Source: an uncultured Bacteroidales bacterium
GTDB lineage: Bacteria > Bacteroidota > Bacteroidia > Bacteroidales > VadinHA17
NCBI GenBank assembly: GCA_963732365.1
Contig: CAVSZC010000005.1
Coordinates: 1,761,748-1,825,747, forward strand
Length of the DNA stretch: 64,000 nucleotides
Direction of reading: 5' to 3'
Under the pieces are notes generated by a model that ran no database searches, was not told where the DNA came from, and was given only the letters and a program-made list of their open reading frames with translations. This document shows positions 1 through 64,000 of the stretch, in pieces (position 1 is the first letter of the stretch; each line of letters opens with the position of its first letter). The position numbers and the translations under genes are program-made.

Positions 1-1
1 C

Positions 2-487
2 GTAGCTGCTCATTGAGTCAAAGATCTCCTTCAGTATCTTCTCCGATTCAGCCTTTGCATATCCGTCATTAAGGCTGCTTATATCATTATAAAATGTAAT
101 CAGGTAGATGCTGTCACCCATGAAGAGCGTGCGGGCACTGAACAGAAAAGTACGTTCCTCACCTGATCTTGTCCTGAGCCTTATCTCCAGGTCACTGACT
201 TTCTTCAGGCGTGAAAGGAGGATCATGTGCTTGCGGCTTTGCACCAGATCAACGTAAAGCTGAATATCTTCGGAGGTCTTGCCGATTATCTCCTCCCTTT
301 TGTAGCCCAGGGTATCGAGAAAAGCCTGATTTACATCAATGTATTCCTGTGTCTCGATATTGCTGAGCGAGATCAGCTGGTTAGTTGCGTTGAATGCAAT
401 CTCAGGTATATCAGAAAGCTGCGCAATAGAATCAGCTGAACCGGATGAAAGATCAGGATCCAAAGTTTTCTCTGTCCGTTTTTCCAT
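2..487 (-). CDS. PAS-domain signalling protein, N-terminal fragment (continues past window start)
   Basis: Hand translation of the minus strand from the ATG (complement of 485-487) stays open to the window edge. It reads MEKRTEKTLDPDLSSGSADSIAQLSDIPEIAFNATNQLISLSNIETQEYIDVNQAFLDTLGYKREEIIGKTSEDIQLYVD...RTRSGEERTFLFSARTLFMGDSIYLITFYNDIS. The NxAFxxxxGYxxEEIIGKT pattern followed by beta-strand segments is typical of PAS sensor domains. It is absent from the ORF track because no stop falls inside the window. Confidence 0.6.
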   Translation of the reverse strand, partial: MEKRTEKTLDPDLSSGSADSIAQLSDIPEIAFNATNQLISLSNIETQEYIDVNQAFLDTLGYKREEIIGKTSEDIQLYVDLVQSRKHMILLSRLKKVSDLEIRLRTRSGEERTFLFSARTLFMGDSIYLITFYNDISSLNDGYAKAESEKILKEIFDSMSSY

Positions 488-581
488 CTGACAGGAGGTT
501 GTTTTTTTTAATCTTGAAACAGATATTGTCAGGGGATAAAAATAGTCATTACTGCCCGGAAAATAAAACGCTTATGATCTT

Positions 582-1232
582 TTACCATTCATTGGATGAA
601 TGTTTGCTGTAATATGAGCACCATCCCTTAATGCCGCAGCTTTTGCATAACGGTTTGCGTGCGGTACATGTATATCTTCCGTGGAGCAGAAGCCAGTGAT
701 GTGCCATCGGCCTTTTCTCCTCAGGTATTTCCTTTGTCAGCTTCAGCTCCACTGCAAGAGGATTCTTTGCTCCAGGAGTCAGTCCTATCCGCCGTGCCAC
801 CCTGAAAACATGTGTATCAACGGCAATGACCGGCTTGTTCCACAGGACCGATGCAATGACATTGGCAGTCTTGCGGCCCACTCCGGGCAACTGAGTCAGT
901 TCGGTTATCTCACCGGGGACATCCCCGTGGAAACGGCTGACTATCATCTCAGCCATGCCCCTGAGGTGTTTTGCTTTGTTGTTCGGGTATGAGCAGCTGC
1001 CTATGAGCGAAGTGATATCTTCATGAGTGGCGCCAGCCATTGAGGCCGGGTCAGGGAACCTCTCAAAGAGAGCAGGTGTTATCATATTAACCCTTTTGTC
1101 GGTACACTGAGCCGAGAGAATTACTGCAACAATAAGCTGAAAAGGATCAACGTAACTAAGCTCCGTTTCGGCTACAGGCATGTTTTCTGCAAACCATTCC
1201 AGCACCCCGTCGTACCTTTCTCTCGTTTTCAT
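582..1232 (-). CDS. nth: Endonuclease III (DNA glycosylase/AP lyase)
   Basis: I trimmed ORF 582..1397 to the internal ATG at 1232 (MKTRERYDGVLEWF...). It has the HhH-GPD region LPGVGRKTANVIASV and the C-terminal Fe-S ligand pattern CTARKPLCKSCGIKGWC. Confidence 0.9.
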   Translation of the reverse strand: MKTRERYDGVLEWFAENMPVAETELSYVDPFQLIVAVILSAQCTDKRVNMITPALFERFPDPASMAGATHEDITSLIGSCSYPNNKAKHLRGMAEMIVSRFHGDVPGEITELTQLPGVGRKTANVIASVLWNKPVIAVDTHVFRVARRIGLTPGAKNPLAVELKLTKEIPEEKRPMAHHWLLLHGRYTCTARKPLCKSCGIKGWCSYYSKHSSNEW

Positions 1233-1347
1233 TGCTTCTGCACTTTTATGGGATGAATGTAACAAAATTTTACTTTTTTGTGCAGAAAGGTTCCTTATGT
1301 GAATAAAATCATGGTTAATATGCATCAATATAACTATTTTTCGCACC

Positions 1348-2385
1348 ATGAGACGGGTCAAGGTAAATTCTTCGGCAGGCAAGTCAGTTGTGATCACAGG
1401 CGGTCAGCTTGAGGACCTTCCGTCTTTTCTTCCCTCCTCCAGATTGTTCATTATCACTGATACCAATGTAAGAGCGCTTTATGGAGACAGTTTTCCACCG
1501 GCTGAGGTGATGACAATTCATCCTGGCGAGGAAAGCAAGACCCTTCTTGTTGCGGGTGACCTGTGTTACAGGTTGCTGGCGGCGGGAGCTGACCGTTCAT
1601 CTTTTATCCTGGGGTTTGGCGGTGGCGTTGTCTGTGATATTACCGGCCTGGTGGCATCTGTTTACATGAGGGGGGTAAGGCATGCCTTCGTCTCCACCAC
1701 TCTGCTTTCACAGGTTGATGCCAGCATAGGAGGAAAGACAGGAGTAAATCTTGGTCAATATAAGAACATGATCGGCACCTTCAAACAGCCTGAATTTGTT
1801 CTTTGTGATCATACGCTTCTTTCCACATTGCCTGATAATGAGATGCTTTCAGGGCTGGGAGAGTTACTGAAACATGCCGTAATAGCCGACCGGGAACTGT
1901 TCTTTGACATTTCGGCCTCACTCTCAGCAATATTTGACCGGAACCCTGAGTCTCTTGAAGATTTTATTTACAGGGCAGTGAAGATCAAGGCCGCCATCGT
2001 GAGGCGCGATCCTCTGGAAAATGGTCCCAGGCGGGTTCTGAACTTCGGTCACACCTTCGGTCATGTGCTTGAAACAACATATAATATACCCCACGGCATT
2101 GCAGTCATGGAGGGGATGCTGATTGCTTCAGAGCTGTCTGTATGGAAGGGTGATCTGCCCCATACTGAGTACCGTCTTCTGAAGAGCACACTGGAAAGTG
2201 CCGGGGTGATGAATGTGCACGACCTGCCTGAACAAATAATCAGGCTCATAACCAGGGATAAAAAGGGGGAAGCCGAAGCTGTAAACATGGTTCTCCTGCA
2301 ATCGATAGGCAAGGCTGTGGTCAGGAAGATGCAGATTAATGAACTGGAGGCTTTTACGGGTTACTATATGCAACGGAAAGGTTAA
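1348..2385 (+). CDS. aroB: 3-dehydroquinate synthase
   Basis: GFGGGVVCDITGLVASVYMRGVRHAFVSTTLLSQVDASIGGKTGVN and LNFGHTFGH are characteristic of AroB. Confidence 0.9.
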   Translation: MRRVKVNSSAGKSVVITGGQLEDLPSFLPSSRLFIITDTNVRALYGDSFPPAEVMTIHPGEESKTLLVAGDLCYRLLAAGADRSSFILGFGGGVVCDITGLVASVYMRGVRHAFVSTTLLSQVDASIGGKTGVNLGQYKNMIGTFKQPEFVLCDHTLLSTLPDNEMLSGLGELLKHAVIADRELFFDISASLSAIFDRNPESLEDFIYRAVKIKAAIVRRDPLENGPRRVLNFGHTFGHVLETTYNIPHGIAVMEGMLIASELSVWKGDLPHTEYRLLKSTLESAGVMNVHDLPEQIIRLITRDKKGEAEAVNMVLLQSIGKAVVRKMQINELEAFTGYYMQRKG

Positions 2386-2409
2386 ACAAAAAATATCAGA
2401 AAAGGGGAG

Positions 2410-3408
2410 ATGAACACACTAGGTATTATATTCAGGGTTTCTATTTTCGGTGAGTCTCATGGTTCAGCCGTGGGAGTCGTTATTGACGGATGTCCTGCAG
2501 GGTTGCCCTACTGGCGTGAAGAGCTTATGGCTGACCTTTCACGACGGAAGGGAGGCATACTGCCTGGTACCACGCCCCGCAAGGAGACCGATGAGCCGGA
2601 GGTTATAAGCGGGATTAACAATAACTTTACCACCGGGGCACCGCTGGTGATCTGTACCCGCAACACCAACATCAGGCCTGGCGATTATGAGCAGTTCTCG
2701 AGTATTCCCAGGCCCGGACATGCTGATTTCACGGCCGGATATAAGTACAAGGGTTTCAGTGATATGCGTGGCGGAGGCCACTTCTCGGGCAGGCTTACCT
2801 GGGGATTAGTCGCGGCAGGTTATTTTGCCAGGAAGATATTGTCACCGGCTATCATTTCCGCAAATCTCATTGAAGCAGGGGGGGACAAAGATATTGCATC
2901 GGCAATTGCAAAGGCTACCGAGACAAATGACACTGTGGGAGGCGTGGTTGAATGTATCGTTAAAAATGTGCCCAGGGGCCTGGGCGAACCGGCATTTTTG
3001 TCTGTCGAAGCTGCCCTTGGACAGATTGCCTTTGGCATTCCGGCCGTAAACGGCATTGAGTTCGGTGCCGGGTTTGCTGCCTCAAGAAGCTACGGCTCAC
3101 TTAACAACGATCCTTTCGTTGATGCGAGGGGCAGAACATCAACCAACAATGCCGGAGGAGTGAACGGAGGCATCACCAATGGCAATGACCTTGTAATGAG
3201 AGTGTCTGTCAAGCCTGCTGCGAGTACCGGAGTGCGGCAGAAGACCTACAACAAAGAAAAGGGAGAGATGACAGACCTGGAGGTAACAGGCAGACATGAT
3301 GCCTGTATAGCCAGGAGGATACCGGTGATACTTGAGTCGGCGGTAGCCATTGGCCTTGCAGACCTGCTTATGATTGACCGTGGCATCAACGGGATGAGAG
3401 AGAGGTAG
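2410..3408 (+). CDS. aroC: Chorismate synthase
   Basis: The N-terminus FRVSIFGESHGSAVGVVIDGCPAG, plus PRPGHADF and TGRHDACIARR, are chorismate synthase signatures. It lies 24 nt after aroB. Confidence 0.9.
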   Translation: MNTLGIIFRVSIFGESHGSAVGVVIDGCPAGLPYWREELMADLSRRKGGILPGTTPRKETDEPEVISGINNNFTTGAPLVICTRNTNIRPGDYEQFSSIPRPGHADFTAGYKYKGFSDMRGGGHFSGRLTWGLVAAGYFARKILSPAIISANLIEAGGDKDIASAIAKATETNDTVGGVVECIVKNVPRGLGEPAFLSVEAALGQIAFGIPAVNGIEFGAGFAASRSYGSLNNDPFVDARGRTSTNNAGGVNGGITNGNDLVMRVSVKPAASTGVRQKTYNKEKGEMTDLEVTGRHDACIARRIPVILESAVAIGLADLLMIDRGINGMRER

Positions 3409-3409
3409 G

Positions 3410-3468
3410 GGTTGAGGTTCAGTCAGAGGTTGAGGTTGAGGTTGAGGTTGAGGTTGAGGCAGAGGCTT
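3410..3468. repeat. Hexanucleotide microsatellite (GAGGTT)n, 5 perfect copies plus degenerate flanking copies
   Basis: The sequence reads directly as ggttgaggttcagtcagaggttgaggttgaggttgaggttgaggttgaggcagaggctt. It fills the gap between the convergent aroC stop (3406-3408) and tilS stop (3481-3483). Confidence 0.9.
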
Positions 3469-3480
3469 AACCTGTGATTG

Positions 3481-4803
3481 TCATATAGTCAGCATCAGGA
3501 TCCGGGTTGTACGGTCGGTGACCTTATACCTTTCATTGATGCGGTATCCCATAACCCATACAACTTGGTCTGATGACAGGAGAAGGAGTACCTTTTCTTT
3601 TGCTGTAACCGGCACTTTCAGATCAATAAGGAAGTCGCTGATCTTCTTTGGCTGACTCATTCCCAGAGGTATAAACCTGTCTCCCGGTTTCCACCGTCGT
3701 ACCGTAACCGGAAATGTGATTGTATCCATATCGAGAGAGGCGGTAATCATACATGCCGGTAAAGCCTCTTCACCCGGGACCGTAATTGCCATGTCAGAAA
3801 AGATACCTGACAAATGCATCTCGTCAAGCGAATTGAATTCATAGGATAAGGGTTCTGCCAGGCTTTTTTCCGTGATGATGATGCGGTCCCTGTCCCTGAG
3901 CAGCCGGTGAGAGGAGGTGTTCATGTACTTCCCCGGTGAAGAACCGAGAAGAGATATCAGCTCCCGTGTCTGTCCGGCTGAAAGGCCAAACTGCCTGAAG
4001 AGCTCAAAAATGTAGGTTGAGGCAGGCTGAAGACGCTTTAACTCCTTTATATCAGCTTCAATGCCGTCGGTAGCAGGTCTGAAGATCTTTGTGCGCAGAT
4101 CCTCAATATGTTTATCGATTATCTCCGATGATCCTCTCAGATGGGTTATTGTCTCTGTGATGGCTGCCAGTGCATTCGGGTTGACCTTCTCAAGCTCCGG
4201 GATTATCTTGTGCCTGATCCTGTTGCGCGTATACTTTATGCTTGAATTTGAACTGTCTTCACGGAATTTTATCTTCCTCTCCCTAGCAAATGAAGCTATC
4301 TCGTCCCTCGTCGCGAACAGTAACGGTCTGATAATGTTACGGAATTTCTGACTCATTCCTGTCAGGCCATTCAATCCGGTTCCCCTGAGGAGGTTAATAA
4401 TAAAGGTCTCTGCATTGTCATTGAGGTTGTGTGCAACAGCCACGGCATCAAAGCCCTCATGATCAACCAGTTCGTCAAACCATCCGTACCGCAGTTCACG
4501 GGCTGCCATCTGTATCGATAATCCTTTTGACGATGCATAACCGACAGTATCGAATCGCTTTGAAAAGAATGCGATGCTGTATCTCCCGGCATACTTGCGG
4601 ACAAAGAGTTCGTCGCCGTCAGACTCCTCATCCCTCAGGGAGAAGTTGCAGTGGGCTATTGCATGACTGATGCCGGCTTCCCTGATGAGCCAGGCGAGCA
4701 CCATTGAATCAATGCCCCCGCTTACAGCTACCAGCAGCCTGTTTCCGGGTGCGCATAGCCTGTGCTCTGCTGAGTACTCCTGAAATCTTTTGAACAGTTC
4801 CAT
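3481..4803 (-). CDS. tilS: tRNA(Ile)-lysidine synthetase
   Basis: The PP-loop LLVAVSGGIDSMVLAWL and the HNLNDNAETFIINLLRGTG motif support TilS. I placed the start at the second Met (ATG at 4803, MELFKRF...). Confidence 0.85.
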   Translation of the reverse strand: MELFKRFQEYSAEHRLCAPGNRLLVAVSGGIDSMVLAWLIREAGISHAIAHCNFSLRDEESDGDELFVRKYAGRYSIAFFSKRFDTVGYASSKGLSIQMAARELRYGWFDELVDHEGFDAVAVAHNLNDNAETFIINLLRGTGLNGLTGMSQKFRNIIRPLLFATRDEIASFARERKIKFREDSSNSSIKYTRNRIRHKIIPELEKVNPNALAAITETITHLRGSSEIIDKHIEDLRTKIFRPATDGIEADIKELKRLQPASTYIFELFRQFGLSAGQTRELISLLGSSPGKYMNTSSHRLLRDRDRIIITEKSLAEPLSYEFNSLDEMHLSGIFSDMAITVPGEEALPACMITASLDMDTITFPVTVRRWKPGDRFIPLGMSQPKKISDFLIDLKVPVTAKEKVLLLLSSDQVVWVMGYRINERYKVTDRTTRILMLTI

Positions 4804-4876
4804 TTCAAAATCAAAGTTACTAATCAGACTGATGAATAACGGCAAAAAAGCAAAAAGAGTTCAGGTCTGCCTGTAA

Positions 4877-6700
4877 TTACCGGTAATAGGGCACTCCGGG
4901 AGGATCAGGATCAAAGTCTGGCGGTCTGAGACGTGACACACCATCTATGGAAAAAAATGAGGTTTCAGAATATGGCGGGGAATTGGGATAAAACGCGAAT
5001 CTGATCTGAAGGGTGTTCAGAACCAGCCGGTCATTCCTGATCCTTACACCTGCACCTACTGCAGAGACATTCTGATAGTCACCTGAATTCACTTTTCCGT
5101 TTATAAGGAATCCCGCATCGGCAAATGCAAATATCGCAAACCTGAAACCAACTAAAGATATGGGGGTAAGAAGAACAGGCTCCAGCGAGAAGACAATCCT
5201 GTTGTTTCCTGCGATCGAATCATTCCGGAAACCCCTGATATAGTCATCATTCTTCAGGTACAGATACTCATCCGTGTACCTTTTGAAGCCCCGTGTATGG
5301 TATATATTCACGAAGGTGCGGATCTTTGATCTGCCTGTCTGAATGAGAGGAGTGAAGTACCTGATGCTTAAGTTAGTCAAACCCTGCTCGGTATTATTGT
5401 TGTTATAAAATGTTGAGTAACTGAAGCCGGCGTATATATATCCCAGCTTCGTGAATATGTTTCCGTATGAGGCTTTCAGTCCCAGGTACTGTCTCCTTTT
5501 GAACTCATTGATCTCCAGTCCGCCGATAGCCTCGAGCATATACCCGTAGGGGATATCCTCAGTTCTTCCGTAGCTGTATATCAGGGATGTATTTATAAAT
5601 CGCTGTGATGAGAGGGCAATGCTGCCGGTCATCAGTTTGTAGCTCTGAAGCCTGTAGTATTCATTATGATCTATTTCCGGTCTCCGGAAGACGTTGTTAT
5701 GCATATACCTCCCGGTGAATATCAGCCTGGTCACATTTGAGCGGTCAAGCATGAATGACCTTGCAGCCCAGTAATCCTGGAAGGTATACCTCAATTGACC
5801 CGGGACGGCCATTGTGTCAAGGTCTTCAGTTGTGTAAGTCAGTCTGATTGAGGCTGACCAGGCATACTTTGTCTCTGAAGAGATGAAATCCCTTCCGAAG
5901 AGACCTCCCATTCGTGTTGACCCCAGTCCGTCAGAAAAATCAAGCTCCAGGTCGGCAAAGCTCCGCGCAATATTTCTGACAGTGTACCTTGTTCCAAACC
6001 CGGGATACGGATATTTATCAAAGTTGTAGGGAATAGAGATTTCAAGGTCCTGACCAAGACCAACAAAGTTATTGTCAAACAATCTCACTTTGCCGACTGA
6101 AAGATCACTCAGGCTGAAATCAAATCCGTAAGGATATTTCTCCCTGACAATTATGACCACATCAGCCGTTTCATCCGAGACGGGTATTATTGTTATCCTT
6201 ACGTCATCGATGTAGGGCAGTTTCCTCAGGAGCCTTTCGTTGTCTGCCATTCTGAGCGCAGAGACCGTATCGCCTTCATCAAAGAGAAGGTACTTCCTTA
6301 CTACAAAATTCCGTGTTTTGGAATATGTTGAGTTGAGTATTTTGTCAGCCCGGGAGGGATTTTTTTCAGTCGGGTCCTCAATGTTTGTGCCGAAGGCATC
6401 GAGCCGAATAAGGGTCAGGTTACGTATCACCTTTCCCTCAAAATCATCAAACAGGTTGGTGTTCTTCAACGCATCCCTGGCGTTTTCTGTCGTGGAAGGG
6501 GCGACAACAACGATGTCATAAAGGAGGCCCGAGAGATATCGCTTCTGTGCTCTGACCCTCAGTGTATCATAGAAAGCCTTAGAGATTGTGTCTGTATGTT
6601 CAACTTCCTGACCGTGCGACTGAAAAAAAATGCCGGGCTGCAGCAGGCATGCAATTAATAAATATCTGATAAAGAGCCCTTTATATTTGCATCGGTTCAC
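4877..6700 (-). CDS. Omp85/BamA-family outer membrane protein with one POTRA-like domain (TamL-like)
   Basis: There is an N-terminal signal with a possible lipobox (LLIAC). A POTRA-like segment follows (KVIRNLTLIRLD...VVRKYLLFDEGDTVSALRMADNERLLRKLPYIDDVRITIIP...VVIIVREK). The long C-terminal region has alternating aromatic and beta-strand character (GFRFAIFAFADAGF, VGAGVRIRN, LQIRFAFY). The apparent start is GTG and overlaps the upstream stop (GTGA). Confidence 0.6.
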   Translation of the reverse strand: MNRCKYKGLFIRYLLIACLLQPGIFFQSHGQEVEHTDTISKAFYDTLRVRAQKRYLSGLLYDIVVVAPSTTENARDALKNTNLFDDFEGKVIRNLTLIRLDAFGTNIEDPTEKNPSRADKILNSTYSKTRNFVVRKYLLFDEGDTVSALRMADNERLLRKLPYIDDVRITIIPVSDETADVVIIVREKYPYGFDFSLSDLSVGKVRLFDNNFVGLGQDLEISIPYNFDKYPYPGFGTRYTVRNIARSFADLELDFSDGLGSTRMGGLFGRDFISSETKYAWSASIRLTYTTEDLDTMAVPGQLRYTFQDYWAARSFMLDRSNVTRLIFTGRYMHNNVFRRPEIDHNEYYRLQSYKLMTGSIALSSQRFINTSLIYSYGRTEDIPYGYMLEAIGGLEINEFKRRQYLGLKASYGNIFTKLGYIYAGFSYSTFYNNNNTEQGLTNLSIRYFTPLIQTGRSKIRTFVNIYHTRGFKRYTDEYLYLKNDDYIRGFRNDSIAGNNRIVFSLEPVLLTPISLVGFRFAIFAFADAGFLINGKVNSGDYQNVSAVGAGVRIRNDRLVLNTLQIRFAFYPNSPPYSETSFFSIDGVSRLRPPDFDPDPPGVPYYR

Positions 6701-7410
6701 GGTTGCTGTGAATTGTCATCCAGAATATCATCGGAGTTGAACTGGAAGCCGAGCCTTTTTCCCGTTATCAGCCTCGAGTGCTGTATTTTTGATTCTGCCT
6801 GTCCGACAGATGCAATCTTGACCGTATCATAAGGCGGGACAAGCAGATCAAACTCCAGAGAATAGTTTATGGCAGTATAGACGATCTTCTGCAGCGATTC
6901 TTTGCTGTACTCTTCATTGCCATAGTTGGTAAAGAGCATCCCCATCTGTCTCTTTCCTTCCACAAAGTACTGATTTTCATGGTTGATGAAGATCCTGGCT
7001 ATCAGATATCCCAGGTCATCGAGTCTTGAAAACTTGAATGAGTCTGCAAGGAAGTTGTAAATGTTAATTATGCCGCTGTAGGCATTGTACTTGTTTTTCT
7101 GTATGTAAGCTGTTTTCCAGGCAGGGTGTTCACGGTCGAACTGGAAGATGTTTGAATGCATACTGAAAAGCAGCATATCTGCCGCAACTTTACACTGGGC
7201 ATCAAACGTGCTTCTGTCTGTGTACTCCATCCGTATTCTCGGATCAACGCCTGTGAGATTGCCATTCACCTCTTTTGAAAGATTCTTCAGGATATCCTTG
7301 ACCATCATAAATGCTGCACCGGTATTGTCAAATACCCTTTGTTTCAGTACTGATTTAACTTTCAGTGTGTCAACAATGGTCAGCTTCCTCTGTGTTGTTT
7401 CATCCTGCAT
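6697..7410 (-). CDS. Hypothetical cytoplasmic protein (no recognisable domain)
   Basis: This is a 237-aa ORF with no signal peptide. It has normal composition and is translationally coupled to the downstream Omp85-like gene by a 4-nt overlap. Confidence 0.6.
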   Translation of the reverse strand: MQDETTQRKLTIVDTLKVKSVLKQRVFDNTGAAFMMVKDILKNLSKEVNGNLTGVDPRIRMEYTDRSTFDAQCKVAADMLLFSMHSNIFQFDREHPAWKTAYIQKNKYNAYSGIINIYNFLADSFKFSRLDDLGYLIARIFINHENQYFVEGKRQMGMLFTNYGNEEYSKESLQKIVYTAINYSLEFDLLVPPYDTVKIASVGQAESKIQHSRLITGKRLGFQFNSDDILDDNSQQP

Positions 7411-7507
7411 GGCATGAAATTTTACTTCACCGACTAAATTAGTGTTTTATTTTAAACAATAACAAGACGCCACGCATATTAAGGTGACGGCGTCATGATC
7501 AAATCAA

Positions 7508-8983
7508 TCAGTAAGCTCTTGCGAAAAGTACCCTTCTGACGGAGGGGTTTCCTGAATAAACGCATTTGCCTTTCTCTTCCGGTGAATCAAACGGTATCAC
7601 CCTGATAGTCGCCTTGGTTAAGTTTTTGATCTGCTCTTCTGTCTCAGGGGTGCCATCCCAGTGGGCCATGACAAATCCGCCCTTGTTTTCAATGACATCA
7701 AGGAACTCATCCCAGCTGTTCACATAATGAGTGTTTTCCTCCCTGAAGGCTGTTGCTTTTCTCAGAATGTTATTGTGAATCTCATCCATCAGTGAGACAA
7801 CATGGGTCACAACGTTGTCCCTGCTTATGGTCTCCTTGGTGAGGGTATCACGCCTTGCTATTTCCACTGTTCCCTGATCCGCGTCACGCGGCCCTATGGC
7901 GAGTCTTACCGGGACTCCCTTCAGTTCATAATCTGCGAACTTGAATCCGGGCTTCTGGGTATCACGGTTATCGTACTTGACCGTCAGTCCGGCTTCCTCA
8001 AGTCTTCTCTTGAGGTCAAGTGCTATTTCGGAAATTTTATCAAGCTGATCGCTCCCCTTGTAAATAGGAATAATCACCACCTGAATAGGGGCCAGCCTGG
8101 GCGGAATCACCAGTCCGTTGTTATCAGCATGGGCCAGAACAAGCGCCCCCATAAGCCTGGTAGAAACGCCCCAGCTTGTAGCCCACACATAGTCGAGCTT
8201 TCCCTTCTCATTGGTAAACTTCACATCAAAGGCTTTTGCGAAGTTCTGTCCGAGGAAGTGGCTTGTACCTGCCTGAAGGGCTTTTCCGTCCTGCATTAGA
8301 GCCTCGATGGCAAATGTGTCTTCTGCCCCGGCAAAGCGCTCGCTGGGAGACTTGTATCCCTTGATCACCGGTATTCCCATAAAGTTTGTCACAAAGTCAG
8401 CATAGAGATCGATGATCTTTGTGGTCTCCTCAATAGCCTCTTCTTTTGTTGCGTGGGCTGTATGACCTTCCTGCCACAGGAACTCGGCAGTGCGAAGAAA
8501 CAGCCTTGTGCGCATCTCCCACCTTACCACGTTTGCCCACTGGTTGATCAGCAGCGGCAGATCACGGTAAGAATGGATCCAGTCCTTGTACGTGTTCCAG
8601 ATTATCGTTTCAGAGGTAGGCCTGACGATGAGCTCTTCCTCGAGCTTGGCATCAGGGTCAACCACAATGCCCTTGCCGTCAGGAGAGTGCTTGAGCCTGT
8701 AATGGGTCACTACCGCACACTCCTTGGCAAAACCTTCCACGTGGGCAGCCTCCCGGCTGAAGAATGATTTTGGTATAAATAGCGGGAAGTAAGCATTTAC
8801 ATGCCCTGTCGCCTTGAATTTTCTGTCCAGCTCAGCCTGGATCCTTTCCCAGATGGCATAACCGTAAGGCTTGATAACCATACAGCCCCTGACCGCAGAA
8901 TTCTCGGCAAGGTCGGCCTTGATAACAAGGTCATTATACCATTGTGAAAAACTTTCCTCCTTGTTAGTAAGAAATTTGGCCAT
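7508..8983 (-). CDS. proS: Proline--tRNA ligase (archaeal/eukaryote-like class II type)
   Basis: The N-terminus [38 protein letters not shown] matches ProRS. The class II core RPTSETIIW...[16 protein letters not shown] and the C-terminal RVLFARAY also match. Confidence 0.92.
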
Positions 8984-9076
8984 TAGTTTGGTATGCGATT
9001 TGAATATTGTTAATTAGCAAATAATAGAATTGCGCAAAAATAGGCAAAACTTACGAACCAGAAAGGGAGGCATGCC

Positions 9077-10150
9077 ATGAAAACAAAAATATTAATCACA
9101 GCCATTATCTCTCTTGCGACTGCCCCGTTTGCTGTCTCAACTGAGGCATCCGGTCAGCCCGGCGAGGCAGTGTACAGCCCTGGCGGTCAGCAGACGGTTG
9201 TAAGCAACTACTACAGCTCATACGGCTATGAATATTCTTCCCGCCTCAGGAGGTTCCACAACTCATACGTCACATTCGATTTCTATTCACCTGTTTATAC
9301 TGAGGTATACTGGTATAATTATACTCCCGGCGCATGGGGTGTTTCGATCTATGATCCATGGTACGGCTACAGTGCCTACTCACCATCATACTATACCGGC
9401 AGCGGTTTCGGAGGATCATACTGGTGGGGATACAATTCCTGGTCGTCATACGGCTGGAATTCATGGGTGGCACCGGCTCCCGGTCTCAGCATCAATATCC
9501 ATTTCGGTAACAATTCCCCTTATTACCCTGCTTATTATAACAGGTGGTACTCAGGCAGCTATATGAATTGTTGCTGTCCCGGGAGCAGCACCGGCAATAA
9601 TTATTATCCTTCACAGCCATATTCCGGAGGGAGCACCCCCAGATTCATAGTTACCGGTGGAAGGAGCTCAGGATCACAGAGCACGGCTACTTCAGGCAAC
9701 AGCGGGAATACGCAGGGGACTACCACCGGAGGAACTCAGGGGAGGGACAGCAATACCGGCGGTCAGGGAAATAATGGCAATCAGGGTAACAGCGGCAATC
9801 AGGGGAATAATGCCGGACAGGGAGGGAATGATAAAGACAAGAGCAATAACGGACTTCGGATGGGGCAGTACAGGAGAGGTGTTGCCGAACCTGTAACACC
9901 AAAACCCAACGAACCTGCAAGGACAAATAATCCAAACGTGAATGACCGCACCAACCCGGGAAGAGATAAGAGCAATAATACCAAACCAAAAGAATCAGGC
10001 ACAGTATCACCGGAAGGGACAGTAACACGTCAGCAGACCCAGAGTAGTGTTAAGACCAGCCGCAGAAGCCCGGCAGAATCATCAGAAACAAAGTCTTACG
10101 GTGATGAAAACAGCCAGAAAAAAAGCTCATCTTCAGGCAGACGACTATAA
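9077..10150 (+). CDS. Secreted low-complexity protein (Tyr/Trp/Ser/Gly-rich N-half, Gly/Asn/Gln/Thr/Ser-rich C-half)
   Basis: The signal peptide is MKTKILITAIISLATAPFAVSTEASG. An aromatic-rich block follows (YYSSYGYEYS...SYWWGYNSWSSYGWNSW...YYPAYYNRWYSGSY). Then comes a disordered GQGNNGNQGNSGNQGNNAGQGGN tract. A strong SD-like AAGGGAGG lies 6 nt upstream of the ATG. Confidence 0.7.
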   Translation: MKTKILITAIISLATAPFAVSTEASGQPGEAVYSPGGQQTVVSNYYSSYGYEYSSRLRRFHNSYVTFDFYSPVYTEVYWYNYTPGAWGVSIYDPWYGYSAYSPSYYTGSGFGGSYWWGYNSWSSYGWNSWVAPAPGLSINIHFGNNSPYYPAYYNRWYSGSYMNCCCPGSSTGNNYYPSQPYSGGSTPRFIVTGGRSSGSQSTATSGNSGNTQGTTTGGTQGRDSNTGGQGNNGNQGNSGNQGNNAGQGGNDKDKSNNGLRMGQYRRGVAEPVTPKPNEPARTNNPNVNDRTNPGRDKSNNTKPKESGTVSPEGTVTRQQTQSSVKTSRRSPAESSETKSYGDENSQKKSSSSGRRL

Positions 10151-10220
10151 TATTTAAGGAAACCTTAACATTGGTACGGTATTTGTATTATTGTATTGAA
10201 GACAACAACAGGAGGGTAAG

Positions 10221-11711
10221 ATGAAAAATCTATTGTACATAATCCCGGCAGTACTTGTAATAACAAGTTCATGCTCGTCGCTTCTCACAACGGGAGAGAC
10301 GAATGACGACCTTTACTTCAGCCCCTCTGATGAAAAGGTTGCCGTTGCTGAGACCGCAGTGCCGGCCACTGGCAGTGACCAGATCTATTATGACAATATC
10401 TTTGCTTCAGATACACTTGTAGCAGACGATTATGTTCCCGGCGCAGAATATGCTGCCCAGTACGGGACGGGAACTGAAGCCACAATAGTAAATAATTATT
10501 ATGGCGGAAGTGCTGCTGAAAGGGTCTACCTCTTCAATGATGGTATTTATCCTTACTGGAATGAACCATATTACTCACCATTTTCATTAAGCCTGTCATT
10601 CGGGATAGGCTACGGCTTTGGAATGGGCTTTGGCTATGGATATCCTTACTATCCATACTCATATGGATGGTATGACCCGTTCTGGGGTTATCCCTACTAT
10701 CCTTATTACGGTTATCCCTACTATCCGTACTACGGTTATGGTGGCTATCCGTATTATGGTTACGGAGGGTATCCCTGCTATGACTGCAATGACTATGACG
10801 GCAGCGATTATGTTGCACGCAGGGGAGGTTACAGCACATCACGAGGTTACACAACCAGTGACACAAGAAATAATAAATCATCCTATACCACTGCAGGCAC
10901 CAGTTCTGTCAGCAGGAGGACAGGCGTACCTGCCAGTTCAATGACCCAGACATCATCAGGAGCGGCTGGTACAGGGTCAGCAGCAGTCTCAACATCGGGA
11001 ACCAGGAGAACTGCCACACCAGCAGGTGCTGCTGAAAGATCTGCTTCCGGGTACAATAATACAACCCAGTCCCAGTCATATACCCGCCGTGATGCCAGTG
11101 GTGCCGTAGCTCAGAATAATCCTCAGTCGCAGTCACAGACACAGTCTGCCAACAGGTCGCAGTCACAGTCTCAGACGCAGACTCAGAGCGGCACCAGGCC
11201 TCAGTATCAGACCCAGAGCGGAACCAGACCTCAGTATCAGACCCAGAGTGGAACCAGGCCTCAGACACAGTCACAGAGCGTCAGCAAGCCGCAGTACCAG
11301 ACTACTGAGCGGACCTATACTCCCAGCTACAATAACCCGAAAATGAGCTCAAGGCCTTCATATAACAACAGCCGCAGCACCACTCCCGGAACCAGTTCCG
11401 GCAGCAGTTACAGCACTCCTGCCAGGAGCAACACAGGGTCAAGTGTGCAGACCAGGAGCAGCGGGTCAGGCAGCAGCGGGTCAAGCTACTCACCTTCGAG
11501 ATCGTCATCGGTACAGTATTCTGCACCTGCACGCAGCAGCTCTTCAGGCTCGAGAAGCTCTTCATACTCGGGAGGCAGCTCCAGCAACTCTTCATCGGGA
11601 GTTTCAAGATCGTCTTCATCAGGCTCTTACAGCTCCGGATCATCTTCATCAGGTTCATCCTCCTCATCAAGCGCTACTTCTTCATCAGGCGGTGGCGGAA
11701 GGAGAAGATAA
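10221..11711 (+). CDS. Lipoprotein with (G)YPYY repeats and a long Ser/Thr/Gln-rich tail
   Basis: A lipobox-like signal is present (MKNLLYIIPAVLVITSSCSS). The aromatic block reads GYGYPYYPYSYGWYDPFWGYPYYPYYGYPYYPYYGYGGYPYYGYGGYP. It also carries three QSGTRPQYQT-type repeats and a poly-Ser C-terminus ending GGGGRRR. An SD-like AGGAGGG lies 4 nt upstream. Confidence 0.7.
   Translation: MKNLLYIIPAVLVITSSCSSLLTTGETNDDLYFSPSDEKVAVAETAVPATGSDQIYYDNIFASDTLVADDYVPGAEYAAQYGTGTEATIVNNYYGGSAAERVYLFNDGIYPYWNEPYYSPFSLSLSFGIGYGFGMGFGYGYPYYPYSYGWYDPFWGYPYYPYYGYPYYPYYGYGGYPYYGYGGYPCYDCNDYDGSDYVARRGGYSTSRGYTTSDTRNNKSSYTTAGTSSVSRRTGVPASSMTQTSSGAAGTGSAAVSTSGTRRTATPAGAAERSASGYNNTTQSQSYTRRDASGAVAQNNPQSQSQTQSANRSQSQSQTQTQSGTRPQYQTQSGTRPQYQTQSGTRPQTQSQSVSKPQYQTTERTYTPSYNNPKMSSRPSYNNSRSTTPGTSSGSSYSTPARSNTGSSVQTRSSGSGSSGSSYSPSRSSSVQYSAPARSSSSGSRSSSYSGGSSSNSSSGVSRSSSSGSYSSGSSSSGSSSSSSATSSSGGGGRRR
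10686..10781 (+). repeat. 4 x 24-nt in-frame tandem repeat encoding GYPYYPYY-type units
   Basis: The units are ggttatccctactatccttattac, ggttatccctactatccgtactac, ggttatggtggctatccgtattat and ggttacggagggtatccctgctat. Confidence 0.85.
11184..11268 (+). repeat. About 2.8 x 30-nt in-frame tandem repeat encoding QSGTRPQYQT
   Basis: The units are cagagcggcaccaggcctcagtatcagacc, cagagcggaaccagacctcagtatcagacc and the partial copy cagagtggaaccaggcctcagacacag. Confidence 0.85.
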
Positions 11712-11790
11712 ATTTACCTTTCAACACATTGATTAAATGTTCCGCAAATGCAGGAGCAAGAGGGATCGTATACCAAAAAATACCCGTCAA

Positions 11791-13293
11791 ATGAAAAGGA
11801 TAAGAGTAATAATAGCTTCAGCACTTCTGCTTCTTCCCCTCCTGGTGAGCGGACAGAACATGGATGATGTGCTGAGATATTCGAGGTTGTTTTACCAGGG
11901 TTCGGCTCGCTTCAATGCCATGGGAGGCGCATTCACCTCGCTTGGCGGAGATATATCGTCAATAGCCATTAACCCCGCCGGAGCTGCCGTTTTTCGCTCT
12001 ACAGAGTTCTCCGTCACAACCAATATGCTGTTCCGCAAGACGGAGACAACATATAACGGATATTATTCAAACTACGACATAAATGAATTCAACCTCGGCA
12101 ACGCAGGGATTGTTGCGGCAGGAACACTGGGCACTAATTCAGGACTTGTAGGGCTGAGTTTTGCTTATACCTATAACCAGACAAATGATTTCAGAGAGTA
12201 TGCTGTCATTGAGGGTATAAGCGGTGCCAGCTCCATGACTGACTACTGGGCAGCAGGGGCAGACGGATACAATACATGGGAGCTGGTAGATTATACGTCA
12301 GCTCCGTATATGGCGTATGAGGCATGGCTCATCGATACCCTTTCGGGCAGCTTTACCGAGTACGCTTCAATCTTTTCATATTACGGCGATATGAATCCGG
12401 AGTACGGTCAGCGTACCAGGCGGACAATAGACAACGGAGGTTATACCGGTGACCATACTATTGCCTTCGGTGCAAACATCTCCAATATATTGTATGTCGG
12501 AGCCGGATTCGGTATTCAGGCCATGCAATATACCGGACACTATCTTCACAGTGAAGAGGATATTGATAACACTGTTCCCGACCTGGTCTACTTTAACTAC
12601 ACAGACCATTTTGATGCATCCGGAACAGGATGGAATTTCAAAGCAGGTATCATAGTCAGACCCATAGAGAGCCTTAGACTGGGATTCAGTTTTGCAACAC
12701 CTACGGTCTATAAAATTGATGAGGTGTTCTACAGCAACCTCTCAGCATTTCTCGACAATGACACTCCCGGTGACAACAGTGATGACGCTGATCCTCTTGT
12801 TGAGCAGAGTCCGCTGAGCTATGCCTACCGTATTACCACCCCCTGGAGGTTTGATACAGGCCTTGCACTGCAGATTGGGAAGATTGCCCTGATAAGCGCT
12901 GACTTTGAATTTGTTGATTATTCAAAGGCTTACCTGAGCTACGGTCTTGACGGTTACAACTTTTTTAGTGAAAACGAGGAGCTGAAGTCAGAACTGAAGG
13001 GTGCAGCTACATTTAAAGTGGGAGCAGAGGTACGCTTTGGGTCTATCTACGTGAGAGGCGGCGGCGGCTATACCCAGTCGGCTTTCAGGGAGGGCACTCT
13101 CAATGAAAACAGTGATTTTGTGAATTTCAGTGGCGGAATAGGCTACAGACAGAAGAACTTCTATGTAGACCTTTCGGTTGCAGGCCAGCTAAACAGCGAG
13201 GAATATATGATGTATCCCGATGCATGGCTTGAACCAACATATATAGATAACAGAGACATAAACGGAGCACTTACGATTGGTGTTAAGTTTTAG
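11791..13293 (+). CDS. FadL/OmpP1/TodX-like outer-membrane beta-barrel protein
   Basis: I trimmed the start to MKRIRVIIASALLLLPLLVSGQ (signal peptide). The conserved N-terminal plug-like motif is GSARFNAMGGAFTSLGGDISSIAINPAGAAVF. The body has alternating beta-strand pattern and the C-terminus ends in an aromatic residue (LTIGVKF). Confidence 0.5.
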   Translation: MKRIRVIIASALLLLPLLVSGQNMDDVLRYSRLFYQGSARFNAMGGAFTSLGGDISSIAINPAGAAVFRSTEFSVTTNMLFRKTETTYNGYYSNYDINEFNLGNAGIVAAGTLGTNSGLVGLSFAYTYNQTNDFREYAVIEGISGASSMTDYWAAGADGYNTWELVDYTSAPYMAYEAWLIDTLSGSFTEYASIFSYYGDMNPEYGQRTRRTIDNGGYTGDHTIAFGANISNILYVGAGFGIQAMQYTGHYLHSEEDIDNTVPDLVYFNYTDHFDASGTGWNFKAGIIVRPIESLRLGFSFATPTVYKIDEVFYSNLSAFLDNDTPGDNSDDADPLVEQSPLSYAYRITTPWRFDTGLALQIGKIALISADFEFVDYSKAYLSYGLDGYNFFSENEELKSELKGAATFKVGAEVRFGSIYVRGGGGYTQSAFREGTLNENSDFVNFSGGIGYRQKNFYVDLSVAGQLNSEEYMMYPDAWLEPTYIDNRDINGALTIGVKF

Positions 13294-13307
13294 TTGGCAG
13301 ACAGTTA

Positions 13308-13943
13308 CTACTGGAGATCCGGGGACCTCAGCAGAAATGCCAGGGTCCCTGGTCCGTTATTGAGCAGCACGTCAATGATGCTGAGCCGTGGAACAAACCC
13401 GTACTTCTCTCTGAAAACCTGGATATATGGCATATCAGAGTAATCCTTTATTGACGATGGTCTTTTTGGGGTGATGAGATACCTGTAATCATTGATGGCA
13501 TCTTCCTGTGGCTGAAACTTGTCCGTGAAGGATATCTCCGCATTGATCCCGGCGGCCCCGCAAACAGCTGAGAGGGCTTCAGTATTGAGATCAATAAGAA
13601 ACCTGAAAGGTCTTCGGATAACACCCTCAATTGCATCAAAATAATATTCAAAAAAAGGGGCAGTGGCGCAGGCTGAGATGATGCTGCGCAGGTGATGATC
13701 CCCCCATCTTCGTGAGTTATCTATTTCCAGTTCCTTAATTGCGGTCTTGTGGAATGAGCCCCGCAGCACCGGGACGGTAAGTGTCAGCGGTCCGTTTGCT
13801 CCGAGTATCACACATCTGTTACGGTAGGTCTGTTTCAGGAAATTCTCCCATTTTTCTATCCTGACAACAGGGTTATGTGCTATAAGGCTGAAGTATTCTG
13901 CAGGAGGAAAATATGCAGTGGAGAGAATGACTGGCTGTTGCAT
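13308..13943 (-). CDS. WbqC family protein (function unknown)
   Basis: The pattern YFPPAEYFSLI...IEKWENFLKQTYRNRCVILGANGPLTLTVPV...RRWGDHHLRSI...APFFEYY matches my recollection of the WbqC-like family. The start is only 6 nt after the larB stop. Confidence 0.7.
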   Translation of the reverse strand: MQQPVILSTAYFPPAEYFSLIAHNPVVRIEKWENFLKQTYRNRCVILGANGPLTLTVPVLRGSFHKTAIKELEIDNSRRWGDHHLRSIISACATAPFFEYYFDAIEGVIRRPFRFLIDLNTEALSAVCGAAGINAEISFTDKFQPQEDAINDYRYLITPKRPSSIKDYSDMPYIQVFREKYGFVPRLSIIDVLLNNGPGTLAFLLRSPDLQ

Positions 13944-13949
13944 CGTAAA

Positions 13950-14699
13950 TCACATCCTGTTGATCCTGCTGGCTGAGAAGCCAGCTCCGAAGCCGTTGTC
14001 GATATTAACCACAGTGACACCTGCCGCACAGCTGGTCAGCATTGCCAGGAGGGCAGATATCCCCTGGAACGAGGCTCCGTAACCGATGCTTGTCGGGACT
14101 GCTATCACCGGCATGTTCACAAGACCCCCGACGACGCTGGCCAGTGCTCCCTCCATACCGGCTATGACAACCGCCACCTTGCATCCGCGTATCTCGGGCA
14201 GCTTGTCAACAAGTCTGTGTATGCCTGCCACCCCGGCATCGTATATCCTTAAAACATTGTTTCCCAGCAGCTCAGCCGTGACAGCGGCCTCCTCCGCTAC
14301 CGGTATATCTGAGGTCCCTGCCGTGATAACGGCTATCCTGGTGGCAGGAGGAACCAGAGCTTTCCTTTGCAGGCTTATGATACGTGCCACATCATGATAG
14401 ATCGCAGCCGGGAAAAAGGGGCTTATATACTCAAACAACTCCTTTTCTGCGCGTGTCCCGATGATGTTGTTCTCATGCTCCTGCATCACTGAGAAGATCC
14501 CCCTTACCTGTTCATGCGTCTTCCCGGCACAGTAGACTATCTCAGGATATCCGGTACGCAGCTCACGATGATGATCAATACGGGCAAACCCGAGATCGCT
14601 GTAGGGGAAATTACGCAGCTTCTCCATTGCCTCATCAACACTCACTGATCCGTCACTAATCCCTTTAAGTATCTTTTCCAGTTCTAATGCATTCATCAC
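13950..14699 (-). CDS. larB: Nickel-pincer cofactor biosynthesis protein LarB (NaAD carboxylase/hydrolase, PurE-like)
   Basis: The PurE-like core is IAVITAGTSDIPVAEEAAVTAELLGNNVLRIYDAGVAGIHRL...VVIAGMEGALASVVGGLVNMPVIAVPTSIGYG. The N-terminal extension is typical of LarB. Confidence 0.85.
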   Translation of the reverse strand: MMNALELEKILKGISDGSVSVDEAMEKLRNFPYSDLGFARIDHHRELRTGYPEIVYCAGKTHEQVRGIFSVMQEHENNIIGTRAEKELFEYISPFFPAAIYHDVARIISLQRKALVPPATRIAVITAGTSDIPVAEEAAVTAELLGNNVLRIYDAGVAGIHRLVDKLPEIRGCKVAVVIAGMEGALASVVGGLVNMPVIAVPTSIGYGASFQGISALLAMLTSCAAGVTVVNIDNGFGAGFSASRINRM

Positions 14700-14700
14700 T

Positions 14701-15504
14701 TTAACTAATTTTGTTCATACTGCCGCTGCGGTAACCCTCCAGATCAATGGTGATATATCTGTAGCCCAGCTCTTTTAAACCTGACACAACCTTCTCTCTC
14801 ACCTCACCTGAGATTATCCCTGACAGCTGGTCTCTCCTAAGCTCTATGCGTGCAATATCGCCGTGGACCCTTATGCGTGAGGCTGTGAAACCCATCTTTG
14901 CGAGCAGCAGCTCTGCCTTTTCAGCCTTTCTCAGTTCATCAGCAGTGATTATTGTATCATGAGGGAAGCGTGTCAGAAGGCATGAGTTTGACAATTTCTC
15001 GCTTATCCCGAGTCCTGCTGCACGGGCCAGTGCCCTTATCTCTTCCTTGGTCAGTTCTGCTTCCAGCAGCGGACTTCTGACCTTCTGTTCTTCCAGGGCC
15101 TTCATTCCGGGTCGGTAATCATTTACGTCATCTGCATTTGTGCCGTCGAAGATCGTCATAATGTTTTCCTCTGCCGCAACTTTTCTGATGGCTTTAATGA
15201 CCACAGTTTTGCATAGGTAGCATCGTTCAGGAGGATTCCCGGTTACCGACTCAGGTATGCCGAAGGTGATCTCCCTGTGCTGCATCCCTATACTCCTGCA
15301 GAACTCTGCAGCCTCGCTGACCTCAGACGCAAACATATAGGGTGTATTGACCGTTACAGCCATGAACCTCGTACCATCGACCGCGGAGGCGACACTGGCG
15401 AGAAAGCTGCTGTCTGTACCTCCCGAGAGTGCTATTACAGCTGACCCGACATCAGACAGTATCTCTCTTAACTTGTTATGTTTCTCACTCAGGGTCATCG
15501 TCAT
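14701..15504 (-). CDS. larE: ATP-dependent sacrificial sulfur transferase LarE
   Basis: It has the PP-loop ALSGGTDSSFLA, the conserved Cys region ERCYLCK, and a C-terminal FRVRHHG-like RIRVHGDIARIE. It overlaps the larC stop by 4 nt (ATGA). Confidence 0.85.
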   Translation of the reverse strand: MTMTLSEKHNKLREILSDVGSAVIALSGGTDSSFLASVASAVDGTRFMAVTVNTPYMFASEVSEAAEFCRSIGMQHREITFGIPESVTGNPPERCYLCKTVVIKAIRKVAAEENIMTIFDGTNADDVNDYRPGMKALEEQKVRSPLLEAELTKEEIRALARAAGLGISEKLSNSCLLTRFPHDTIITADELRKAEKAELLLAKMGFTASRIRVHGDIARIELRRDQLSGIISGEVREKVVSGLKELGYRYITIDLEGYRSGSMNKIS

Positions 15505-16808
15505 TTTGTTATAAGGGTGATAATCTCATTCATGACCTGTTTCATGGGAATGCCCGTCTCGGCTGCAATGGCGGCACAGCGGTCAGCTTCAGGTTTGGCG
15601 GATACAAGACGGCCATTGAAAAAAGACTTCTTTATCATCACCCGGCCAAACCTGGTCTCTATCTCCTCAAGCTCACGGTGCAGGGTCTCCTTTGTAAAGT
15701 GAATGATTCTCAATCCTATTGTTGTTGATTCGCTGAAAAGAATCTCTCTTATTACGCTTATCTGTTCTTCTTCACAGATAACGCTGATGGTAAAGGCAGG
15801 CCTACCCTTTTTCATTATGACCGGCGTAAAGAAGACATCTCTGGCACCTGCGTCAAAGAGTCTCTGAGAGACGTATTCTGACAGTTCAGGATTCATATCG
15901 TCAACATTGCATTCGACGAGGACAGCCTGGTGTCCTGAGCCTGACACTTCAGCTGTCTCTGCCATGAATACCCGCAGGATATTGGGCCGGGAGGGATTGT
16001 TCTTCTGCCCTATACCGTATCCTGTTGCCTCTATATTGAATTTCAGTCCGTCAGGTGCCGGACTGGCCAGAGCAGCAATGATTGCCGCACCTGTCGGTGT
16101 TGTGGCCTCAAAGTCAACTCCCCCCGTGTGAACCGGCAAACCGCTGATGATTCTTGCTGTGGCAGGAGCAGGGACGGGAAGAAGCCCGTGTTCACACCTT
16201 ACCATTCCGCTCCCGAGCTCAATGGTGTTGACATATACCTTTTCAACTCCAAGGGCGGTGAAGCATATTGCAGAACCCACAATGTCAATAATCGAGTCAA
16301 TGGCTCCTACTTCATGAAAGTGAATCTCATTTACAGGCTTGTTATGCACTGCTGCTTCGGCCTCAGCAATCACTGTGAAGATTTTCATTGCCAGTGCCGT
16401 GACATTATCCGGGAGTCCGGAGCCAAGAATGATCTTCTCTATATCTCCCAGGTTCCTGTGAACATGGTCATAATTCTTATGGCTGTGGGGCTGGGGCTGG
16501 TGATGGTTATGCCCGTGATCATGGCGGTGGTCAGCACCGTGGCCGTGGTCGTGGCCATGATCGTGATCATGATCATGATCATGATCACGATCATCCGGAC
16601 TGACAGATAGCTCATCTGTTATGACCGTCACCTTTGTTCCAGCGATGCCGTGCCTCTGGTCAGATGTAATCTCCAGCCTCCAGCCGCTGATATTCAGTTT
16701 CTGCAATCCGCTGAGCAGTTCATCCTGGCTAACCCCCAGGTCAAGCATGGCTCCCAGGTTCATGTCACCGCTTATCCCGGAAAAACAGTCATAGTATAAT
16801 ATCTTCAT
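15501..16808 (-). CDS. larC: Nickel insertion protein LarC (single polypeptide) with internal His/Asp-rich tract
   Basis: The N-terminus MKILYYDCFSGISGDMNLGAMLDLGV is DUF111/LarC-like, and there is an internal His-rich region. I preferred the ATG at 16808 over the one at 16829 by comparison with typical LarC N-termini. Confidence 0.85.
   Translation of the reverse strand: MKILYYDCFSGISGDMNLGAMLDLGVSQDELLSGLQKLNISGWRLEITSDQRHGIAGTKVTVITDELSVSPDDRDHDHDHDHDHGHDHGHGADHRHDHGHNHHQPQPHSHKNYDHVHRNLGDIEKIILGSGLPDNVTALAMKIFTVIAEAEAAVHNKPVNEIHFHEVGAIDSIIDIVGSAICFTALGVEKVYVNTIELGSGMVRCEHGLLPVPAPATARIISGLPVHTGGVDFEATTPTGAAIIAALASPAPDGLKFNIEATGYGIGQKNNPSRPNILRVFMAETAEVSGSGHQAVLVECNVDDMNPELSEYVSQRLFDAGARDVFFTPVIMKKGRPAFTISVICEEEQISVIREILFSESTTIGLRIIHFTKETLHRELEEIETRFGRVMIKKSFFNGRLVSAKPEADRCAAIAAETGIPMKQVMNEIITLITK
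16479..16595 (-). repeat. His/Asp-rich coding tract of larC, including a (GATCAT)n microsatellite at about 16564-16594
   Basis: It encodes DDRDHDHDHDHDHGHDHGHGADHRHDHGHNHHQPQPHSH. The plus strand reads gatcatgatcatgatcatgatcacgatcat. Confidence 0.9.
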
Positions 16809-16962
16809 CACGTTCAGCTTTTTTAACATTCATATGGTCTGAGCCTCCATTGCCCGTGAGCAGCGCTCTCAGGCTGCTAATATAAGAATAGAGAAGCTAT
16901 ATATTGAAAAAAATTGTAATTTGCACCCTCACATTCTGGGGTAACAGAAATCATTGACGGGT

Positions 16963-17889
16963 ATGAAAAGAAGACATTTTTTGCGCAGCTCACTTGGTGC
17001 CGGCCTGGCTGCAGGAACTTTTATGAGTCTTGGACCATATGAAAAGGTACTGGCAGGGAAACCCTTGCCGCAGGGAGCGAATTATGATCTCGTTGCCGTA
17101 ATGGGAGGTGAGCCCGCCGCAATGTTCGATATTGGTATTCAGGCGCTTGGAGGGATAGGCTCCTTTGTCAGCAAAGGGCAGAAGGTGCTTGTTAAGCCTA
17201 ACATCGGATGGGACGTACTTCCTGAGAAGGGTGCCAACACAAACCCGGCACTTGTAAAAAGAGTGATCGAGCATTGTTTCAAGGCCGGAGCCAAAGAGGT
17301 ATATGTATTTGACAACACCTGCGATAACTGGATAAAATGCTATGAGAACTCCGGGATTCAGAGAGCTGTGAAAGATGCAGGCGGTAAGATGGTACCGGGA
17401 AATTCTGAGAGCTATTATCAGGAGATAACAATTCCCAACGGAAAGAACCTGACAAAAACGAAGGTTCATGAGCTGGTCCTTGAGAGCGATGTTTTTATTA
17501 ACATTCCGGTACTGAAGCATCACAGTTCAACCAGGATGACAGCTGCCCTGAAGAATATGATGGGGGTAGTCTGGGACAGAGGCTACTGGCATGCAAATAA
17601 CCTTCCTCAGTGCATTGCCGATTACGCCCTTTATTCAAAAAAGCCGCAATTAAATATAATTGATGCATACAATGTGATGATGCGCAACGGACCCCGGGGA
17701 GTCTCAAAGGAAGATATCAGCAATATGAAATCCTTGATTATCTCCACTGACTGGGTGGCTGCCGACGCCGCTGCTGCAAAGATGATGAGCCTTGACCCTC
17801 AGAAAATTGACTATATACCTATTGCAGCAGGAATGGGTATCGGCAAGATGGACCTGTCAACCATGAATATCCACAGGATAAAAATGTAG
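16963..17889 (+). CDS. Tat-signal DUF362 domain protein (predicted periplasmic, cofactor-bearing)
   Basis: The twin-arginine signal is MKRRHFLRSSLGAGLAAGTFMSLG. The DUF362-type pattern is KVLVKPNIGW...NPALVKRVIEHCFKAGAKEVYVFD...INIPVLKHHSSTRMTAALKNMMG...IIDAYNVMMRNGP. Confidence 0.75.
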   Translation: MKRRHFLRSSLGAGLAAGTFMSLGPYEKVLAGKPLPQGANYDLVAVMGGEPAAMFDIGIQALGGIGSFVSKGQKVLVKPNIGWDVLPEKGANTNPALVKRVIEHCFKAGAKEVYVFDNTCDNWIKCYENSGIQRAVKDAGGKMVPGNSESYYQEITIPNGKNLTKTKVHELVLESDVFINIPVLKHHSSTRMTAALKNMMGVVWDRGYWHANNLPQCIADYALYSKKPQLNIIDAYNVMMRNGPRGVSKEDISNMKSLIISTDWVAADAAAAKMMSLDPQKIDYIPIAAGMGIGKMDLSTMNIHRIKM

Positions 17890-17895
17890 GGTTTC

Positions 17896-19458
17896 ATGCG
17901 GTCAGTAGTGCTCAGACATATTCGTATTGTATTTTCCTTTATTGTGCTGCTGCTGCTTTCATTCCTCTTCATCGACTTCAGGGGTATGGTGCCTGAAAAG
18001 GCCTTCGGACCGCTGTTATATCTTCAGTTTATTCCTTCACTGCTGAAATTCGTCATTGCAGGTGTTGCAACGGCAACCGGTTTTGTCATCATTCTGATCC
18101 TTACCGTTCTGTCGGGAAGGACCTACTGCTCATTCCTGTGTCCCCTGGGCATCCTCCAGGATGTCATCAGCAGAATAGGCGGGTTTGTAAAGAGACGGTT
18201 CCGGAAATACGCCTATAAGAAACCCTACACGATACTACGCTATTTTATCCTTGCTCTTACGGCAGGCATCCTGCTAATCGGAGGGGTCTATGTACTTACA
18301 ATACTAGATCCCTACAGCATCTTCGGCAGGTTGATGACCTATTTTGTCAAGCCCGCTGCAATCTTCCTTAACAACCAGGTAGCCGGTATCCTCGGTAAGT
18401 TCGACATTTACACCCTTTACAAGATTGATATAAAGCCTTTTGAGCTGGCTGTCTATGCTGTCCCTACTGCATTTCTGATGTTGATTGGATTCCTGTCTTT
18501 CAGATACGGAAGGCTCTACTGCAACACCGTTTGTCCTGTGGGTACTTTTCTTGGATTTCTCAGTAAGATATCACTCTTCAGGATAAGGTTTGATGAGGAG
18601 AAATGCAATCGTTGCGGGAGGTGTGCGATGTCATGCAAGTCATCATGCATCGACTTCCTGAACAAGCATGTTGATATCAGCAGATGCGTCAATTGCTTCA
18701 ACTGTCTTGAAGCCTGCCACGAGAAAGCCATGTCATACGGTGTAGTCAGGTTCAGGAGTTCCGGTGAGCCGGCCGAACCCGATGCTTCCAGGCGAAATTT
18801 CATTGCAGGTTCACTGTTGATGATTGCCGGAAGTTCACAAATCATACGTGCACAGAATTCCACCACCCCTGTTCCGACCAAAGACTCAACCGTAAAGGAA
18901 GACCGGCTCTACCCCGTATCTCCTCCCGGATCAGCAGGCTTATCAACCTACACCTCCCGTTGCACCGCATGCTCACTCTGTGTCTCTGCCTGCCCCACCA
19001 GCGTCCTTCAGCCTTCGGTTAGCGAGTTCGGGATTGCCGGTATAATGCAGCCGAGGATGGATTTTCACCGGGGATTCTGCAATTATGAATGCACTCTGTG
19101 CACTGACATTTGTCCGACCGGTGCCATTATGCCACTTATGGTGGAAGCAAAGAAACTGACCCGTATTGGCAAGGCAGTATTTATTAAAGACAACTGCATC
19201 GTTGCAACCGAGAAGACGGCTTGCGGTGCATGCTCAGAACACTGCCCCACAAAGGCGTGTGCAATGATCCCATATGAAGGTAATCTTCTGATCCCGGAAG
19301 TGATTGACGATATATGCATCGGATGCGGAGCATGTGAATATGCGTGCCCCACTAAACCCTACAAGGCAATTTTCGTTGACGGTAACCCCCTTCATGAGGT
19401 GGCAAAGAAACCTGAATCAAAAAAGATGGAAACAGCTCCGGCAGATTTTCCATTCTGA
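17896..19458 (+). CDS. Membrane polyferredoxin, NapH-like N-half fused to NapG-like C-half
   Basis: There are four N-terminal TM helices with CSFLCPLG and CNTVCPVG motifs. Two 4Fe-4S motifs follow (CNRCGRCAMSC, CVNCFNCLEAC). An internal SRRNFIAGSLLMIAGSSQIIRAQ segment then precedes four more cluster motifs (CTACSLCVSACP, CTLCTDICP, CGACSEHCP, CIGCGACEYACP). Confidence 0.75.
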   Translation: MRSVVLRHIRIVFSFIVLLLLSFLFIDFRGMVPEKAFGPLLYLQFIPSLLKFVIAGVATATGFVIILILTVLSGRTYCSFLCPLGILQDVISRIGGFVKRRFRKYAYKKPYTILRYFILALTAGILLIGGVYVLTILDPYSIFGRLMTYFVKPAAIFLNNQVAGILGKFDIYTLYKIDIKPFELAVYAVPTAFLMLIGFLSFRYGRLYCNTVCPVGTFLGFLSKISLFRIRFDEEKCNRCGRCAMSCKSSCIDFLNKHVDISRCVNCFNCLEACHEKAMSYGVVRFRSSGEPAEPDASRRNFIAGSLLMIAGSSQIIRAQNSTTPVPTKDSTVKEDRLYPVSPPGSAGLSTYTSRCTACSLCVSACPTSVLQPSVSEFGIAGIMQPRMDFHRGFCNYECTLCTDICPTGAIMPLMVEAKKLTRIGKAVFIKDNCIVATEKTACGACSEHCPTKACAMIPYEGNLLIPEVIDDICIGCGACEYACPTKPYKAIFVDGNPLHEVAKKPESKKMETAPADFPF

Positions 19459-19577
19459 CTTCTACCCGCATCAACTGCTTCTGACAAGCCTCTGACTATT
19501 ATCCATGGGGATTATTAATATCACCCTGAGGCCCTTTTGAATATATTTAAAATAGTTCGAAAACATGATATTTATCT

Positions 19578-19594
19578 TTTGACACAGTGTCAAA
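19578..19594. promoter_or_regulatory. Perfect 17-bp palindrome TTTGACAC-A-GTGTCAAA upstream of the mce-mmd operon (candidate operator)
   Basis: Read directly at 19578-19594, 52 nt upstream of the mce ATG. It overlaps a TAtcTTTTG stretch that resembles the Bacteroidota -7 element TAnnTTTG. Confidence 0.4.
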
Positions 19595-19645
19595 TAGGGT
19601 TAAGTTGCGCAATTAAATTTCCAGCCAATTAATTCAGGATAATTT

Positions 19646-20065
19646 ATGAAACCTACACATATTGAGCATATTGGTATTGCTGTAAATTCACTGGCAGAGG
19701 CCATTCCCTTTTACGAGAATGTTCTTGGTCTGAAGTGTTACAGCATCGAGGAGGTAGCTGACCAGAGAGTTAAGACTGCCTTTTTTATGGTTGGTCAGAC
19801 CAAGATCGAGTTGCTGGAATCGACTGATCCGGAAGGGCCCATCGGTAAGTTCATAGAGAAGAGGGGTGAGGGAATACATCACATTGCCTTTGCAGTCGCA
19901 GACCTGGAGGAGAGGCTCCGGGAAGCTGAGGCTGCAGGGATAAAACTGATAGATCTTCAGCCGCGACGCGGCGCTGAGGGGTTGAGCATCGCATTTATGC
20001 ATCCGAAATCAACATTCGGCGTGCTTACGGAATTATGTGAAGACAAGAATATCACTAAGAAATAA
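19646..20065 (+). CDS. mce: Methylmalonyl-CoA epimerase (VOC/glyoxalase fold)
   Basis: [24 protein letters not shown]...[32 protein letters not shown] matches the epimerase. Its position directly before the mmd genes supports the call. Confidence 0.85.
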
Positions 20066-20078
20066 CATAATCGATAAA

Positions 20079-21638
20079 ATGAACAGCCAGGAAAGAATAC
20101 AGCAGCTCCTTGATTTCAGGCAGAAGGCACGCCTGGGAGGGGGAGACAAGCGAATTGAGGACCAGCATCAGAAGGGAAAGCTGACGGCCAGGGAGCGCAT
20201 AACGTTGCTGCTCGATGAAGGCAGCTTTGAGGAGTATGACATGTTTGTAACGCACCGTACTGAGGATTTTGGTCTTGCAGACAAAAAGTTCCTTTCTGAC
20301 GGTGTTATAACCGGTCATGGCACGATCGACGGGCGTGTAGTCTATGTGTTTGCTCAGGATTTCACCGTGTTCGGGGGCTCTCTGTCGGAGACATTCGCGC
20401 AGAAGATATGCAAGATCATGGATCAGGCGATGCAGGTGGGTGCACCGGTAATAGGTATCAATGACTCAGGCGGTGCAAGGATACAGGAGGGAGTAAGAAG
20501 CCTTGCCGGTTATGCAGAGATCTTTGAGCGAAACATACTTGCGTCAGGGGTCATCCCCCAGATATCGGCCATCTTCGGCCCCTGTGCCGGGGGTGCGGTC
20601 TATTCCCCCGCACTCACAGACTTCATAATCATGAGCCGCAAGAGCAGCTATATGTTCGTAACCGGACCAAAAGTAGCCAGGGCGGTGACAGGGGAGGATA
20701 TTTCCATCGAGGACCTGGGAGGGGCAAAGGTTCATTCAACAAAATCCGGTGTGGCCCATTTTGTGGTTGAGGAAGAGAAGGAGGGCCTCGACCTGATCAG
20801 GAAGCTGCTCAGCTTCATGCCGCAGAATAACCTGGAAGAGCCACCGCAGACAGAGTGTGATGACCCCATTGACAGGCTAGAGGATGACCTGAATGATATC
20901 ATACCTGAAAGCCCGAACCAACCTTATGACGTCAAGGATGTCATAAGCCGTGTGGTTGACTACCACGATTTTCTTGAGGTACATGAAGCTTACGCGAAGA
21001 ATATAGTTGTAGGTTTTGCAAAATTCGGAGGAATGCCTGCAGGGATCGTCGCTAACCAGCCTGCTTACCTCGCTGGGGTGCTTGACATCGAGGCATCACG
21101 CAAGGCAGCACGGTTCATCCGTTTTTGTGACGCTTTCAATATTCCCGTGGTGACCTTTGTGGATGTGCCCGGCTTTCTGCCCGGCTCGGCCCAGGAATAC
21201 GGCGGTATTATTATCCACGGTGCAAAGCTCATGTTCGCGTACGGTGAGGCCAGCGTTCCGAAGGTTACCGTTACACTTCGCAAATCATACGGCGGAGCAC
21301 ATTGCGTCATGTCGTCGAAGCAGCTAAAGGGCGACATCAATTATGCATGGCCTACCGCAGAGATTGCCGTGATGGGCCCTCAGGGAGCCATAGAAGTGCT
21401 TGAAGGAAAAGCAATAAGCGAAATAAGTGACCCGAAGGAGAAAAAAGATTATGTCTCCAGAAAAGAGCAGGAGTACCGGTCAAAATTTGCCAATCCATAC
21501 GAGGCCGCCAGGTACGGTTATCTCGATGATGTGATCGAGCCGCGAAATACACGGTTCAGGGTGGTAAGAGCGCTGAGAACCCTCTCAACAAAGAAAGATC
21601 CGGGGCCAATGAAGAAACACGGTAATATACCCTTATAA
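20079..21638 (+). CDS. mmdA: Methylmalonyl-CoA decarboxylase alpha subunit (carboxyltransferase, 12S-type)
   Basis: [34 protein letters not shown] and [16 protein letters not shown] are acyl-CoA carboxyltransferase signatures. I set the start at ATG 20079, just after the mce stop. Confidence 0.9.
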
Positions 21639-21647
21639 AGAAATGAT

Positions 21648-22016
21648 ATGAGACTTCAGGTATTATTCTCAGTAACAGGGCCTGTCATTGACTCCCTTAC
21701 ATGGACGATAGTGATTGTGGGCATGGGTATTGTCTTCCTGTCACTGACAATTGTCTATCTCTTTTTCAGGTATTTGCTGCCATTCATAATGAACTTCAGG
21801 TTAATGAGCTTTGCCCGCAGAAGAGGAATTGATCCGTCAGAGATAGTCACAGCCAGGAACAAGCTGTCAGGTGAGGTGAATGCCGCCATAGCCATGGCAA
21901 TATACTCATATATGAGTGAGCTGCATGACGTTGAGAGCGGTGTGATAACCATCAGGCGAGTATCAAAGAACTACTCACCATGGAGTTCAAAACTTTATAA
22001 TATGAAAAACCTTTAA
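21648..22016 (+). CDS. OadG-family small membrane subunit of the Na+-translocating decarboxylase (delta/gamma-like)
   Basis: It has a single N-terminal TM helix (WTIVIVGMGIVFLSLTIVYLFF). Its size and its position between the carboxyltransferase and the BCCP fit this subunit. Confidence 0.65.
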   Translation: MRLQVLFSVTGPVIDSLTWTIVIVGMGIVFLSLTIVYLFFRYLLPFIMNFRLMSFARRRGIDPSEIVTARNKLSGEVNAAIAMAIYSYMSELHDVESGVITIRRVSKNYSPWSSKLYNMKNL

Positions 22017-22047
22017 GATCAGCATATCAGACTGAAGGAGGAAAGAG

Positions 22048-22467
22048 ATGAAGAACTACAAGTTTACAGTAAACGGAAACAAGTATGAGGTTGAAATACT
22101 TGATATTGATGGCAATATGGCCACGATAGAGGTTAACGGTACAACATACAATGTTGAAATTCACCATGAGGTGCCGAAGCTGAAACCTATCCAGCCGGTG
22201 ACTACACAGAAGCCAGCCAGAGCATCTGCCCCTGATTCCGTTAGTGGCGGAATTTCTGCAACGGTAAAAGCTCCTCTCCCCGGGGTGATATTGCAGGTCC
22301 TTGTCAGACCGGGTGATGAGGTGAATGCCGGACAGACACTGTGCACTCTTGAAACGATGAAGATGGAGAATGCCATAAAAACTGAAACGTCCGGCAAGGT
22401 CTCCAGGGTGAATATTTCACAGGGACAATCAGTGCTTCAGGATGAGGTTTTAATAGAACTGAACTGA
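22048..22467 (+). CDS. mmdC: Biotin carboxyl carrier protein subunit
   Basis: The biotinyl-lysine motif is LETMKMEN, and the PLPGVILQVLVRPGDEVNAGQTL lipoyl/biotinyl fold is present. An SD-like GAAGGAGG lies upstream. Confidence 0.85.
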   Translation: MKNYKFTVNGNKYEVEILDIDGNMATIEVNGTTYNVEIHHEVPKLKPIQPVTTQKPARASAPDSVSGGISATVKAPLPGVILQVLVRPGDEVNAGQTLCTLETMKMENAIKTETSGKVSRVNISQGQSVLQDEVLIELN

Positions 22468-22469
22468 TT

Positions 22470-23822
22470 ATGGCAAGGAGAAAAGCATGGACCATGATCG
22501 GACTGCTGGTGATCGTTTCACTGGCATGGACAGCATTTGTTAAACCGGAAAAGGATAGGGAAAAGGCCGTTGCAGCCTCCGGTACGGAGATTGTAAGTAC
22601 ACTGCCGCAATACCAGCCTTCTGACCCTGATGAGGCACCCCTGGCGGGAGGGTTGAAGCAGTTCTGGGCATATACCGGATTCCGGAATGCCACATCCGGA
22701 AACCTTATTATGATAATTGTAGGTCTTATTTTTATCTTCCTGGCAATCAGATTCGAATATGAGCCGTTGCTTCTGGTCCCCATCGGTACGGGCATACTCA
22801 TCGGCAACATTCCCTTCTTCAATGACGGAGGGCTGAATCTTCAGATAGGTATCTATCAGCAGGGGAGCGTGCTCCATTATCTCTATTTCGGGGTATTGAA
22901 GGGGATATACCCGCCCCTTATCTTCCTTGGCATCGGGGCTATGACCGATTTCTCATCTCTGATCTCCAATCCACGTCTCCTGCTCCTCGGTGCTGCTGCA
23001 CAGCTTGGAATCTTCGTTTCTTTTATAGGTGCACTGTTTTTGGGTTTTAATGGTCCTGAAGCCGCAGCCATCGGAATTATCGGGGGAGCTGACGGCCCTA
23101 CTGCAATTTTTCTCTCCTCCAGACTGGCAAACGGTGTGAATATTCTGCCTGACGGAACCACCGTAAAGAACCTAATTGGGCCGATAGCTATTGCTGCATA
23201 TTCATACATGGCATTAGTGCCTGTGATACAGCCACCAATCATGAGGCTCATGACAAGCAAGAAAGAGAGGCTCATTCGCATGAAGCCTCCAAGGGCAGTA
23301 ACAAGGACAGAGAAAATTCTCTTTCCCATTTTTGGTCTTCTGCTTACATGTTTTATTTCTCCAAGCGCCCTTCCTCTGCTTGGAATGCTCTTTTTCGGCA
23401 ACCTGCTCAAAGAGTCCGGAGTGACAAAAAGGCTCGCAGAGACTGCCAGAACCTCGCTTATAGATATAGTCACGATAATGATAGGACTCACCGTAGGAGC
23501 CTCAACCCAGGCAGATGTTTTTCTTACCAGGGAGTCAGTTCTTATATTCGGACTCGGTGCATGCGCCTTTGGCTTTGCAACTTTCGGGGGTGTTGTTTTT
23601 GCCAAGATTATGAATATCTTCCTGCCTGAAGGTGAAAAAATCAATCCCCTGATCGGTAATGCGGGTGTGTCAGCGGTACCTGACAGTGCCCGGGTATCTG
23701 AGATGGAAGGACTGAGGGAAGATAAAACAAACCATCTTCTGATGCATGCAATGGGTCCCAATGTCGCCGGAGTGATCGGGTCAGCCATAGCAGCGGGGAT
23801 ATTGCTCAGTTATCTCGGATAA
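22470..23822 (+). CDS. mmdB: Na+-translocating decarboxylase beta subunit (OadB/MmdB family)
   Basis: This is a polytopic membrane protein with conserved IGGADGPTAIF and NAGVSAVPDSARV-type segments typical of the beta subunit. Confidence 0.85.
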   Translation: MARRKAWTMIGLLVIVSLAWTAFVKPEKDREKAVAASGTEIVSTLPQYQPSDPDEAPLAGGLKQFWAYTGFRNATSGNLIMIIVGLIFIFLAIRFEYEPLLLVPIGTGILIGNIPFFNDGGLNLQIGIYQQGSVLHYLYFGVLKGIYPPLIFLGIGAMTDFSSLISNPRLLLLGAAAQLGIFVSFIGALFLGFNGPEAAAIGIIGGADGPTAIFLSSRLANGVNILPDGTTVKNLIGPIAIAAYSYMALVPVIQPPIMRLMTSKKERLIRMKPPRAVTRTEKILFPIFGLLLTCFISPSALPLLGMLFFGNLLKESGVTKRLAETARTSLIDIVTIMIGLTVGASTQADVFLTRESVLIFGLGACAFGFATFGGVVFAKIMNIFLPEGEKINPLIGNAGVSAVPDSARVSEMEGLREDKTNHLLMHAMGPNVAGVIGSAIAAGILLSYLG

Positions 23823-23859
23823 TTATTTAAGTTTGTATAAACTACCTAAGAGAGCGGAG

Positions 23860-25077
23860 ATGAAGCAGGCAATTGCCGGGAATACCGGCCCGAAGGTCAG
23901 GTCTGACGTTGAAGTGACCCTGGAAATAAAAGGTTCAGGAGGAGTGGAGATGAACCTCAAGTCGAAGGTAAAGAGCATGTATGGCAATGCAATCGAAATG
24001 CAGTGCCGGGAACTGCTTAAATTCTTCGGTGTGGAGAACGCAAAGCTGTCACTGATTGACAGCGGTGCCCTCCCCTTCGTGATAGCGGCAAGAGTGGAGG
24101 CTGCGGTAAAGACACTGACAGGAACTGAGGCTGCGTTCCTGCCCGTGATGATCCCTGAGAACATCTATCACTCAGCCAGGGAGAGGTTTCGCTTTTCAAG
24201 GCTGTATCTTCCCGGAAACAATCCCGGCATGTTCCTGAATGCCGGACTTCATTCACCCGATGGCATCATCCTTGACCTTGAAGATTCGGTTGCTCCTGAC
24301 AGAAAGGATGAGGCCCGGATCCTTGTCAGAAATGCTCTCAGGGCAGTAGATTTCTACGGAGCTGAAAGAATGGTAAGGATAAACCAGGGAGAGCGCGGGT
24401 TGACTGACCTTGAGAGTGTCATACCTCACAACGTGCACCTCATCCTTATTCCGAAATGCGAGGATACAGATGCTCTCCGTATGGTTGACGAGACGATTGC
24501 CTCAATAAAGAGGAGGGAGGGTCAGAACGATACAGTGCTTCTGATGCCGATCATAGAGAGTGCAAAAGGTGTGGAAAGAGCCTATGAGATAGCAACGGCA
24601 TCACCAAATGTGGTAGCGATGGCCATCGGGCTGGAGGATTTTACCGCTGATCTTGGGGTACAAAGGACAAAAGAGGGTTCAGAGTCACTCTATGCCCGTA
24701 ACCGTATCGTTGTGGCAGCAAGAGCTGCCGGCATCCAGGCCATCGACTCCGTCTTCTCCGATGTGGGTGATATGGATGGCCTCCTCAGTAATGTGCTCTC
24801 ATCGAAAGCAATGGGCTTCGAGGGGATGGGTTGCATACATCCGCGTCAGATTGCAGTCATACGCAAGGGCTTCTCTCCAACGCCTGAAGAGATTGACAGG
24901 GCCAGGAAGATAGTAATCGCATACCGCGATGCAATTTCCAGGGGGCTTGGTGTGGTGGCACTCGGATCTAAGATGATCGATCCGCCTGTGGTGGCAAGAG
25001 CACAGAAAACGATAGACCTGGCGGTACGCCTGGAAATTATCCCACAAAACTGGATTGAAGAGGAGGGTAAGGAATAA
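23860..25077 (+). CDS. Fused citrate lyase acyl carrier protein (CitD, N-terminal about 95 aa) and citryl-CoA lyase beta subunit (CitE)
   Basis: The N-terminal part AIAGNTGPKVRSDVEVTLE...LIDSGALPFVIAARVEAAV parallels CitD (AGTLESGDV...DKGALDCILRARLEA). The rest, SRLYLPGNNPGMF...GIILDLEDSVAPDRKDEAR, is HpcH/CitE-like. Confidence 0.8.
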   Translation: MKQAIAGNTGPKVRSDVEVTLEIKGSGGVEMNLKSKVKSMYGNAIEMQCRELLKFFGVENAKLSLIDSGALPFVIAARVEAAVKTLTGTEAAFLPVMIPENIYHSARERFRFSRLYLPGNNPGMFLNAGLHSPDGIILDLEDSVAPDRKDEARILVRNALRAVDFYGAERMVRINQGERGLTDLESVIPHNVHLILIPKCEDTDALRMVDETIASIKRREGQNDTVLLMPIIESAKGVERAYEIATASPNVVAMAIGLEDFTADLGVQRTKEGSESLYARNRIVVAARAAGIQAIDSVFSDVGDMDGLLSNVLSSKAMGFEGMGCIHPRQIAVIRKGFSPTPEEIDRARKIVIAYRDAISRGLGVVALGSKMIDPPVVARAQKTIDLAVRLEIIPQNWIEEEGKE

Positions 25078-25096
25078 CATCTAAGATGATCAGGTC

Positions 25097-26647
25097 ATGA
25101 AATTGATTGAGAACGCGGCCGGCCGCCAGGTGCCGGATGAGATCAACGGCACGGAAGCCGTGCCTTTTAAGGGTGTGGGGAAACACCGCCCTTCCGGAAG
25201 AAAGTATGCGCCATCAATACCGACATGCATCGATTATCCTGAAGACAACAACAAGGTAATCAGTTCTCTCAGGGAGGCGCTGGTGAAATGCGGGCTGAAA
25301 GACGGCATGACCATCTCAACGCACCATCACCTTCGTGACGGCGACCTTATCAGCAACCAGATATTTGAAATAGCTGCTGAATTGGGAGTGAAAGACCTGG
25401 TGTGGTTTCCTTCAGCATCGTTCCCCTGCAATGACCCGGTCATAGAGTATCTCGAAAACGGAACTGTAAACCGGATTGAGGGGAGCATGAACGGGCCGCT
25501 AGGCAGATTCGTCTCTGAAGGGAGGATGAAGGGAATGGCTGTCCTTCGCTCGCATGGAGGAAGGGTGCAGGCCATACAGGATGGCGACGTAAGAATAGAT
25601 ATTGCAGTCCTCTCCGCACCGGCTGCTGACGCATTCGGCAATGCAAAAGGTACCGGAGGTCCATCGGCAACGGGCGTGCTTGGATATGCCAAGGCTGACT
25701 ACATGTTTGCTGACCGGGTTATCGTTGTGACTGATAACCTGGTAGACCTGCCTTGTTTCCCTATGGAGATAGAGGGCAATTATGTTGACTGTGTGGTGGT
25801 GGTAGACAAGATCGGCATACCCGAGAAGATAGTATCAGGAACCACGCAGATAACCAAAAGCCCCGACAGGTTACTGATAGCTGAGCTGACAGCCTCATTC
25901 CTTGAAAAGTCGGGTCTTCTCCGCGACGGAGCGACCATGCAGGCAGGAGCAGGAGGGACCAGCCTGGCAATAGCAGTTTATGCACATGAGATACTCAGGA
26001 GAAAGGGATGGAAGTTCCGCTTCGGGTTCGGAGGCAGCACCAAATACATGGTCAGCATGCTGGAAGAGGGGCAGATGGGATATATTCTTGATGCACAGGC
26101 ATTTGACCTTGATGCAGTCAGGTCAGTAGAGATAAACCCGAACCATATTCCGTACCCGGTCTTTAATGCCTATAACTATCATTCGAAGGGCAACCTGACA
26201 ACCATGATGGATATCATGATACTCGGTGCCACAGAGATAGATACCGGATTCAACGGTAACGTCGTCACTCACTCTGACGGCCTCCTGCTTCACGGCATCG
26301 GAGGATGGCAGAACTGCCTTCATGCAAGGAATGTGATAATACCCGTTCCCCTCTTCCGTGACAGAATACCCGTTATCGTGGACCGCGTTACCACCCTGTG
26401 CGGACCCGGGGAACTGATTGATGTTATAATTACAGAGAGAGGCATTGCCATCAATCCGCGAAGGCAGGATCTGATTGATTCAGTGAAGGGCAAGGGACTG
26501 CCGCTTGTGTCTATTGAGGAGTTGAGAGAGACCGCTGAAAGAATATGCGGAAAGCCTGACAGGGCTGCTTTTGATGAGAGGGTTGTGGCAGCCATAAAAT
26601 GGGTTGACGGGACCGTAATAGATGCTGTACGAAAAGTAAAATATTAA
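25097..26647 (+). CDS. citF: Citrate lyase alpha subunit (citrate CoA-transferase)
   Basis: It is 516 aa long. The N-terminus IENAAGRQVPDEINGTEAVPFKGVGKH and MTISTHHHLRDGD are typical of CitF. Confidence 0.85.
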   Translation: MKLIENAAGRQVPDEINGTEAVPFKGVGKHRPSGRKYAPSIPTCIDYPEDNNKVISSLREALVKCGLKDGMTISTHHHLRDGDLISNQIFEIAAELGVKDLVWFPSASFPCNDPVIEYLENGTVNRIEGSMNGPLGRFVSEGRMKGMAVLRSHGGRVQAIQDGDVRIDIAVLSAPAADAFGNAKGTGGPSATGVLGYAKADYMFADRVIVVTDNLVDLPCFPMEIEGNYVDCVVVVDKIGIPEKIVSGTTQITKSPDRLLIAELTASFLEKSGLLRDGATMQAGAGGTSLAIAVYAHEILRRKGWKFRFGFGGSTKYMVSMLEEGQMGYILDAQAFDLDAVRSVEINPNHIPYPVFNAYNYHSKGNLTTMMDIMILGATEIDTGFNGNVVTHSDGLLLHGIGGWQNCLHARNVIIPVPLFRDRIPVIVDRVTTLCGPGELIDVIITERGIAINPRRQDLIDSVKGKGLPLVSIEELRETAERICGKPDRAAFDERVVAAIKWVDGTVIDAVRKVKY

Positions 26648-26663
26648 CTAATTTCTTTGCCAG

Positions 26664-26825
26664 ATGAACAGATACAGATGCCTCGTATGCGGATACATTT
26701 ATGATCCGGAGACCGGAGATGAGCAGAATGATGTATTACCGGGGACAGCCTTTGAAGATCTTCCTTCCGGCTGGCTATGTCCTGTATGCGGTGCTCCCCG
26801 CGATGAGTTTGAGGAATACGTTTAG
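26664..26825 (+). CDS. Rubredoxin (53 aa; absent from the ORF track)
   Basis: Hand translation gives [53 protein letters not shown]. It has both CxxCG knuckles and the canonical YDP, FEDLP and W residues. The 3' end overlaps the pepD stop by 4 nt. Confidence 0.9.
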
Positions 26826-28288
26826 GATTTCTCCTCGGGGATGTGTTTCAGTACGTCAACCAGCAGATCCCAGAACATCTGTACAGTCTCAATCTCGATC
26901 CTCTCTTCAGGTGTATGAGCTCCCTTAATTGTGGGTCCGAATGAGATCATATCGATCCCTTTATATTTTTCAAGGATAAGACCGCATTCAAGTCCTGCAT
27001 GTATGGCTTTTACCTGGGGAACCTTGCCGAATAGCTTCCGGTATGATTCTATCATCAGGTGCAGTATCGCAGAGTTCATGTTGGGCTTCCAGCCCGGATA
27101 ACCATCCGAATGAGTTACTGTTGCTCCGGCAAGGTCAAAGCTGGCTTCAGCCTTCATTGCAGCGAAATGTTTTGCCTCTTCCGAAGAGCTCCTCTGGGTT
27201 GTAACCACATGGATCTTATTGTCACTGGTCAGTCGTATTGTTGCCAGGTTGCTGGAGGTCTCCACCAGATCAGGCATGTCTCTTGACCATGCCAGTACGC
27301 CGTGAGGTACAATACTAAGAGCATTGAGCAGTTTATGCTGTGTCGCAGCGTCAATAACCGTTGACGGCAAATCGGCAGGCGTGGCAGCGATCTTCAGGTC
27401 AGGCTCCAGTGGCCCGAATTCCTGCCTGACCATTTTATGATACTCCGATGCAGCTGCGAGAATGGATTCTTCATCAGCCGGGTTGAAGGTGATGGTAACG
27501 AATGCTTCCCTGGGTATTGCATTACGAAGGTTTCCTCCTGTGAAACTGCTGATGCGAATGCCGAATTTTTTCTCAAGACTCTGCAGCAAAGCCGAAATGA
27601 TCTTTATTGAGTTGCCGTAACCCTTGTGTATCTCGTCGCCTGAATGACCTCCGTGGAGTCCGGTAACCGAAATATTCATTGCCCGGTCTCCTGCCATTAC
27701 CTTTTCAGGAGTATAGGGTAAGATCGCCTGTGTATCTATTCCCCCTGCGCAGCCGATGAACAGTATGCCCTCATCCTCAGAGTCAAGGTTCAGCAATATC
27801 TTCCCTGTCAGGAACCCGGGTTTAAGGTTGATAGCTCCTGTCATACCTGATTCCTCGTCGACGGTAAAGAGACACTCCAGTCTGCCGCACTGAATGAAAG
27901 GATCGGTCAGCAGGGCCATCTGGGCAGCAATACCAATGCCGTCATCTGCACCAAGCGTTGTGCCTCTTGCACCAACCCATTTCCCGTCAACAACAGGAAT
28001 TATCGGATCTCTCTCCCAGTCATGAGGATGTGCAGCATTCTTTTCACCAACCATATCAAGGTGGCTCTGAAGCACAACGGTCATCACTTTCTCGCGGCCC
28101 GGGGAGGCAACTCTTACAATAAGTATGTTACCTGATTCATCCTCCTTTGCTGCCAGGTTGTTCCTCCTTGCAAAATCGAGAAGATATTCCCTAATTTTCC
28201 CTTCATTTTTCGATAACCTGGGGATTGTGCAGATCTCTTCAAAATAGCTCCATACCTTCCTTGGTTTAATATCTGACAGTTGACCCAT
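26822..28288 (-). CDS. pepD: Aminoacyl-histidine (Xaa-His) dipeptidase, M20 family
   Basis: [37 protein letters not shown] and GADDGIGIA support PepD. I trimmed the start to MGQLSDI (ATG at 28288). Confidence 0.85.
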
Positions 28289-28442
28289 GCTTTTACAGAC
28301 TTTTAGTGCGTGATAAATTGTAAACGGCAAATATAGTTTTTTTCCAATGCAAGCGGGATGAGATTTTATCTGCTGAAAGTCTTTTTTTTAACCCAAATAA
28401 AACTATATTTTTACCGGGTAACAAATAAGTAAACTGTGATAT

Positions 28443-29639
28443 ATGGCTAGACGTACGATAGTTGCGCTTCCCGGTGACGGCATTGGCGCAGTGGTGTTAA
28501 AAGAGTCCCTGCGCGTTCTTGATGCTGCAGGCTTTGATGCAGAATATATTTATGGTGATATCGGATGGGATTTCTGGTGCAGGGAGGGCAATCCGCTTCC
28601 GCAGAGAACCATAGACCTGATAGCAAAGCATAAGATCGCACTGTTTGGCGCAATAACGTCAAAGCCCAAGGATGAGGCAGTGGCCGAGCTCGCGCCGGAG
28701 CTGCAGGGCAAGGGGTTTAATTACAGCAGTCCTATTGTGGGACTGAGGCAGCATTTCGGACTGGACATATGTGTCAGACCTTGTCGCAGCTATAAGGGCA
28801 ATCCTCTTAACTTCATACGTCGCGGTAAAGATGGCACACCTGAAGAGCCCATGGTTGACGTCGTCATCTTCAGGCAGAACACGGAAGGGCTGTATGGAGG
28901 CGTTGAGTGGTCAAACCCTCCGCAGCAGGTTTATGATGCTCTGATGACCCATCCAAAGTTCCGTGAGAATTTCGGATGGTGCCCGAAGGAGGAACTGGCA
29001 ATCTCAACCAGGATCTTTACCTGGAAGTACACGGAAAGGATTGTGAGGGCAGCATTTGAATATGCTTTGAAATACGGTTACAAGTCAGTCACTGTCTGCG
29101 AAAAACCCAATGTCATTCGTGAGACCTCAGGTCTTATGTGGAAGATAGCCAAGGAGATGCAGAAAACTGATTTTCCCGGTGTGCAGCTCTGGAATACGAA
29201 CATTGATGCTCAGATGATGTGGCTGACGAAGAATCCGGAGGATTACGGAGTGATTGTTGCAGGCAACATGTTCGGCGACATAGTCTCCGATGCATTTGCC
29301 GGGTTGATTGGCGGCCTCGGATTTGCATGCAGTGCACAGTTCTCCGAAGACGGGATAGGTGTATTTGAACCCACCCACGGTTCGGCACCCAAGTATGCCG
29401 GATATGATGTTTCCATAGTCAACCCCGTTGCCATGATCGAATCAGCCTGCATGATGCTTGATTATATTGATGAGAAGGCCATTGCCGTGCGTATCCGCAA
29501 GGCTATCGCCGATGTTATCGAGGAGGGCAGGGTGAAGACATACGATATGATGAAGCTTGCCGGCAAACCGGAGGTCATAGCGATGGGTGCCGCCTCCACG
29601 TCGGAAATGACAGATGCAATAATTACCAGACTCAGATAA
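28443..29639 (+). CDS. Isocitrate/isopropylmalate dehydrogenase family protein (probable NAD(P)-isocitrate dehydrogenase)
   Basis: IVALPGDGIGAVVLKE, FRQNTEGLYGG and NMFGDIVSDAFAGLIGGLG are family signatures. Substrate specificity cannot be decided by eye. Confidence 0.7.
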   Translation: MARRTIVALPGDGIGAVVLKESLRVLDAAGFDAEYIYGDIGWDFWCREGNPLPQRTIDLIAKHKIALFGAITSKPKDEAVAELAPELQGKGFNYSSPIVGLRQHFGLDICVRPCRSYKGNPLNFIRRGKDGTPEEPMVDVVIFRQNTEGLYGGVEWSNPPQQVYDALMTHPKFRENFGWCPKEELAISTRIFTWKYTERIVRAAFEYALKYGYKSVTVCEKPNVIRETSGLMWKIAKEMQKTDFPGVQLWNTNIDAQMMWLTKNPEDYGVIVAGNMFGDIVSDAFAGLIGGLGFACSAQFSEDGIGVFEPTHGSAPKYAGYDVSIVNPVAMIESACMMLDYIDEKAIAVRIRKAIADVIEEGRVKTYDMMKLAGKPEVIAMGAASTSEMTDAIITRLR

Positions 29640-29645
29640 TACGCC

Positions 29646-30197
29646 ATGACAGAAGAGATAAAGAGATTATGGCCTGAGCTGGAATGGATAAAAGATCCTG
29701 ATCTCAGGGAAAAGACCGCGAGCACGTGGGAGCTGGCTCTTGAAAGAAGCGTGCTCAAGGCTGATGACCTGAACCGCATACCTTTCACTCTCCTTTGCGG
29801 CCCGGATCTCAAGGTCACATTCATGGATCATAAACGTTGCGTTGTTCATATCGCACGAGATGCAGGGGAGAAGATGAATCACTTCTTCAGGGATGACCTG
29901 CCGGTTAACATGGATGTCCTTATTGCCGGTGCCATACTCGCCGATGTGGGTAAGATGCTGGAGTACGAGCTTGATGCGCAGGGGAAGGCCGTTCAGGGCA
30001 GTTACGGACAGTATCTGAGGCATCCCTTCTCAGGTGTCAGCCTGGCGGAGGAGTGCGGTGTGCCTCCTGAGGTTTGCCATATCATTGCGGCGCATGCCCA
30101 TGAAGGCGACCTGGTGAAACGCACTACTGAAGCATACATAGTGCATCATGCCGATTTCATGACCTTTCTCCCATTCAAGAGCAGGCTGACTTTTTAA
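29646..30197 (+). CDS. HD-superfamily-like protein with a variant metal motif
   Basis: The pattern H..VVHIARDAG...AGAILADVGK...IIAAHAHEGD...VHHADFM resembles an HD/HDIG phosphohydrolase. The canonical HD dyad reads AD. It lies 6 nt after the dehydrogenase gene. Confidence 0.5.
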   Translation: MTEEIKRLWPELEWIKDPDLREKTASTWELALERSVLKADDLNRIPFTLLCGPDLKVTFMDHKRCVVHIARDAGEKMNHFFRDDLPVNMDVLIAGAILADVGKMLEYELDAQGKAVQGSYGQYLRHPFSGVSLAEECGVPPEVCHIIAAHAHEGDLVKRTTEAYIVHHADFMTFLPFKSRLTF

Positions 30198-30210
30198 GAA
30201 ACAGGTTGTT

Positions 30211-32124
30211 TCAGCCGAGTTTCATCTTCTCGACCTCTTCCATGTTACGTTCGTTGTAGACGATCTTGCCCATGGGGGTATACAGCCATTCGATGAAGTC
30301 CTGGTACCGTTCCGTCACCTTTCCTCTTACTATCTTCATAGTTGAGTTCATCATGCCGTTCTCTTCGTTGAAGCTCTCGTTCAGTATCCCGAGTGCGACA
30401 GGGAGCCAGCGATGCGGGAACATATGTCCGAATTTGCCGTTGATGCGATACTCACTCACCTCTCCTTCTATCAGGTTAAGTACGGCACGCTTACCCTCTT
30501 CAGTGGAGGCTGACAGGTTGCGGCTCTCAAGATAAAGCTTGAGGGCATGCTGGTTAGGAACTATCAGGGCCACGGTATATGATCTCTGATTATTGTATAG
30601 CATGCACTGGTCTATATATTTTGACTGCTCACTGAATGCTTCCTCAATCCCTTCCGGACTGAACTTTTCCCCGTCATCGGCGATGAGGAGGCTTTTGAAG
30701 CGTCCCATAACATACAGGAAACCGTCTTCAGAGATGTACCCCATGTCTCCGGTATGGAGCCATCCGTCTTTCAAAGCCTCCCTGGTGGCACTCTCGTTCT
30801 TCCAGTAACCGTGCATGACATTTCCACCCCTGATGACTATCTCCCCCTTCTGTCCGGCGGGTAGTTCGTTACCTTTTTCATCAAGTATCTTCAGTTCGAG
30901 GTTTTTTACAAGATAGCCTGATGATCCAAGCTTATGCCTGGCAACGGAGTTGGAGGAGATGATAGGAGCTGCCTCTGAGAGGCCATAGCCCTGGAACATC
31001 GGCACCCCAATAGCGTAGAAAAAACGCTGAAGCTCGATATCAAGGAGGGCGCCTCCGCCAATGAAAAACTCAAGCTCACCGCCAAATACCTCCCGTATTT
31101 TGGAAAAGAGGATTTTGTCAAAGAGATTCAGCAGTGGTTTCTTGATTTTCTGCAGCCCCTCACCCTTGTTATAGCCCTCTTTGTTATATGAATACGCCAT
31201 CTTCAGTGCAAATTTGAACAGCGCTTCTGTGATCTTGCCTTTTTCCTTAATCCCTTTCTCAATACTCTTTCTGAAGTTCTTCGCCAGGGCCGGAACGCTC
31301 ATAAGGAGATTGGGCCTTATCTCTCTCATGCAAACTGGTATATTGCGGAGGCTCTCCATCGGTGTCTTCCCTAACTTGACCGAGGCTATGCTTGCACCTT
31401 TGCCCATGAAGGCATAGATACCTGCAGTATGAGCAAATGAGTGGTCCCATGGTAGTATCAGAAGGGTCTTGAAGTGCTGCGGGATATCCATCAGGCTGTA
31501 TGACTGGTACACGTTTGTCACATAGTTTCCGTGCGACAGAATGATACCTTTCGGGTCGGCAGTCGTCCCTGAAGTATAGCAGATATTGGCGAAATCGGAT
31601 GGTGATATTGATGAGGTAAATTCCTCAAATGCTTTTCTGTTGGCGGGATTCTCGATCCATTCCCTTCCGGTCTTTCTCACCTCATTGAGATGGATCTCCC
31701 TGTCGGAATACTCTTCCCTGGGGTCCATGAAAATAACTTTCTCCACCTCAGGGCACTGTCCTATGATCTCGAGAACCTTGGGTGCCTGCCCACTCGAAGT
31801 TATTATCATCTTTGACCCGGAATGGGTCAGCCGGAATTTGATCTCTTCCGGGTTCAGCTTCACGGAGAGCGGCACATTGACTGCTCCGGCGTACAGTATT
31901 CCCATTTCACCTACTACCCAGCTGTTTCTGCCCTCAGACAGGAGGCTGATGCGATCGCCTTTTTTCACACCCATCTGCATCAGCCCGGCACCGAATTCAT
32001 GTACCTGGCGCCTTACCTCCTGGTAAGTGGTTCCTTCATACTTTTCCTGAGGCTTTTCCCACAGGTAGATATTGGTTGAAAATTTCTCGACATTCTCTTC
32101 GAAGAACTGTATGAGTGATTTCAT
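30211..32124 (-). CDS. Long-chain acyl-CoA synthetase (AMP-forming)
   Basis: The AMP-binding motif is ICYTSGTTADPKGIILSHGN. GYGLSEAAP and LHTGDMGYISEDGFLYVMGRFK are also present. Confidence 0.85.
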   Translation of the reverse strand: MKSLIQFFEENVEKFSTNIYLWEKPQEKYEGTTYQEVRRQVHEFGAGLMQMGVKKGDRISLLSEGRNSWVVGEMGILYAGAVNVPLSVKLNPEEIKFRLTHSGSKMIITSSGQAPKVLEIIGQCPEVEKVIFMDPREEYSDREIHLNEVRKTGREWIENPANRKAFEEFTSSISPSDFANICYTSGTTADPKGIILSHGNYVTNVYQSYSLMDIPQHFKTLLILPWDHSFAHTAGIYAFMGKGASIASVKLGKTPMESLRNIPVCMREIRPNLLMSVPALAKNFRKSIEKGIKEKGKITEALFKFALKMAYSYNKEGYNKGEGLQKIKKPLLNLFDKILFSKIREVFGGELEFFIGGGALLDIELQRFFYAIGVPMFQGYGLSEAAPIISSNSVARHKLGSSGYLVKNLELKILDEKGNELPAGQKGEIVIRGGNVMHGYWKNESATREALKDGWLHTGDMGYISEDGFLYVMGRFKSLLIADDGEKFSPEGIEEAFSEQSKYIDQCMLYNNQRSYTVALIVPNQHALKLYLESRNLSASTEEGKRAVLNLIEGEVSEYRINGKFGHMFPHRWLPVALGILNESFNEENGMMNSTMKIVRGKVTERYQDFIEWLYTPMGKIVYNERNMEEVEKMKLG

Positions 32125-32266
32125 CTGATGCAGGTTTTTGTCTTTTTAAATGAAATTCTAATATAGGAAAGAATTGAGAAGAACGACATCGATTATCGCA
32201 ATTTCGTTTGATTTTCACGATCCATTTCATACCTTTATCTTTTATAACCATGAAAAACTGGCATTT

Positions 32267-32731
32267 ATGAAGAAATTGTTCACGGTTTTACTGGCAGCAA
32301 TGGTGCTTCTGACACCTTCGTGCGACTTTGCAAAGAGCATCAATCCTTTCGGCAGGAAGGGCAGGGAGGCTGAAGCGCTGAGGCAACAGCAGGAGGCTTT
32401 CAGGGTAGCTGACTCTATCCGGGTTGCCAATGAGCAGGCCGCGCTTGAGCAACAGCGTCAGGCTGAAATGGCCAGACAGGCTGAGCAGGAGGCCCTCGAA
32501 CGCTCCAAATATCATGTCATTGTCGGAAGTTTCCTTACCCCCGAATATGCCGATCACTGGCTCAGGCATATAACCGAAATGGGCTACGATGCAAAAATAG
32601 TCGGGATGAACGGCGGAAGGTGGCGTCTTGTTTCAGCTAATTCCTTTGCGAGTCTCCGTGAAGCCTATAATTCGCTGGAGGATATACAGAACGATATCAA
32701 CGGTGACGCCTGGGTTTACAGGATGGAGTGA
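32267..32731 (+). CDS. SPOR-domain lipoprotein
   Basis: I trimmed the start to MKKLFTVLLAAMVLLTPSCDF (lipobox). A Q/E/A-rich linker follows. The C-terminal SPOR-like domain is YHVIVGSFLTPEYADHWLRHITEMGYDAKIV...WRLVSANSFASLREA. Confidence 0.75.
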   Translation: MKKLFTVLLAAMVLLTPSCDFAKSINPFGRKGREAEALRQQQEAFRVADSIRVANEQAALEQQRQAEMARQAEQEALERSKYHVIVGSFLTPEYADHWLRHITEMGYDAKIVGMNGGRWRLVSANSFASLREAYNSLEDIQNDINGDAWVYRME

Positions 32732-32734
32732 TCA

Positions 32735-33997
32735 TTACCTGTAAATCGTTGCCGACCTGTCAGGTCCGACGGAAACTATTGTGACCAGTACCCCAGTCTC
32801 TTTCTCAATGAATTCTATATAATGCCTGAGAGCGACGGGCATTTCATCCCAGCTTTTACACCCCGTTATGTCGCAGTTCCATCCGGCCATTGTCTTATAG
32901 TTGAGTTTTTCTATGTCGGTAAGACAATACGGAAGCTCAGTGACCTCCTCACCGTTGATAGTATAGGAGGTACACACTTCTATTTCACTGAAGCCTGAGA
33001 GTACATCTGCCTTCATCATGAAGAGGCTAGTAACGCCATTAATCATGATTGCATATTTAAGTGCAGGCAGGTCAAGCCATCCGCACCGGCGCGGACGCCC
33101 GGTAGTAGAGCCGTATTCGTTCCCTCGGTCACGCATGAGCTGGCCGTTTTCATCATTCAGCTCCGTGGGGAATGGTCCGCTACCGACCCTCGTGCAGTAT
33201 GCCTTGAAGATTCCGAAGACCTTACCCGTCCGCGAAGGGGCTATTCCCAGTCCGGTGCATGCACCGGCGGCTACTGTATTTGAGGAGGTTACATAGGGAT
33301 ATGTGCCAAAATCAATGTCAAGCATTGTACCCTGAGCCCCTTCGGCAAGAACGCACCTCCCTTCACGAAGGCTCCTGTCAATATAATAATCGGCATTTAC
33401 CGTTTTGAACTGCTTGAGGAATTCAGCTGCTTCAAACCATTCTGTCTCAAGGTCCTGAAGGTCATAACTCCTGCCGTAACCCTTCAGAACCCTCAGATGC
33501 TCGCTGACATGCTCATTATAAAACTCCCTGAAGTTTTTTCTCAGCAGATCACCCACCCTGATGCCACTGCGTGCTGCCTTATCTGTATAAGCAGGTCCTA
33601 TGCCCCTCAGAGTAGATCCTATCTTGAAGTCGCCAAGCGCATTTTCATGTGCAGCATCAAGTAATTTGTGTGTCGGAAGAATCAGATGCGCCTTCAGGGA
33701 GATGAGCAGCCTCCGGCGTACCGTTTCAATATCGATGCCGAGGCTTTCAATCTCACGGCGAAAGACTACCGGATCAAGCACAACGCCGTTGCCAATAATA
33801 TTGATCTTTCCTTCGTGGAAAATTCCTGAAGGGATAAGGTGAAGGACATGCTTGGTTTTATGAAATTCTATGGTATGTCCTGCGTTCGGTCCGCCCTGGA
33901 ACCGTGCAATAATGTCATATTCAGGAGCTAAGGCATCGACGATTTTCCCTTTCCCCTCATCACCCCACTGAAGACCCAACAGTATGTCAATGTTCAT
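32735..33997 (-). CDS. purA: Adenylosuccinate synthetase
   Basis: LGLQWGDEGKGKIVD, GPNAGHT and GTTGRGIGPAY-like GSTLRGIGPAYTDK identify PurA. Confidence 0.93.
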   Translation of the reverse strand: MNIDILLGLQWGDEGKGKIVDALAPEYDIIARFQGGPNAGHTIEFHKTKHVLHLIPSGIFHEGKINIIGNGVVLDPVVFRREIESLGIDIETVRRRLLISLKAHLILPTHKLLDAAHENALGDFKIGSTLRGIGPAYTDKAARSGIRVGDLLRKNFREFYNEHVSEHLRVLKGYGRSYDLQDLETEWFEAAEFLKQFKTVNADYYIDRSLREGRCVLAEGAQGTMLDIDFGTYPYVTSSNTVAAGACTGLGIAPSRTGKVFGIFKAYCTRVGSGPFPTELNDENGQLMRDRGNEYGSTTGRPRRCGWLDLPALKYAIMINGVTSLFMMKADVLSGFSEIEVCTSYTINGEEVTELPYCLTDIEKLNYKTMAGWNCDITGCKSWDEMPVALRHYIEFIEKETGVLVTIVSVGPDRSATIYR

Positions 33998-34074
33998 TTT
34001 ATTACAGTGTCACGTATTTTGAGAATGCTCAACAAGATAAAGATAATTTCATAACCGTCAGCATGAAATTCTTT

Positions 34075-34103
34075 GCAAAAAAAAGACCCGTTGTGGGGTC
34101 TTT
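34075..34103 (-). terminator. Rho-independent terminator after the 34143..35066 gene
   Basis: The minus strand reads AAAGACCC-CACAAC-GGGTCTTT followed by a T-run (plus strand aaaaaaaagacccgttgtggggtcttt). Confidence 0.6.
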
Positions 34104-34142
34104 CTATATTAGTGACAATCTGGCTGCTCCTATGGTTTAGGG

Positions 34143-35066
34143 TCAGAAATTGATGACAAAATCAAGCCATGGAATGCCAATTACGATCTCCGATGCAATA
34201 TCAGGATTATTAAGGAATGCCAGGTCGATGGATGTTTTTTCTCCAAGGAATCTGATGCCATAGGAATATATTCCGTAATAACCACCATCATCTGAAATAC
34301 CTGGTACAATCCAGTTTTCACTGACAAATCCGATCCTCTTTGATGCTCTTGCCATACCGCTAATTATTATTACAGGCTTGGAGCTGAATTCTCCATCTGC
34401 CCAGCCCCAGCCTACTGCAGCTGTAATATTATTGTTTGTGTTGCCGTATGTAGCAAAACCGTTTATTGTGGCAAGCCCTCCAAAGTCTTCTGCATATTTG
34501 ATTGTATTGGCATACAATACATTTGCTCCAGCATAGAAGTTTTCAGCTACCTTAAAGGATGCTTTCGGATTGATGTAAAATGCATAAGGGCCGTCTCCGC
34601 CTGCCATTAGTGAAATTATTTCAAAACCACCTGCGATACTTATATTATTGGTTATACCATAGCTGAAAGAGCTTATGAAGATCCATGTATTCTGATAGTA
34701 TCCGCTCTTTTTCTCCATGGGGATGGCAGAGTTGCCCAGGAGATATTTAGAAGGATTAGGGTTTGTGAACCATATTCCGGATTCTTTTTCATCAAATGAG
34801 GACACCTGAGTCATCGTTTTAATGTTTGCTTTTGACAAACGAATTTCACCCAGTGTTCCTGATTGAATTACTACCTCATTGTCAGTAATAGATACTAGTT
34901 TACCGGATATGCTTGATCCATCATTCAGTGTGACCATATAGGTCTTTGAAACTTCACCTGTAATTACTTGCTGGGCAATAGCATTACTGGTTATTAATAT
35001 CATTACCATGATGATACTAATAAAAGCCCTGGTGATACTGCTTAAACCAACGTCTGTGCTTTTCAT
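34143..35066 (-). CDS. Hypothetical exported protein, possibly an outer-membrane beta-barrel
   Basis: The signal-like N-terminus is FISIIMVMILITSNAIAQQ. The C-terminal two thirds are Gly/aromatic-rich with alternating pattern, and the last residue is aromatic (INF). By eye it is noticeably more AT-rich than its neighbours. Confidence 0.5.
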   Translation of the reverse strand: MKSTDVGLSSITRAFISIIMVMILITSNAIAQQVITGEVSKTYMVTLNDGSSISGKLVSITDNEVVIQSGTLGEIRLSKANIKTMTQVSSFDEKESGIWFTNPNPSKYLLGNSAIPMEKKSGYYQNTWIFISSFSYGITNNISIAGGFEIISLMAGGDGPYAFYINPKASFKVAENFYAGANVLYANTIKYAEDFGGLATINGFATYGNTNNNITAAVGWGWADGEFSSKPVIIISGMARASKRIGFVSENWIVPGISDDGGYYGIYSYGIRFLGEKTSIDLAFLNNPDIASEIVIGIPWLDFVINF

Positions 35067-35197
35067 GCTTGTGGGTATTAGTAGTACTATTAGGTTAAAG
35101 GCAGGAATATTTTATCATTTTATCATTCTGATATGCAATTTACGGACTTCAATTCTTAAAAGCAATAAATATTTAATAAATCCGGCAAACTGTTCTA

Positions 35198-35647
35198 TTA
35201 GTCCTCTTTTTTATACTTCACTGTTCCATAGATATATAGAGAGTAGTAATTTGGAGTGAAGTTGTTTGAATCACTTGCGGCTTTGACAATCTCATTTATC
35301 CGTGGATCATTGAACTCAATGACTCTGCCCGTTTCAATGTCAATGAGATGGTCATGCTGCCCCGTCTGGTATGATTTTTCATATTGCGCCTGGCTGTGCC
35401 CGAACTTATGTTTGATAACCAGCTTGCAATCCATCAGCAGATCAATGGTATTGTAGAGTGTTGCCCTTGAAACCCTGTATTTCTTGTTCTTCATGAAATT
35501 GAACAACGCCTCAATGTCAAAATGACCTTCGTGTGAATATATCTCATCAAGGATCGCAAACCTCTCAGGTGTTTTCCTCAGCGAGTTCTTTACAAGATAT
35601 TCTGTAAAGATCTGCTTTACAACTGTTCTGGAATCTTCATTCGCCAT
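35198..35647 (-). CDS. fur: Fur family transcriptional regulator
   Basis: The winged-helix region is LRKTPERFAILDEIYSHEGHFDIEAL...RVSRATLYNTIDLL, and HDHLIDIETGRVIEF is present. The length is typical of the Fur family. Confidence 0.8.
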   Translation of the reverse strand: MANEDSRTVVKQIFTEYLVKNSLRKTPERFAILDEIYSHEGHFDIEALFNFMKNKKYRVSRATLYNTIDLLMDCKLVIKHKFGHSQAQYEKSYQTGQHDHLIDIETGRVIEFNDPRINEIVKAASDSNNFTPNYYSLYIYGTVKYKKED

Positions 35648-35685
35648 TGTCCCTGCTCAATAGGTTAAAGTAGCAGCAATTGTTG

Positions 35686-37950
35686 TCATTCCTCCATGAA
35701 TTCCTCAACTCTCTTCACGCTGGCAATGCCTTTGACATTGGAGAGCTGCATGATAAGGTTATTGAGGTCACGGGTGTGATGTACGTAAAGATCAATAGTC
35801 CCCTCGAATATCCCATTATAGACTGATACATTTATGTTCCGGATATTGACATTAAGCTCCTTCGAGATAATGTTTGTCACTTCATTGATCAGGCCCAGTC
35901 TGTCAATGCCGTTTATACTTATCCTTGCCAGGAACGATACAAGTTTGTGGATGGTCCATCTTACCTGTATGATCCTGTTGCCTTCGCTGGCCAGCAGCTT
36001 GACTGCTACGGGGCATTTGGGCTTATGGACCACAATGGAGTTGTCAGGAGCCATGTAACCCACCACCTCATCTCCGGGGATGGGATTACAGCAGCTCGCG
36101 ATGAGATATGAGTTACCGGTGTTGTTCACATTCTCCCTGAGCAGGTAAGGGTGGTTCTTGTCAATCGGGGCAGCTGCCCCCTTTTTGTCTTTATCAGGTT
36201 CCTGACGCCTGCTCACGCCTCCCACAGCAAGCTTCCAGAATTTGTTAAAGCTGCTTTCAGGTGCCTTTTTCAGGACCTTGCGCAGCTCCTCGAGATTAAT
36301 GACACCGAGGGCTATCCTTGAATAAAGCTCCTCCTTATTGAGAAGTTCATAATTTTCGAGCAGGTTCTTTATAATCTCGGAGTTGGGAAGTATGCCCAGT
36401 TCACTTAGTTTCTGCTCAAGCATCTCAATCCCTTTCTGAATGCGGTCTTTCGATTCGTCCCTGAGTGCTCCCTTTATAGCTCCCTTGGCCTTGGCAGTAT
36501 GCGCATATTCAAGCCATTCCTTCTCCGGTTTCGCAATGCTGGATGTTATGATCTCAACCTGGTCACCGCTCTGCAGTGTTACCGAGAGTGGAGAAAGCTT
36601 ATAATTCACTTTTGCCCCGATGGCCCTGTTACCGACATCAGTGTGTATCTCGTAGGCGAAATCTAGAGCCGAGGCTCCTTTTGGAAGATTGACAAGGAGC
36701 CCTTTGGGAGTGAACACCATTATCTCGGAAGAGAAGAGGCTCATTTTGAAGTCGTCGAGGAAAGCAATCGGGTCAGACATGGGGTTGGACAGCATCTCAC
36801 GGATATACTTCAGCCACTTGTCCAGTTCCGATTCAGTCTGGGCAGTGTCGCCTTTATATTTCCAGTGTGCGGCAAACCCCCTTTCGGCAATATCGTCCAT
36901 CCGCTGGCTGCGTATCTGTACCTCAACCCAGCGCCCCTCAGGGCCCATTACGGTAAGGTGAAGCGCCTCATAACCATTTGACTTTGGCCGGCTTACCCAG
37001 TCGCGCAGCCTGTCAGGCTTGGGAGTGTAAATGTCAGTGATGAGTGAATATATCTGCCAGCACTGCGCTCTTTCACTCATCTCAGGTCCGGGTTCAAAGA
37101 CAATACGTACGGCAAGAAGGTCATACACCTCCTCAAAGGGGACATTCTTTGCCTGCATTTTCTTCCAGATCGAATAGATAGACTTGAATCTCCCGGAGAT
37201 GTCAAAGATTATGTTGTTGTCATTGAGCCTGTCTATTATAGGGAGGCTGAACCTGTTGATAAGAGCCAGGTTCTTCTTTTCATCCAGCTTGACTTTACGG
37301 GCAATCTCATCGAAGATGCGGGGATGCCTGAATTTGAAACTGAGGTCTTCGAGCTCTGTCTTTATGGCGAACAGTCCCAGACGGTGTGCGAGGGGGGCAT
37401 AGAGATAAATCGTTTCACCGGCTACCTTCATCCTCTTGTGTTCGGGCATTGAGTCAAGAGTTCTCATGTTATGCAGCCTGTCTGCTATCTTAATGATAAT
37501 GACCCTGATATCATCTGACAGGGTCATCAGCATCTTCCGGAAATTCTCAGCCTGAAGGGAGTTGGTCTCTTTATTATATGTGCCTGAGATCTTTGTGAGT
37601 CCGTCAATGAGAGATGAGATCTTGGGCCCGAACTCCCTGGTGATATCATCAAGGGTTATTTCGGTATCTTCTACAACGTCATGCAGCAGTGCTGCTGCAA
37701 CTGATTTGGCGCCCAGTCCTATCTCCTGATTGACAATACGTGCAACATTTATCGGGTGTATTATGTAAGGCTCGCCAGAGTTACGGCGCATGTCACGGTG
37801 AGCCTCGTTGGCAAACAGGAAGGCTTTCTCAATCAGCTCCTTCTCTCCCTGTTTATCACACCTGTATAAATTGTCCTTCAGCAGCTTAAACTCAGCTTCA
37901 ATGCGACTGACATCCTCTGCAGTAAATATGTTCGTCTTCTTTTTGCCCAT
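35686..37950 (-). CDS. Bifunctional (p)ppGpp synthetase/hydrolase, RelA/SpoT family
   Basis: The HD hydrolase region is GEPYIIHPINVARIV...AALLHDVVEDT. The synthetase region is RFKSIYSIWKKM...DLLAVRIV...YEALHLTV, and the TGS and ACT regions follow. Confidence 0.92.
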   Translation of the reverse strand: MGKKKTNIFTAEDVSRIEAEFKLLKDNLYRCDKQGEKELIEKAFLFANEAHRDMRRNSGEPYIIHPINVARIVNQEIGLGAKSVAAALLHDVVEDTEITLDDITREFGPKISSLIDGLTKISGTYNKETNSLQAENFRKMLMTLSDDIRVIIIKIADRLHNMRTLDSMPEHKRMKVAGETIYLYAPLAHRLGLFAIKTELEDLSFKFRHPRIFDEIARKVKLDEKKNLALINRFSLPIIDRLNDNNIIFDISGRFKSIYSIWKKMQAKNVPFEEVYDLLAVRIVFEPGPEMSERAQCWQIYSLITDIYTPKPDRLRDWVSRPKSNGYEALHLTVMGPEGRWVEVQIRSQRMDDIAERGFAAHWKYKGDTAQTESELDKWLKYIREMLSNPMSDPIAFLDDFKMSLFSSEIMVFTPKGLLVNLPKGASALDFAYEIHTDVGNRAIGAKVNYKLSPLSVTLQSGDQVEIITSSIAKPEKEWLEYAHTAKAKGAIKGALRDESKDRIQKGIEMLEQKLSELGILPNSEIIKNLLENYELLNKEELYSRIALGVINLEELRKVLKKAPESSFNKFWKLAVGGVSRRQEPDKDKKGAAAPIDKNHPYLLRENVNNTGNSYLIASCCNPIPGDEVVGYMAPDNSIVVHKPKCPVAVKLLASEGNRIIQVRWTIHKLVSFLARISINGIDRLGLINEVTNIISKELNVNIRNINVSVYNGIFEGTIDLYVHHTRDLNNLIMQLSNVKGIASVKRVEEFMEE

Positions 37951-38013
37951 CAGTCCATGAAAGAAAATGGAAAGTCAAAGATACAAAAACTGGGCTTTAT
38001 TTCAGCTCGCAGT

Positions 38014-39477
38014 TCAGGGAAGGATGGTGACGGTTCCTGTCCTGGTCTCAGCTCTGCCGGAAGGGGTGGTTACGCGCAGGCTCCAGAGGTAAACGCCGGG
38101 AGGCATAGGTTTGTCATTATGACGGCCATCCCATCCTTCACCATGGCTGGTAGTACGAAAGAGAATAACGCCGGTGCGGCTTAAGATACTGAATTCGTAT
38201 TCAGTAGGAATAAATGTCAGAACGGGGGTAAAAACGTCATTGATACCGTTATCATCCGGGGTAAAGGCATTTGCCATGAAGATGTTTTCGATGGCAGAGA
38301 CCAGGGTCACTGATGAGCGGCACGCAGCATCGCCTGCAGATGCCCCCTGATCGATAGCTGTAACAACATAAGCGATATCCGGCGCCGAAACATATGTGGC
38401 GAAAGCAGCATAATCATCAGTCCACGTCGTATCAGTGACAGGACCTGCCACCTCCGTCCATCCTGCCCCGATATCACGCCAGACAGTAAAATATGCACCG
38501 CGCTGAGGAAACGGATTATTCCATTTGAGATCGATTCGTGTACCGCTGGTGGCGGATGAAAGAACCATATTTCTGACGGGAGATGATGGTGTTACTGCCC
38601 TTCCGCAATTGTTAAGTGCAGAGATACGGTAGAGATTGATACTGGCTGTGTCTGTCCCTGCATTATTTAATGTTACATTGCCGTCAATACCTTCAGCTGT
38701 GGCTGATATCATCCATGCAGATGTGCTCCGATTGAATATCTCGGCGATAAAGGTATCGATGTCAGTATCATTGTCATAAATCCCGGTCACATTGACAACC
38801 TGCCGCTGAACATATACTGTCTCTGTTATTATCCAGTCGGGCGGGATTTCACTCCCCGACTTGAAGCATTGCCTGTTAGATGATGACAGGCCTGCATTGT
38901 TTGCTGTGGCCCTGATGTAAAAGCAGTATCCGGTTGCCGGGGCATAACCGCTGAATGAATATGAGGTCTGTGACAGGGGAAGGGTTTCAATCAATGCGGC
39001 AGGGGCACCGGCGGCACTCATCCAGAGTTCGTATCCGTCAGCCGGATATGCAGAGTTGGAATACTCTGTCCATGAAAGAACCACGCGGAAGTTACATGAA
39101 TCGTTATCCAACGATACATAAATGGTACTAAGACTGTTGCTCAGCGGACTTATGTTACGCGACGAATCAATAGCTGCCACAACATATGTAACACTCATAT
39201 ACCTGGCAGCTGAACCTGTATGAACATATTCGGTGATATACGGAGACCTGATGGTATCTACAGCAAAGGCAATACTGTTGGTGAAGGTATACACAACATA
39301 GCTGCCGACATCTGATGATGCCGACGGCAGCCACCTTAAGGTTGTAAATCCTGTAGCAGGGCTTACAGTTACATTTTCAAGCCGGGGTGCAATGGGTTGA
39401 GTATCATCCTGCCCCCTCAAAGCAAGTGACAGGAAAAGATGCAGAAGTAACAGTGTTATGTATCTGAATCGGGTCAT
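38014..39477 (-). CDS. T9SS type-B (CHU_C) sorting-domain protein with Fn3-like repeats
   Basis: There is a signal peptide. The C-terminus FTPDDNGINDVFTPV...FSILSRTGVILFRT...WDGRHNDKPMPPGVYLWSLRV...GTVTILP matches the gliding-motility-associated C-terminal domain. It overlaps the upstream M16 gene by 4 nt. Confidence 0.7.
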   Translation of the reverse strand: MTRFRYITLLLLHLFLSLALRGQDDTQPIAPRLENVTVSPATGFTTLRWLPSASSDVGSYVVYTFTNSIAFAVDTIRSPYITEYVHTGSAARYMSVTYVVAAIDSSRNISPLSNSLSTIYVSLDNDSCNFRVVLSWTEYSNSAYPADGYELWMSAAGAPAALIETLPLSQTSYSFSGYAPATGYCFYIRATANNAGLSSSNRQCFKSGSEIPPDWIITETVYVQRQVVNVTGIYDNDTDIDTFIAEIFNRSTSAWMISATAEGIDGNVTLNNAGTDTASINLYRISALNNCGRAVTPSSPVRNMVLSSATSGTRIDLKWNNPFPQRGAYFTVWRDIGAGWTEVAGPVTDTTWTDDYAAFATYVSAPDIAYVVTAIDQGASAGDAACRSSVTLVSAIENIFMANAFTPDDNGINDVFTPVLTFIPTEYEFSILSRTGVILFRTTSHGEGWDGRHNDKPMPPGVYLWSLRVTTPSGRAETRTGTVTILP

Positions 39478-40754
39478 TTTGCTCCTGCAATGACTTCGAT
39501 AGCTTCATCCGGATTAAAATAGGTATTAAAGAGCTCCATTATTCTTTCCGGCGTGATTGTTTCAATTGTACTGATTAATCTGGAATAGTAATCATGATCA
39601 GTGTCATAGTCGATTAAGCCTCTTACGGCTTCGGCAGATGAAAACGGCCCGTCAAACATACGGGCAATCTCCCCCATGAAGTGGTTTCTGACTGTCTGCA
39701 GCTCATCAGTGCTGACAGGGTTTCTTCTCAGTTCGGCTATCTCCTTGCGGATCTCCTTCAGAGTCTCCTCGCGGTATTCGTTGGCAACTTCGGTCATGAT
39801 AACGATGAAGCCTATTCCGTGAAAAGCCCCCGTCACCGAATGAATGCCGTATGTGTAGCCTTTTTCTTCCCTGATGTTTCGCATCAGCCTTGACCCGAAG
39901 TAGCCTCCGAGTATCATATTTGCCACCTGGAGACCGTGATAGTCATGGTGGTCACGTGTTATCCCTTTCCATCCCATCCTGACCGCGCTCTGCACTGATC
40001 CGTTCACTTCGGCAAATATCCTTCCCGGGGGAGAGGTCTCAAATGCCAGCTGTGGTATCTCCGCTTTATGCCATTGGCAGGAGCCGGAAAAGAATTTGCT
40101 GAGTACCGGCAGAGCACTCTCAGGTTCTCTGCCTGAGACGGTTATATACATGTTTTCAGGTCTGTAGAAGCGGGAATGGAAATCTCGCGTGACTGCAGAT
40201 GTCAGGGCATCGAAGTCTTCGAGCCTGGTAATTCTTCCGTAGGGATTGTCCTTGCCGCACAGCGCCATGTAGAATTGTTCCCTTCCGATTACGGATGTCT
40301 TCTGCCTGCCCGTAAGAAATGCCTGTATCTTTTTTTCTTTCAGCATCCTGAGCTCATTCTCAGGGAAGGATGGATGAAAAAGGACCTCTCGGGAAAGCTC
40401 CATGACCTCCTCAAGTTTGCGTGAAAGGGTTATCACCACGAGGCTCGCGGTATCCTTTTCTGCCGTATGGTTGAAGACTGAGCCGGTGCTGTCGATGAGA
40501 TCATTCAGGGTAATCGCATCATGTGAGACTGTACCCTCAGTGAGCATTGCGTTGGCTACTGACGCTGCCATATGGGTCTCCTCCATTAGCTGGCCTGCGT
40601 TGAGAACAAATTCTATCCTGATAAGATCAACGGTTCCTCCACTCAGGAGATAGACCGGTACTCCGTTACCAAGCCTCACGACATCGGGAAATGATATTTT
40701 CCCGGCAGAAGGGGTGATTATCCGGGGCGGTTCCATTTTTCTTCTACTCTTCAT
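39474..40754 (-). CDS. M16-family peptidase-like protein lacking the HxxEH motif (non-catalytic partner)
   Basis: The length and domain pattern are pitrilysin-like, but I saw no HxxEH motif. It overlaps the upstream M16 gene. Confidence 0.7.
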   Translation of the reverse strand: MKSRRKMEPPRIITPSAGKISFPDVVRLGNGVPVYLLSGGTVDLIRIEFVLNAGQLMEETHMAASVANAMLTEGTVSHDAITLNDLIDSTGSVFNHTAEKDTASLVVITLSRKLEEVMELSREVLFHPSFPENELRMLKEKKIQAFLTGRQKTSVIGREQFYMALCGKDNPYGRITRLEDFDALTSAVTRDFHSRFYRPENMYITVSGREPESALPVLSKFFSGSCQWHKAEIPQLAFETSPPGRIFAEVNGSVQSAVRMGWKGITRDHHDYHGLQVANMILGGYFGSRLMRNIREEKGYTYGIHSVTGAFHGIGFIVIMTEVANEYREETLKEIRKEIAELRRNPVSTDELQTVRNHFMGEIARMFDGPFSSAEAVRGLIDYDTDHDYYSRLISTIETITPERIMELFNTYFNPDEAIEVIAGAK

Positions 40755-41997
40755 GGCTTTCAGGGAGATAATGGATTACACTGCAGTTTCCGGGTCTGAA
40801 TGTTGTGGCAGAGCATTCTGTGATCTCAGCGGCTGTGACACTCATATATCTTTCGATCTCAGTATTTATGCCATTCGCGTCACCGAGAAGTTCCTGAAAG
40901 GCAATATTGAATGCTTTATTGCCGGCGCTGACGTAAGACATCAGTCTTGATGCCTCATACCTGTTACGGGCTTTGTCAAGCTCCGCAGCTGTCACGTGCC
41001 GGGCACTTATTTTGTCAAGCTCATCCCGGACTGCTTCCTCTGCCTTTGCTATATCTGCTCCATTTCTTAATCTTCCGCTGAAGATGACCAGGCCGGGATC
41101 AATCTCACCGGAGAGGTAAATGTCCGCCTCACTGAAGAGCTCCTTTTTTCTTACGAGAATCTCCGGGAAACGGCCGGAGTCACACCCTGAAAGTATATCT
41201 GTAAGAAGATCAAGGACATAGAATGCACGACTTTCTCTTTTTTCAGTGTGAAATGCCATAACCAGGTGGGCCGCCGGCACCTTGCGACGAGCCGTGACCT
41301 CGCGTCGTTCAGTCTGCGGAGGCTCCTGAGGAAGGTTACGGATTATGCACCTGCCCGGGGCGATGTCACCGAACCATTTCTCTGCCATGCTGAAGACCTG
41401 GTCAGGATGAACGTTGCCTGCCACGCACAGGATGGCGTTTGACGGATTATAATGTCTGTGATAAAACTCTTTTACCCTCCTGCTGTCGGCCTTTTCTATG
41501 TGGCTTATGTCCTTGCCTATGGCAGGCCACATATAAGGGTGCCTCCTGAATGCAAGCGGCCTCAGTAAGAGCATCAGGTCTCCGTATGGCTGATTAAGGT
41601 AACGCTGCCTGTACTCCTCCGTGACAACACTTTTCTGTATCCTCAGTCTCGATTCTGAGAGATCCAGTCCCTCCATCCTGTCAGCCTCCAGCCAGATAGC
41701 CGTCTCCAGGTTATTGGCAGGCAGGGTTATAAAATAGTTGGTAATGTCATTATTTGTAAAGGCGTTATTCTCACCACCCGCAATCATAACTGGGGTATCA
41801 AACGCCGGGACGCCATCCGTCCCTCCGAACATCAGATGCTCAAAAAGATGAGCAAATCCTGTCGCCTCGGGGTCTTCATCCCTTGAACCAACGTCATACA
41901 GCAGATCAGTGGTGACCATTGGTGTGCTGGCGTCATGATGGGCAATAACCCTGAGCCCGTTCGGGAGAGTATGTCTTTTAAATTCAATCATAAGCAT
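40744..41997 (-). CDS. M16-family zinc peptidase (insulinase-like, catalytic)
   Basis: LPNGLRVIAHHD and the zinc motif GFAHLFEHLMFGG (HxxEH) support the call. Confidence 0.85.
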   Translation of the reverse strand: MLMIEFKRHTLPNGLRVIAHHDASTPMVTTDLLYDVGSRDEDPEATGFAHLFEHLMFGGTDGVPAFDTPVMIAGGENNAFTNNDITNYFITLPANNLETAIWLEADRMEGLDLSESRLRIQKSVVTEEYRQRYLNQPYGDLMLLLRPLAFRRHPYMWPAIGKDISHIEKADSRRVKEFYHRHYNPSNAILCVAGNVHPDQVFSMAEKWFGDIAPGRCIIRNLPQEPPQTERREVTARRKVPAAHLVMAFHTEKRESRAFYVLDLLTDILSGCDSGRFPEILVRKKELFSEADIYLSGEIDPGLVIFSGRLRNGADIAKAEEAVRDELDKISARHVTAAELDKARNRYEASRLMSYVSAGNKAFNIAFQELLGDANGINTEIERYMSVTAAEITECSATTFRPGNCSVIHYLPESHEE

Positions 41998-42149
41998 TTA
42001 CAGACAGCTGGCCTGATTGTTTGCCATAAAGGTACCGCTAAAAATTCACAGCATAAAATCCCCCAAACTTACCAAAATAAATATCTGCTCCTCAATTTAT
42101 TCTATATTTGTCAGGGTGATCGTCCGGATTACACATAAGCAGAGTCATT

Positions 42150-43922
42150 TTGAACAGATCAGTTATATTGAAGATCAGGCAGCTGGGATCTTTTTTTTCA
42201 GACCAGCAAACACTGCTCTACCTTTTGAGTTTTGTGGTCGGGATAACAAGTGCCATGGCAGCGGTTATAATGAAGAATGCCATTCATTATACACATGTGC
42301 TGTTCACTCAGGGCATCATGGCAGGCGGAGGAGGCATCCTCTCGCTGGCTTATCCGCTGGCGGGCATCTTCCTGACGGTATTATTCGTAAGATACATTGT
42401 TCGTGATAATATTTCCCACGGGGTTAGCAGGGTGCTTTTTGCCATTTCACGGCGCAAGAGTTACCTGAAAAGGCATAACAACTGGACATCGATCGTTGCC
42501 AGCTCACTGACAATAGGTTTCGGAGGCTCGGTTGGGGCTGAGGCGCCGATTGCACTGACAGGTGCGTCCATCGGCTCATCCATCGGGAGGTACTTTAACC
42601 TGAACTATAAGAATATCACACTGTTGCTGGGCTGCGGTGCGGCAGGGGCGATAGCAGGCATTTTCAAGGCACCGATAGGAGGCATCCTGTTTACTCTCGA
42701 GGTACTGATGCTTGACCTTACCATGTCTTCCATAGTGCCATTGCTGATATCATCTGTCACGGCAGCGACAGTAGCATATTTTTTCATGGGCAGTGACGTC
42801 CTTTTCTCCTTCCAGGTAAGGGAAGGATTCCTTCTGAGAAACCTGCCCTACTATCTTATCCTCGGGGTGTTCTCAGGATTGGTGGCATTCTATTTCACGA
42901 GGGCTACCATCGGCATCGAGAAGCTCTACCGGAAGATCCGGAACAATTATGTCAGGATGCTGGCCGGCGGTACTATTTTGGGAATACTGATCTATATATT
43001 TCCTGCTCTGTACGGAGAAGGCTACGGGACTATCATGTCTCTGCTGAAGGCTGATCCGGGCGCTGCAACAGGCGTCAGCCTTTTCGGTGACGTTGCGTCC
43101 GGATTCTGGATCTTTATGCTCTTTCTTGCCTCCCTTATAATATTTAAAGTTGTGGCCACCGCTTCCACCAACGGTGCCGGAGGTGTCGGAGGGATTGTCG
43201 CACCAACGCTCTTTACGGGGGGGGTAGCCGGTTACCTGTTCAGCAATTTGTTAAATCATATCTTCGGCCTCTCACTGCCTGACAGCAGCTTCACCCTTGC
43301 AGGCATGGCGGGGGTGTTCGCAGCGGTGCTGCATGCACCCATGACAGCAATATTCCTTATTGCGGAGATAACAGAGGGCTACGGGCTGTTCATACCACTG
43401 ATTGTGACCTCAACGGCCGGCTTTATTACAATAAGAGCGTTCCAGAAGCACTCCATATACCACCAGCAGCTGGCTGCCAGCGGCGAGCTGATAACTCATG
43501 ACAAGGACAAGGCTGTGATGACACTGCTCGACTGGAGCAACGAGGTAGAGAAGGATCTCCTCACCGTGAGCCCCAATGATACGCTGGGAGACCTGGTAAA
43601 ACAGATTTCAAAGTCAAACAGGAATATATTCCCCGTGGTTGATGAATTCAACATACTGGAAGGGGTGGTCCTCCTTGACGATGTACGTGACAGGATGTTC
43701 AACCATGAACTCTATGACAAGATTACCATCAAGGAGTTAATGACTATACCTCCCTCTTATATCGACATCAGGGAGAGGGGGGATGTAGTGCTTGACACCT
43801 TTACCCGTACAGGGGCATGGAACCTGCCTGTGCTTGACGGCGGCCAGTATGTGGGCTTTATCTCCAAGTCAAGAATCTTCAGCGCCTACCGTGAGCTGCT
43901 GAAGCAGGTTTCTGAGGAATAG
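42150..43922 (+). CDS. ClC-family chloride channel/transporter with C-terminal CBS pair
   Basis: GFGGSVGAEAPIALTGA, GIFKAPIGGILFTLE and GGIVAPTLFTGG are ClC selectivity-region motifs. The C-terminal region is CBS-like (VSPNDTLGDLV...NIFPVVDE...LPVLDGGQYVGFIS). The track start is non-ATG (TTG), so the exact start is uncertain. Confidence 0.85.
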   Translation: MNRSVILKIRQLGSFFSDQQTLLYLLSFVVGITSAMAAVIMKNAIHYTHVLFTQGIMAGGGGILSLAYPLAGIFLTVLFVRYIVRDNISHGVSRVLFAISRRKSYLKRHNNWTSIVASSLTIGFGGSVGAEAPIALTGASIGSSIGRYFNLNYKNITLLLGCGAAGAIAGIFKAPIGGILFTLEVLMLDLTMSSIVPLLISSVTAATVAYFFMGSDVLFSFQVREGFLLRNLPYYLILGVFSGLVAFYFTRATIGIEKLYRKIRNNYVRMLAGGTILGILIYIFPALYGEGYGTIMSLLKADPGAATGVSLFGDVASGFWIFMLFLASLIIFKVVATASTNGAGGVGGIVAPTLFTGGVAGYLFSNLLNHIFGLSLPDSSFTLAGMAGVFAAVLHAPMTAIFLIAEITEGYGLFIPLIVTSTAGFITIRAFQKHSIYHQQLAASGELITHDKDKAVMTLLDWSNEVEKDLLTVSPNDTLGDLVKQISKSNRNIFPVVDEFNILEGVVLLDDVRDRMFNHELYDKITIKELMTIPPSYIDIRERGDVVLDTFTRTGAWNLPVLDGGQYVGFISKSRIFSAYRELLKQVSEE

Positions 43923-43929
43923 TAACCTG

Positions 43930-45615
43930 TCACTTGCTCAGAGCCTCCAGCATCATCTTTCGTTTTATCCGGAATGACCGGATATCTGTATCGTACCTCT
44001 GAAAATTATATACTGCAAGCCTGGCTGTCTCTGCAGCCTCTTCCGGGTATTTCTGTCCGTATTGCCTCAGGAGTTCGTAATCTGCAATGCCATCGCGCAT
44101 GGCTTCAAGGCGTATTGAAGGATAAAGTCTTCCTTCACCCGGGTAGACAATCCAACAGTCACCACCTGGAAGAATGTTACCTGACTCGGTAATTATTCCG
44201 GTTGTTTCTCCCCAGGGGTCATCACTCCATGCGTTAAGGCCCCAGTGCAGATATCCTGTTATTCCATACCTGTAGTTGACCCAGTGCAGCAGCCTTGTTT
44301 TGATCAGCGGCTGTTCAATAAACCTGTTGGCGTACTCACCCTGCGGTGCCAGACATGTATAAAACCATACTTCCTCACCGGCGTCCTGCCTCTCCTTGTA
44401 GAATTTCATATCTGTGTCGAGGTAATCCATCTGCGGTACCCATATATCAATGCTTCCTTTTAAATTACTTGCATGGCATGCCTCGATCACCTTCACCTCC
44501 GGCCATATTCCTTTAACAAATGCAGCTATTTCAACATAGGTCTTGAGGTTTGACTGAATGGGCTCGTCGGCAATATGCTGAACATATATGTCTGCCCAGT
44601 TATTTTCTTCCAGGTTCTTCTTCAATGCCGGAAGAAAGCTGTTGTAGAACTGTCTCACCCGAGGTTCGGTCACCGGGAGCTTTGCAACGGAGTCTCTCGT
44701 GACAGGCAGGTGCATCACAAAACGACTGTCCCAGTTAGTCTCTCTTGAGGCAAGATGGGTTCCCTCCAGCAACTTTATTTTTCCTGTCGCCATGAGAAGG
44801 GAAGCCATCCGGTTAAAATCGGTAAAGTCAAACCTCCATGTTCCGTCAACAATCTCGGACTTCACCAGCTGAAGTGGATTGATCCATGCCACATTCTGAC
44901 GGTATGCTGTGAACGTTCTGGCTATTGTATCAACAAGCTGCCAGTAGCGTTCACTAAGCGGCTCCACCTTCTGTCCTGAGTTCATGAGATCAAGGCGTGA
45001 GGTGAAGAACCAGTTGGTGACTTTAAGTGTGGTCTCTGTCAGATCGACGGGATATACAACCACTCTGATTGTATCTTCAAGGTTGAAGTTTTTTCTGCCA
45101 ATCTTGCCCTTTATTGATATTTTACCGGAATATGAACCTTTTTGTGCATCTGCAGGTACTCTGACTGATATCCACACAGGTTGTGTTTCATCTGCCCTGA
45201 GATCAAAGCGGTCAGCCTCCACAATTGGATCGGGATACCACCCGGATATCGGGATATACCTGTCTCTGGCAGGGTTTGGGGTAGTGCGACCTACGTGCAC
45301 ATATTTAACCAATCCGGTGTACTCGACAGGAAGTGATAGAGTCTCATTCAGAGGGTCAGTAACTTCAACAGTGACATTCGTGAGTGGAAGTGATGACCTG
45401 AGCGCAAACTGGAAAGTTGCATGTTCACCCCTGGCTGCATTTGCTGCTGCCGGGGCAGAATTGAAGAATGCAGTCTCTCTGAATATCTTTTCAAGCGGAT
45501 CGACACTGACAAAGGTGACAGTATCTTCAGTGCTGGTTCTTCCGCAACCTGCAATGATGCAGACGTTTAGCAGAAGGAGCGGGAGCGATATTCTTTTCAT
45601 ATAAACAGATTTCAT
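43930..45615 (-). CDS. DUF4091/GH123-like lipoprotein (putative glycoside hydrolase)
   Basis: The lipobox is LLNVCIIAGCG. The C-terminal region WVNYRYGITGYLHWGLNAW resembles my recollection of the DUF4091 family. It overlaps the upstream gene by 4 nt. Confidence 0.5.
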   Translation of the reverse strand: MKSVYMKRISLPLLLLNVCIIAGCGRTSTEDTVTFVSVDPLEKIFRETAFFNSAPAAANAARGEHATFQFALRSSLPLTNVTVEVTDPLNETLSLPVEYTGLVKYVHVGRTTPNPARDRYIPISGWYPDPIVEADRFDLRADETQPVWISVRVPADAQKGSYSGKISIKGKIGRKNFNLEDTIRVVVYPVDLTETTLKVTNWFFTSRLDLMNSGQKVEPLSERYWQLVDTIARTFTAYRQNVAWINPLQLVKSEIVDGTWRFDFTDFNRMASLLMATGKIKLLEGTHLASRETNWDSRFVMHLPVTRDSVAKLPVTEPRVRQFYNSFLPALKKNLEENNWADIYVQHIADEPIQSNLKTYVEIAAFVKGIWPEVKVIEACHASNLKGSIDIWVPQMDYLDTDMKFYKERQDAGEEVWFYTCLAPQGEYANRFIEQPLIKTRLLHWVNYRYGITGYLHWGLNAWSDDPWGETTGIITESGNILPGGDCWIVYPGEGRLYPSIRLEAMRDGIADYELLRQYGQKYPEEAAETARLAVYNFQRYDTDIRSFRIKRKMMLEALSK

Positions 45616-46751
45616 TTGTCGGTTGAGAGATCAATGGTCCATGTGCGACCCTGGCTGTCAATGCATACATAACCGTTTTTGTCGGCAGATGGGAGAGAGG
45701 CTTCATAACCTGACATGGTGATTATTATCTCGGGTGATTCTCCCTTAGCCTTGTAACCATACTCCAGGAGAATGGCAGCATCGTCTGCATAGTGGTTTTT
45801 CTCGGCTGCATAAGCCCTTTGGGCATAATAGAGCTTACGCAATTCCCATTTTATCTTCTCATCAGGATTCATTACAAACTCAGCAGGTTCGCCTGAACCG
45901 TCACCGGTGCTGAACTGGAGAAAACCCCACATCTCAGGGTAATGCACATTGATGAGACCCTGCGGAGACCATAACCAGTTAAACTCCGGCAGAGACTTGC
46001 CGGTGGCAGGGTCAGTCTCCTTGACGTACTTGCCCTTCACATGCTTTGTCTTCCAGTTCACTCTCGAGAAGTTTACCCTCCACTGCGTTCCGTCTGCAGG
46101 GACATCTCCCCATTCCTTAAGCACATCGAAGGGGAAGGCCAGCTCAATGGTCCATTTCTCATCGATGTCTGACGGATCATTTATTGTCCCGAAAATTTTG
46201 ACGGCAGACCTGAGCCCCTGGATGTCCCATGCATCAATCACCTTCCCGAAGTCGCGGTAGGGGGTGGTGAGCAGCAGATCCCAGACCGTGTTGTAGGCAT
46301 TCATTTCAAACTCATAATAGCCGTGCGTGTCGCCGTCCGGATCAATAAATACCTCAAAATCATTGTCATAATAAATGATCGTGTCACGCTGCCTCAGGGT
46401 GGCCCATATATGCGGTTCGACAAGCTCAGCAGCCACATACAGGTAGTTGTCATCCCAGAGCATCCTGATCCTTGTGTCGTGGAGCGGTTTCGGCTTCAGG
46501 TCACCTTCAATGTCTATGAAGGGGTTGCTCCAGGGTGCCTGCGACCATTCACTGTCAGTGATCTGTCCGTCAATAATTATCTCCGACGAGGTGCGGTAAC
46601 AGATGTAGTGCTCAGGTTTGAATGAGGTTGCAGGAACGGGTATTTTCCCCGGCAGGGGATAATGCCCTGTACTTTTCAGCGGCTTATCATGCCCGCATCC
46701 ACAAAGGAGCAGAGCTGCAAAAACCAATGCGATTATCTTTTTCATGATCAT
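45612..46751 (-). CDS. Carbohydrate-binding family 9-like (DOMON-like) lipoprotein
   Basis: The lipobox is ALLLCGCG. WSQAPWSNPFIDIEGDLKPKPLHDTRIRMLWDDNYLYVAAELVEPHIWA is typical of CBM9-like domains. Confidence 0.6.
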   Translation of the reverse strand: MIMKKIIALVFAALLLCGCGHDKPLKSTGHYPLPGKIPVPATSFKPEHYICYRTSSEIIIDGQITDSEWSQAPWSNPFIDIEGDLKPKPLHDTRIRMLWDDNYLYVAAELVEPHIWATLRQRDTIIYYDNDFEVFIDPDGDTHGYYEFEMNAYNTVWDLLLTTPYRDFGKVIDAWDIQGLRSAVKIFGTINDPSDIDEKWTIELAFPFDVLKEWGDVPADGTQWRVNFSRVNWKTKHVKGKYVKETDPATGKSLPEFNWLWSPQGLINVHYPEMWGFLQFSTGDGSGEPAEFVMNPDEKIKWELRKLYYAQRAYAAEKNHYADDAAILLEYGYKAKGESPEIIITMSGYEASLPSADKNGYVCIDSQGRTWTIDLSTDK

Positions 46752-46926
46752 CTGATTGAATTACCTCATTTGTTGTACCACTCTTAAACGGAGCCTCCGT
46801 GAAATGCTAAAATAGTAAAAATCCGGCTCATGGTTAAAATTATAATTAAGTGTATATTTGTGTCCGGAACTGATTGAGGCCTGACATTCAAACAGTTAAT
46901 AATCAGAGATTTTAATATAAAGAAAT

Positions 46927-48207
46927 ATGAATAGAGACAGTGTGATATTTGATTTGATCGATCGTGAACGTGAACGTCAGACTGATGGCATAGAACTTAT
47001 TGCCTCCGAGAACTTTGTCAGTCCGCAGGTACTTGAGGCGATGGGTTCGGTTCTTACGAACAAATATGCAGAGGGGTATCCGGGTTACAGGTACTATGGT
47101 GGTTGCGAGGTGGTTGATCAGGTGGAGCAGCTGGCCATTGACAGGCTTAAGCAGTTGTTCGATGCTGAATATGCCAACGTTCAGCCTCATTCGGGTGCGC
47201 AGGCAAATATGGCTGTGTTTCTGGCCGTACTGAAGCCGGGTGACACATTCATGGGACTCGATCTCTCTCATGGCGGGCACCTTTCACACGGGTCACCGGT
47301 AAACTCTTCTGGGATACTGTACAGGCCGGTTTCATATGTCGTCAGGCAGGAGACAGGGCGCGTAGACTATGATATGATGGAGGAGGTTGCATTGAGGGAG
47401 AAGCCGAAGCTTATAATAGCAGGTGCGTCAGCATATTCAAGGGAGTGGAATTATGGTCGGATGCGGGAGATTGCTGACAGGGTGGGGGCACTTCTGATGG
47501 TAGACATGGCCCATCCTGCAGGGCTCATTGCCGCAGGGTTGCTCGATAATCCGCTTAAATCAGCACACATAGTCACATCAACAACTCACAAGACCCTTCG
47601 GGGCCCCAGGGGCGGGATTATCCTTATGGGAAAAGACTTTATCAACCCATGGGGGCTGACAACACCCAAGGGAGAAGTGAAGATGATGTCGGCTGTCCTA
47701 AACTCAGCCGTCTTCCCGGGTATACAGGGAGGCCCTCTCGAACATGTTATCGCCGCCAAGGCAGTATCATTTGGTGAGGCCCTTACCCCTCAGTTCCGCA
47801 TCTACCAGCAGCAGGTAAAGAAAAACGCATCAGTCATGGCAGAAGCTTTTATGAACCTGGGGTACAAGGTAATATCAGACGGTACAGACAATCATTCGAT
47901 GCTCATTGACCTGAGAACAAAGTTCCCTGAGATATCAGGCAAAAAAGTTGAGAACACACTTGTCAGAGCCCATATCACCGTTAACAAGAACATGGTTCCT
48001 TTTGACTCACGTTCTCCTTTCCTCACATCGGGGATAAGGGTTGGAACACCCGCTATAACGACACGCGGACTGAGGGAAGGTGACATGAGCGTCATCGTGG
48101 GATTCATTGATGAGGTGATAAGCAACATTGAAAATGAGACGGTTATCGGATCAGTAGGCGAACGTGTCCGTAAGATGATGAAAGATCTCCCACTTTTTGC
48201 CGTTTAG
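46927..48207 (+). CDS. glyA: Serine hydroxymethyltransferase
   Basis: [25 protein letters not shown] and [14 protein letters not shown] (PLP lysine) identify GlyA. Confidence 0.95.
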
Positions 48208-48231
48208 GCAGATAAATAACTCCGGCTACTG

Positions 48232-49005
48232 ATGGAATGGTACATGTATCTGGCAGTCATCGCTGCCGGACTCTTTGCAGGGTTTGTTAATACCCTTGCC
48301 GGCAGCGGCTCGCTTCTTACCCTGCCGCTGCTGATGTTTCTCGGTCTGCCGGCAAACATAGCCAACGGCACCAACAGAATAGGTGTCCTGGCTCAGAGTG
48401 CCATCGGGGCGTGGAGTTTCAGGAATCAGAAGATTTACAGCGTCAGAGAAAGTATGTGGATGGCCATTCCCGCAACGCTTGGCTCCCTGGCAGGCTCGCT
48501 GCTGGCCATCAGGATCAATGAAAGGATAATGGAACTGCTCATCGGCGGTCTGCTTATCTTCATGTTTTTCGTCATACTCTACAAGCCGGAGCAGTGGGTT
48601 CGTGAACACGCTTTGGGAATAAGCGCCCGCCGACGCGGATGGGTGATACTCATCTTCTTTTTCATTGGCATATACGGAGGGTTCATACAGGCCGGAGTGG
48701 GATTCTTTCTGCTTGCCGCCCTTGTCCTCGGGGCCGGGATGGGTCTCACGAAGGCAAACGCTGTGAAGGTGGCCATAGTGGCAATATTTACATTTGTGGC
48801 TCTGCTGGTCTTCATCCTGAGCGGACAGGTGAATTATTTTATCGGTCTGATTTTAGCTGCGGGGCAGGGTGTGGGTGCACTGATAGCATCAAAGTTTGCA
48901 GTCAGCTGGGGTCCTAAAGTTGTACGTATAGTTCTGCTGGTGGCCGTGATGGCATCAGCGCTTAAACTTACAGGGGCCTTTGACCTTCTTTTAGGCTGGT
49001 TCTGA
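48232..49005 (+). CDS. TauE/SafE (TSUP) family anion exporter
   Basis: This is a polytopic membrane protein with the repeated GSGS/GxGGG pattern (FVNTLAGSGSLLTLP, GIYGGFIQAGVGFF). Confidence 0.75.
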   Translation: MEWYMYLAVIAAGLFAGFVNTLAGSGSLLTLPLLMFLGLPANIANGTNRIGVLAQSAIGAWSFRNQKIYSVRESMWMAIPATLGSLAGSLLAIRINERIMELLIGGLLIFMFFVILYKPEQWVREHALGISARRRGWVILIFFFIGIYGGFIQAGVGFFLLAALVLGAGMGLTKANAVKVAIVAIFTFVALLVFILSGQVNYFIGLILAAGQGVGALIASKFAVSWGPKVVRIVLLVAVMASALKLTGAFDLLLGWF

Positions 49006-49019
49006 CCTGAAAAGGGTGG

Positions 49020-49913
49020 TTAATTAAGCTTGAAAACGTATGTGATAGTACCCTTTTGCAGCATGGGAGCATTATCGTTGCTTTCGAATGTTGCCTTCAT
49101 GGCTGCCTGACGGGCTTCCCTGATAAGATCCTCGTCAAGTGTGGTGGATCCTTTTACCCCTGCAACCGCATTTGTCACTTTGCCTGACCTGTCTACTGCT
49201 ATCTCGACAACCACTGTGCCTTCTTTCTGGTAGATGTAATTAGGCTTAGGGAGTGACCGGTAATTTCTGTCACCGAGTCTGAAGGAAACAGATCCATCCC
49301 CGATGCCTCCCCCCGGTCCATAATTAGGGGCACCAACTGTGCCGGTCTGAACACCCTGGTTTCCCTCTCCGCCGGCTACACCTTCACTTGTACCCGTTTC
49401 TCCGGCATTTCCAGCGTTACCAAATGCATTTTTGGCACGGTCATTAATCTGGTTCAGTCTTCGCTGTTCCTCTTCAATCCTGCGCTTTTCTGCATTTTCC
49501 TGTTCTATCCTGGCTCTCTCAGCCCTGGCTTCCTCAAGTCTTTTTCTTTCAGCCTCACGGGCCTCGGTTTCACGCTTCACTTGTTCCGGGTCAGGCTCCT
49601 TCTTCTTTACCTCAACAGACTCTTCAAAGTCCTGTGTCAGAATGGCATCATCCTCACCCTCTTCACCGGATGAGACAGGCGGAGGCACATACTGAGCCTG
49701 GGGTGCTGGTTCAAAGAGCCCGCTGCCGGTTTGATCATACCCGAAATTAACAAGTAGTCCCTCCTCAACCTCAACTGGCATTGAAGGCTTTATCTTGAAG
49801 GAAAATGAAAGGAGAAATATTGCAAGCATTAAGTGAACAATTGCACTTATCGCAATACCTTGTTTCTTTTCTTTCGAGAAGGAAACTTCGTTATTATTTT
49901 GGTGTTGTGGCAA
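49020..49913 (-). CDS. tonB: TonB-family energy transducer
   Basis: It has an N-terminal TM anchor and a charged E/R/K-rich linker. A C-terminal TonB-like domain follows (GTVVVEIAVDRSGKVTNAV). It sits directly after exbB and exbD. Confidence 0.75.
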   Translation of the reverse strand: MPQHQNNNEVSFSKEKKQGIAISAIVHLMLAIFLLSFSFKIKPSMPVEVEEGLLVNFGYDQTGSGLFEPAPQAQYVPPPVSSGEEGEDDAILTQDFEESVEVKKKEPDPEQVKRETEAREAERKRLEEARAERARIEQENAEKRRIEEEQRRLNQINDRAKNAFGNAGNAGETGTSEGVAGGEGNQGVQTGTVGAPNYGPGGGIGDGSVSFRLGDRNYRSLPKPNYIYQKEGTVVVEIAVDRSGKVTNAVAGVKGSTTLDEDLIREARQAAMKATFESNDNAPMLQKGTITYVFKLN

Positions 49914-50286
49914 GTATAAGTTTATATTGATTCTTTGCTGCTATATTCATTACGTTGACAACATACTCGATCGGGACACTTCTGTCAGCATGCACGGAAA
50001 TATATATTTCCGGATTTGCTCCAACCCTGGCCTGAAGAGCAGCCTCAAGGTTCTCAAGTGCAATTAACTGGTCTTCTATGTAATAGTTATGATCAGGAGT
50101 AATTGAGACAGTGGTCATCGGGCGTGCATTAGACTGGGTAGTCCCTTTAGGTAATAACAGCTTAAGAGCTGTGGGATGCACCAGCGTCGAAGTGAGCATA
50201 AAAAAGAGCAGAAGTAAAAAGACAATATCCGACATCCCGGCCGAACTGAAGCTTATACCTACCTTATTTCTACTTGTAATGGCCAT
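49894..50286 (-). CDS. exbD: ExbD/TolR biopolymer transport protein
   Basis: MSDIVFLLLLFFMLTS is the TM segment, the size is right, and it lies between exbB and tonB. Confidence 0.8.
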   Translation of the reverse strand: MAITSRNKVGISFSSAGMSDIVFLLLLFFMLTSTLVHPTALKLLLPKGTTQSNARPMTTVSITPDHNYYIEDQLIALENLEAALQARVGANPEIYISVHADRSVPIEYVVNVMNIAAKNQYKLILATTPK

Positions 50287-50292
50287 GAGGTG

Positions 50293-50973
50293 TTATTTAA
50301 CTGGTTCGTTGAGAATATCCATAAATTCTTCAGTAGTAGCCTGCAGTCTGAATACTACATGTTCAACCCTTACTACCAGAGCATTATATGCAAAGTAACT
50401 GAGGATGCTGACAATCAGACCCCACACTGTCGTAAGAAGAGCAACATAAATACCGCCGCTCAGTGTGCTTATATCCAGACTATTACCTGCCTGTGACATC
50501 TCATAGAATGCCTGTACCATGCCGATGACAGTTCCGAAGAAGCCGAGAAGCGGAGCAGCACCGGCTATTGTCGCCAGCGTCGGGAAGGATTTTTCAAGCT
50601 TATAAATCTCCATCTTCCCGACGTTTTCGATGGCTGCTGTAACGTCAGTCAGCGGTCTTCCCAGACGGCTGATACCTTTTTCAATCATCCGGGCATGAGG
50701 CGTGTTGGAAGAACGGCAGAGCTGCTTGGCAGCATCAACTTTCCCTTCATACATATAATCTTTGATGCGGTTCATGAAGGTATTGTCATTCTTCGTAGCT
50801 TTTCGGATAACAAGATACCTTTCAATAAAAATATATATGGCAGCCAGCGAAAGAATGGAAATAATGTGCATGACCCAGCCTCCTGCGAGATAAAGATCAG
50901 CAAGTGACATGGTAGCTTCCTCGACGGCGGGAGCGGCTGCGGTACCCTGTAATAAGATGTTTGATAGTATCAT
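50293..50973 (-). CDS. exbB: MotA/TolQ/ExbB proton channel protein
   Basis: LATIAGAAPLLGFFGTVIGMVQAF and GIYVALLTTVWGLIV are conserved ExbB helices. Confidence 0.85.
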   Translation of the reverse strand: MILSNILLQGTAAAPAVEEATMSLADLYLAGGWVMHIISILSLAAIYIFIERYLVIRKATKNDNTFMNRIKDYMYEGKVDAAKQLCRSSNTPHARMIEKGISRLGRPLTDVTAAIENVGKMEIYKLEKSFPTLATIAGAAPLLGFFGTVIGMVQAFYEMSQAGNSLDISTLSGGIYVALLTTVWGLIVSILSYFAYNALVVRVEHVVFRLQATTEEFMDILNEPVK

Positions 50974-51100
50974 TTTAATGTGTTTAATTGTTAACTGTTT
51001 GACTTACTATTTTATATCATCGCGCGAATATATGAAAAAAACGGCCAAACGATCCCTGAATTATGTGAACGGTGGAAAAAATGGGCCTCTTGTTGAAAGA

Positions 51101-54100
51101 TTACTGATCCTTAGGCTCTCCTTCAGCCGGAGCCACTTTTTTCTTCCTGTTGTCAGGGAGGATGAAGAGGTCTTCGAACTTGTCGAAATCACGCCTTAAG
51201 AAGATGCCAATGCCCTGCGTGTACGGGGCAGTCTCATAAAAGATGTCATTGTTGGCCCTGTTGAACAACTTGAAACGCAGTTTCTCTGTGATCTTATATT
51301 CGATGTTGAAGTCGCCGCTGATAGTGCTGGCATTGGCATTTGACTCTTTACCGCTTACATCAAAGTTGCCGTTGACGATGACCTTATCATTGAGCAACTG
51401 TGTTGACAGGGCCACCTCAACCTCCTGGGGTGTAATATCATTGCCTGGCCGGTAATTCAATCCAATATCGAAGTCATTGCTGATCTGTGACAGCCAGTTA
51501 CTTACCTGGTTGGTGAGCATTTCGGTGGTAGTTACCCCCAATGCCGCGGCACCCTGGGTCGATGACTGGGTTGAAGCACTGTAGAGAGCCGGGTCAGGAT
51601 AGAAACTGTTCATTACCAGCAGGTAAAGAAACTGCCGGCTGAGCTCTTCCTCGGTGTTGATGGCCATGTTAAGATATTGCCTGACATCATCATTGGCCGT
51701 AGGAAGATCAATATTGAATCCGATTACCGGATTCATAAGTTTCTCAGTCAGGATCAGCTGACATTCGACCGGAATCCTTTCTCTGAATTCTTCCTCGGGG
51801 TAGATGTCATACAATGAGGCTTTCAGCCGGTAAACAGCCCTTATATTCAGCTCGGCATCCTCAATTCCCCCGTTCCATGTAATTGTGCCACCCTCCTCAA
51901 TTGAGAACCGCTTGTTGAGTATATTGCCCAGGGTGAACAGATAGTCACCGTCTTCAATGACATAATTACCTGCCATCTTAACATCCCCCTTCCTGTCCAT
52001 GGTTATATTGAGCTTTCCCTCTCCGGTGCCCCGGATTACATCCCCTGCCTTGGGGTCTATCAGTATCTGCACCTCTGCTTCCGGGGTAACCTCCAGGTCA
52101 AAATAGAGCTCAATGTTGCTCCCCTCCGGCTCCTTGATGAAAATGTTCTCTCTTGCTTCGGCATTCTCCTCCTCCTTCTTTGTATCGATCATTATGATGT
52201 AAGGGTATTCGCTTACGACCTCGCTTGAGCTCAGGGGAACAAAGAATGAAGTATTGTCTTCGGTGCGTCCTGACATAATGATAGTAATCTTGTCAGGGGC
52301 CCCTTTTATGCTGGCATAGCCTGTGGCATAAGCTGTTCCGTAGAAGGTGTCATTGTCTTTTGGCCTGGTGTTCAGTACAAGCATCTTTTCGGCTCTTATG
52401 TCGAAGTTGATGCCAAGATTTTTAAATGAATCATATGTCAGGCTGCCGTTTATCGTACCATGATTCATTTTCTCGTCATTAATCCTGATGTTTCGGAAGT
52501 CAATACCTTTCCGGGTAAATCTTATGCTGTCCGAAAAACTGTACCTTGTCTGAAGAAAATCAACTTTCAGGGAAGCCTCCTCGGCCATCACCGATCCTTC
52601 GAGTATGAGCTGCTTCAGCTTTCCGTACAACCTGGCTTTGCCTGAGCCAACGCCCCTGACATCTGAGGCAAAAGAGCTGACCAGAGGATTAATCACGTTG
52701 AGAGGCATCCGGAAAGTCTGAGCTGTAATATCTGCAGTCTGTGATGAAGGATTATAGATTCCGCTGATATCAAAAAACTTTGAGCCCTGAAAATCGTTTT
52801 TAATATTGATGACGGCAACTTTACGCTGTGGGTTCCATTCACTCAATACCGTCACCGTACCATACAGGTTGTTGTTGAGCGTAAAATCGCTTACATTGAT
52901 GTCACTCTCAAACAGGACCTTGTCAAAAGCATCAGATACAGCAATACTGCCTTTCAACCGACCTCCGAAGGTCATTCCGGGTGATCCGGAGTCCTTTTTC
53001 CCGGAGGGGTTCTTTCTGTTGTTCAGGAAATCGAGGTTCAGTCCCTCAAAACTTAACTCCAGCCTGTCTTGCGGTGATGAAGACAAGCGGCCATCAAGCC
53101 TGATGAAGTTGTTTTCACTGTTCACCAGCAGGTTTCTGAATGTTGTTGCCGCAGAGTCAATAACTATCTGTGCCGGACTGATTTTCCACGGTGAATTGTC
53201 AACAGTAAAAGATGAGGGCAGAACTTCTATCGTCATGTATGGTCTCCGCAGTTCGTTGAGGCCGTAGAACCCTGTCGCCCTGATCTCACCGAGTGTCCGG
53301 CCTCCGTCATTGTTATTCCATCGCATTCCCAGATCAACCGTATCAGGCCGGCTGGTGGCGTTTAGGCTGAAGTTGACAAGCTTGGACCTTTCGGGAAGAA
53401 AGAGTGTATCGGCGAGCAGCGAGATACTCATTCTGCCGTTGCTGACAGAACTCATCACCGACATTTTCTTCAACCTGTTACCGAATGCTTCAACTGCATC
53501 GGACCGGATATCAGCCTTGAATTCGGAACTGGAATCCCTGAAGTAACCGCTCAGGGTGCTGCCGCTGGCGATGCTTACACCTGAGCCGAAAAAATCATTG
53601 AGCTTATCGATATTCTTTATCCTGGCGTTGAAGGAGAACTGGTTCAACATCTTTTCGTCTGCCGGCGTTGCAGCAGGCACGGCAAATTTTGAAGGAAAAA
53701 GCCCGGCAAGAATTGTCTTTGCCGCGAAGCCCAGTGCCGCAAATGTATGTTCACCGCGTATCTCAGCGTCTGCAAAATCAGATCTGAGCGACAGTAGTGG
53801 CGTACCCTCATCCTTTTCGGAACGGATAAGAAAGTCGTATATTGAGATCTTCCCGTTCGAGTTCTCAAGTGTTGAATTAATAAGCCTGAGATCGCCATCA
53901 AGATTATCAATGTTATTGCCTTTGAAGGTTGCGGTTAGGAGTGCCGACGCCCGGAAGAGGGTATCCTTCCCGACCAGGTTGAGTCTGTGCAGCTCGGCGT
54001 TTGCCAGGTTCATTGTGAAGTCGAACTCCGGCAGTGTCTGTCCCAGGTCAAATCTTCCCAGGATATCCATCCTGATATTCTGGTCCCTCACAGCAATATT

Positions 54101-55585
54101 CCCATCCCAGACACGGTCAGAGTATTTACCTTCAACAGCAACGTTGCGGTACAGATAATCATTTATCTCTACGCTGTCAATAACACCGTTAATGTTAGCC
54201 GACAGGTGCTTGAACGATTGCATTGACCCGTCAATATTGGCATGCAGCCAAAGGCCTCCGAATAATTCATTATTTCTTGTGACATAAGCCAGATCAACAT
54301 CACTGGCGTTGAGGAGGCCATTGAACCTGAAGAGATTCTTCCCGTCAGGTCTCAGGGAAAGGTCGGTGGATACACTTCCCCTTTCTGTTGTAAGAGTACC
54401 GAATGCCACAAAATCGGTTGTGAATCCTGTGAAACTGCCGGTGAATGATATAATGCCCAGATCATGTGCTATAACAGGCAGCCTGACTGGCCTGTTTCCA
54501 GGCAGAATGATCCTTTCGATGTCATCTGCCCTGGTGCTCAGGCTCGTGAAGTCGATATACAGATAGCTCTCATTTATCGCCGGCAGGCCGGAGACATCAA
54601 AATCAAATTCGAGCCTTGTTGAGGTTGCATATTCAATGGTAATATCCCGTCCTTTCATCTCTGCAACAGGACCGCTGACCATTCCTGATATGATGACATC
54701 CTGGCTTAAACCTGCAACCGGTTTCACAAAGTATGCGAGATCGTGTATGTTGAGAAGGGATTCTTTCAATATTATATCAAGCCTTACCTTATTCAGAAAA
54801 TCGGAATATCCTGCACTGTCAGTCTTGAGGATCAGGACCCTGTCAGCCAGTATGCTGCTGGAGTCTGTCCTGAGGTCTATATCCCTGAAGAACAGTCCAT
54901 TATCTCTTACTGACAGTGTCATGTTAAGTTTCTCACCCGTGAATCCTCCGGACTCCCTGAATGACACTTGTTTGATGGTCATACTGACCGAATCTGAGTT
55001 GATGGTCAGATCATGCACTTGTCCATTGATGGAGCTGATCCTCATGTCTCTGACATTGACGCGGCCCGGCTGAACACCGACGGTGTCAAGTGCATTTGAA
55101 AGTGAATAAGCTCCGTTAAACATCTCAATCTCCGCGAAGTTGATATTCAGGGACTTTGTAGTATCCCTCTCCCCGTCACTCTTCAGCTTGCTTATATACC
55201 ATGAAAGATTCATAATGCCTGCTGAGTCGGCAGCCATCCTGAAGTCAGGCTCATAAATTTCGACACGCCCGAAAATGAATGTTCTGTCTGATGGCCTGAA
55301 CTCCTTTATTCTCAGGGAAACATGGCGCGCATGGAGGAGCGTGTCGCGGTTAATGTCTTCAATCAGGACGTCGTAGAGTACAATTTTCCGGAAGAAAGTG
55401 TATGATACCTTTCCAACGGAGATATTGGTCCCGAGTTTCTGAGAAACGTTATCGGTCAGCCATGATACTACATATGTCTGAAACTTGGGTGCACGGAAAA
55501 GAATGAATGAGAGCGATGCAATGATAAATAACAACGCAATCAGAACAATAAGGTATCTGACAATTTTTTTAATAATTTTGGCCAT
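51101..55585 (-). CDS. tamB: Translocation and assembly module protein TamB (AsmA-like, DUF490 C-terminus)
   Basis: It is 1494 aa long with one N-terminal TM anchor, a long beta-rich body and a conserved C-terminal region (LSTQLLNDKVIVNGNFD...FNIEYKITEKLRFKLFNR). It is divergent from tsaD, as is common in Bacteroidota. Confidence 0.8.
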   Translation of the reverse strand: MAKIIKKIVRYLIVLIALLFIIASLSFILFRAPKFQTYVVSWLTDNVSQKLGTNISVGKVSYTFFRKIVLYDVLIEDINRDTLLHARHVSLRIKEFRPSDRTFIFGRVEIYEPDFRMAADSAGIMNLSWYISKLKSDGERDTTKSLNINFAEIEMFNGAYSLSNALDTVGVQPGRVNVRDMRISSINGQVHDLTINSDSVSMTIKQVSFRESGGFTGEKLNMTLSVRDNGLFFRDIDLRTDSSSILADRVLILKTDSAGYSDFLNKVRLDIILKESLLNIHDLAYFVKPVAGLSQDVIISGMVSGPVAEMKGRDITIEYATSTRLEFDFDVSGLPAINESYLYIDFTSLSTRADDIERIILPGNRPVRLPVIAHDLGIISFTGSFTGFTTDFVAFGTLTTERGSVSTDLSLRPDGKNLFRFNGLLNASDVDLAYVTRNNELFGGLWLHANIDGSMQSFKHLSANINGVIDSVEINDYLYRNVAVEGKYSDRVWDGNIAVRDQNIRMDILGRFDLGQTLPEFDFTMNLANAELHRLNLVGKDTLFRASALLTATFKGNNIDNLDGDLRLINSTLENSNGKISIYDFLIRSEKDEGTPLLSLRSDFADAEIRGEHTFAALGFAAKTILAGLFPSKFAVPAATPADEKMLNQFSFNARIKNIDKLNDFFGSGVSIASGSTLSGYFRDSSSEFKADIRSDAVEAFGNRLKKMSVMSSVSNGRMSISLLADTLFLPERSKLVNFSLNATSRPDTVDLGMRWNNNDGGRTLGEIRATGFYGLNELRRPYMTIEVLPSSFTVDNSPWKISPAQIVIDSAATTFRNLLVNSENNFIRLDGRLSSSPQDRLELSFEGLNLDFLNNRKNPSGKKDSGSPGMTFGGRLKGSIAVSDAFDKVLFESDINVSDFTLNNNLYGTVTVLSEWNPQRKVAVINIKNDFQGSKFFDISGIYNPSSQTADITAQTFRMPLNVINPLVSSFASDVRGVGSGKARLYGKLKQLILEGSVMAEEASLKVDFLQTRYSFSDSIRFTRKGIDFRNIRINDEKMNHGTINGSLTYDSFKNLGINFDIRAEKMLVLNTRPKDNDTFYGTAYATGYASIKGAPDKITIIMSGRTEDNTSFFVPLSSSEVVSEYPYIIMIDTKKEEENAEARENIFIKEPEGSNIELYFDLEVTPEAEVQILIDPKAGDVIRGTGEGKLNITMDRKGDVKMAGNYVIEDGDYLFTLGNILNKRFSIEEGGTITWNGGIEDAELNIRAVYRLKASLYDIYPEEEFRERIPVECQLILTEKLMNPVIGFNIDLPTANDDVRQYLNMAINTEEELSRQFLYLLVMNSFYPDPALYSASTQSSTQGAAALGVTTTEMLTNQVSNWLSQISNDFDIGLNYRPGNDITPQEVEVALSTQLLNDKVIVNGNFDVSGKESNANASTISGDFNIEYKITEKLRFKLFNRANNDIFYETAPYTQGIGIFLRRDFDKFEDLFILPDNRKKKVAPAEGEPKDQ

Positions 55586-55633
55586 TCAAATCTGCAATCC
55601 TGCTGCAGGCGAAGTTAATAAAAAAACAACGAA

Positions 55634-56686
55634 TTGAAGGTGACCTCAGCCATTACCATACTTGCGATAGAATCATCCTGTGACGACACCTCTGCTGCTG
55701 TCATAGAGGACGGCTATGTTCTCTCGAACCTGATTGCCAATCAGGAAGTGCATAAGGCTTTTGGCGGAGTTGTACCGGAGCTTGCATCAAGGGCTCATCA
55801 GGCTAACATTATCCCAGTTGTTGACCAGGCGCTCTCCAGGGCAGGAAAGGTTCCGGAAGATATCAGTGCTGTGGCTTTCACCCGCGGACCCGGGCTGCTC
55901 GGGTCACTGCTTGTGGGTACTTCATTCGCAAAGGGATTCGCCCTGTCGCGCAACATACCGATTATCGAGGTCAACCATCTGCAGGCACACGTACTGGCAC
56001 ACTTTGCCATGGAGCACGGACGGGATAACCGCATTCCGGACTTTCCTTTTCTCTGTCTGCTTGTTTCCGGCGGCCACACTCAGCTGATACTTATGCATGA
56101 CCACTCTTCCATGGAGCTCCTTGGCAACACCATAGATGATGCAGCAGGAGAGGCCTTCGACAAATGCGCCAAGGTGATGGGTCTGCCATACCCCGGAGGA
56201 CCGGTGATAGACAGGCTTGCCGCGGGGGGGAACCCTCATGCCTTTATCTTTGCGAAACCGAGGATACAGGGACTGAACTTCAGTTTCTCAGGACTGAAGA
56301 CAAGCTTCCTGTATTTTCTGCGTGACAGATTAAAGGAAGACGATGAATTCATTGAAAAAAATATCAATGACCTTGCTGCGTCATTGCAGCATACTATAGT
56401 TGATATACTTATCGCTAAGCTTGTCAGGGCATCAAAAGAGACAGGTTTTTCCGAGATAGGAATAGCCGGAGGTGTCTCTGCCAACTCGGGGCTGAGAAAT
56501 GCAGCGGTGAGGGAGGCAGAAAGGCGGAGATGGAACCTGTTCCTTCCTGAGTTCAGGTATACGACAGACAATGCGGCAATGATAGGCATTGCAGGTTATT
56601 ATAAGTACCTCAGGTCTGATTTTTCAGACCACAGCGTAACACCAATGGCAAGGATGGCTGTTGAGGCAAACCGGAGCGGATCATGA
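55634..56686 (+). CDS. tsaD: tRNA N6-adenosine threonylcarbamoyltransferase
   Basis: ILAIESSCDDTSAAV, NHLQAHVLA, LVSGGHTQL and GIAGGVSAN identify TsaD. The start is non-ATG (TTG at 55634 or GTG at 55640). Confidence 0.92.
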   Translation: MKVTSAITILAIESSCDDTSAAVIEDGYVLSNLIANQEVHKAFGGVVPELASRAHQANIIPVVDQALSRAGKVPEDISAVAFTRGPGLLGSLLVGTSFAKGFALSRNIPIIEVNHLQAHVLAHFAMEHGRDNRIPDFPFLCLLVSGGHTQLILMHDHSSMELLGNTIDDAAGEAFDKCAKVMGLPYPGGPVIDRLAAGGNPHAFIFAKPRIQGLNFSFSGLKTSFLYFLRDRLKEDDEFIEKNINDLAASLQHTIVDILIAKLVRASKETGFSEIGIAGGVSANSGLRNAAVREAERRRWNLFLPEFRYTTDNAAMIGIAGYYKYLRSDFSDHSVTPMARMAVEANRSGS

Positions 56687-56758
56687 AACATTCAGTACCC
56701 GGTTCCCGGTAATGAAACATCAAGCAAAAAAAAGTTAGTTTTACCAAAATTTCTATTA

Positions 56759-57133
56759 ATGGAGGGGAAGAAGATAAAACCAACAAGGATGACGCCTGAG
56801 GTGTACCTTGGTGCTGAGGGAATTATCAGATTCCGGGGCCGGTCAATTTCCGAGGATTCCAAAGGTTTTTTTGATGAGGTGAACATCTGGATAGACAAAT
56901 ATCTCGAATCGCCGGCCGAAACTACCACAGTTGAATTCAGTCTTGAGTATTTTAACTCAGCTTCGGCGAAGCAGATAGTTTTGATTTTGCGGAAGCTATT
57001 AGTGCTGACACAAAAGCATAAGAGACTTACTGTGAACTGGTTCTACGAAGAGGGGGATGAAGACATCCTTGAAAAAGGGGAGTATTATTCCACAGTTCTG
57101 GAGCAAAGATTCAATTTCATAAAGATCACCTGA
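56759..57133 (+). CDS. DUF1987 (SiaC-like) domain protein
   Basis: TPEVYLGAEGIIRFRGRSISEDSKGFFDEVNIWIDKYLESPAETTTVEFSLEYFNSASAKQIVLILRKL matches the DUF1987 pattern. Confidence 0.75.
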   Translation: MEGKKIKPTRMTPEVYLGAEGIIRFRGRSISEDSKGFFDEVNIWIDKYLESPAETTTVEFSLEYFNSASAKQIVLILRKLLVLTQKHKRLTVNWFYEEGDEDILEKGEYYSTVLEQRFNFIKIT

Positions 57134-57155
57134 TCTCACATTACTTCAGGCTTCT

Positions 57156-57638
57156 TTATATCGAATAAAAGGCCTCTTTACCGGGATAATAATAACGGCG
57201 GCGGGCAATCTCCTCGGGATAGATAAAGTATTCAATATCTGCCTCTGCACACTGTTTACCTTCCCCGTCAAAGAGCCTGCAGAGAAATCTTGCGCTCTTC
57301 TCTTCCTTCGCGGTCATAATTGCCTCAATACGTATCTTTCCTTTGCTGATGTATACCGGCTTCAGGTACCTTACTGTCATCGAGGATGTCACTCCTGACG
57401 TGCCTGCCTTTATGTACACAGCCCAGGCACCGGTTTCATCCATGAGTGTTGCTGCAATACCTCCGTGAAGCACGTTGCCATAACCCTGGAAATGTATTTG
57501 TGGCTCCCATTCCGCATAAAGACCTTGCTCATCTTCCTCGAAGGTAAGCTTCAAGCCGAAAGGGTTTCCTTCGGAACAGCCGAAACAACCGTTCTGTTTA
57601 TGATCGAAAGGGTTTCTTATTTTAACTCTCTGAGACAT
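57156..57638 (-). CDS. PaaI-family hotdog-fold thioesterase
   Basis: FGCSEGNPFGLKL...GYGNVLHGGIAATLMDETGAWAV supports the call. I trimmed the start to MSQRVKI. Confidence 0.7.
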   Translation of the reverse strand: MSQRVKIRNPFDHKQNGCFGCSEGNPFGLKLTFEEDEQGLYAEWEPQIHFQGYGNVLHGGIAATLMDETGAWAVYIKAGTSGVTSSMTVRYLKPVYISKGKIRIEAIMTAKEEKSARFLCRLFDGEGKQCAEADIEYFIYPEEIARRRYYYPGKEAFYSI

Positions 57639-58200
57639 TTTTCTTACTGTTTTTCTTTGCCTTCTCCTGTGCAATCCAGGCGCTCAGGTAAATAATTGAA
57701 ATTGAAAGATAGATAATCCCTATCGTAATTGAAACCAGGGCAAGAGTGACGGAAGGCTCATCCTGCTCTGATGTAGCATGTCTGAGCCTGTAGGAATATC
57801 CGAAAACGGTCATCATGATTACGGCGACTGCAAGACCAAGACCCAGGAATACTGTGGTACCGTCTATGACTGAGGTGCTTTTATATAACGGGCTCTTCCT
57901 GAATGCAGCATAAGTTGTCCTGGCATAGTGTTCGGCTCTCTTTCTCGCTTCAGCCTGCCTGTAGGCGACCCATGCCTGGTAGTTCCTCATGACCTCTTCC
58001 TCTGTAATATTACGTCCGTACGGATGAGAGGTGAGATACTCATATGCTTCCGTGACCCTGATAAACATCTCCTGTGCATCCTCAGACCGGTTACGGTCAG
58101 GATGATACTCCAGCGCCTTTCGCCTGTAGGCTTTCCTGATCTCATCCTCAGAGGCTCCCTGCCTGATGCCAAGCAACCTGTAATATTCCCACAGATTCAT
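57622..58200 (-). CDS. J-domain (DnaJ-like) membrane protein
   Basis: The J domain is YYRLLGIRQGASEDEIRKAYRRKALEYHPDRN. Two C-terminal TM helices follow. I trimmed the start to MNLWEYY. Confidence 0.75.
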   Translation of the reverse strand: MNLWEYYRLLGIRQGASEDEIRKAYRRKALEYHPDRNRSEDAQEMFIRVTEAYEYLTSHPYGRNITEEEVMRNYQAWVAYRQAEARKRAEHYARTTYAAFRKSPLYKSTSVIDGTTVFLGLGLAVAVIMMTVFGYSYRLRHATSEQDEPSVTLALVSITIGIIYLSISIIYLSAWIAQEKAKKNSKKNVSES

Positions 58201-58293
58201 ACGCAGATATTGAATTGATAAATAAGGCTTTTTTATCCAAAGTCTCAGTCTCATCCTTATCGGATAAGATCAGAAATCCGGAGCTCAGTCTGG

Positions 58294-59568
58294 TCAGTGC
58301 CTCAAATCCTTTACAGCCTCCGGCTCATGTTTGTGCCTGAAAAGGATGGCGAACAGAATCGCCACAACAATTGCGTATGCGGCAAAGGATATCCAGATTC
58401 CCGGCCAGTCCTTGATGAGAGTTGCCGGATCTTCAAACCAGTTTTTTATAGCCTGCCCGGCAATTATATTTCCAAGTACGGCGCCTATCCCGTTGGTCAT
58501 CAGCATAAAAACGCCCTGTGCCGAGGCAGTGATCTTTGAGTTGGTGTTTTGTTCCACAAACAAGGCTCCCGAGATATTGAAGAAATCAAATGCCATTCCG
58601 TAAACAATGCATGACGTGATAATCAGGATAAAGCCTGTGACAGTATTGTCGGCCACGCCGAAAAGACCGAAACGGAGCACCCATGCTATCATGCTGAAGA
58701 GCATCACTTTTTTAATGCCGAAATACCTCAGGAAAAAAGGAATTGAAAGGATAAACAGGGTTTCGGAGATCTGTGATATTGAGAGTATTATAGTGGAAAA
58801 GTTATTAATGAGCCCCCCCTTAGGGAAGACGTTGGGATCCTGAAGAAAACTGTCGCCGTAGGCATTGGTAAGCTGTAGGGCTCCGCCCAGCAGCATGCTG
58901 AAAATAAAAAACAACACCATTTTCTTTTGACGAAACAGAACAAAGGCTTCCAGCCCCAGGTTCTGAACCCAGGTCTTCTTCATGGTTTCATCAGTTTCTA
59001 TTCTTTTCACAACCGGCAGCATGAAGAATGAATAGAGTGCGAGGCAGAATGCGGAAACGGCTGATATGATGAAAGAGACCTTGATGCTGTATCCCAGACC
59101 CCATGGTTTGGTGAAGAAGTTTGTCACCCACATCGCCATAATAAAACCTACTGTACCCCAAACCCTTATGGGAGGGAAGTACTTTGTGGGATCTTTGCCT
59201 TCGCTTTTAAGCAGTCTGAATCCGACAGAGTTATTAAGACCGATTGTCGGCATATAAAAGCACATTGCGAGGAGCAGAATCCAGAAGAATGGTATTGGTG
59301 CCTCGATCAGAGGCAGAAAGCACATTGTTACCCCGAACATCAGGTGTAGTATCCCGTAGACATAATTTGCCTTCCATTTGTCGGCAAGAATCCCGAACAG
59401 TGTGGGCATGATCAGAGATGCGAAGCCCATTGTTGAGAAGACCAAGCCAAACTCAGCTCCGTTCCACTGTTTCTCTACGAACCCGTAATGACCCAGTGTC
59501 ATCATCCATGCCCCCCACATAAAGAACTGGAGGAAGTTCATTATGATAAGTCTGTTCTTAAGCCCCAT
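58294..59568 (-). CDS. NupG/XapB-type nucleoside:H+ symporter (MFS)
   Basis: MGLKNRLIIMNFLQFFMWGAWMMTLG is a typical N-terminus and the protein is a 12-TM type. I trimmed the start so it does not overlap upp. Its position directly after upp fits pyrimidine salvage. Confidence 0.75.
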   Translation of the reverse strand: MGLKNRLIIMNFLQFFMWGAWMMTLGHYGFVEKQWNGAEFGLVFSTMGFASLIMPTLFGILADKWKANYVYGILHLMFGVTMCFLPLIEAPIPFFWILLLAMCFYMPTIGLNNSVGFRLLKSEGKDPTKYFPPIRVWGTVGFIMAMWVTNFFTKPWGLGYSIKVSFIISAVSAFCLALYSFFMLPVVKRIETDETMKKTWVQNLGLEAFVLFRQKKMVLFFIFSMLLGGALQLTNAYGDSFLQDPNVFPKGGLINNFSTIILSISQISETLFILSIPFFLRYFGIKKVMLFSMIAWVLRFGLFGVADNTVTGFILIITSCIVYGMAFDFFNISGALFVEQNTNSKITASAQGVFMLMTNGIGAVLGNIIAGQAIKNWFEDPATLIKDWPGIWISFAAYAIVVAILFAILFRHKHEPEAVKDLRH

Positions 59569-59593
59569 ATTGCTCTCTTTAATTGTGTAAGCT

Positions 59594-60214
59594 TTATTTG
59601 GTTCCAAAAAGTCTGTCTCCGGCATCGCCAAGACCGGGGACAATATATCCTTTTTCGTTCAGATGGCTGTCAAGGGCTGCGAGATATATGTCAACATCGG
59701 GGTGATCATTCTCCACGCGTGACACCCCCTCGGGTGCACCCACGATGCAGACAAGCCTTATTGTTGAAGCTCCTCTGTTTTTCACGGCAGTTATTGCAGC
59801 ACTGGCACTGCCTCCTGTTGCAAGCATAGGATCAAGTATCATTACAATTGCTTCGGAGAGTTCAGCCGGAAATTTTGCATAGTATTCCATTGGCTCCAGG
59901 GTCTCATGGTCACGGTACAGGCCTATATGGCCAACCTTTGCCGTGGTAATGAGGTTTGTTATTCCTTCAACCATACCGAGCCCTGCCCTCAGTACCGGAA
60001 CGAGAACGATCTCCCTTGCAAGTTCTGATGAACTGCATGAGGAGAGAGGGGTATCAATGATAACATCCCTCATGGGAAGATCCCTGGATATCTCGTAAGC
60101 CATCAGCCCGGCAATCTCATTGACATGCTGCCTGAAATCCTTGGTGCCGGTCTCCTTCCTCCTGATCTGTGAAAGCTTGTGGTTGATCAGGGGGTGATTG
60201 ATAAGTTTAAGCAT
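59594..60214 (-). CDS. upp: Uracil phosphoribosyltransferase
   Basis: [33 protein letters not shown] and [17 protein letters not shown] identify Upp. Confidence 0.95.
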
Positions 60215-60347
60215 CAGGCAGATCGGATTTATTGTCCTCAGGCATCATGGTAAGATATGCTTCCTCCACGGAAACCAAAAATGCAGACGCCATATTACTT
60301 TTCATCACAATAAAAATTAATTGCCGATAAAGATAACAGAGTTCCGG

Positions 60348-60384
60348 AAAAAGAAAAAAGGATTTGAAGGAATGAGATACCTTC
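60348..60384 (-). terminator. Possible terminator after the DUF3078 gene
   Basis: The minus strand reads GAAGG-tatctcatt-CCTTC and then, after 5 nt, CTTTTTTCTTTTT. The stem is short and the T-run is not adjacent, so this is weak. Confidence 0.3.
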
Positions 60385-61296
60385 TTATTTCGGGATCTTA
60401 AAGGTCAGGCCTACTCCGATAACTTCCTTGAACTGAGCTCGTTTACCCCAGAGAGGTGCGCCTTCGCCATCTTCCCCGACCTTGATCAGTATATCGTCAT
60501 CATAGAGGAGGTGGGTGGTAACCGTGGCAGCGAGCCAGTTGTTAACCTTCAATATGGCAAGTATTTCCCAGCTGACATCTATATTCTGCGGGTTGTTGAG
60601 ATAATTGGAAAAGAGGTCAAGTTTCGATACCAGGTTGACATTTTTCACAATGTTCTCTTTCTTAAAGACAATATTGGCATATGCACCAAATTCTGCCCTG
60701 AAACTCTTCCCTGGCTCAACCCCGAATGCTCCTGCCGAAGAGAGATCGTCATCCATGACTATTGTTGTCTTTGCAGTCAGCGGTGAGATAAAAGCTGTAA
60801 AGACCGGATTTGGTTTGTAGTCCATACCAAGGGAGAACACAAGATAACCCGGAGCAAGAAAGTCAGAGATCTTGTTTGTGACATCAGGGTAGTTGTATCC
60901 TGCAGCGAACTGTGATTTGAAGCCCAGAAGGGCTGAATAGTACCATGCTTTCCCTGCCTCAAGGCCATACTTGGAGAGAAAATCGATCTTGTCATCGGTT
61001 TTGACCCATTCAACCTCATTGCCTTTCTGCTTCATCATACCGTAACCAACAGTAAGGTTATTATCCCAGGCAGACCTTCCCTTCTTGTAATTGGCACTGA
61101 ATGATGCAAGACCGCTGAGAGCAACCGAATTCTGACCGCCTGCAGCCCAGTTGGTGAATGTGCTCTGTGCCACGTTAATTGAGAAAGCTCCGGTTTTGGT
61201 CCAGTATTTTACAGTATCTGTATCCTGGCTGAATCCGGTCGTTCCGATTGATCCGATCAGGAAAACAATCAGAATAATGGTGTTTTTTCTGTTCAT
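60385..61296 (-). CDS. DUF3078 outer-membrane beta-barrel protein
   Basis: There is a signal peptide. WTKTGAFSINVAQSTFTNWAAGGQNSVALSGLASFSANYKKGRSAWDNNL matches the DUF3078 pattern. Confidence 0.75.
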   Translation of the reverse strand: MNRKNTIILIVFLIGSIGTTGFSQDTDTVKYWTKTGAFSINVAQSTFTNWAAGGQNSVALSGLASFSANYKKGRSAWDNNLTVGYGMMKQKGNEVEWVKTDDKIDFLSKYGLEAGKAWYYSALLGFKSQFAAGYNYPDVTNKISDFLAPGYLVFSLGMDYKPNPVFTAFISPLTAKTTIVMDDDLSSAGAFGVEPGKSFRAEFGAYANIVFKKENIVKNVNLVSKLDLFSNYLNNPQNIDVSWEILAILKVNNWLAATVTTHLLYDDDILIKVGEDGEGAPLWGKRAQFKEVIGVGLTFKIPK

Positions 61297-61346
61297 CTCA
61301 GTAGGTTTTAATAATATTTCATGTTTTGTGTTCGCACCTGCAGTCC

Positions 61347-62099
61347 CTATTGATCGAGTGATCCGAATACTCTCTGGAGTAATGGTGTAACCCTGGCAGA
61401 CACATCTTTTCTTATTTTCAGTTCTTCTCCTTCCATCTTGAGGAAGAGACCGTCAAGAGCCTTCCTTGTGAGAAAATCGTCCAGATCGGTCTTTACCGGT
61501 TTGAATCCGGCTAATTTCCCGGCGACGGAGTTGGCTAACAGGTTCCACTTGTCAGTCAGGGCGGTCCAGGACTCCCGGGCAGAGATGCCGGCAACCAGAT
61601 CTTTTCCCGTTGAGAGACTGATCTTTGGTTTGTAGAGATTATACAGGTCATTGTATGTTGTGGTTCTGAGATACTGGGTTGCTGCATTATCAGATCCCTT
61701 CAGGATGCCGAAAGCATCAGAAACGGTCATTTGCGTTACCGAGTTTATAAAGATAGGAGCCGCCTCCCTGGCAGCGTCTTCAGCTGACCTGTTAATGCTC
61801 AGGACTACATCCTCGATCAGTTTGTCTCCCCCGGGGATTTTGCTGATATTATCCACTATCACCTTTGCTTCATCCGGAAGAAGGATCTTTACTGTCATAT
61901 CGCCGTAATAACCGTTTGTAGCAGACAAGCGACCGGCAGCATTTGTGGCGCCAACTTTCAGTGCCTCCTTCAATCCGTTTATCACATCAGCCTCCGTCAG
62001 CGCTTCAGTTGGCTGGACAGTGCTCAGCACCTGCGTAAGCTGTGAGCATCCTGTGGCAATTACTGAGACTGCCATCAGCAACAGTATTCTGTATTTCAT
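61347..62099 (-). CDS. DUF4197 lipoprotein
   Basis: The lipobox is VIATGCS. LTEADVINGLKEALKVGATNAAGRLSATNGYYGDMTVKILLP matches the DUF4197 pattern. Confidence 0.75.
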   Translation of the reverse strand: MKYRILLLMAVSVIATGCSQLTQVLSTVQPTEALTEADVINGLKEALKVGATNAAGRLSATNGYYGDMTVKILLPDEAKVIVDNISKIPGGDKLIEDVVLSINRSAEDAAREAAPIFINSVTQMTVSDAFGILKGSDNAATQYLRTTTYNDLYNLYKPKISLSTGKDLVAGISARESWTALTDKWNLLANSVAGKLAGFKPVKTDLDDFLTRKALDGLFLKMEGEELKIRKDVSARVTPLLQRVFGSLDQ

Positions 62100-62156
62100 A
62101 ATTATATTGGTTAATTCCTCAGATCCCGGCTATGATCACAATCTTCATTACGGGGT

Positions 62157-62555
62157 TTAGTAATAGGGCAAACCGGTTGCAGGATCAAGTTCCTTGACCT
62201 CAAGGATTTCATTAACAACAAATTTGCTCATTCCTCTCCATGGCAGAGGACGTATATATTCTTTGTAACGCAGTTCAACAAACTTGCCGCTGGCTCTCTC
62301 TAGAAGATTGGCGAGTGAATCATTGGTTAAACTGAACTCAAACTCATTGCTCTGCATTGCCCCGGGAGTAGTGGTCTTAAATCCTGTCTGGATGAGCTTG
62401 CCCTCCCAGGTTTTGAAGATGTAACCCTTCCTTACAAGGTAGTTCAGATCTCCGGCTTTGACACCTTCGCCAAATACAAAATAATGTCTCCACCAGAAGA
62501 GCCCGGCAGCTACTATCAGTAAGACAAGGATAGCAACCCTGAAGTATTTTTTCAT
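62157..62555 (-). CDS. Hypothetical membrane-anchored protein
   Basis: I trimmed the start to MKKYFRVAILVLLIVAAGLFWW, a single TM anchor. I recognised no domain. Confidence 0.55.
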   Translation of the reverse strand: MKKYFRVAILVLLIVAAGLFWWRHYFVFGEGVKAGDLNYLVRKGYIFKTWEGKLIQTGFKTTTPGAMQSNEFEFSLTNDSLANLLERASGKFVELRYKEYIRPLPWRGMSKFVVNEILEVKELDPATGLPYY

Positions 62556-62569
62556 AAGTCCGCGCTTAT

Positions 62570-62875
62570 CTATTTGTCGTCTTTGTCCCTGAACTTCTCC
62601 CTGACATCTGCGAAAGTGGACTTCATCGTATCCCATATTGAGTCAGCACCGACCTTAACCGCATCCCATGCATCTTCACTTGACTCCATCAGGTCTTTTA
62701 GTTTCGACTTGCCTTCGGTCATCTTACCCTCGAGCTTATCGATGCTTTCTTCATATTTCAGTTTTGCCTCTGCACTGGCAATTTTTGCTTTTTCTTTAAG
62801 CTTGTCAATGTCAGCTCTCCATTCATCAAGCTGGGCTTCAAGTTTTTTCTGGTATTCTTCTCTCTGGGTTTTCAT
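62570..62875 (-). CDS. Hypothetical small coiled-coil protein
   Basis: This 101-aa protein is K/E/D-rich with heptad-like character (KKLEAQLDEWRADIDKLKEKAKIASAEAKLKYEESIDKLEGKM). Confidence 0.55.
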   Translation of the reverse strand: MKTQREEYQKKLEAQLDEWRADIDKLKEKAKIASAEAKLKYEESIDKLEGKMTEGKSKLKDLMESSEDAWDAVKVGADSIWDTMKSTFADVREKFRDKDDK

Positions 62876-62932
62876 GTTATTAGTGTTTTTGACAGCAGTT
62901 ATTTTAACCGGAAATTTAGTGTTTTTTATTAT

Positions 62933-63832
62933 TTAATAAGATTTTACAGTATTGAGTTTATCGACATATTTCTGCACCACATCTTTCTGTTCTTCTATTT
63001 TCTCTTTCATCTTGTTTTGTTCCTCCTCATTCTTAGGGATCATTTTCTCAGCGTCATTGACTGTGGACTTTGCCTTTCTGATATTTTTTTCCGACTTACC
63101 GATCTCTTTCTGAAGCTTCTTCCTGTCCTTTTCCAATGCCTTTACCTGTGCAGACCTTGCCTCTTTTGCAGGGCCGGCCTGCAGCGACATCATTTCCCTG
63201 TTCTGTTCAACAATCCGGTTTGAAAGAAGGTTCAATTCATTATTCTGCAGAAGGAGCTTTTCTTCCTCGTTCTGAATGTCAAACATACTGTTCTGCGCGT
63301 TTTTCTCCGCCCTGGCTTTGTTGCTCTCAAGGCCTTTAAGCTCTTTCTCAAGTTCCTGCAGCACCTTTTCCTCTCGCTCTATCTCTTCCTTGATAAATGA
63401 GGTGTACTGTGTCTTGGCAAATTCTTTCAGGAAATTCCTTGCGGTTGTAAGTTGACTGTCACCTCCTGACTGATCGAGATAAACATCCTTTTTCAGTTCA
63501 ATGCACACCATCAGTTTGCTGAGGGTATCCTCATTTTCCAGGCTGCTGTAGATGTTTACCGGAGTCGGGGAGATGTTCTTCAGGTTGGCCCCGAATATTG
63601 ACATAATACCATTTTCGGTAACCACTTTTGATTTGGTGCCACCCTCAAGTTCCTTTACCCAGTTTTTCAGGGTTTGATCATAGTCTGCCTCGGGAATTGT
63701 GACAGCAAAGCCGGGGTGGCGTCCGGCACCAACCTTAACACTGTCCTCCGAAACCACAATAGGTTTCTGGCCGTTCATTGCTAAAAAGGGGACTAAAACA
63801 AGCAGGCACAGAATACTGGCATGTTTTTTCAT
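62933..63832 (-). CDS. Hypothetical secreted protein with a long C-terminal coiled coil
   Basis: The signal peptide is MKKHASILCLLVLVPFLAMNGQ. An N-terminal globular part is followed by about 150 aa of E/K/Q/N-rich coiled coil. Confidence 0.55.
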   Translation of the reverse strand: MKKHASILCLLVLVPFLAMNGQKPIVVSEDSVKVGAGRHPGFAVTIPEADYDQTLKNWVKELEGGTKSKVVTENGIMSIFGANLKNISPTPVNIYSSLENEDTLSKLMVCIELKKDVYLDQSGGDSQLTTARNFLKEFAKTQYTSFIKEEIEREEKVLQELEKELKGLESNKARAEKNAQNSMFDIQNEEEKLLLQNNELNLLSNRIVEQNREMMSLQAGPAKEARSAQVKALEKDRKKLQKEIGKSEKNIRKAKSTVNDAEKMIPKNEEEQNKMKEKIEEQKDVVQKYVDKLNTVKSY

Positions 63833-64000
63833 GACTTCGAATTATTTGTTTAACCTCTAAAGATAACACTAAAAATGGTAAACTACAAATCTGATATTGT
63901 GATAGTTCACCCTCCGAATCCCGTGCCGGGCATGTTTCACCGCTATCGGGCTCTGAGTGCCTTCAGTGCAGCAATCTCTCCCTCTCTGATTATCTCTCCG

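Follow-up and report, generated by a model that had tools for sequence, protein, structure and literature searches.

The polyferredoxin described here is encoded within 64,000 nucleotides of DNA (the window, i.e., the whole stretch analysed). It is very probably a NapH-NapG fusion of the class reported by Tooke et al. (2017), in which the Tat system would export the folded C-terminal domain, with a likely role as electron link to a DUF362 protein. It is homology with the experimentally tested protein of MLMS-1, a delta proteobacterium, that points to this topology, to Tat dependence and to a function in electron transfer. A sequence-only reading had proposed such a fusion together with mixed Sec/Tat insertion. 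Our comparisons support this reading, which is the rediscovery of a design described and tested in 2017. The finding mainly extends the published dual Sec/Tat class to the Bacteroidota and shows how abundant this class is.

Architecture and kinship with NapH and NapG

The reading frame runs from a NapH-like module via an internal Tat signal to a NapG-like module. The features are compiled in Table 1.

Table 1. Features of the polyferredoxin gene and its neighbours (positions in the window; residue numbers refer to the polyferredoxin)
Feature	Position	Strand	Remarks
larB	13950..14699	-	carboxylase/hydrolase of nickel-pincer cofactor synthesis
larE	14701..15504	-	sulfur transferase of nickel-pincer cofactor synthesis
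larC	15501..16829	-	nickel insertion into nickel-pincer nucleotide cofactor; divergent from DUF362-polyferredoxin operon
DUF362 protein gene	16963..17889	+	308 aa from ATG; N-terminal Tat signal MKRRHFLRSSLGAGLAAG; predicted LarA-like fold
Polytopic polyferredoxin gene	17896..19458	+	520 aa; NapH-like module, internal Tat signal, NapG-like module
TM helix 1, residues 6-28	17911..17979	+	dGapp -2.98
TM helix 2, residues 50-72	18043..18111	+	dGapp -1.59
First Cx3CP motif CSFLCP, residues 78-83	18127..18144	+	cytoplasmic end of helix 2; both Cys invariant
TM helix 3, residues 115-137	18238..18306	+	dGapp -3.08
TM helix 4, residues 184-206	18445..18513	+	dGapp -0.95
Second Cx3CP motif CNTVCP, residues 209-214	18520..18537	+	both Cys invariant
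Cytoplasmic ferredoxin domain	18604..18717	+	two Cx2Cx2Cx3C motifs (237-247, 264-274)
Internal Tat signal, residues 298-320	18787..18855	+	S298-R-R-N-F-I, h-region 302-317, R318
Putative signal peptidase I site	18844..18855	+	I317-R318-A319, cut before Q320; predicted from motif
Linker, residues 321-345	18856..18930	+	ends in NapG/NapF-type PPG motif; to 327 low-confidence in AlphaFold2
NapG-like domain	18961..19350	+	four 4Fe-4S motifs (356-367, 395-407, 434-451, 474-485)

Ahead of the twin arginines the NapH layout stands as claimed with respect to the four helices and the two 4Fe-4S motifs; the two cysteine-proline motifs, however, are of the Cx3CP and not of the CxxCP type. The segments predicted to be cytoplasmic contain 3, 9 and 15 Lys and Arg residues, the outer loops 3 and 5. 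These charges obey the positive-inside rule, with a predicted N-terminus in the cytoplasm and the RR pair on the cytoplasmic face. The NapG layout claimed for the downstream part is borne out by four 4Fe-4S motifs, and the cluster cysteines of the entire protein are invariant in 117 homologues. Pfam Fer4 families match both halves.

Direct alignment with the E. coli proteins supports the proposed kinship of the halves. Residues 39-280 align on residues 68-276 of NapH (E 1e-12) with the Cx3CP and cluster motifs in register, and residues 293-484 align on residues 5-196 of NapG (E 2e-13). In the latter alignment the internal R299-R300 fall on R11-R12 of the NapG signal peptide. The best NCBIfam family for the isolated C-terminal half is NapG. 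The scores, however, remain far below the equivalog cut-offs: 79.5 bits versus 234 and 86.8 versus 213 for the NapH models (NF007013 and TIGR02163), and 51-54 bits versus 269 for the NapG models (NF007012 and TIGR00397), where the E. coli NapG control reached 416. By these sequence scores the two halves are homologous to NapH and NapG, yet they are not equivalogs, and a quinol-dehydrogenase function can thus be assigned by analogy only. No napA, napB or napC is present in the window around the polyferredoxin gene. Together with the scores below cut-off this rules out a true Nap system, and the protein is therefore termed NapGH-like, not Nap.

E. coli NapH resembles the N-terminal half in its four helices, its pair of Cx3CP motifs and its two clusters on the cytoplasmic side, and NapG shares with the C-terminal half a Tat signal, a PPG motif and four clusters. 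In E. coli these are two separate genes, napG followed by napH, whereas the order within the fusion is NapH, then NapG. The partners differ as well, nitrate reductase for E. coli NapGH and a DUF362 protein here. Sequence-based and fold-based PDB searches for the polyferredoxin yielded generic ferredoxin modules only (FwdF, RnfB, NuoI) and no solved NapH-type membrane domain.

That one frame joins both subunits, as the sequence-only reading had it, is the rule in this family as far as its sequences were sampled. Fused and not split genes were found throughout: the full-length fusion is present in 120 of the 120 closest proteins, at 80 of 80 genome loci and in 149 of the 150 best representatives of clusters at 50% identity. 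The class comprises 1421 clusters at 50% identity (E ≤ 1e-30).

The twin-arginine segment

The motif in the middle of the protein is located exactly where it had been reported, i.e., codons 298-320 correspond to positions 18787-18855 and read SRRNFIAGSLLMIAGSSQIIRAQ. Searching the six-frame translation of the 64-kb window for the strict pattern [ST]RRxF[LIVMA] with an uncharged stretch behind it gave one single occurrence; the motif is thus not a chance match. Conservation among orthologues, on which the original proposal had been made to depend, is pronounced. Position 300 is Arg in all 121 close and in 144 of 151 distant homologues, and position 299 is Arg or Lys in 121/121 and 148/151, respectively. 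Phe at position 302 is retained in 103 of the 151 distant homologues. Taken together, about 97% of 270 homologues retain [RK]R, and in a set of 231 homologous sequences the RR motif was found in 225.

The 16-residue h-region (302-317) is only marginally hydrophobic, with a predicted insertion free energy, dGapp, of +2.47 for residues 299-319, as compared with negative values of about -1 to -3 in helices 1-4. Across 220 homologues the median dGapp of this segment is +1.68 and 96% of the values are above zero; the median for helix 1 is -2.17. The code used for these calculations exactly reproduced four published values. Since +2.47 exceeds the published range of 0.3-1.7, this stretch may not serve well as a lasting anchor. 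It is followed by a positive charge, R318, a position occupied by Lys or Arg in 76 of 121 close homologues, and further on by K329, K334 and R337. In the AlphaFold2 model residues 303-327 lack a helix and appear as low-confidence coil (pLDDT <50).

Tat genes were not visible in the 64-kb window. The generic Pfam TAT_signal model did not match the isolated C-terminal half; it also missed the E. coli NapG control, a real Tat substrate, so this test is uninformative.

Kinship with the experimentally tested polyferredoxin

Tooke et al. (2017, eLife) described the polytopic polyferredoxin (PFD), an architecture in which NapH is fused with NapG (PMC5449189). In the MLMS-1 protein reporters placed after helix 5 were exported in a Tat- and RR-dependent manner; the tested piece was an N-terminal fragment assayed in E. 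coli (PMC5449189). Typical of a PFD are an even number of Sec helices before the RR pair and an RR pair directly before the last hydrophobic segment, and basic residues after a Tat-dependent segment make Sec abort the insertion (PMC5449189).

The window polyferredoxin possesses all five PFD sequence characters together with homology to the MLMS-1 protein, Q1NSB0, which was compared as a fragment (residues 1-364). BLASTP aligns the two over residues 74-306 with the RR pairs in register (E 6e-18). A protein 97% identical to ours (P0001) aligns with residues 6-321 on residues 9-361 of Q1NSB0, i.e., from helix 1 to helix 5. Both the MLMS-1 and the window protein have five hydrophobic segments with RR directly before the fifth, a NapH-like N-terminal half with Cx3CP motifs and cytoplasmic clusters, and a four-cluster C-terminal domain. 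In both, the fifth segment has a positive dGapp and is followed by basic residues.

The two proteins are only about 26% identical, and the MLMS-1 PFD carries a long insertion in the cytoplasmic domain which is missing here. After its segment the MLMS-1 protein reads LLRVSNPPE and lacks a peptidase-like site; in the window protein and in its relatives, Gly, Ala or Ser followed by Gln stands there instead. Bacteroidota are absent from the phyla listed for the PFD family by Tooke et al., and a DUF362 partner does not occur in that paper (PMC5449189).

Dual Sec/Tat insertion has also been described for the actinobacterial Rieske proteins (Sco2149 and M. tuberculosis QcrA) and for the heme-molybdenum protein Sco3746 (PMC5449189). 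They share the division of labor proposed for the polyferredoxin, Sec for the early helices, even in number, and Tat for the last, weakly hydrophobic helix and the folded cofactor domain. Their folds and cofactors are unrelated to those of the polyferredoxin: Rieske proteins have three helices and a 2Fe-2S centre, and Sco3746 has heme b and a molybdenum cofactor.

Proposed insertion and export

Biogenesis would probably proceed as follows. Sec would insert helices 1-4 co-translationally, and the Cx3CP motifs and the two-cluster domain would stay in the cytoplasm. The segment 302-317, followed by R318, would be too weakly hydrophobic to be kept by Sec. The C-terminal domain would then fold and acquire its four 4Fe-4S clusters in the cytoplasm, before the Tat translocase recognises S-R-R-N-F-I and carries it, already folded, into the periplasm. 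In that compartment it would most probably link the membrane, i.e., the quinone pool and/or the cytoplasmic clusters, with the Tat-exported DUF362 protein. Once export is complete, the signal may stay on, forming a fifth helix, or be cleaved at the A319-Q320 bond, with roughly equal chances.

One may object that the four-cluster domain never leaves the cytoplasm and that the RR stretch is a relic of a NapG signal, reduced to a mere linker. The AlphaFold2 model is compatible with this in that the segment is non-helical and of low confidence in an otherwise confident model, with the halves docked confidently (pTM 0.88). The positive dGapp and the replacement of the first Arg by Lys in about a fifth (~20%) of the homologues go in the same direction. 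A relic, however, would hardly persist as [RK]R-x-F-[LI] with an uncharged stretch behind it in about 97% of homologues whose identity is otherwise no more than 38-55% and whose sequences vary strongly around the segment. The homologous segment of the MLMS-1 protein gives RR- and Tat-dependent export (PMC5449189), the DUF362 operon partner itself carries a Tat signal, and lineage-specific peptidase motifs come after the segment. We consider a cytoplasmic C-terminal domain very improbable.

More improbable still is that Sec inserts helix 5, that the C-terminal domain crosses the membrane unfolded and that the clusters are gained outside, or else that the fusion is an artefact of assembly or a frameshift. 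Sec is the default route for polytopic proteins, but nothing specific favours it here, and a periplasmic Fe-S assembly system is not known, which counts against it. Further, the RR pair is conserved, the dGapp is positive, and basic residues follow the segment, which make Sec abort according to the 2017 study. More than 270 independent sequences, drawn from many assemblies, have the same uninterrupted frame, which rules out an artefact. Thus, Tat export of a folded C-terminal domain is the preferred reading.

Possible fate of the signal after transport

The AxA-like end noted at first sight consists of I317-R318-A319, followed by Q320. Position 319 is Gly, Ala or Ser in 119 of 121 close homologues, Q320 (+1) is invariant in all 121, and position -3 is Ser, Leu, Val, Ala or Ile. 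The polyferredoxin signal thereby matches the motif of the Bacteroidetes Q-rule, in which the h-region ends with small residues at -3 and -1 ahead of a Gln at +1. The conserved small residue and the invariant Gln, together with a lipobox in a few homologues, indicate that the signal may be cleaved instead of serving as an anchor. Cleavage by signal peptidase I would fall between A319 and Q320 and expose an N-terminal Gln, which would become cyclised like that of other exported Bacteroidetes proteins. The gene product would then be a precursor of a five-helix NapH-like membrane protein and a bound, soluble NapG-like periplasmic ferredoxin; where a lipobox is present, as in a few homologues, its cysteine would tether the freed domain by a lipid anchor. 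From the sequence features we regard cleavage as a serious possibility, somewhat short of an even chance.

Several observations fit such a processing. The fold does not explain the conservation of the site because the segment is unstructured in the AlphaFold2 model. The motif [small]-x-[A/G/S]-Q is found at the end of the h-region at 27 of 54 Bacteroidota loci (kinship ignored); 200 shuffles gave a mean of 7.8 and a maximum of 14, and the motif occurs in 3.3% of other stretches of these proteins. Gly, Ala or Ser followed by Gln is seen in at least six exported proteins encoded in the window (e.g., ALRG before QD and AIA before QQ), and Gln is what most substrates of signal peptidase I in Bacteroidetes expose (PMC5837995). 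Seven homologues have a lipobox-like Cys 19-20 residues after RR, e.g., FLSAC and FLQSC. The h-region measures 16-17 residues between the flanking arginines, at the dGapp given above, and a signal peptidase I site engineered after helix 5 of the MLMS-1 protein released AmiA (PMC5449189).

Yet the case for cleavage is motif-based. No obvious site is present in roughly half of the members from Bacteroidota, nor in most of those from other phyla, the MLMS-1 protein among them. It also counts against cleavage that no natural case is known to us in which a polytopic protein has its internal Tat signal cleaved, and the published model has a permanent helix. If cleavage takes place, some dual-targeted proteins may be precursors which are cut after transport, an idea that the current model omits.

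The DUF362 partner and the nickel-pincer genes

The stop codon of the DUF362 gene lies 6 nt upstream of the polyferredoxin start. The two genes adjoin at 71 of 76 assessable loci in at least six phyla, and DUF362 is the sole near-universal neighbour of the polyferredoxin across 80 loci. Its N-terminal Tat signal is conserved among homologues. At one locus (L079) the partner is a different oxidoreductase with a Tat signal and Fe-S motifs. A complete larB-larE-larC set adjoins the operon, and nickel-pincer genes recur beside the operon. Methylmalonyl-CoA decarboxylase genes are also among the polyferredoxin neighbours.

The AlphaFold2 model of the DUF362 protein (pLDDT 83) was compared with the PDB using Foldseek. 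The top 18 matches all belong to the LarA family, each with a probability of 1.00 and E values from 4e-7 to 3e-4. DUF362 and DUF2088 (LarA) are members of the common Pfam clan CL0471 (PMC11770544). Sequence similarity between DUF362 and LarA was not detected by phmmer or hmmsearch against the PDB, nor in Pfam at E ≤ 10, and hhalign against one and two LarA sequences found no alignment. The invariant residues H187 and K197 have the 10-residue spacing of H174 and K184 in LarA, an equivalence for which sequence and profile alignments give no support; H210 is nearly invariant. In LarA, K184 is the cofactor-tethering Lys, and H174 and H200 are Ni-binding or catalytic His residues. DUF362 is about 120 residues shorter than LarA. 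It is a Tat-exported protein with an electron-transfer partner; the known LarA enzymes, by contrast, are cytoplasmic isomerases without net redox change.

On the basis of the model one may tentatively consider the DUF362-polyferredoxin pair as a periplasmic nickel-pincer-nucleotide (NPN) redox enzyme, a possible though rather doubtful assignment. The LarA-fold DUF362 protein would be loaded with the cofactor provided by the adjacent LarB, LarE and LarC and exported in the folded state by Tat. It would oxidise or reduce a periplasmic substrate net, not isomerise it, and electrons would be exchanged with the quinone pool, in either direction, via the NapH-like module and the NapG-like domain, the latter brought out by its internal, possibly cleaved, Tat signal.

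Were this correct, the pair would be without precedent among NPN enzymes, both for its place outside the cytoplasm and for its coupling to an electron-transfer chain. Which enzymes use the nickel-pincer cofactor where LarA is absent is an open question in the field (PMC13524815), and the pair would be a candidate answer for organisms that make the cofactor without LarA. The gene neighbours hint at a possible, so far unrecognised periplasmic nickel-cofactor enzyme. The LarA-like fold predicted for DUF362 and the recurrent lar genes thus offer a lead on users of the nickel-pincer cofactor in organisms without LarA.

Architecture of the polyferredoxin

The stretch 18787-18855 comprises exactly codons 298-320 of the polyferredoxin and translates as SRRNFIAGSLLMIAGSSQIIRAQ; the Tat-like motif assigned to it in the sequence-only reading is correct to the codon. 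Nowhere else in the window, translated in all six frames, does the strict Tat pattern precede an uncharged run. The Hessa/von Heijne dGapp predictor was re-implemented and exactly reproduced four published values for the polyferredoxin of MLMS-1, a delta proteobacterium. In the window protein it predicts four helices and a marginal fifth segment (table). The Lys plus Arg counts (N-tail 3, loop 74-110 9, region 205-300 15; outer loops 3 and 5) obey the positive-inside rule, which places R299-R300 on the cytoplasmic face. C-x3-C-P motifs follow helix 2 (CSFLCP) and helix 4 (CNTVCP), two Cx2Cx2Cx3C motifs come next, and four further cluster motifs occupy the C-terminal half; across 117 homologues, every cysteine of these motifs is invariant. 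The four downstream 4Fe-4S motifs claimed earlier are thus present. Of the NapH layout claimed for the upstream half, four helices and two cluster motifs stand; the CxxCP motifs are in fact C-x3-C-P. The extreme C-terminal F-P-F, near-invariant among homologues just 38-55% identical, may be a docking motif.

Features of the window discussed in the text
Feature	Window position	Strand	Residues	Remark
larB, larE, larC cluster	13950-16829	-		divergent from the DUF362-polyferredoxin operon
Asp/His-rich LarC insertion	about 16470-16600	-	about 78-120	
DUF362 gene	16963-17889	+		start at ATG 16963 judged by homologues
Polyferredoxin ORF	17896-19458	+	520 aa	
Helix 1			6-28	dGapp -2.98, spontaneous insertion expected
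Helix 2			50-72	dGapp -1.59, spontaneous insertion expected
Helix 3			115-137	dGapp -3.08, spontaneous insertion expected
Helix 4			184-206	dGapp -0.95, spontaneous insertion expected
Marginal fifth segment			299-319	dGapp +2.47
C-terminal F-P-F	19447-19455			
Methylmalonyl-CoA decarboxylase type cluster	19646-25077	+		
Exported proteins with Gly, Ala or Ser before Gln at the signal-peptide end	4877-6700, 11737-13293, 34143-35066, 38014-39477, 60385-61296, 62933-63832			predicted

A NapH-like and a NapG-like module in one protein

Residues 39-280 align to residues 68-276 of E. coli K-12 NapH (E 1e-12), with both Cx3CP and both cluster motifs in register. Residues 293-484 align to NapG 5-196 (E 2e-13). 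The latter alignment starts with AEPDASRRNFIAG over AKPQNGRRRFLRD, so the internal R299-R300 fall on R11-R12 of the NapG Tat signal; the PPG motif and the four clusters of NapG recur in the same order. By homology, the ORF is a NapH-like module and a NapG-like module joined via the counterpart of the NapG signal peptide, as had been proposed. The nearest NCBIfam families are indeed NapH/MauN for the N-terminal half and NapG for the C-terminal half, yet the scores (87 bits versus a curated cut-off of 213, and 51-54 versus 269) lie far below threshold. Because of these scores, the absence of nearby nap genes and the reversed order of the two parts, a true Nap protein is ruled out. In the E. coli K-12 nap operon napG precedes napH, but the fusion begins with its NapH part; this excludes simple read-through of a nap-type pair as its origin.

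Such a protein has been described. In a screen of prokaryotic proteomes, Tooke et al. (2017, eLife; PMC5449189) looked for twin-arginine motifs after an even number of helices and found the polytopic polyferredoxins, with Q1NSB0 from MLMS-1 as type protein: five helices, with RR conserved ahead of the fifth, and clusters on either side of the membrane. Export of MBP and AmiA, placed behind helix 5 as fusions, depended on both Tat and RR, and the Sec-to-Tat hand-over needs low helix-5 hydrophobicity and basic residues behind this helix. The authors state that the MLMS-1 protein "is a fusion of NapH ... with NapG" (PMC5449189). Against Q1NSB0 residues 1-364, taken from the supplement of that paper, the window protein gives E 6e-18, and the two RR motifs coincide; for P0001, a homologue 97% identical to the window protein, the alignment spans helices 1 to 5 (26% identity). 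Every sequence-level feature that defines the class is found in the window protein, which these features add to the class as a new and distant member from the Bacteroidales. The mixed Sec/Tat insertion suggested in the sequence-only reading is thus supported, yet a rediscovery.

Conservation of the fusion

At E ≤ 1e-10, a word-indexed search retrieved 7782 proteins; among them, the top 120 have 500-528 aa and 60-97% identity, and those with names are labelled Bacteroidales. An exhaustive search of 50%-identity representatives gave 1421 clusters at E ≤ 1e-30, and 149 of the best 150 are full length (485-634 aa), the other being a 376-aa fragment. A scan of GTDB species genomes yielded 80 full-length loci, assigned by title to Bacteroidota, Ignavibacteriota, Desulfobacterota, Planctomycetota, Verrucomicrobiota, Fibrobacterota and Gammaproteobacteria. 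As to fusion versus split genes, a naturally split version was seen neither in the best 120 proteins nor in the best 150 representatives nor in the 80 loci.

R300 is present in 121/121 close homologues and 144/151 diverse representatives. Position 299 (codon 18790-18792) is Arg in 96 and Lys in 25 of the former, Arg in 114 and Lys in 34 of the latter; position 302 is Phe in 103/151. KR pairs are uncommon in classical Tat signals. Motif plus hydrophobic run are found in 225 of 231 sequences. A non-conserved pair would have spoken against the proposal; these counts show the pair to be conserved. Median dGapp values over 220 full-length members are negative for helix 1 (-2.17) and the helix-4 region (-1.49) but +1.68 for the segment after RR, where 96% of members have a positive value.

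Anchor or cleaved signal

In the MLMS-1 protein the segment was modelled as a permanent fifth helix (PMC5449189) and lacks the peptidase-like site of the window protein. Here the signal might instead be cleaved between A319 and Q320, a tenable reading that we lean slightly against. All 121 close homologues keep Q320; 119 of them have G, A or S immediately ahead of it, and S, L, V, A or I stands at position -3. A structural reason for this conservation is absent: in the AlphaFold2 model (pLDDT 91, pTM 0.88) residues 303-327 are coil with pLDDT below 50, and the Tat signal at the N-terminus of the DUF362 partner is handled alike. Gln is typically exposed on Bacteroidetes signal peptidase I substrates (PMC5837995). 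Predicted exported proteins elsewhere in the window end their signals in LVSG/QN, AIA/QQ, ALRG/QD, GFS/QD and AMNG/QK (slash, cut), therefore the organism obeys this rule.

The pattern [small]-x-[AGS]-Q closes the h-region in 27 of 54 Bacteroidota loci, a count that ignores relatedness; 200 shuffles of the same residues gave a mean of 7.8 and a maximum of 14 loci, and other windows of the same proteins a rate of 3.3%. Seven homologues (L068, L073, L045, P0128, P0136, P0144, P0148) have a lipobox-like Cys exactly 19-20 residues past the internal RR (FLSAC, FLQSC, GLNSC in GLNSCKDE, and others), which suggests lipoprotein-type processing of the internal Tat signal. AmiA was released when a signal peptidase I site was engineered behind helix 5 in the MLMS-1 protein (PMC5449189). 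The segment may thus be cut at least in Bacteroidota. However, many members, MLMS-1 included, have no such cleavage site.

The DUF362 partner and the lar genes

A DUF362 gene (Pfam E 1e-52) stops 6 nt before the polyferredoxin starts, and its product begins with a Tat signal, MKRRHFLRSSLGAGLAAG. DUF362 lies directly upstream in 71 of the 76 loci with upstream flank present (two frameshifted), its RR-x-F motif conserved. A Tat-exported partner in the same operon independently supports a periplasmic NapG-like domain. In one locus (L079:7504-8904, +) the partner gene lies behind the polyferredoxin gene rather than ahead of it and encodes, in place of DUF362, an aldo/keto reductase with a Tat signal, a lipobox and 4Fe-4S motifs of its own at the C-terminus; different periplasmic oxidoreductases may therefore be served by the polyferredoxin.

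DUF362 and the DUF2088 domain of LarA belong to Pfam clan CL0471 (PMC11770544). The 18 best PDB matches of the DUF362 AlphaFold2 model (pLDDT 83) are all LarA-family structures (E 4e-7 to 3e-4). H187 and K197 are invariant and H210 nearly so. In LarA, H174 is catalytic and K184 tethers the cofactor; the H187-K197 spacing is exactly that of H174-K184. Sequence and profile methods yielded no alignment of DUF362 with LarA, so this correspondence is tentative.

The adjacent larC, larE and larB each score above NCBIfam equivalog cut-offs and together constitute the full nickel-pincer nucleotide cofactor pathway. Residues of a long insertion in LarC, DRDHDHDHDHDHGHDHGHGADHRHDHGHNHHQPQPHSH, are rich in Asp and His and presumably bind nickel. 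In 17 of 80 loci lar genes flank the DUF362-polyferredoxin pair, and three layouts occur: a divergent one in Bacteroidales, a single-strand larC-DUF362-polyferredoxin order in a Thermoguttaceae MAG, and polyferredoxin-larC(-larE-larB) in two gammaproteobacterial MAGs. In the latter, larC follows on the same strand (L046:1672-4489), in one together with larE and larB (L054:5920-10520); no DUF362 was found within 6 kb of either polyferredoxin. The window has no LarA homologue, and none turned up in ORFs of the 80 loci or their flanks. According to a 2026 paper that mentions neither DUF362 nor ferredoxins nor the periplasm, the cofactor is made by hundreds of prokaryotes without LarA homologues (PMC13524815). 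We found no literature linking polyferredoxin, DUF362 and nickel-pincer cofactor genes. That DUF362 would be a nickel-pincer redox enzyme of the periplasm is a speculative and rather doubtful proposal.

Downstream lies a Na+-pumping methylmalonyl-CoA decarboxylase type system (epimerase, carboxyltransferase, OAD gamma, biotin carrier, OAD beta), then a citrate-lyase-like ACP/beta fusion. Epimerase and carboxyltransferase adjoin the polyferredoxin in its closest relatives only.

Topology and biogenesis

Architecture, homology, conservation, hydrophobicity profile and synteny were observed here; the mechanism draws on the tested homologue and on Tat/Sec biology. The resulting model of topology and biogenesis we consider highly probable. 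Sec would insert helices 1-4 and would not keep the weakly hydrophobic segment with its trailing arginine. The four-cluster domain would fold in the cytoplasm, leave via Tat through S-R-R-N-F-I, and connect the membrane module with the Tat-exported DUF362 protein. Worth following up are a possible cut in the internal signal and the LarA-fold Tat substrate with its larBEC neighbourhood.
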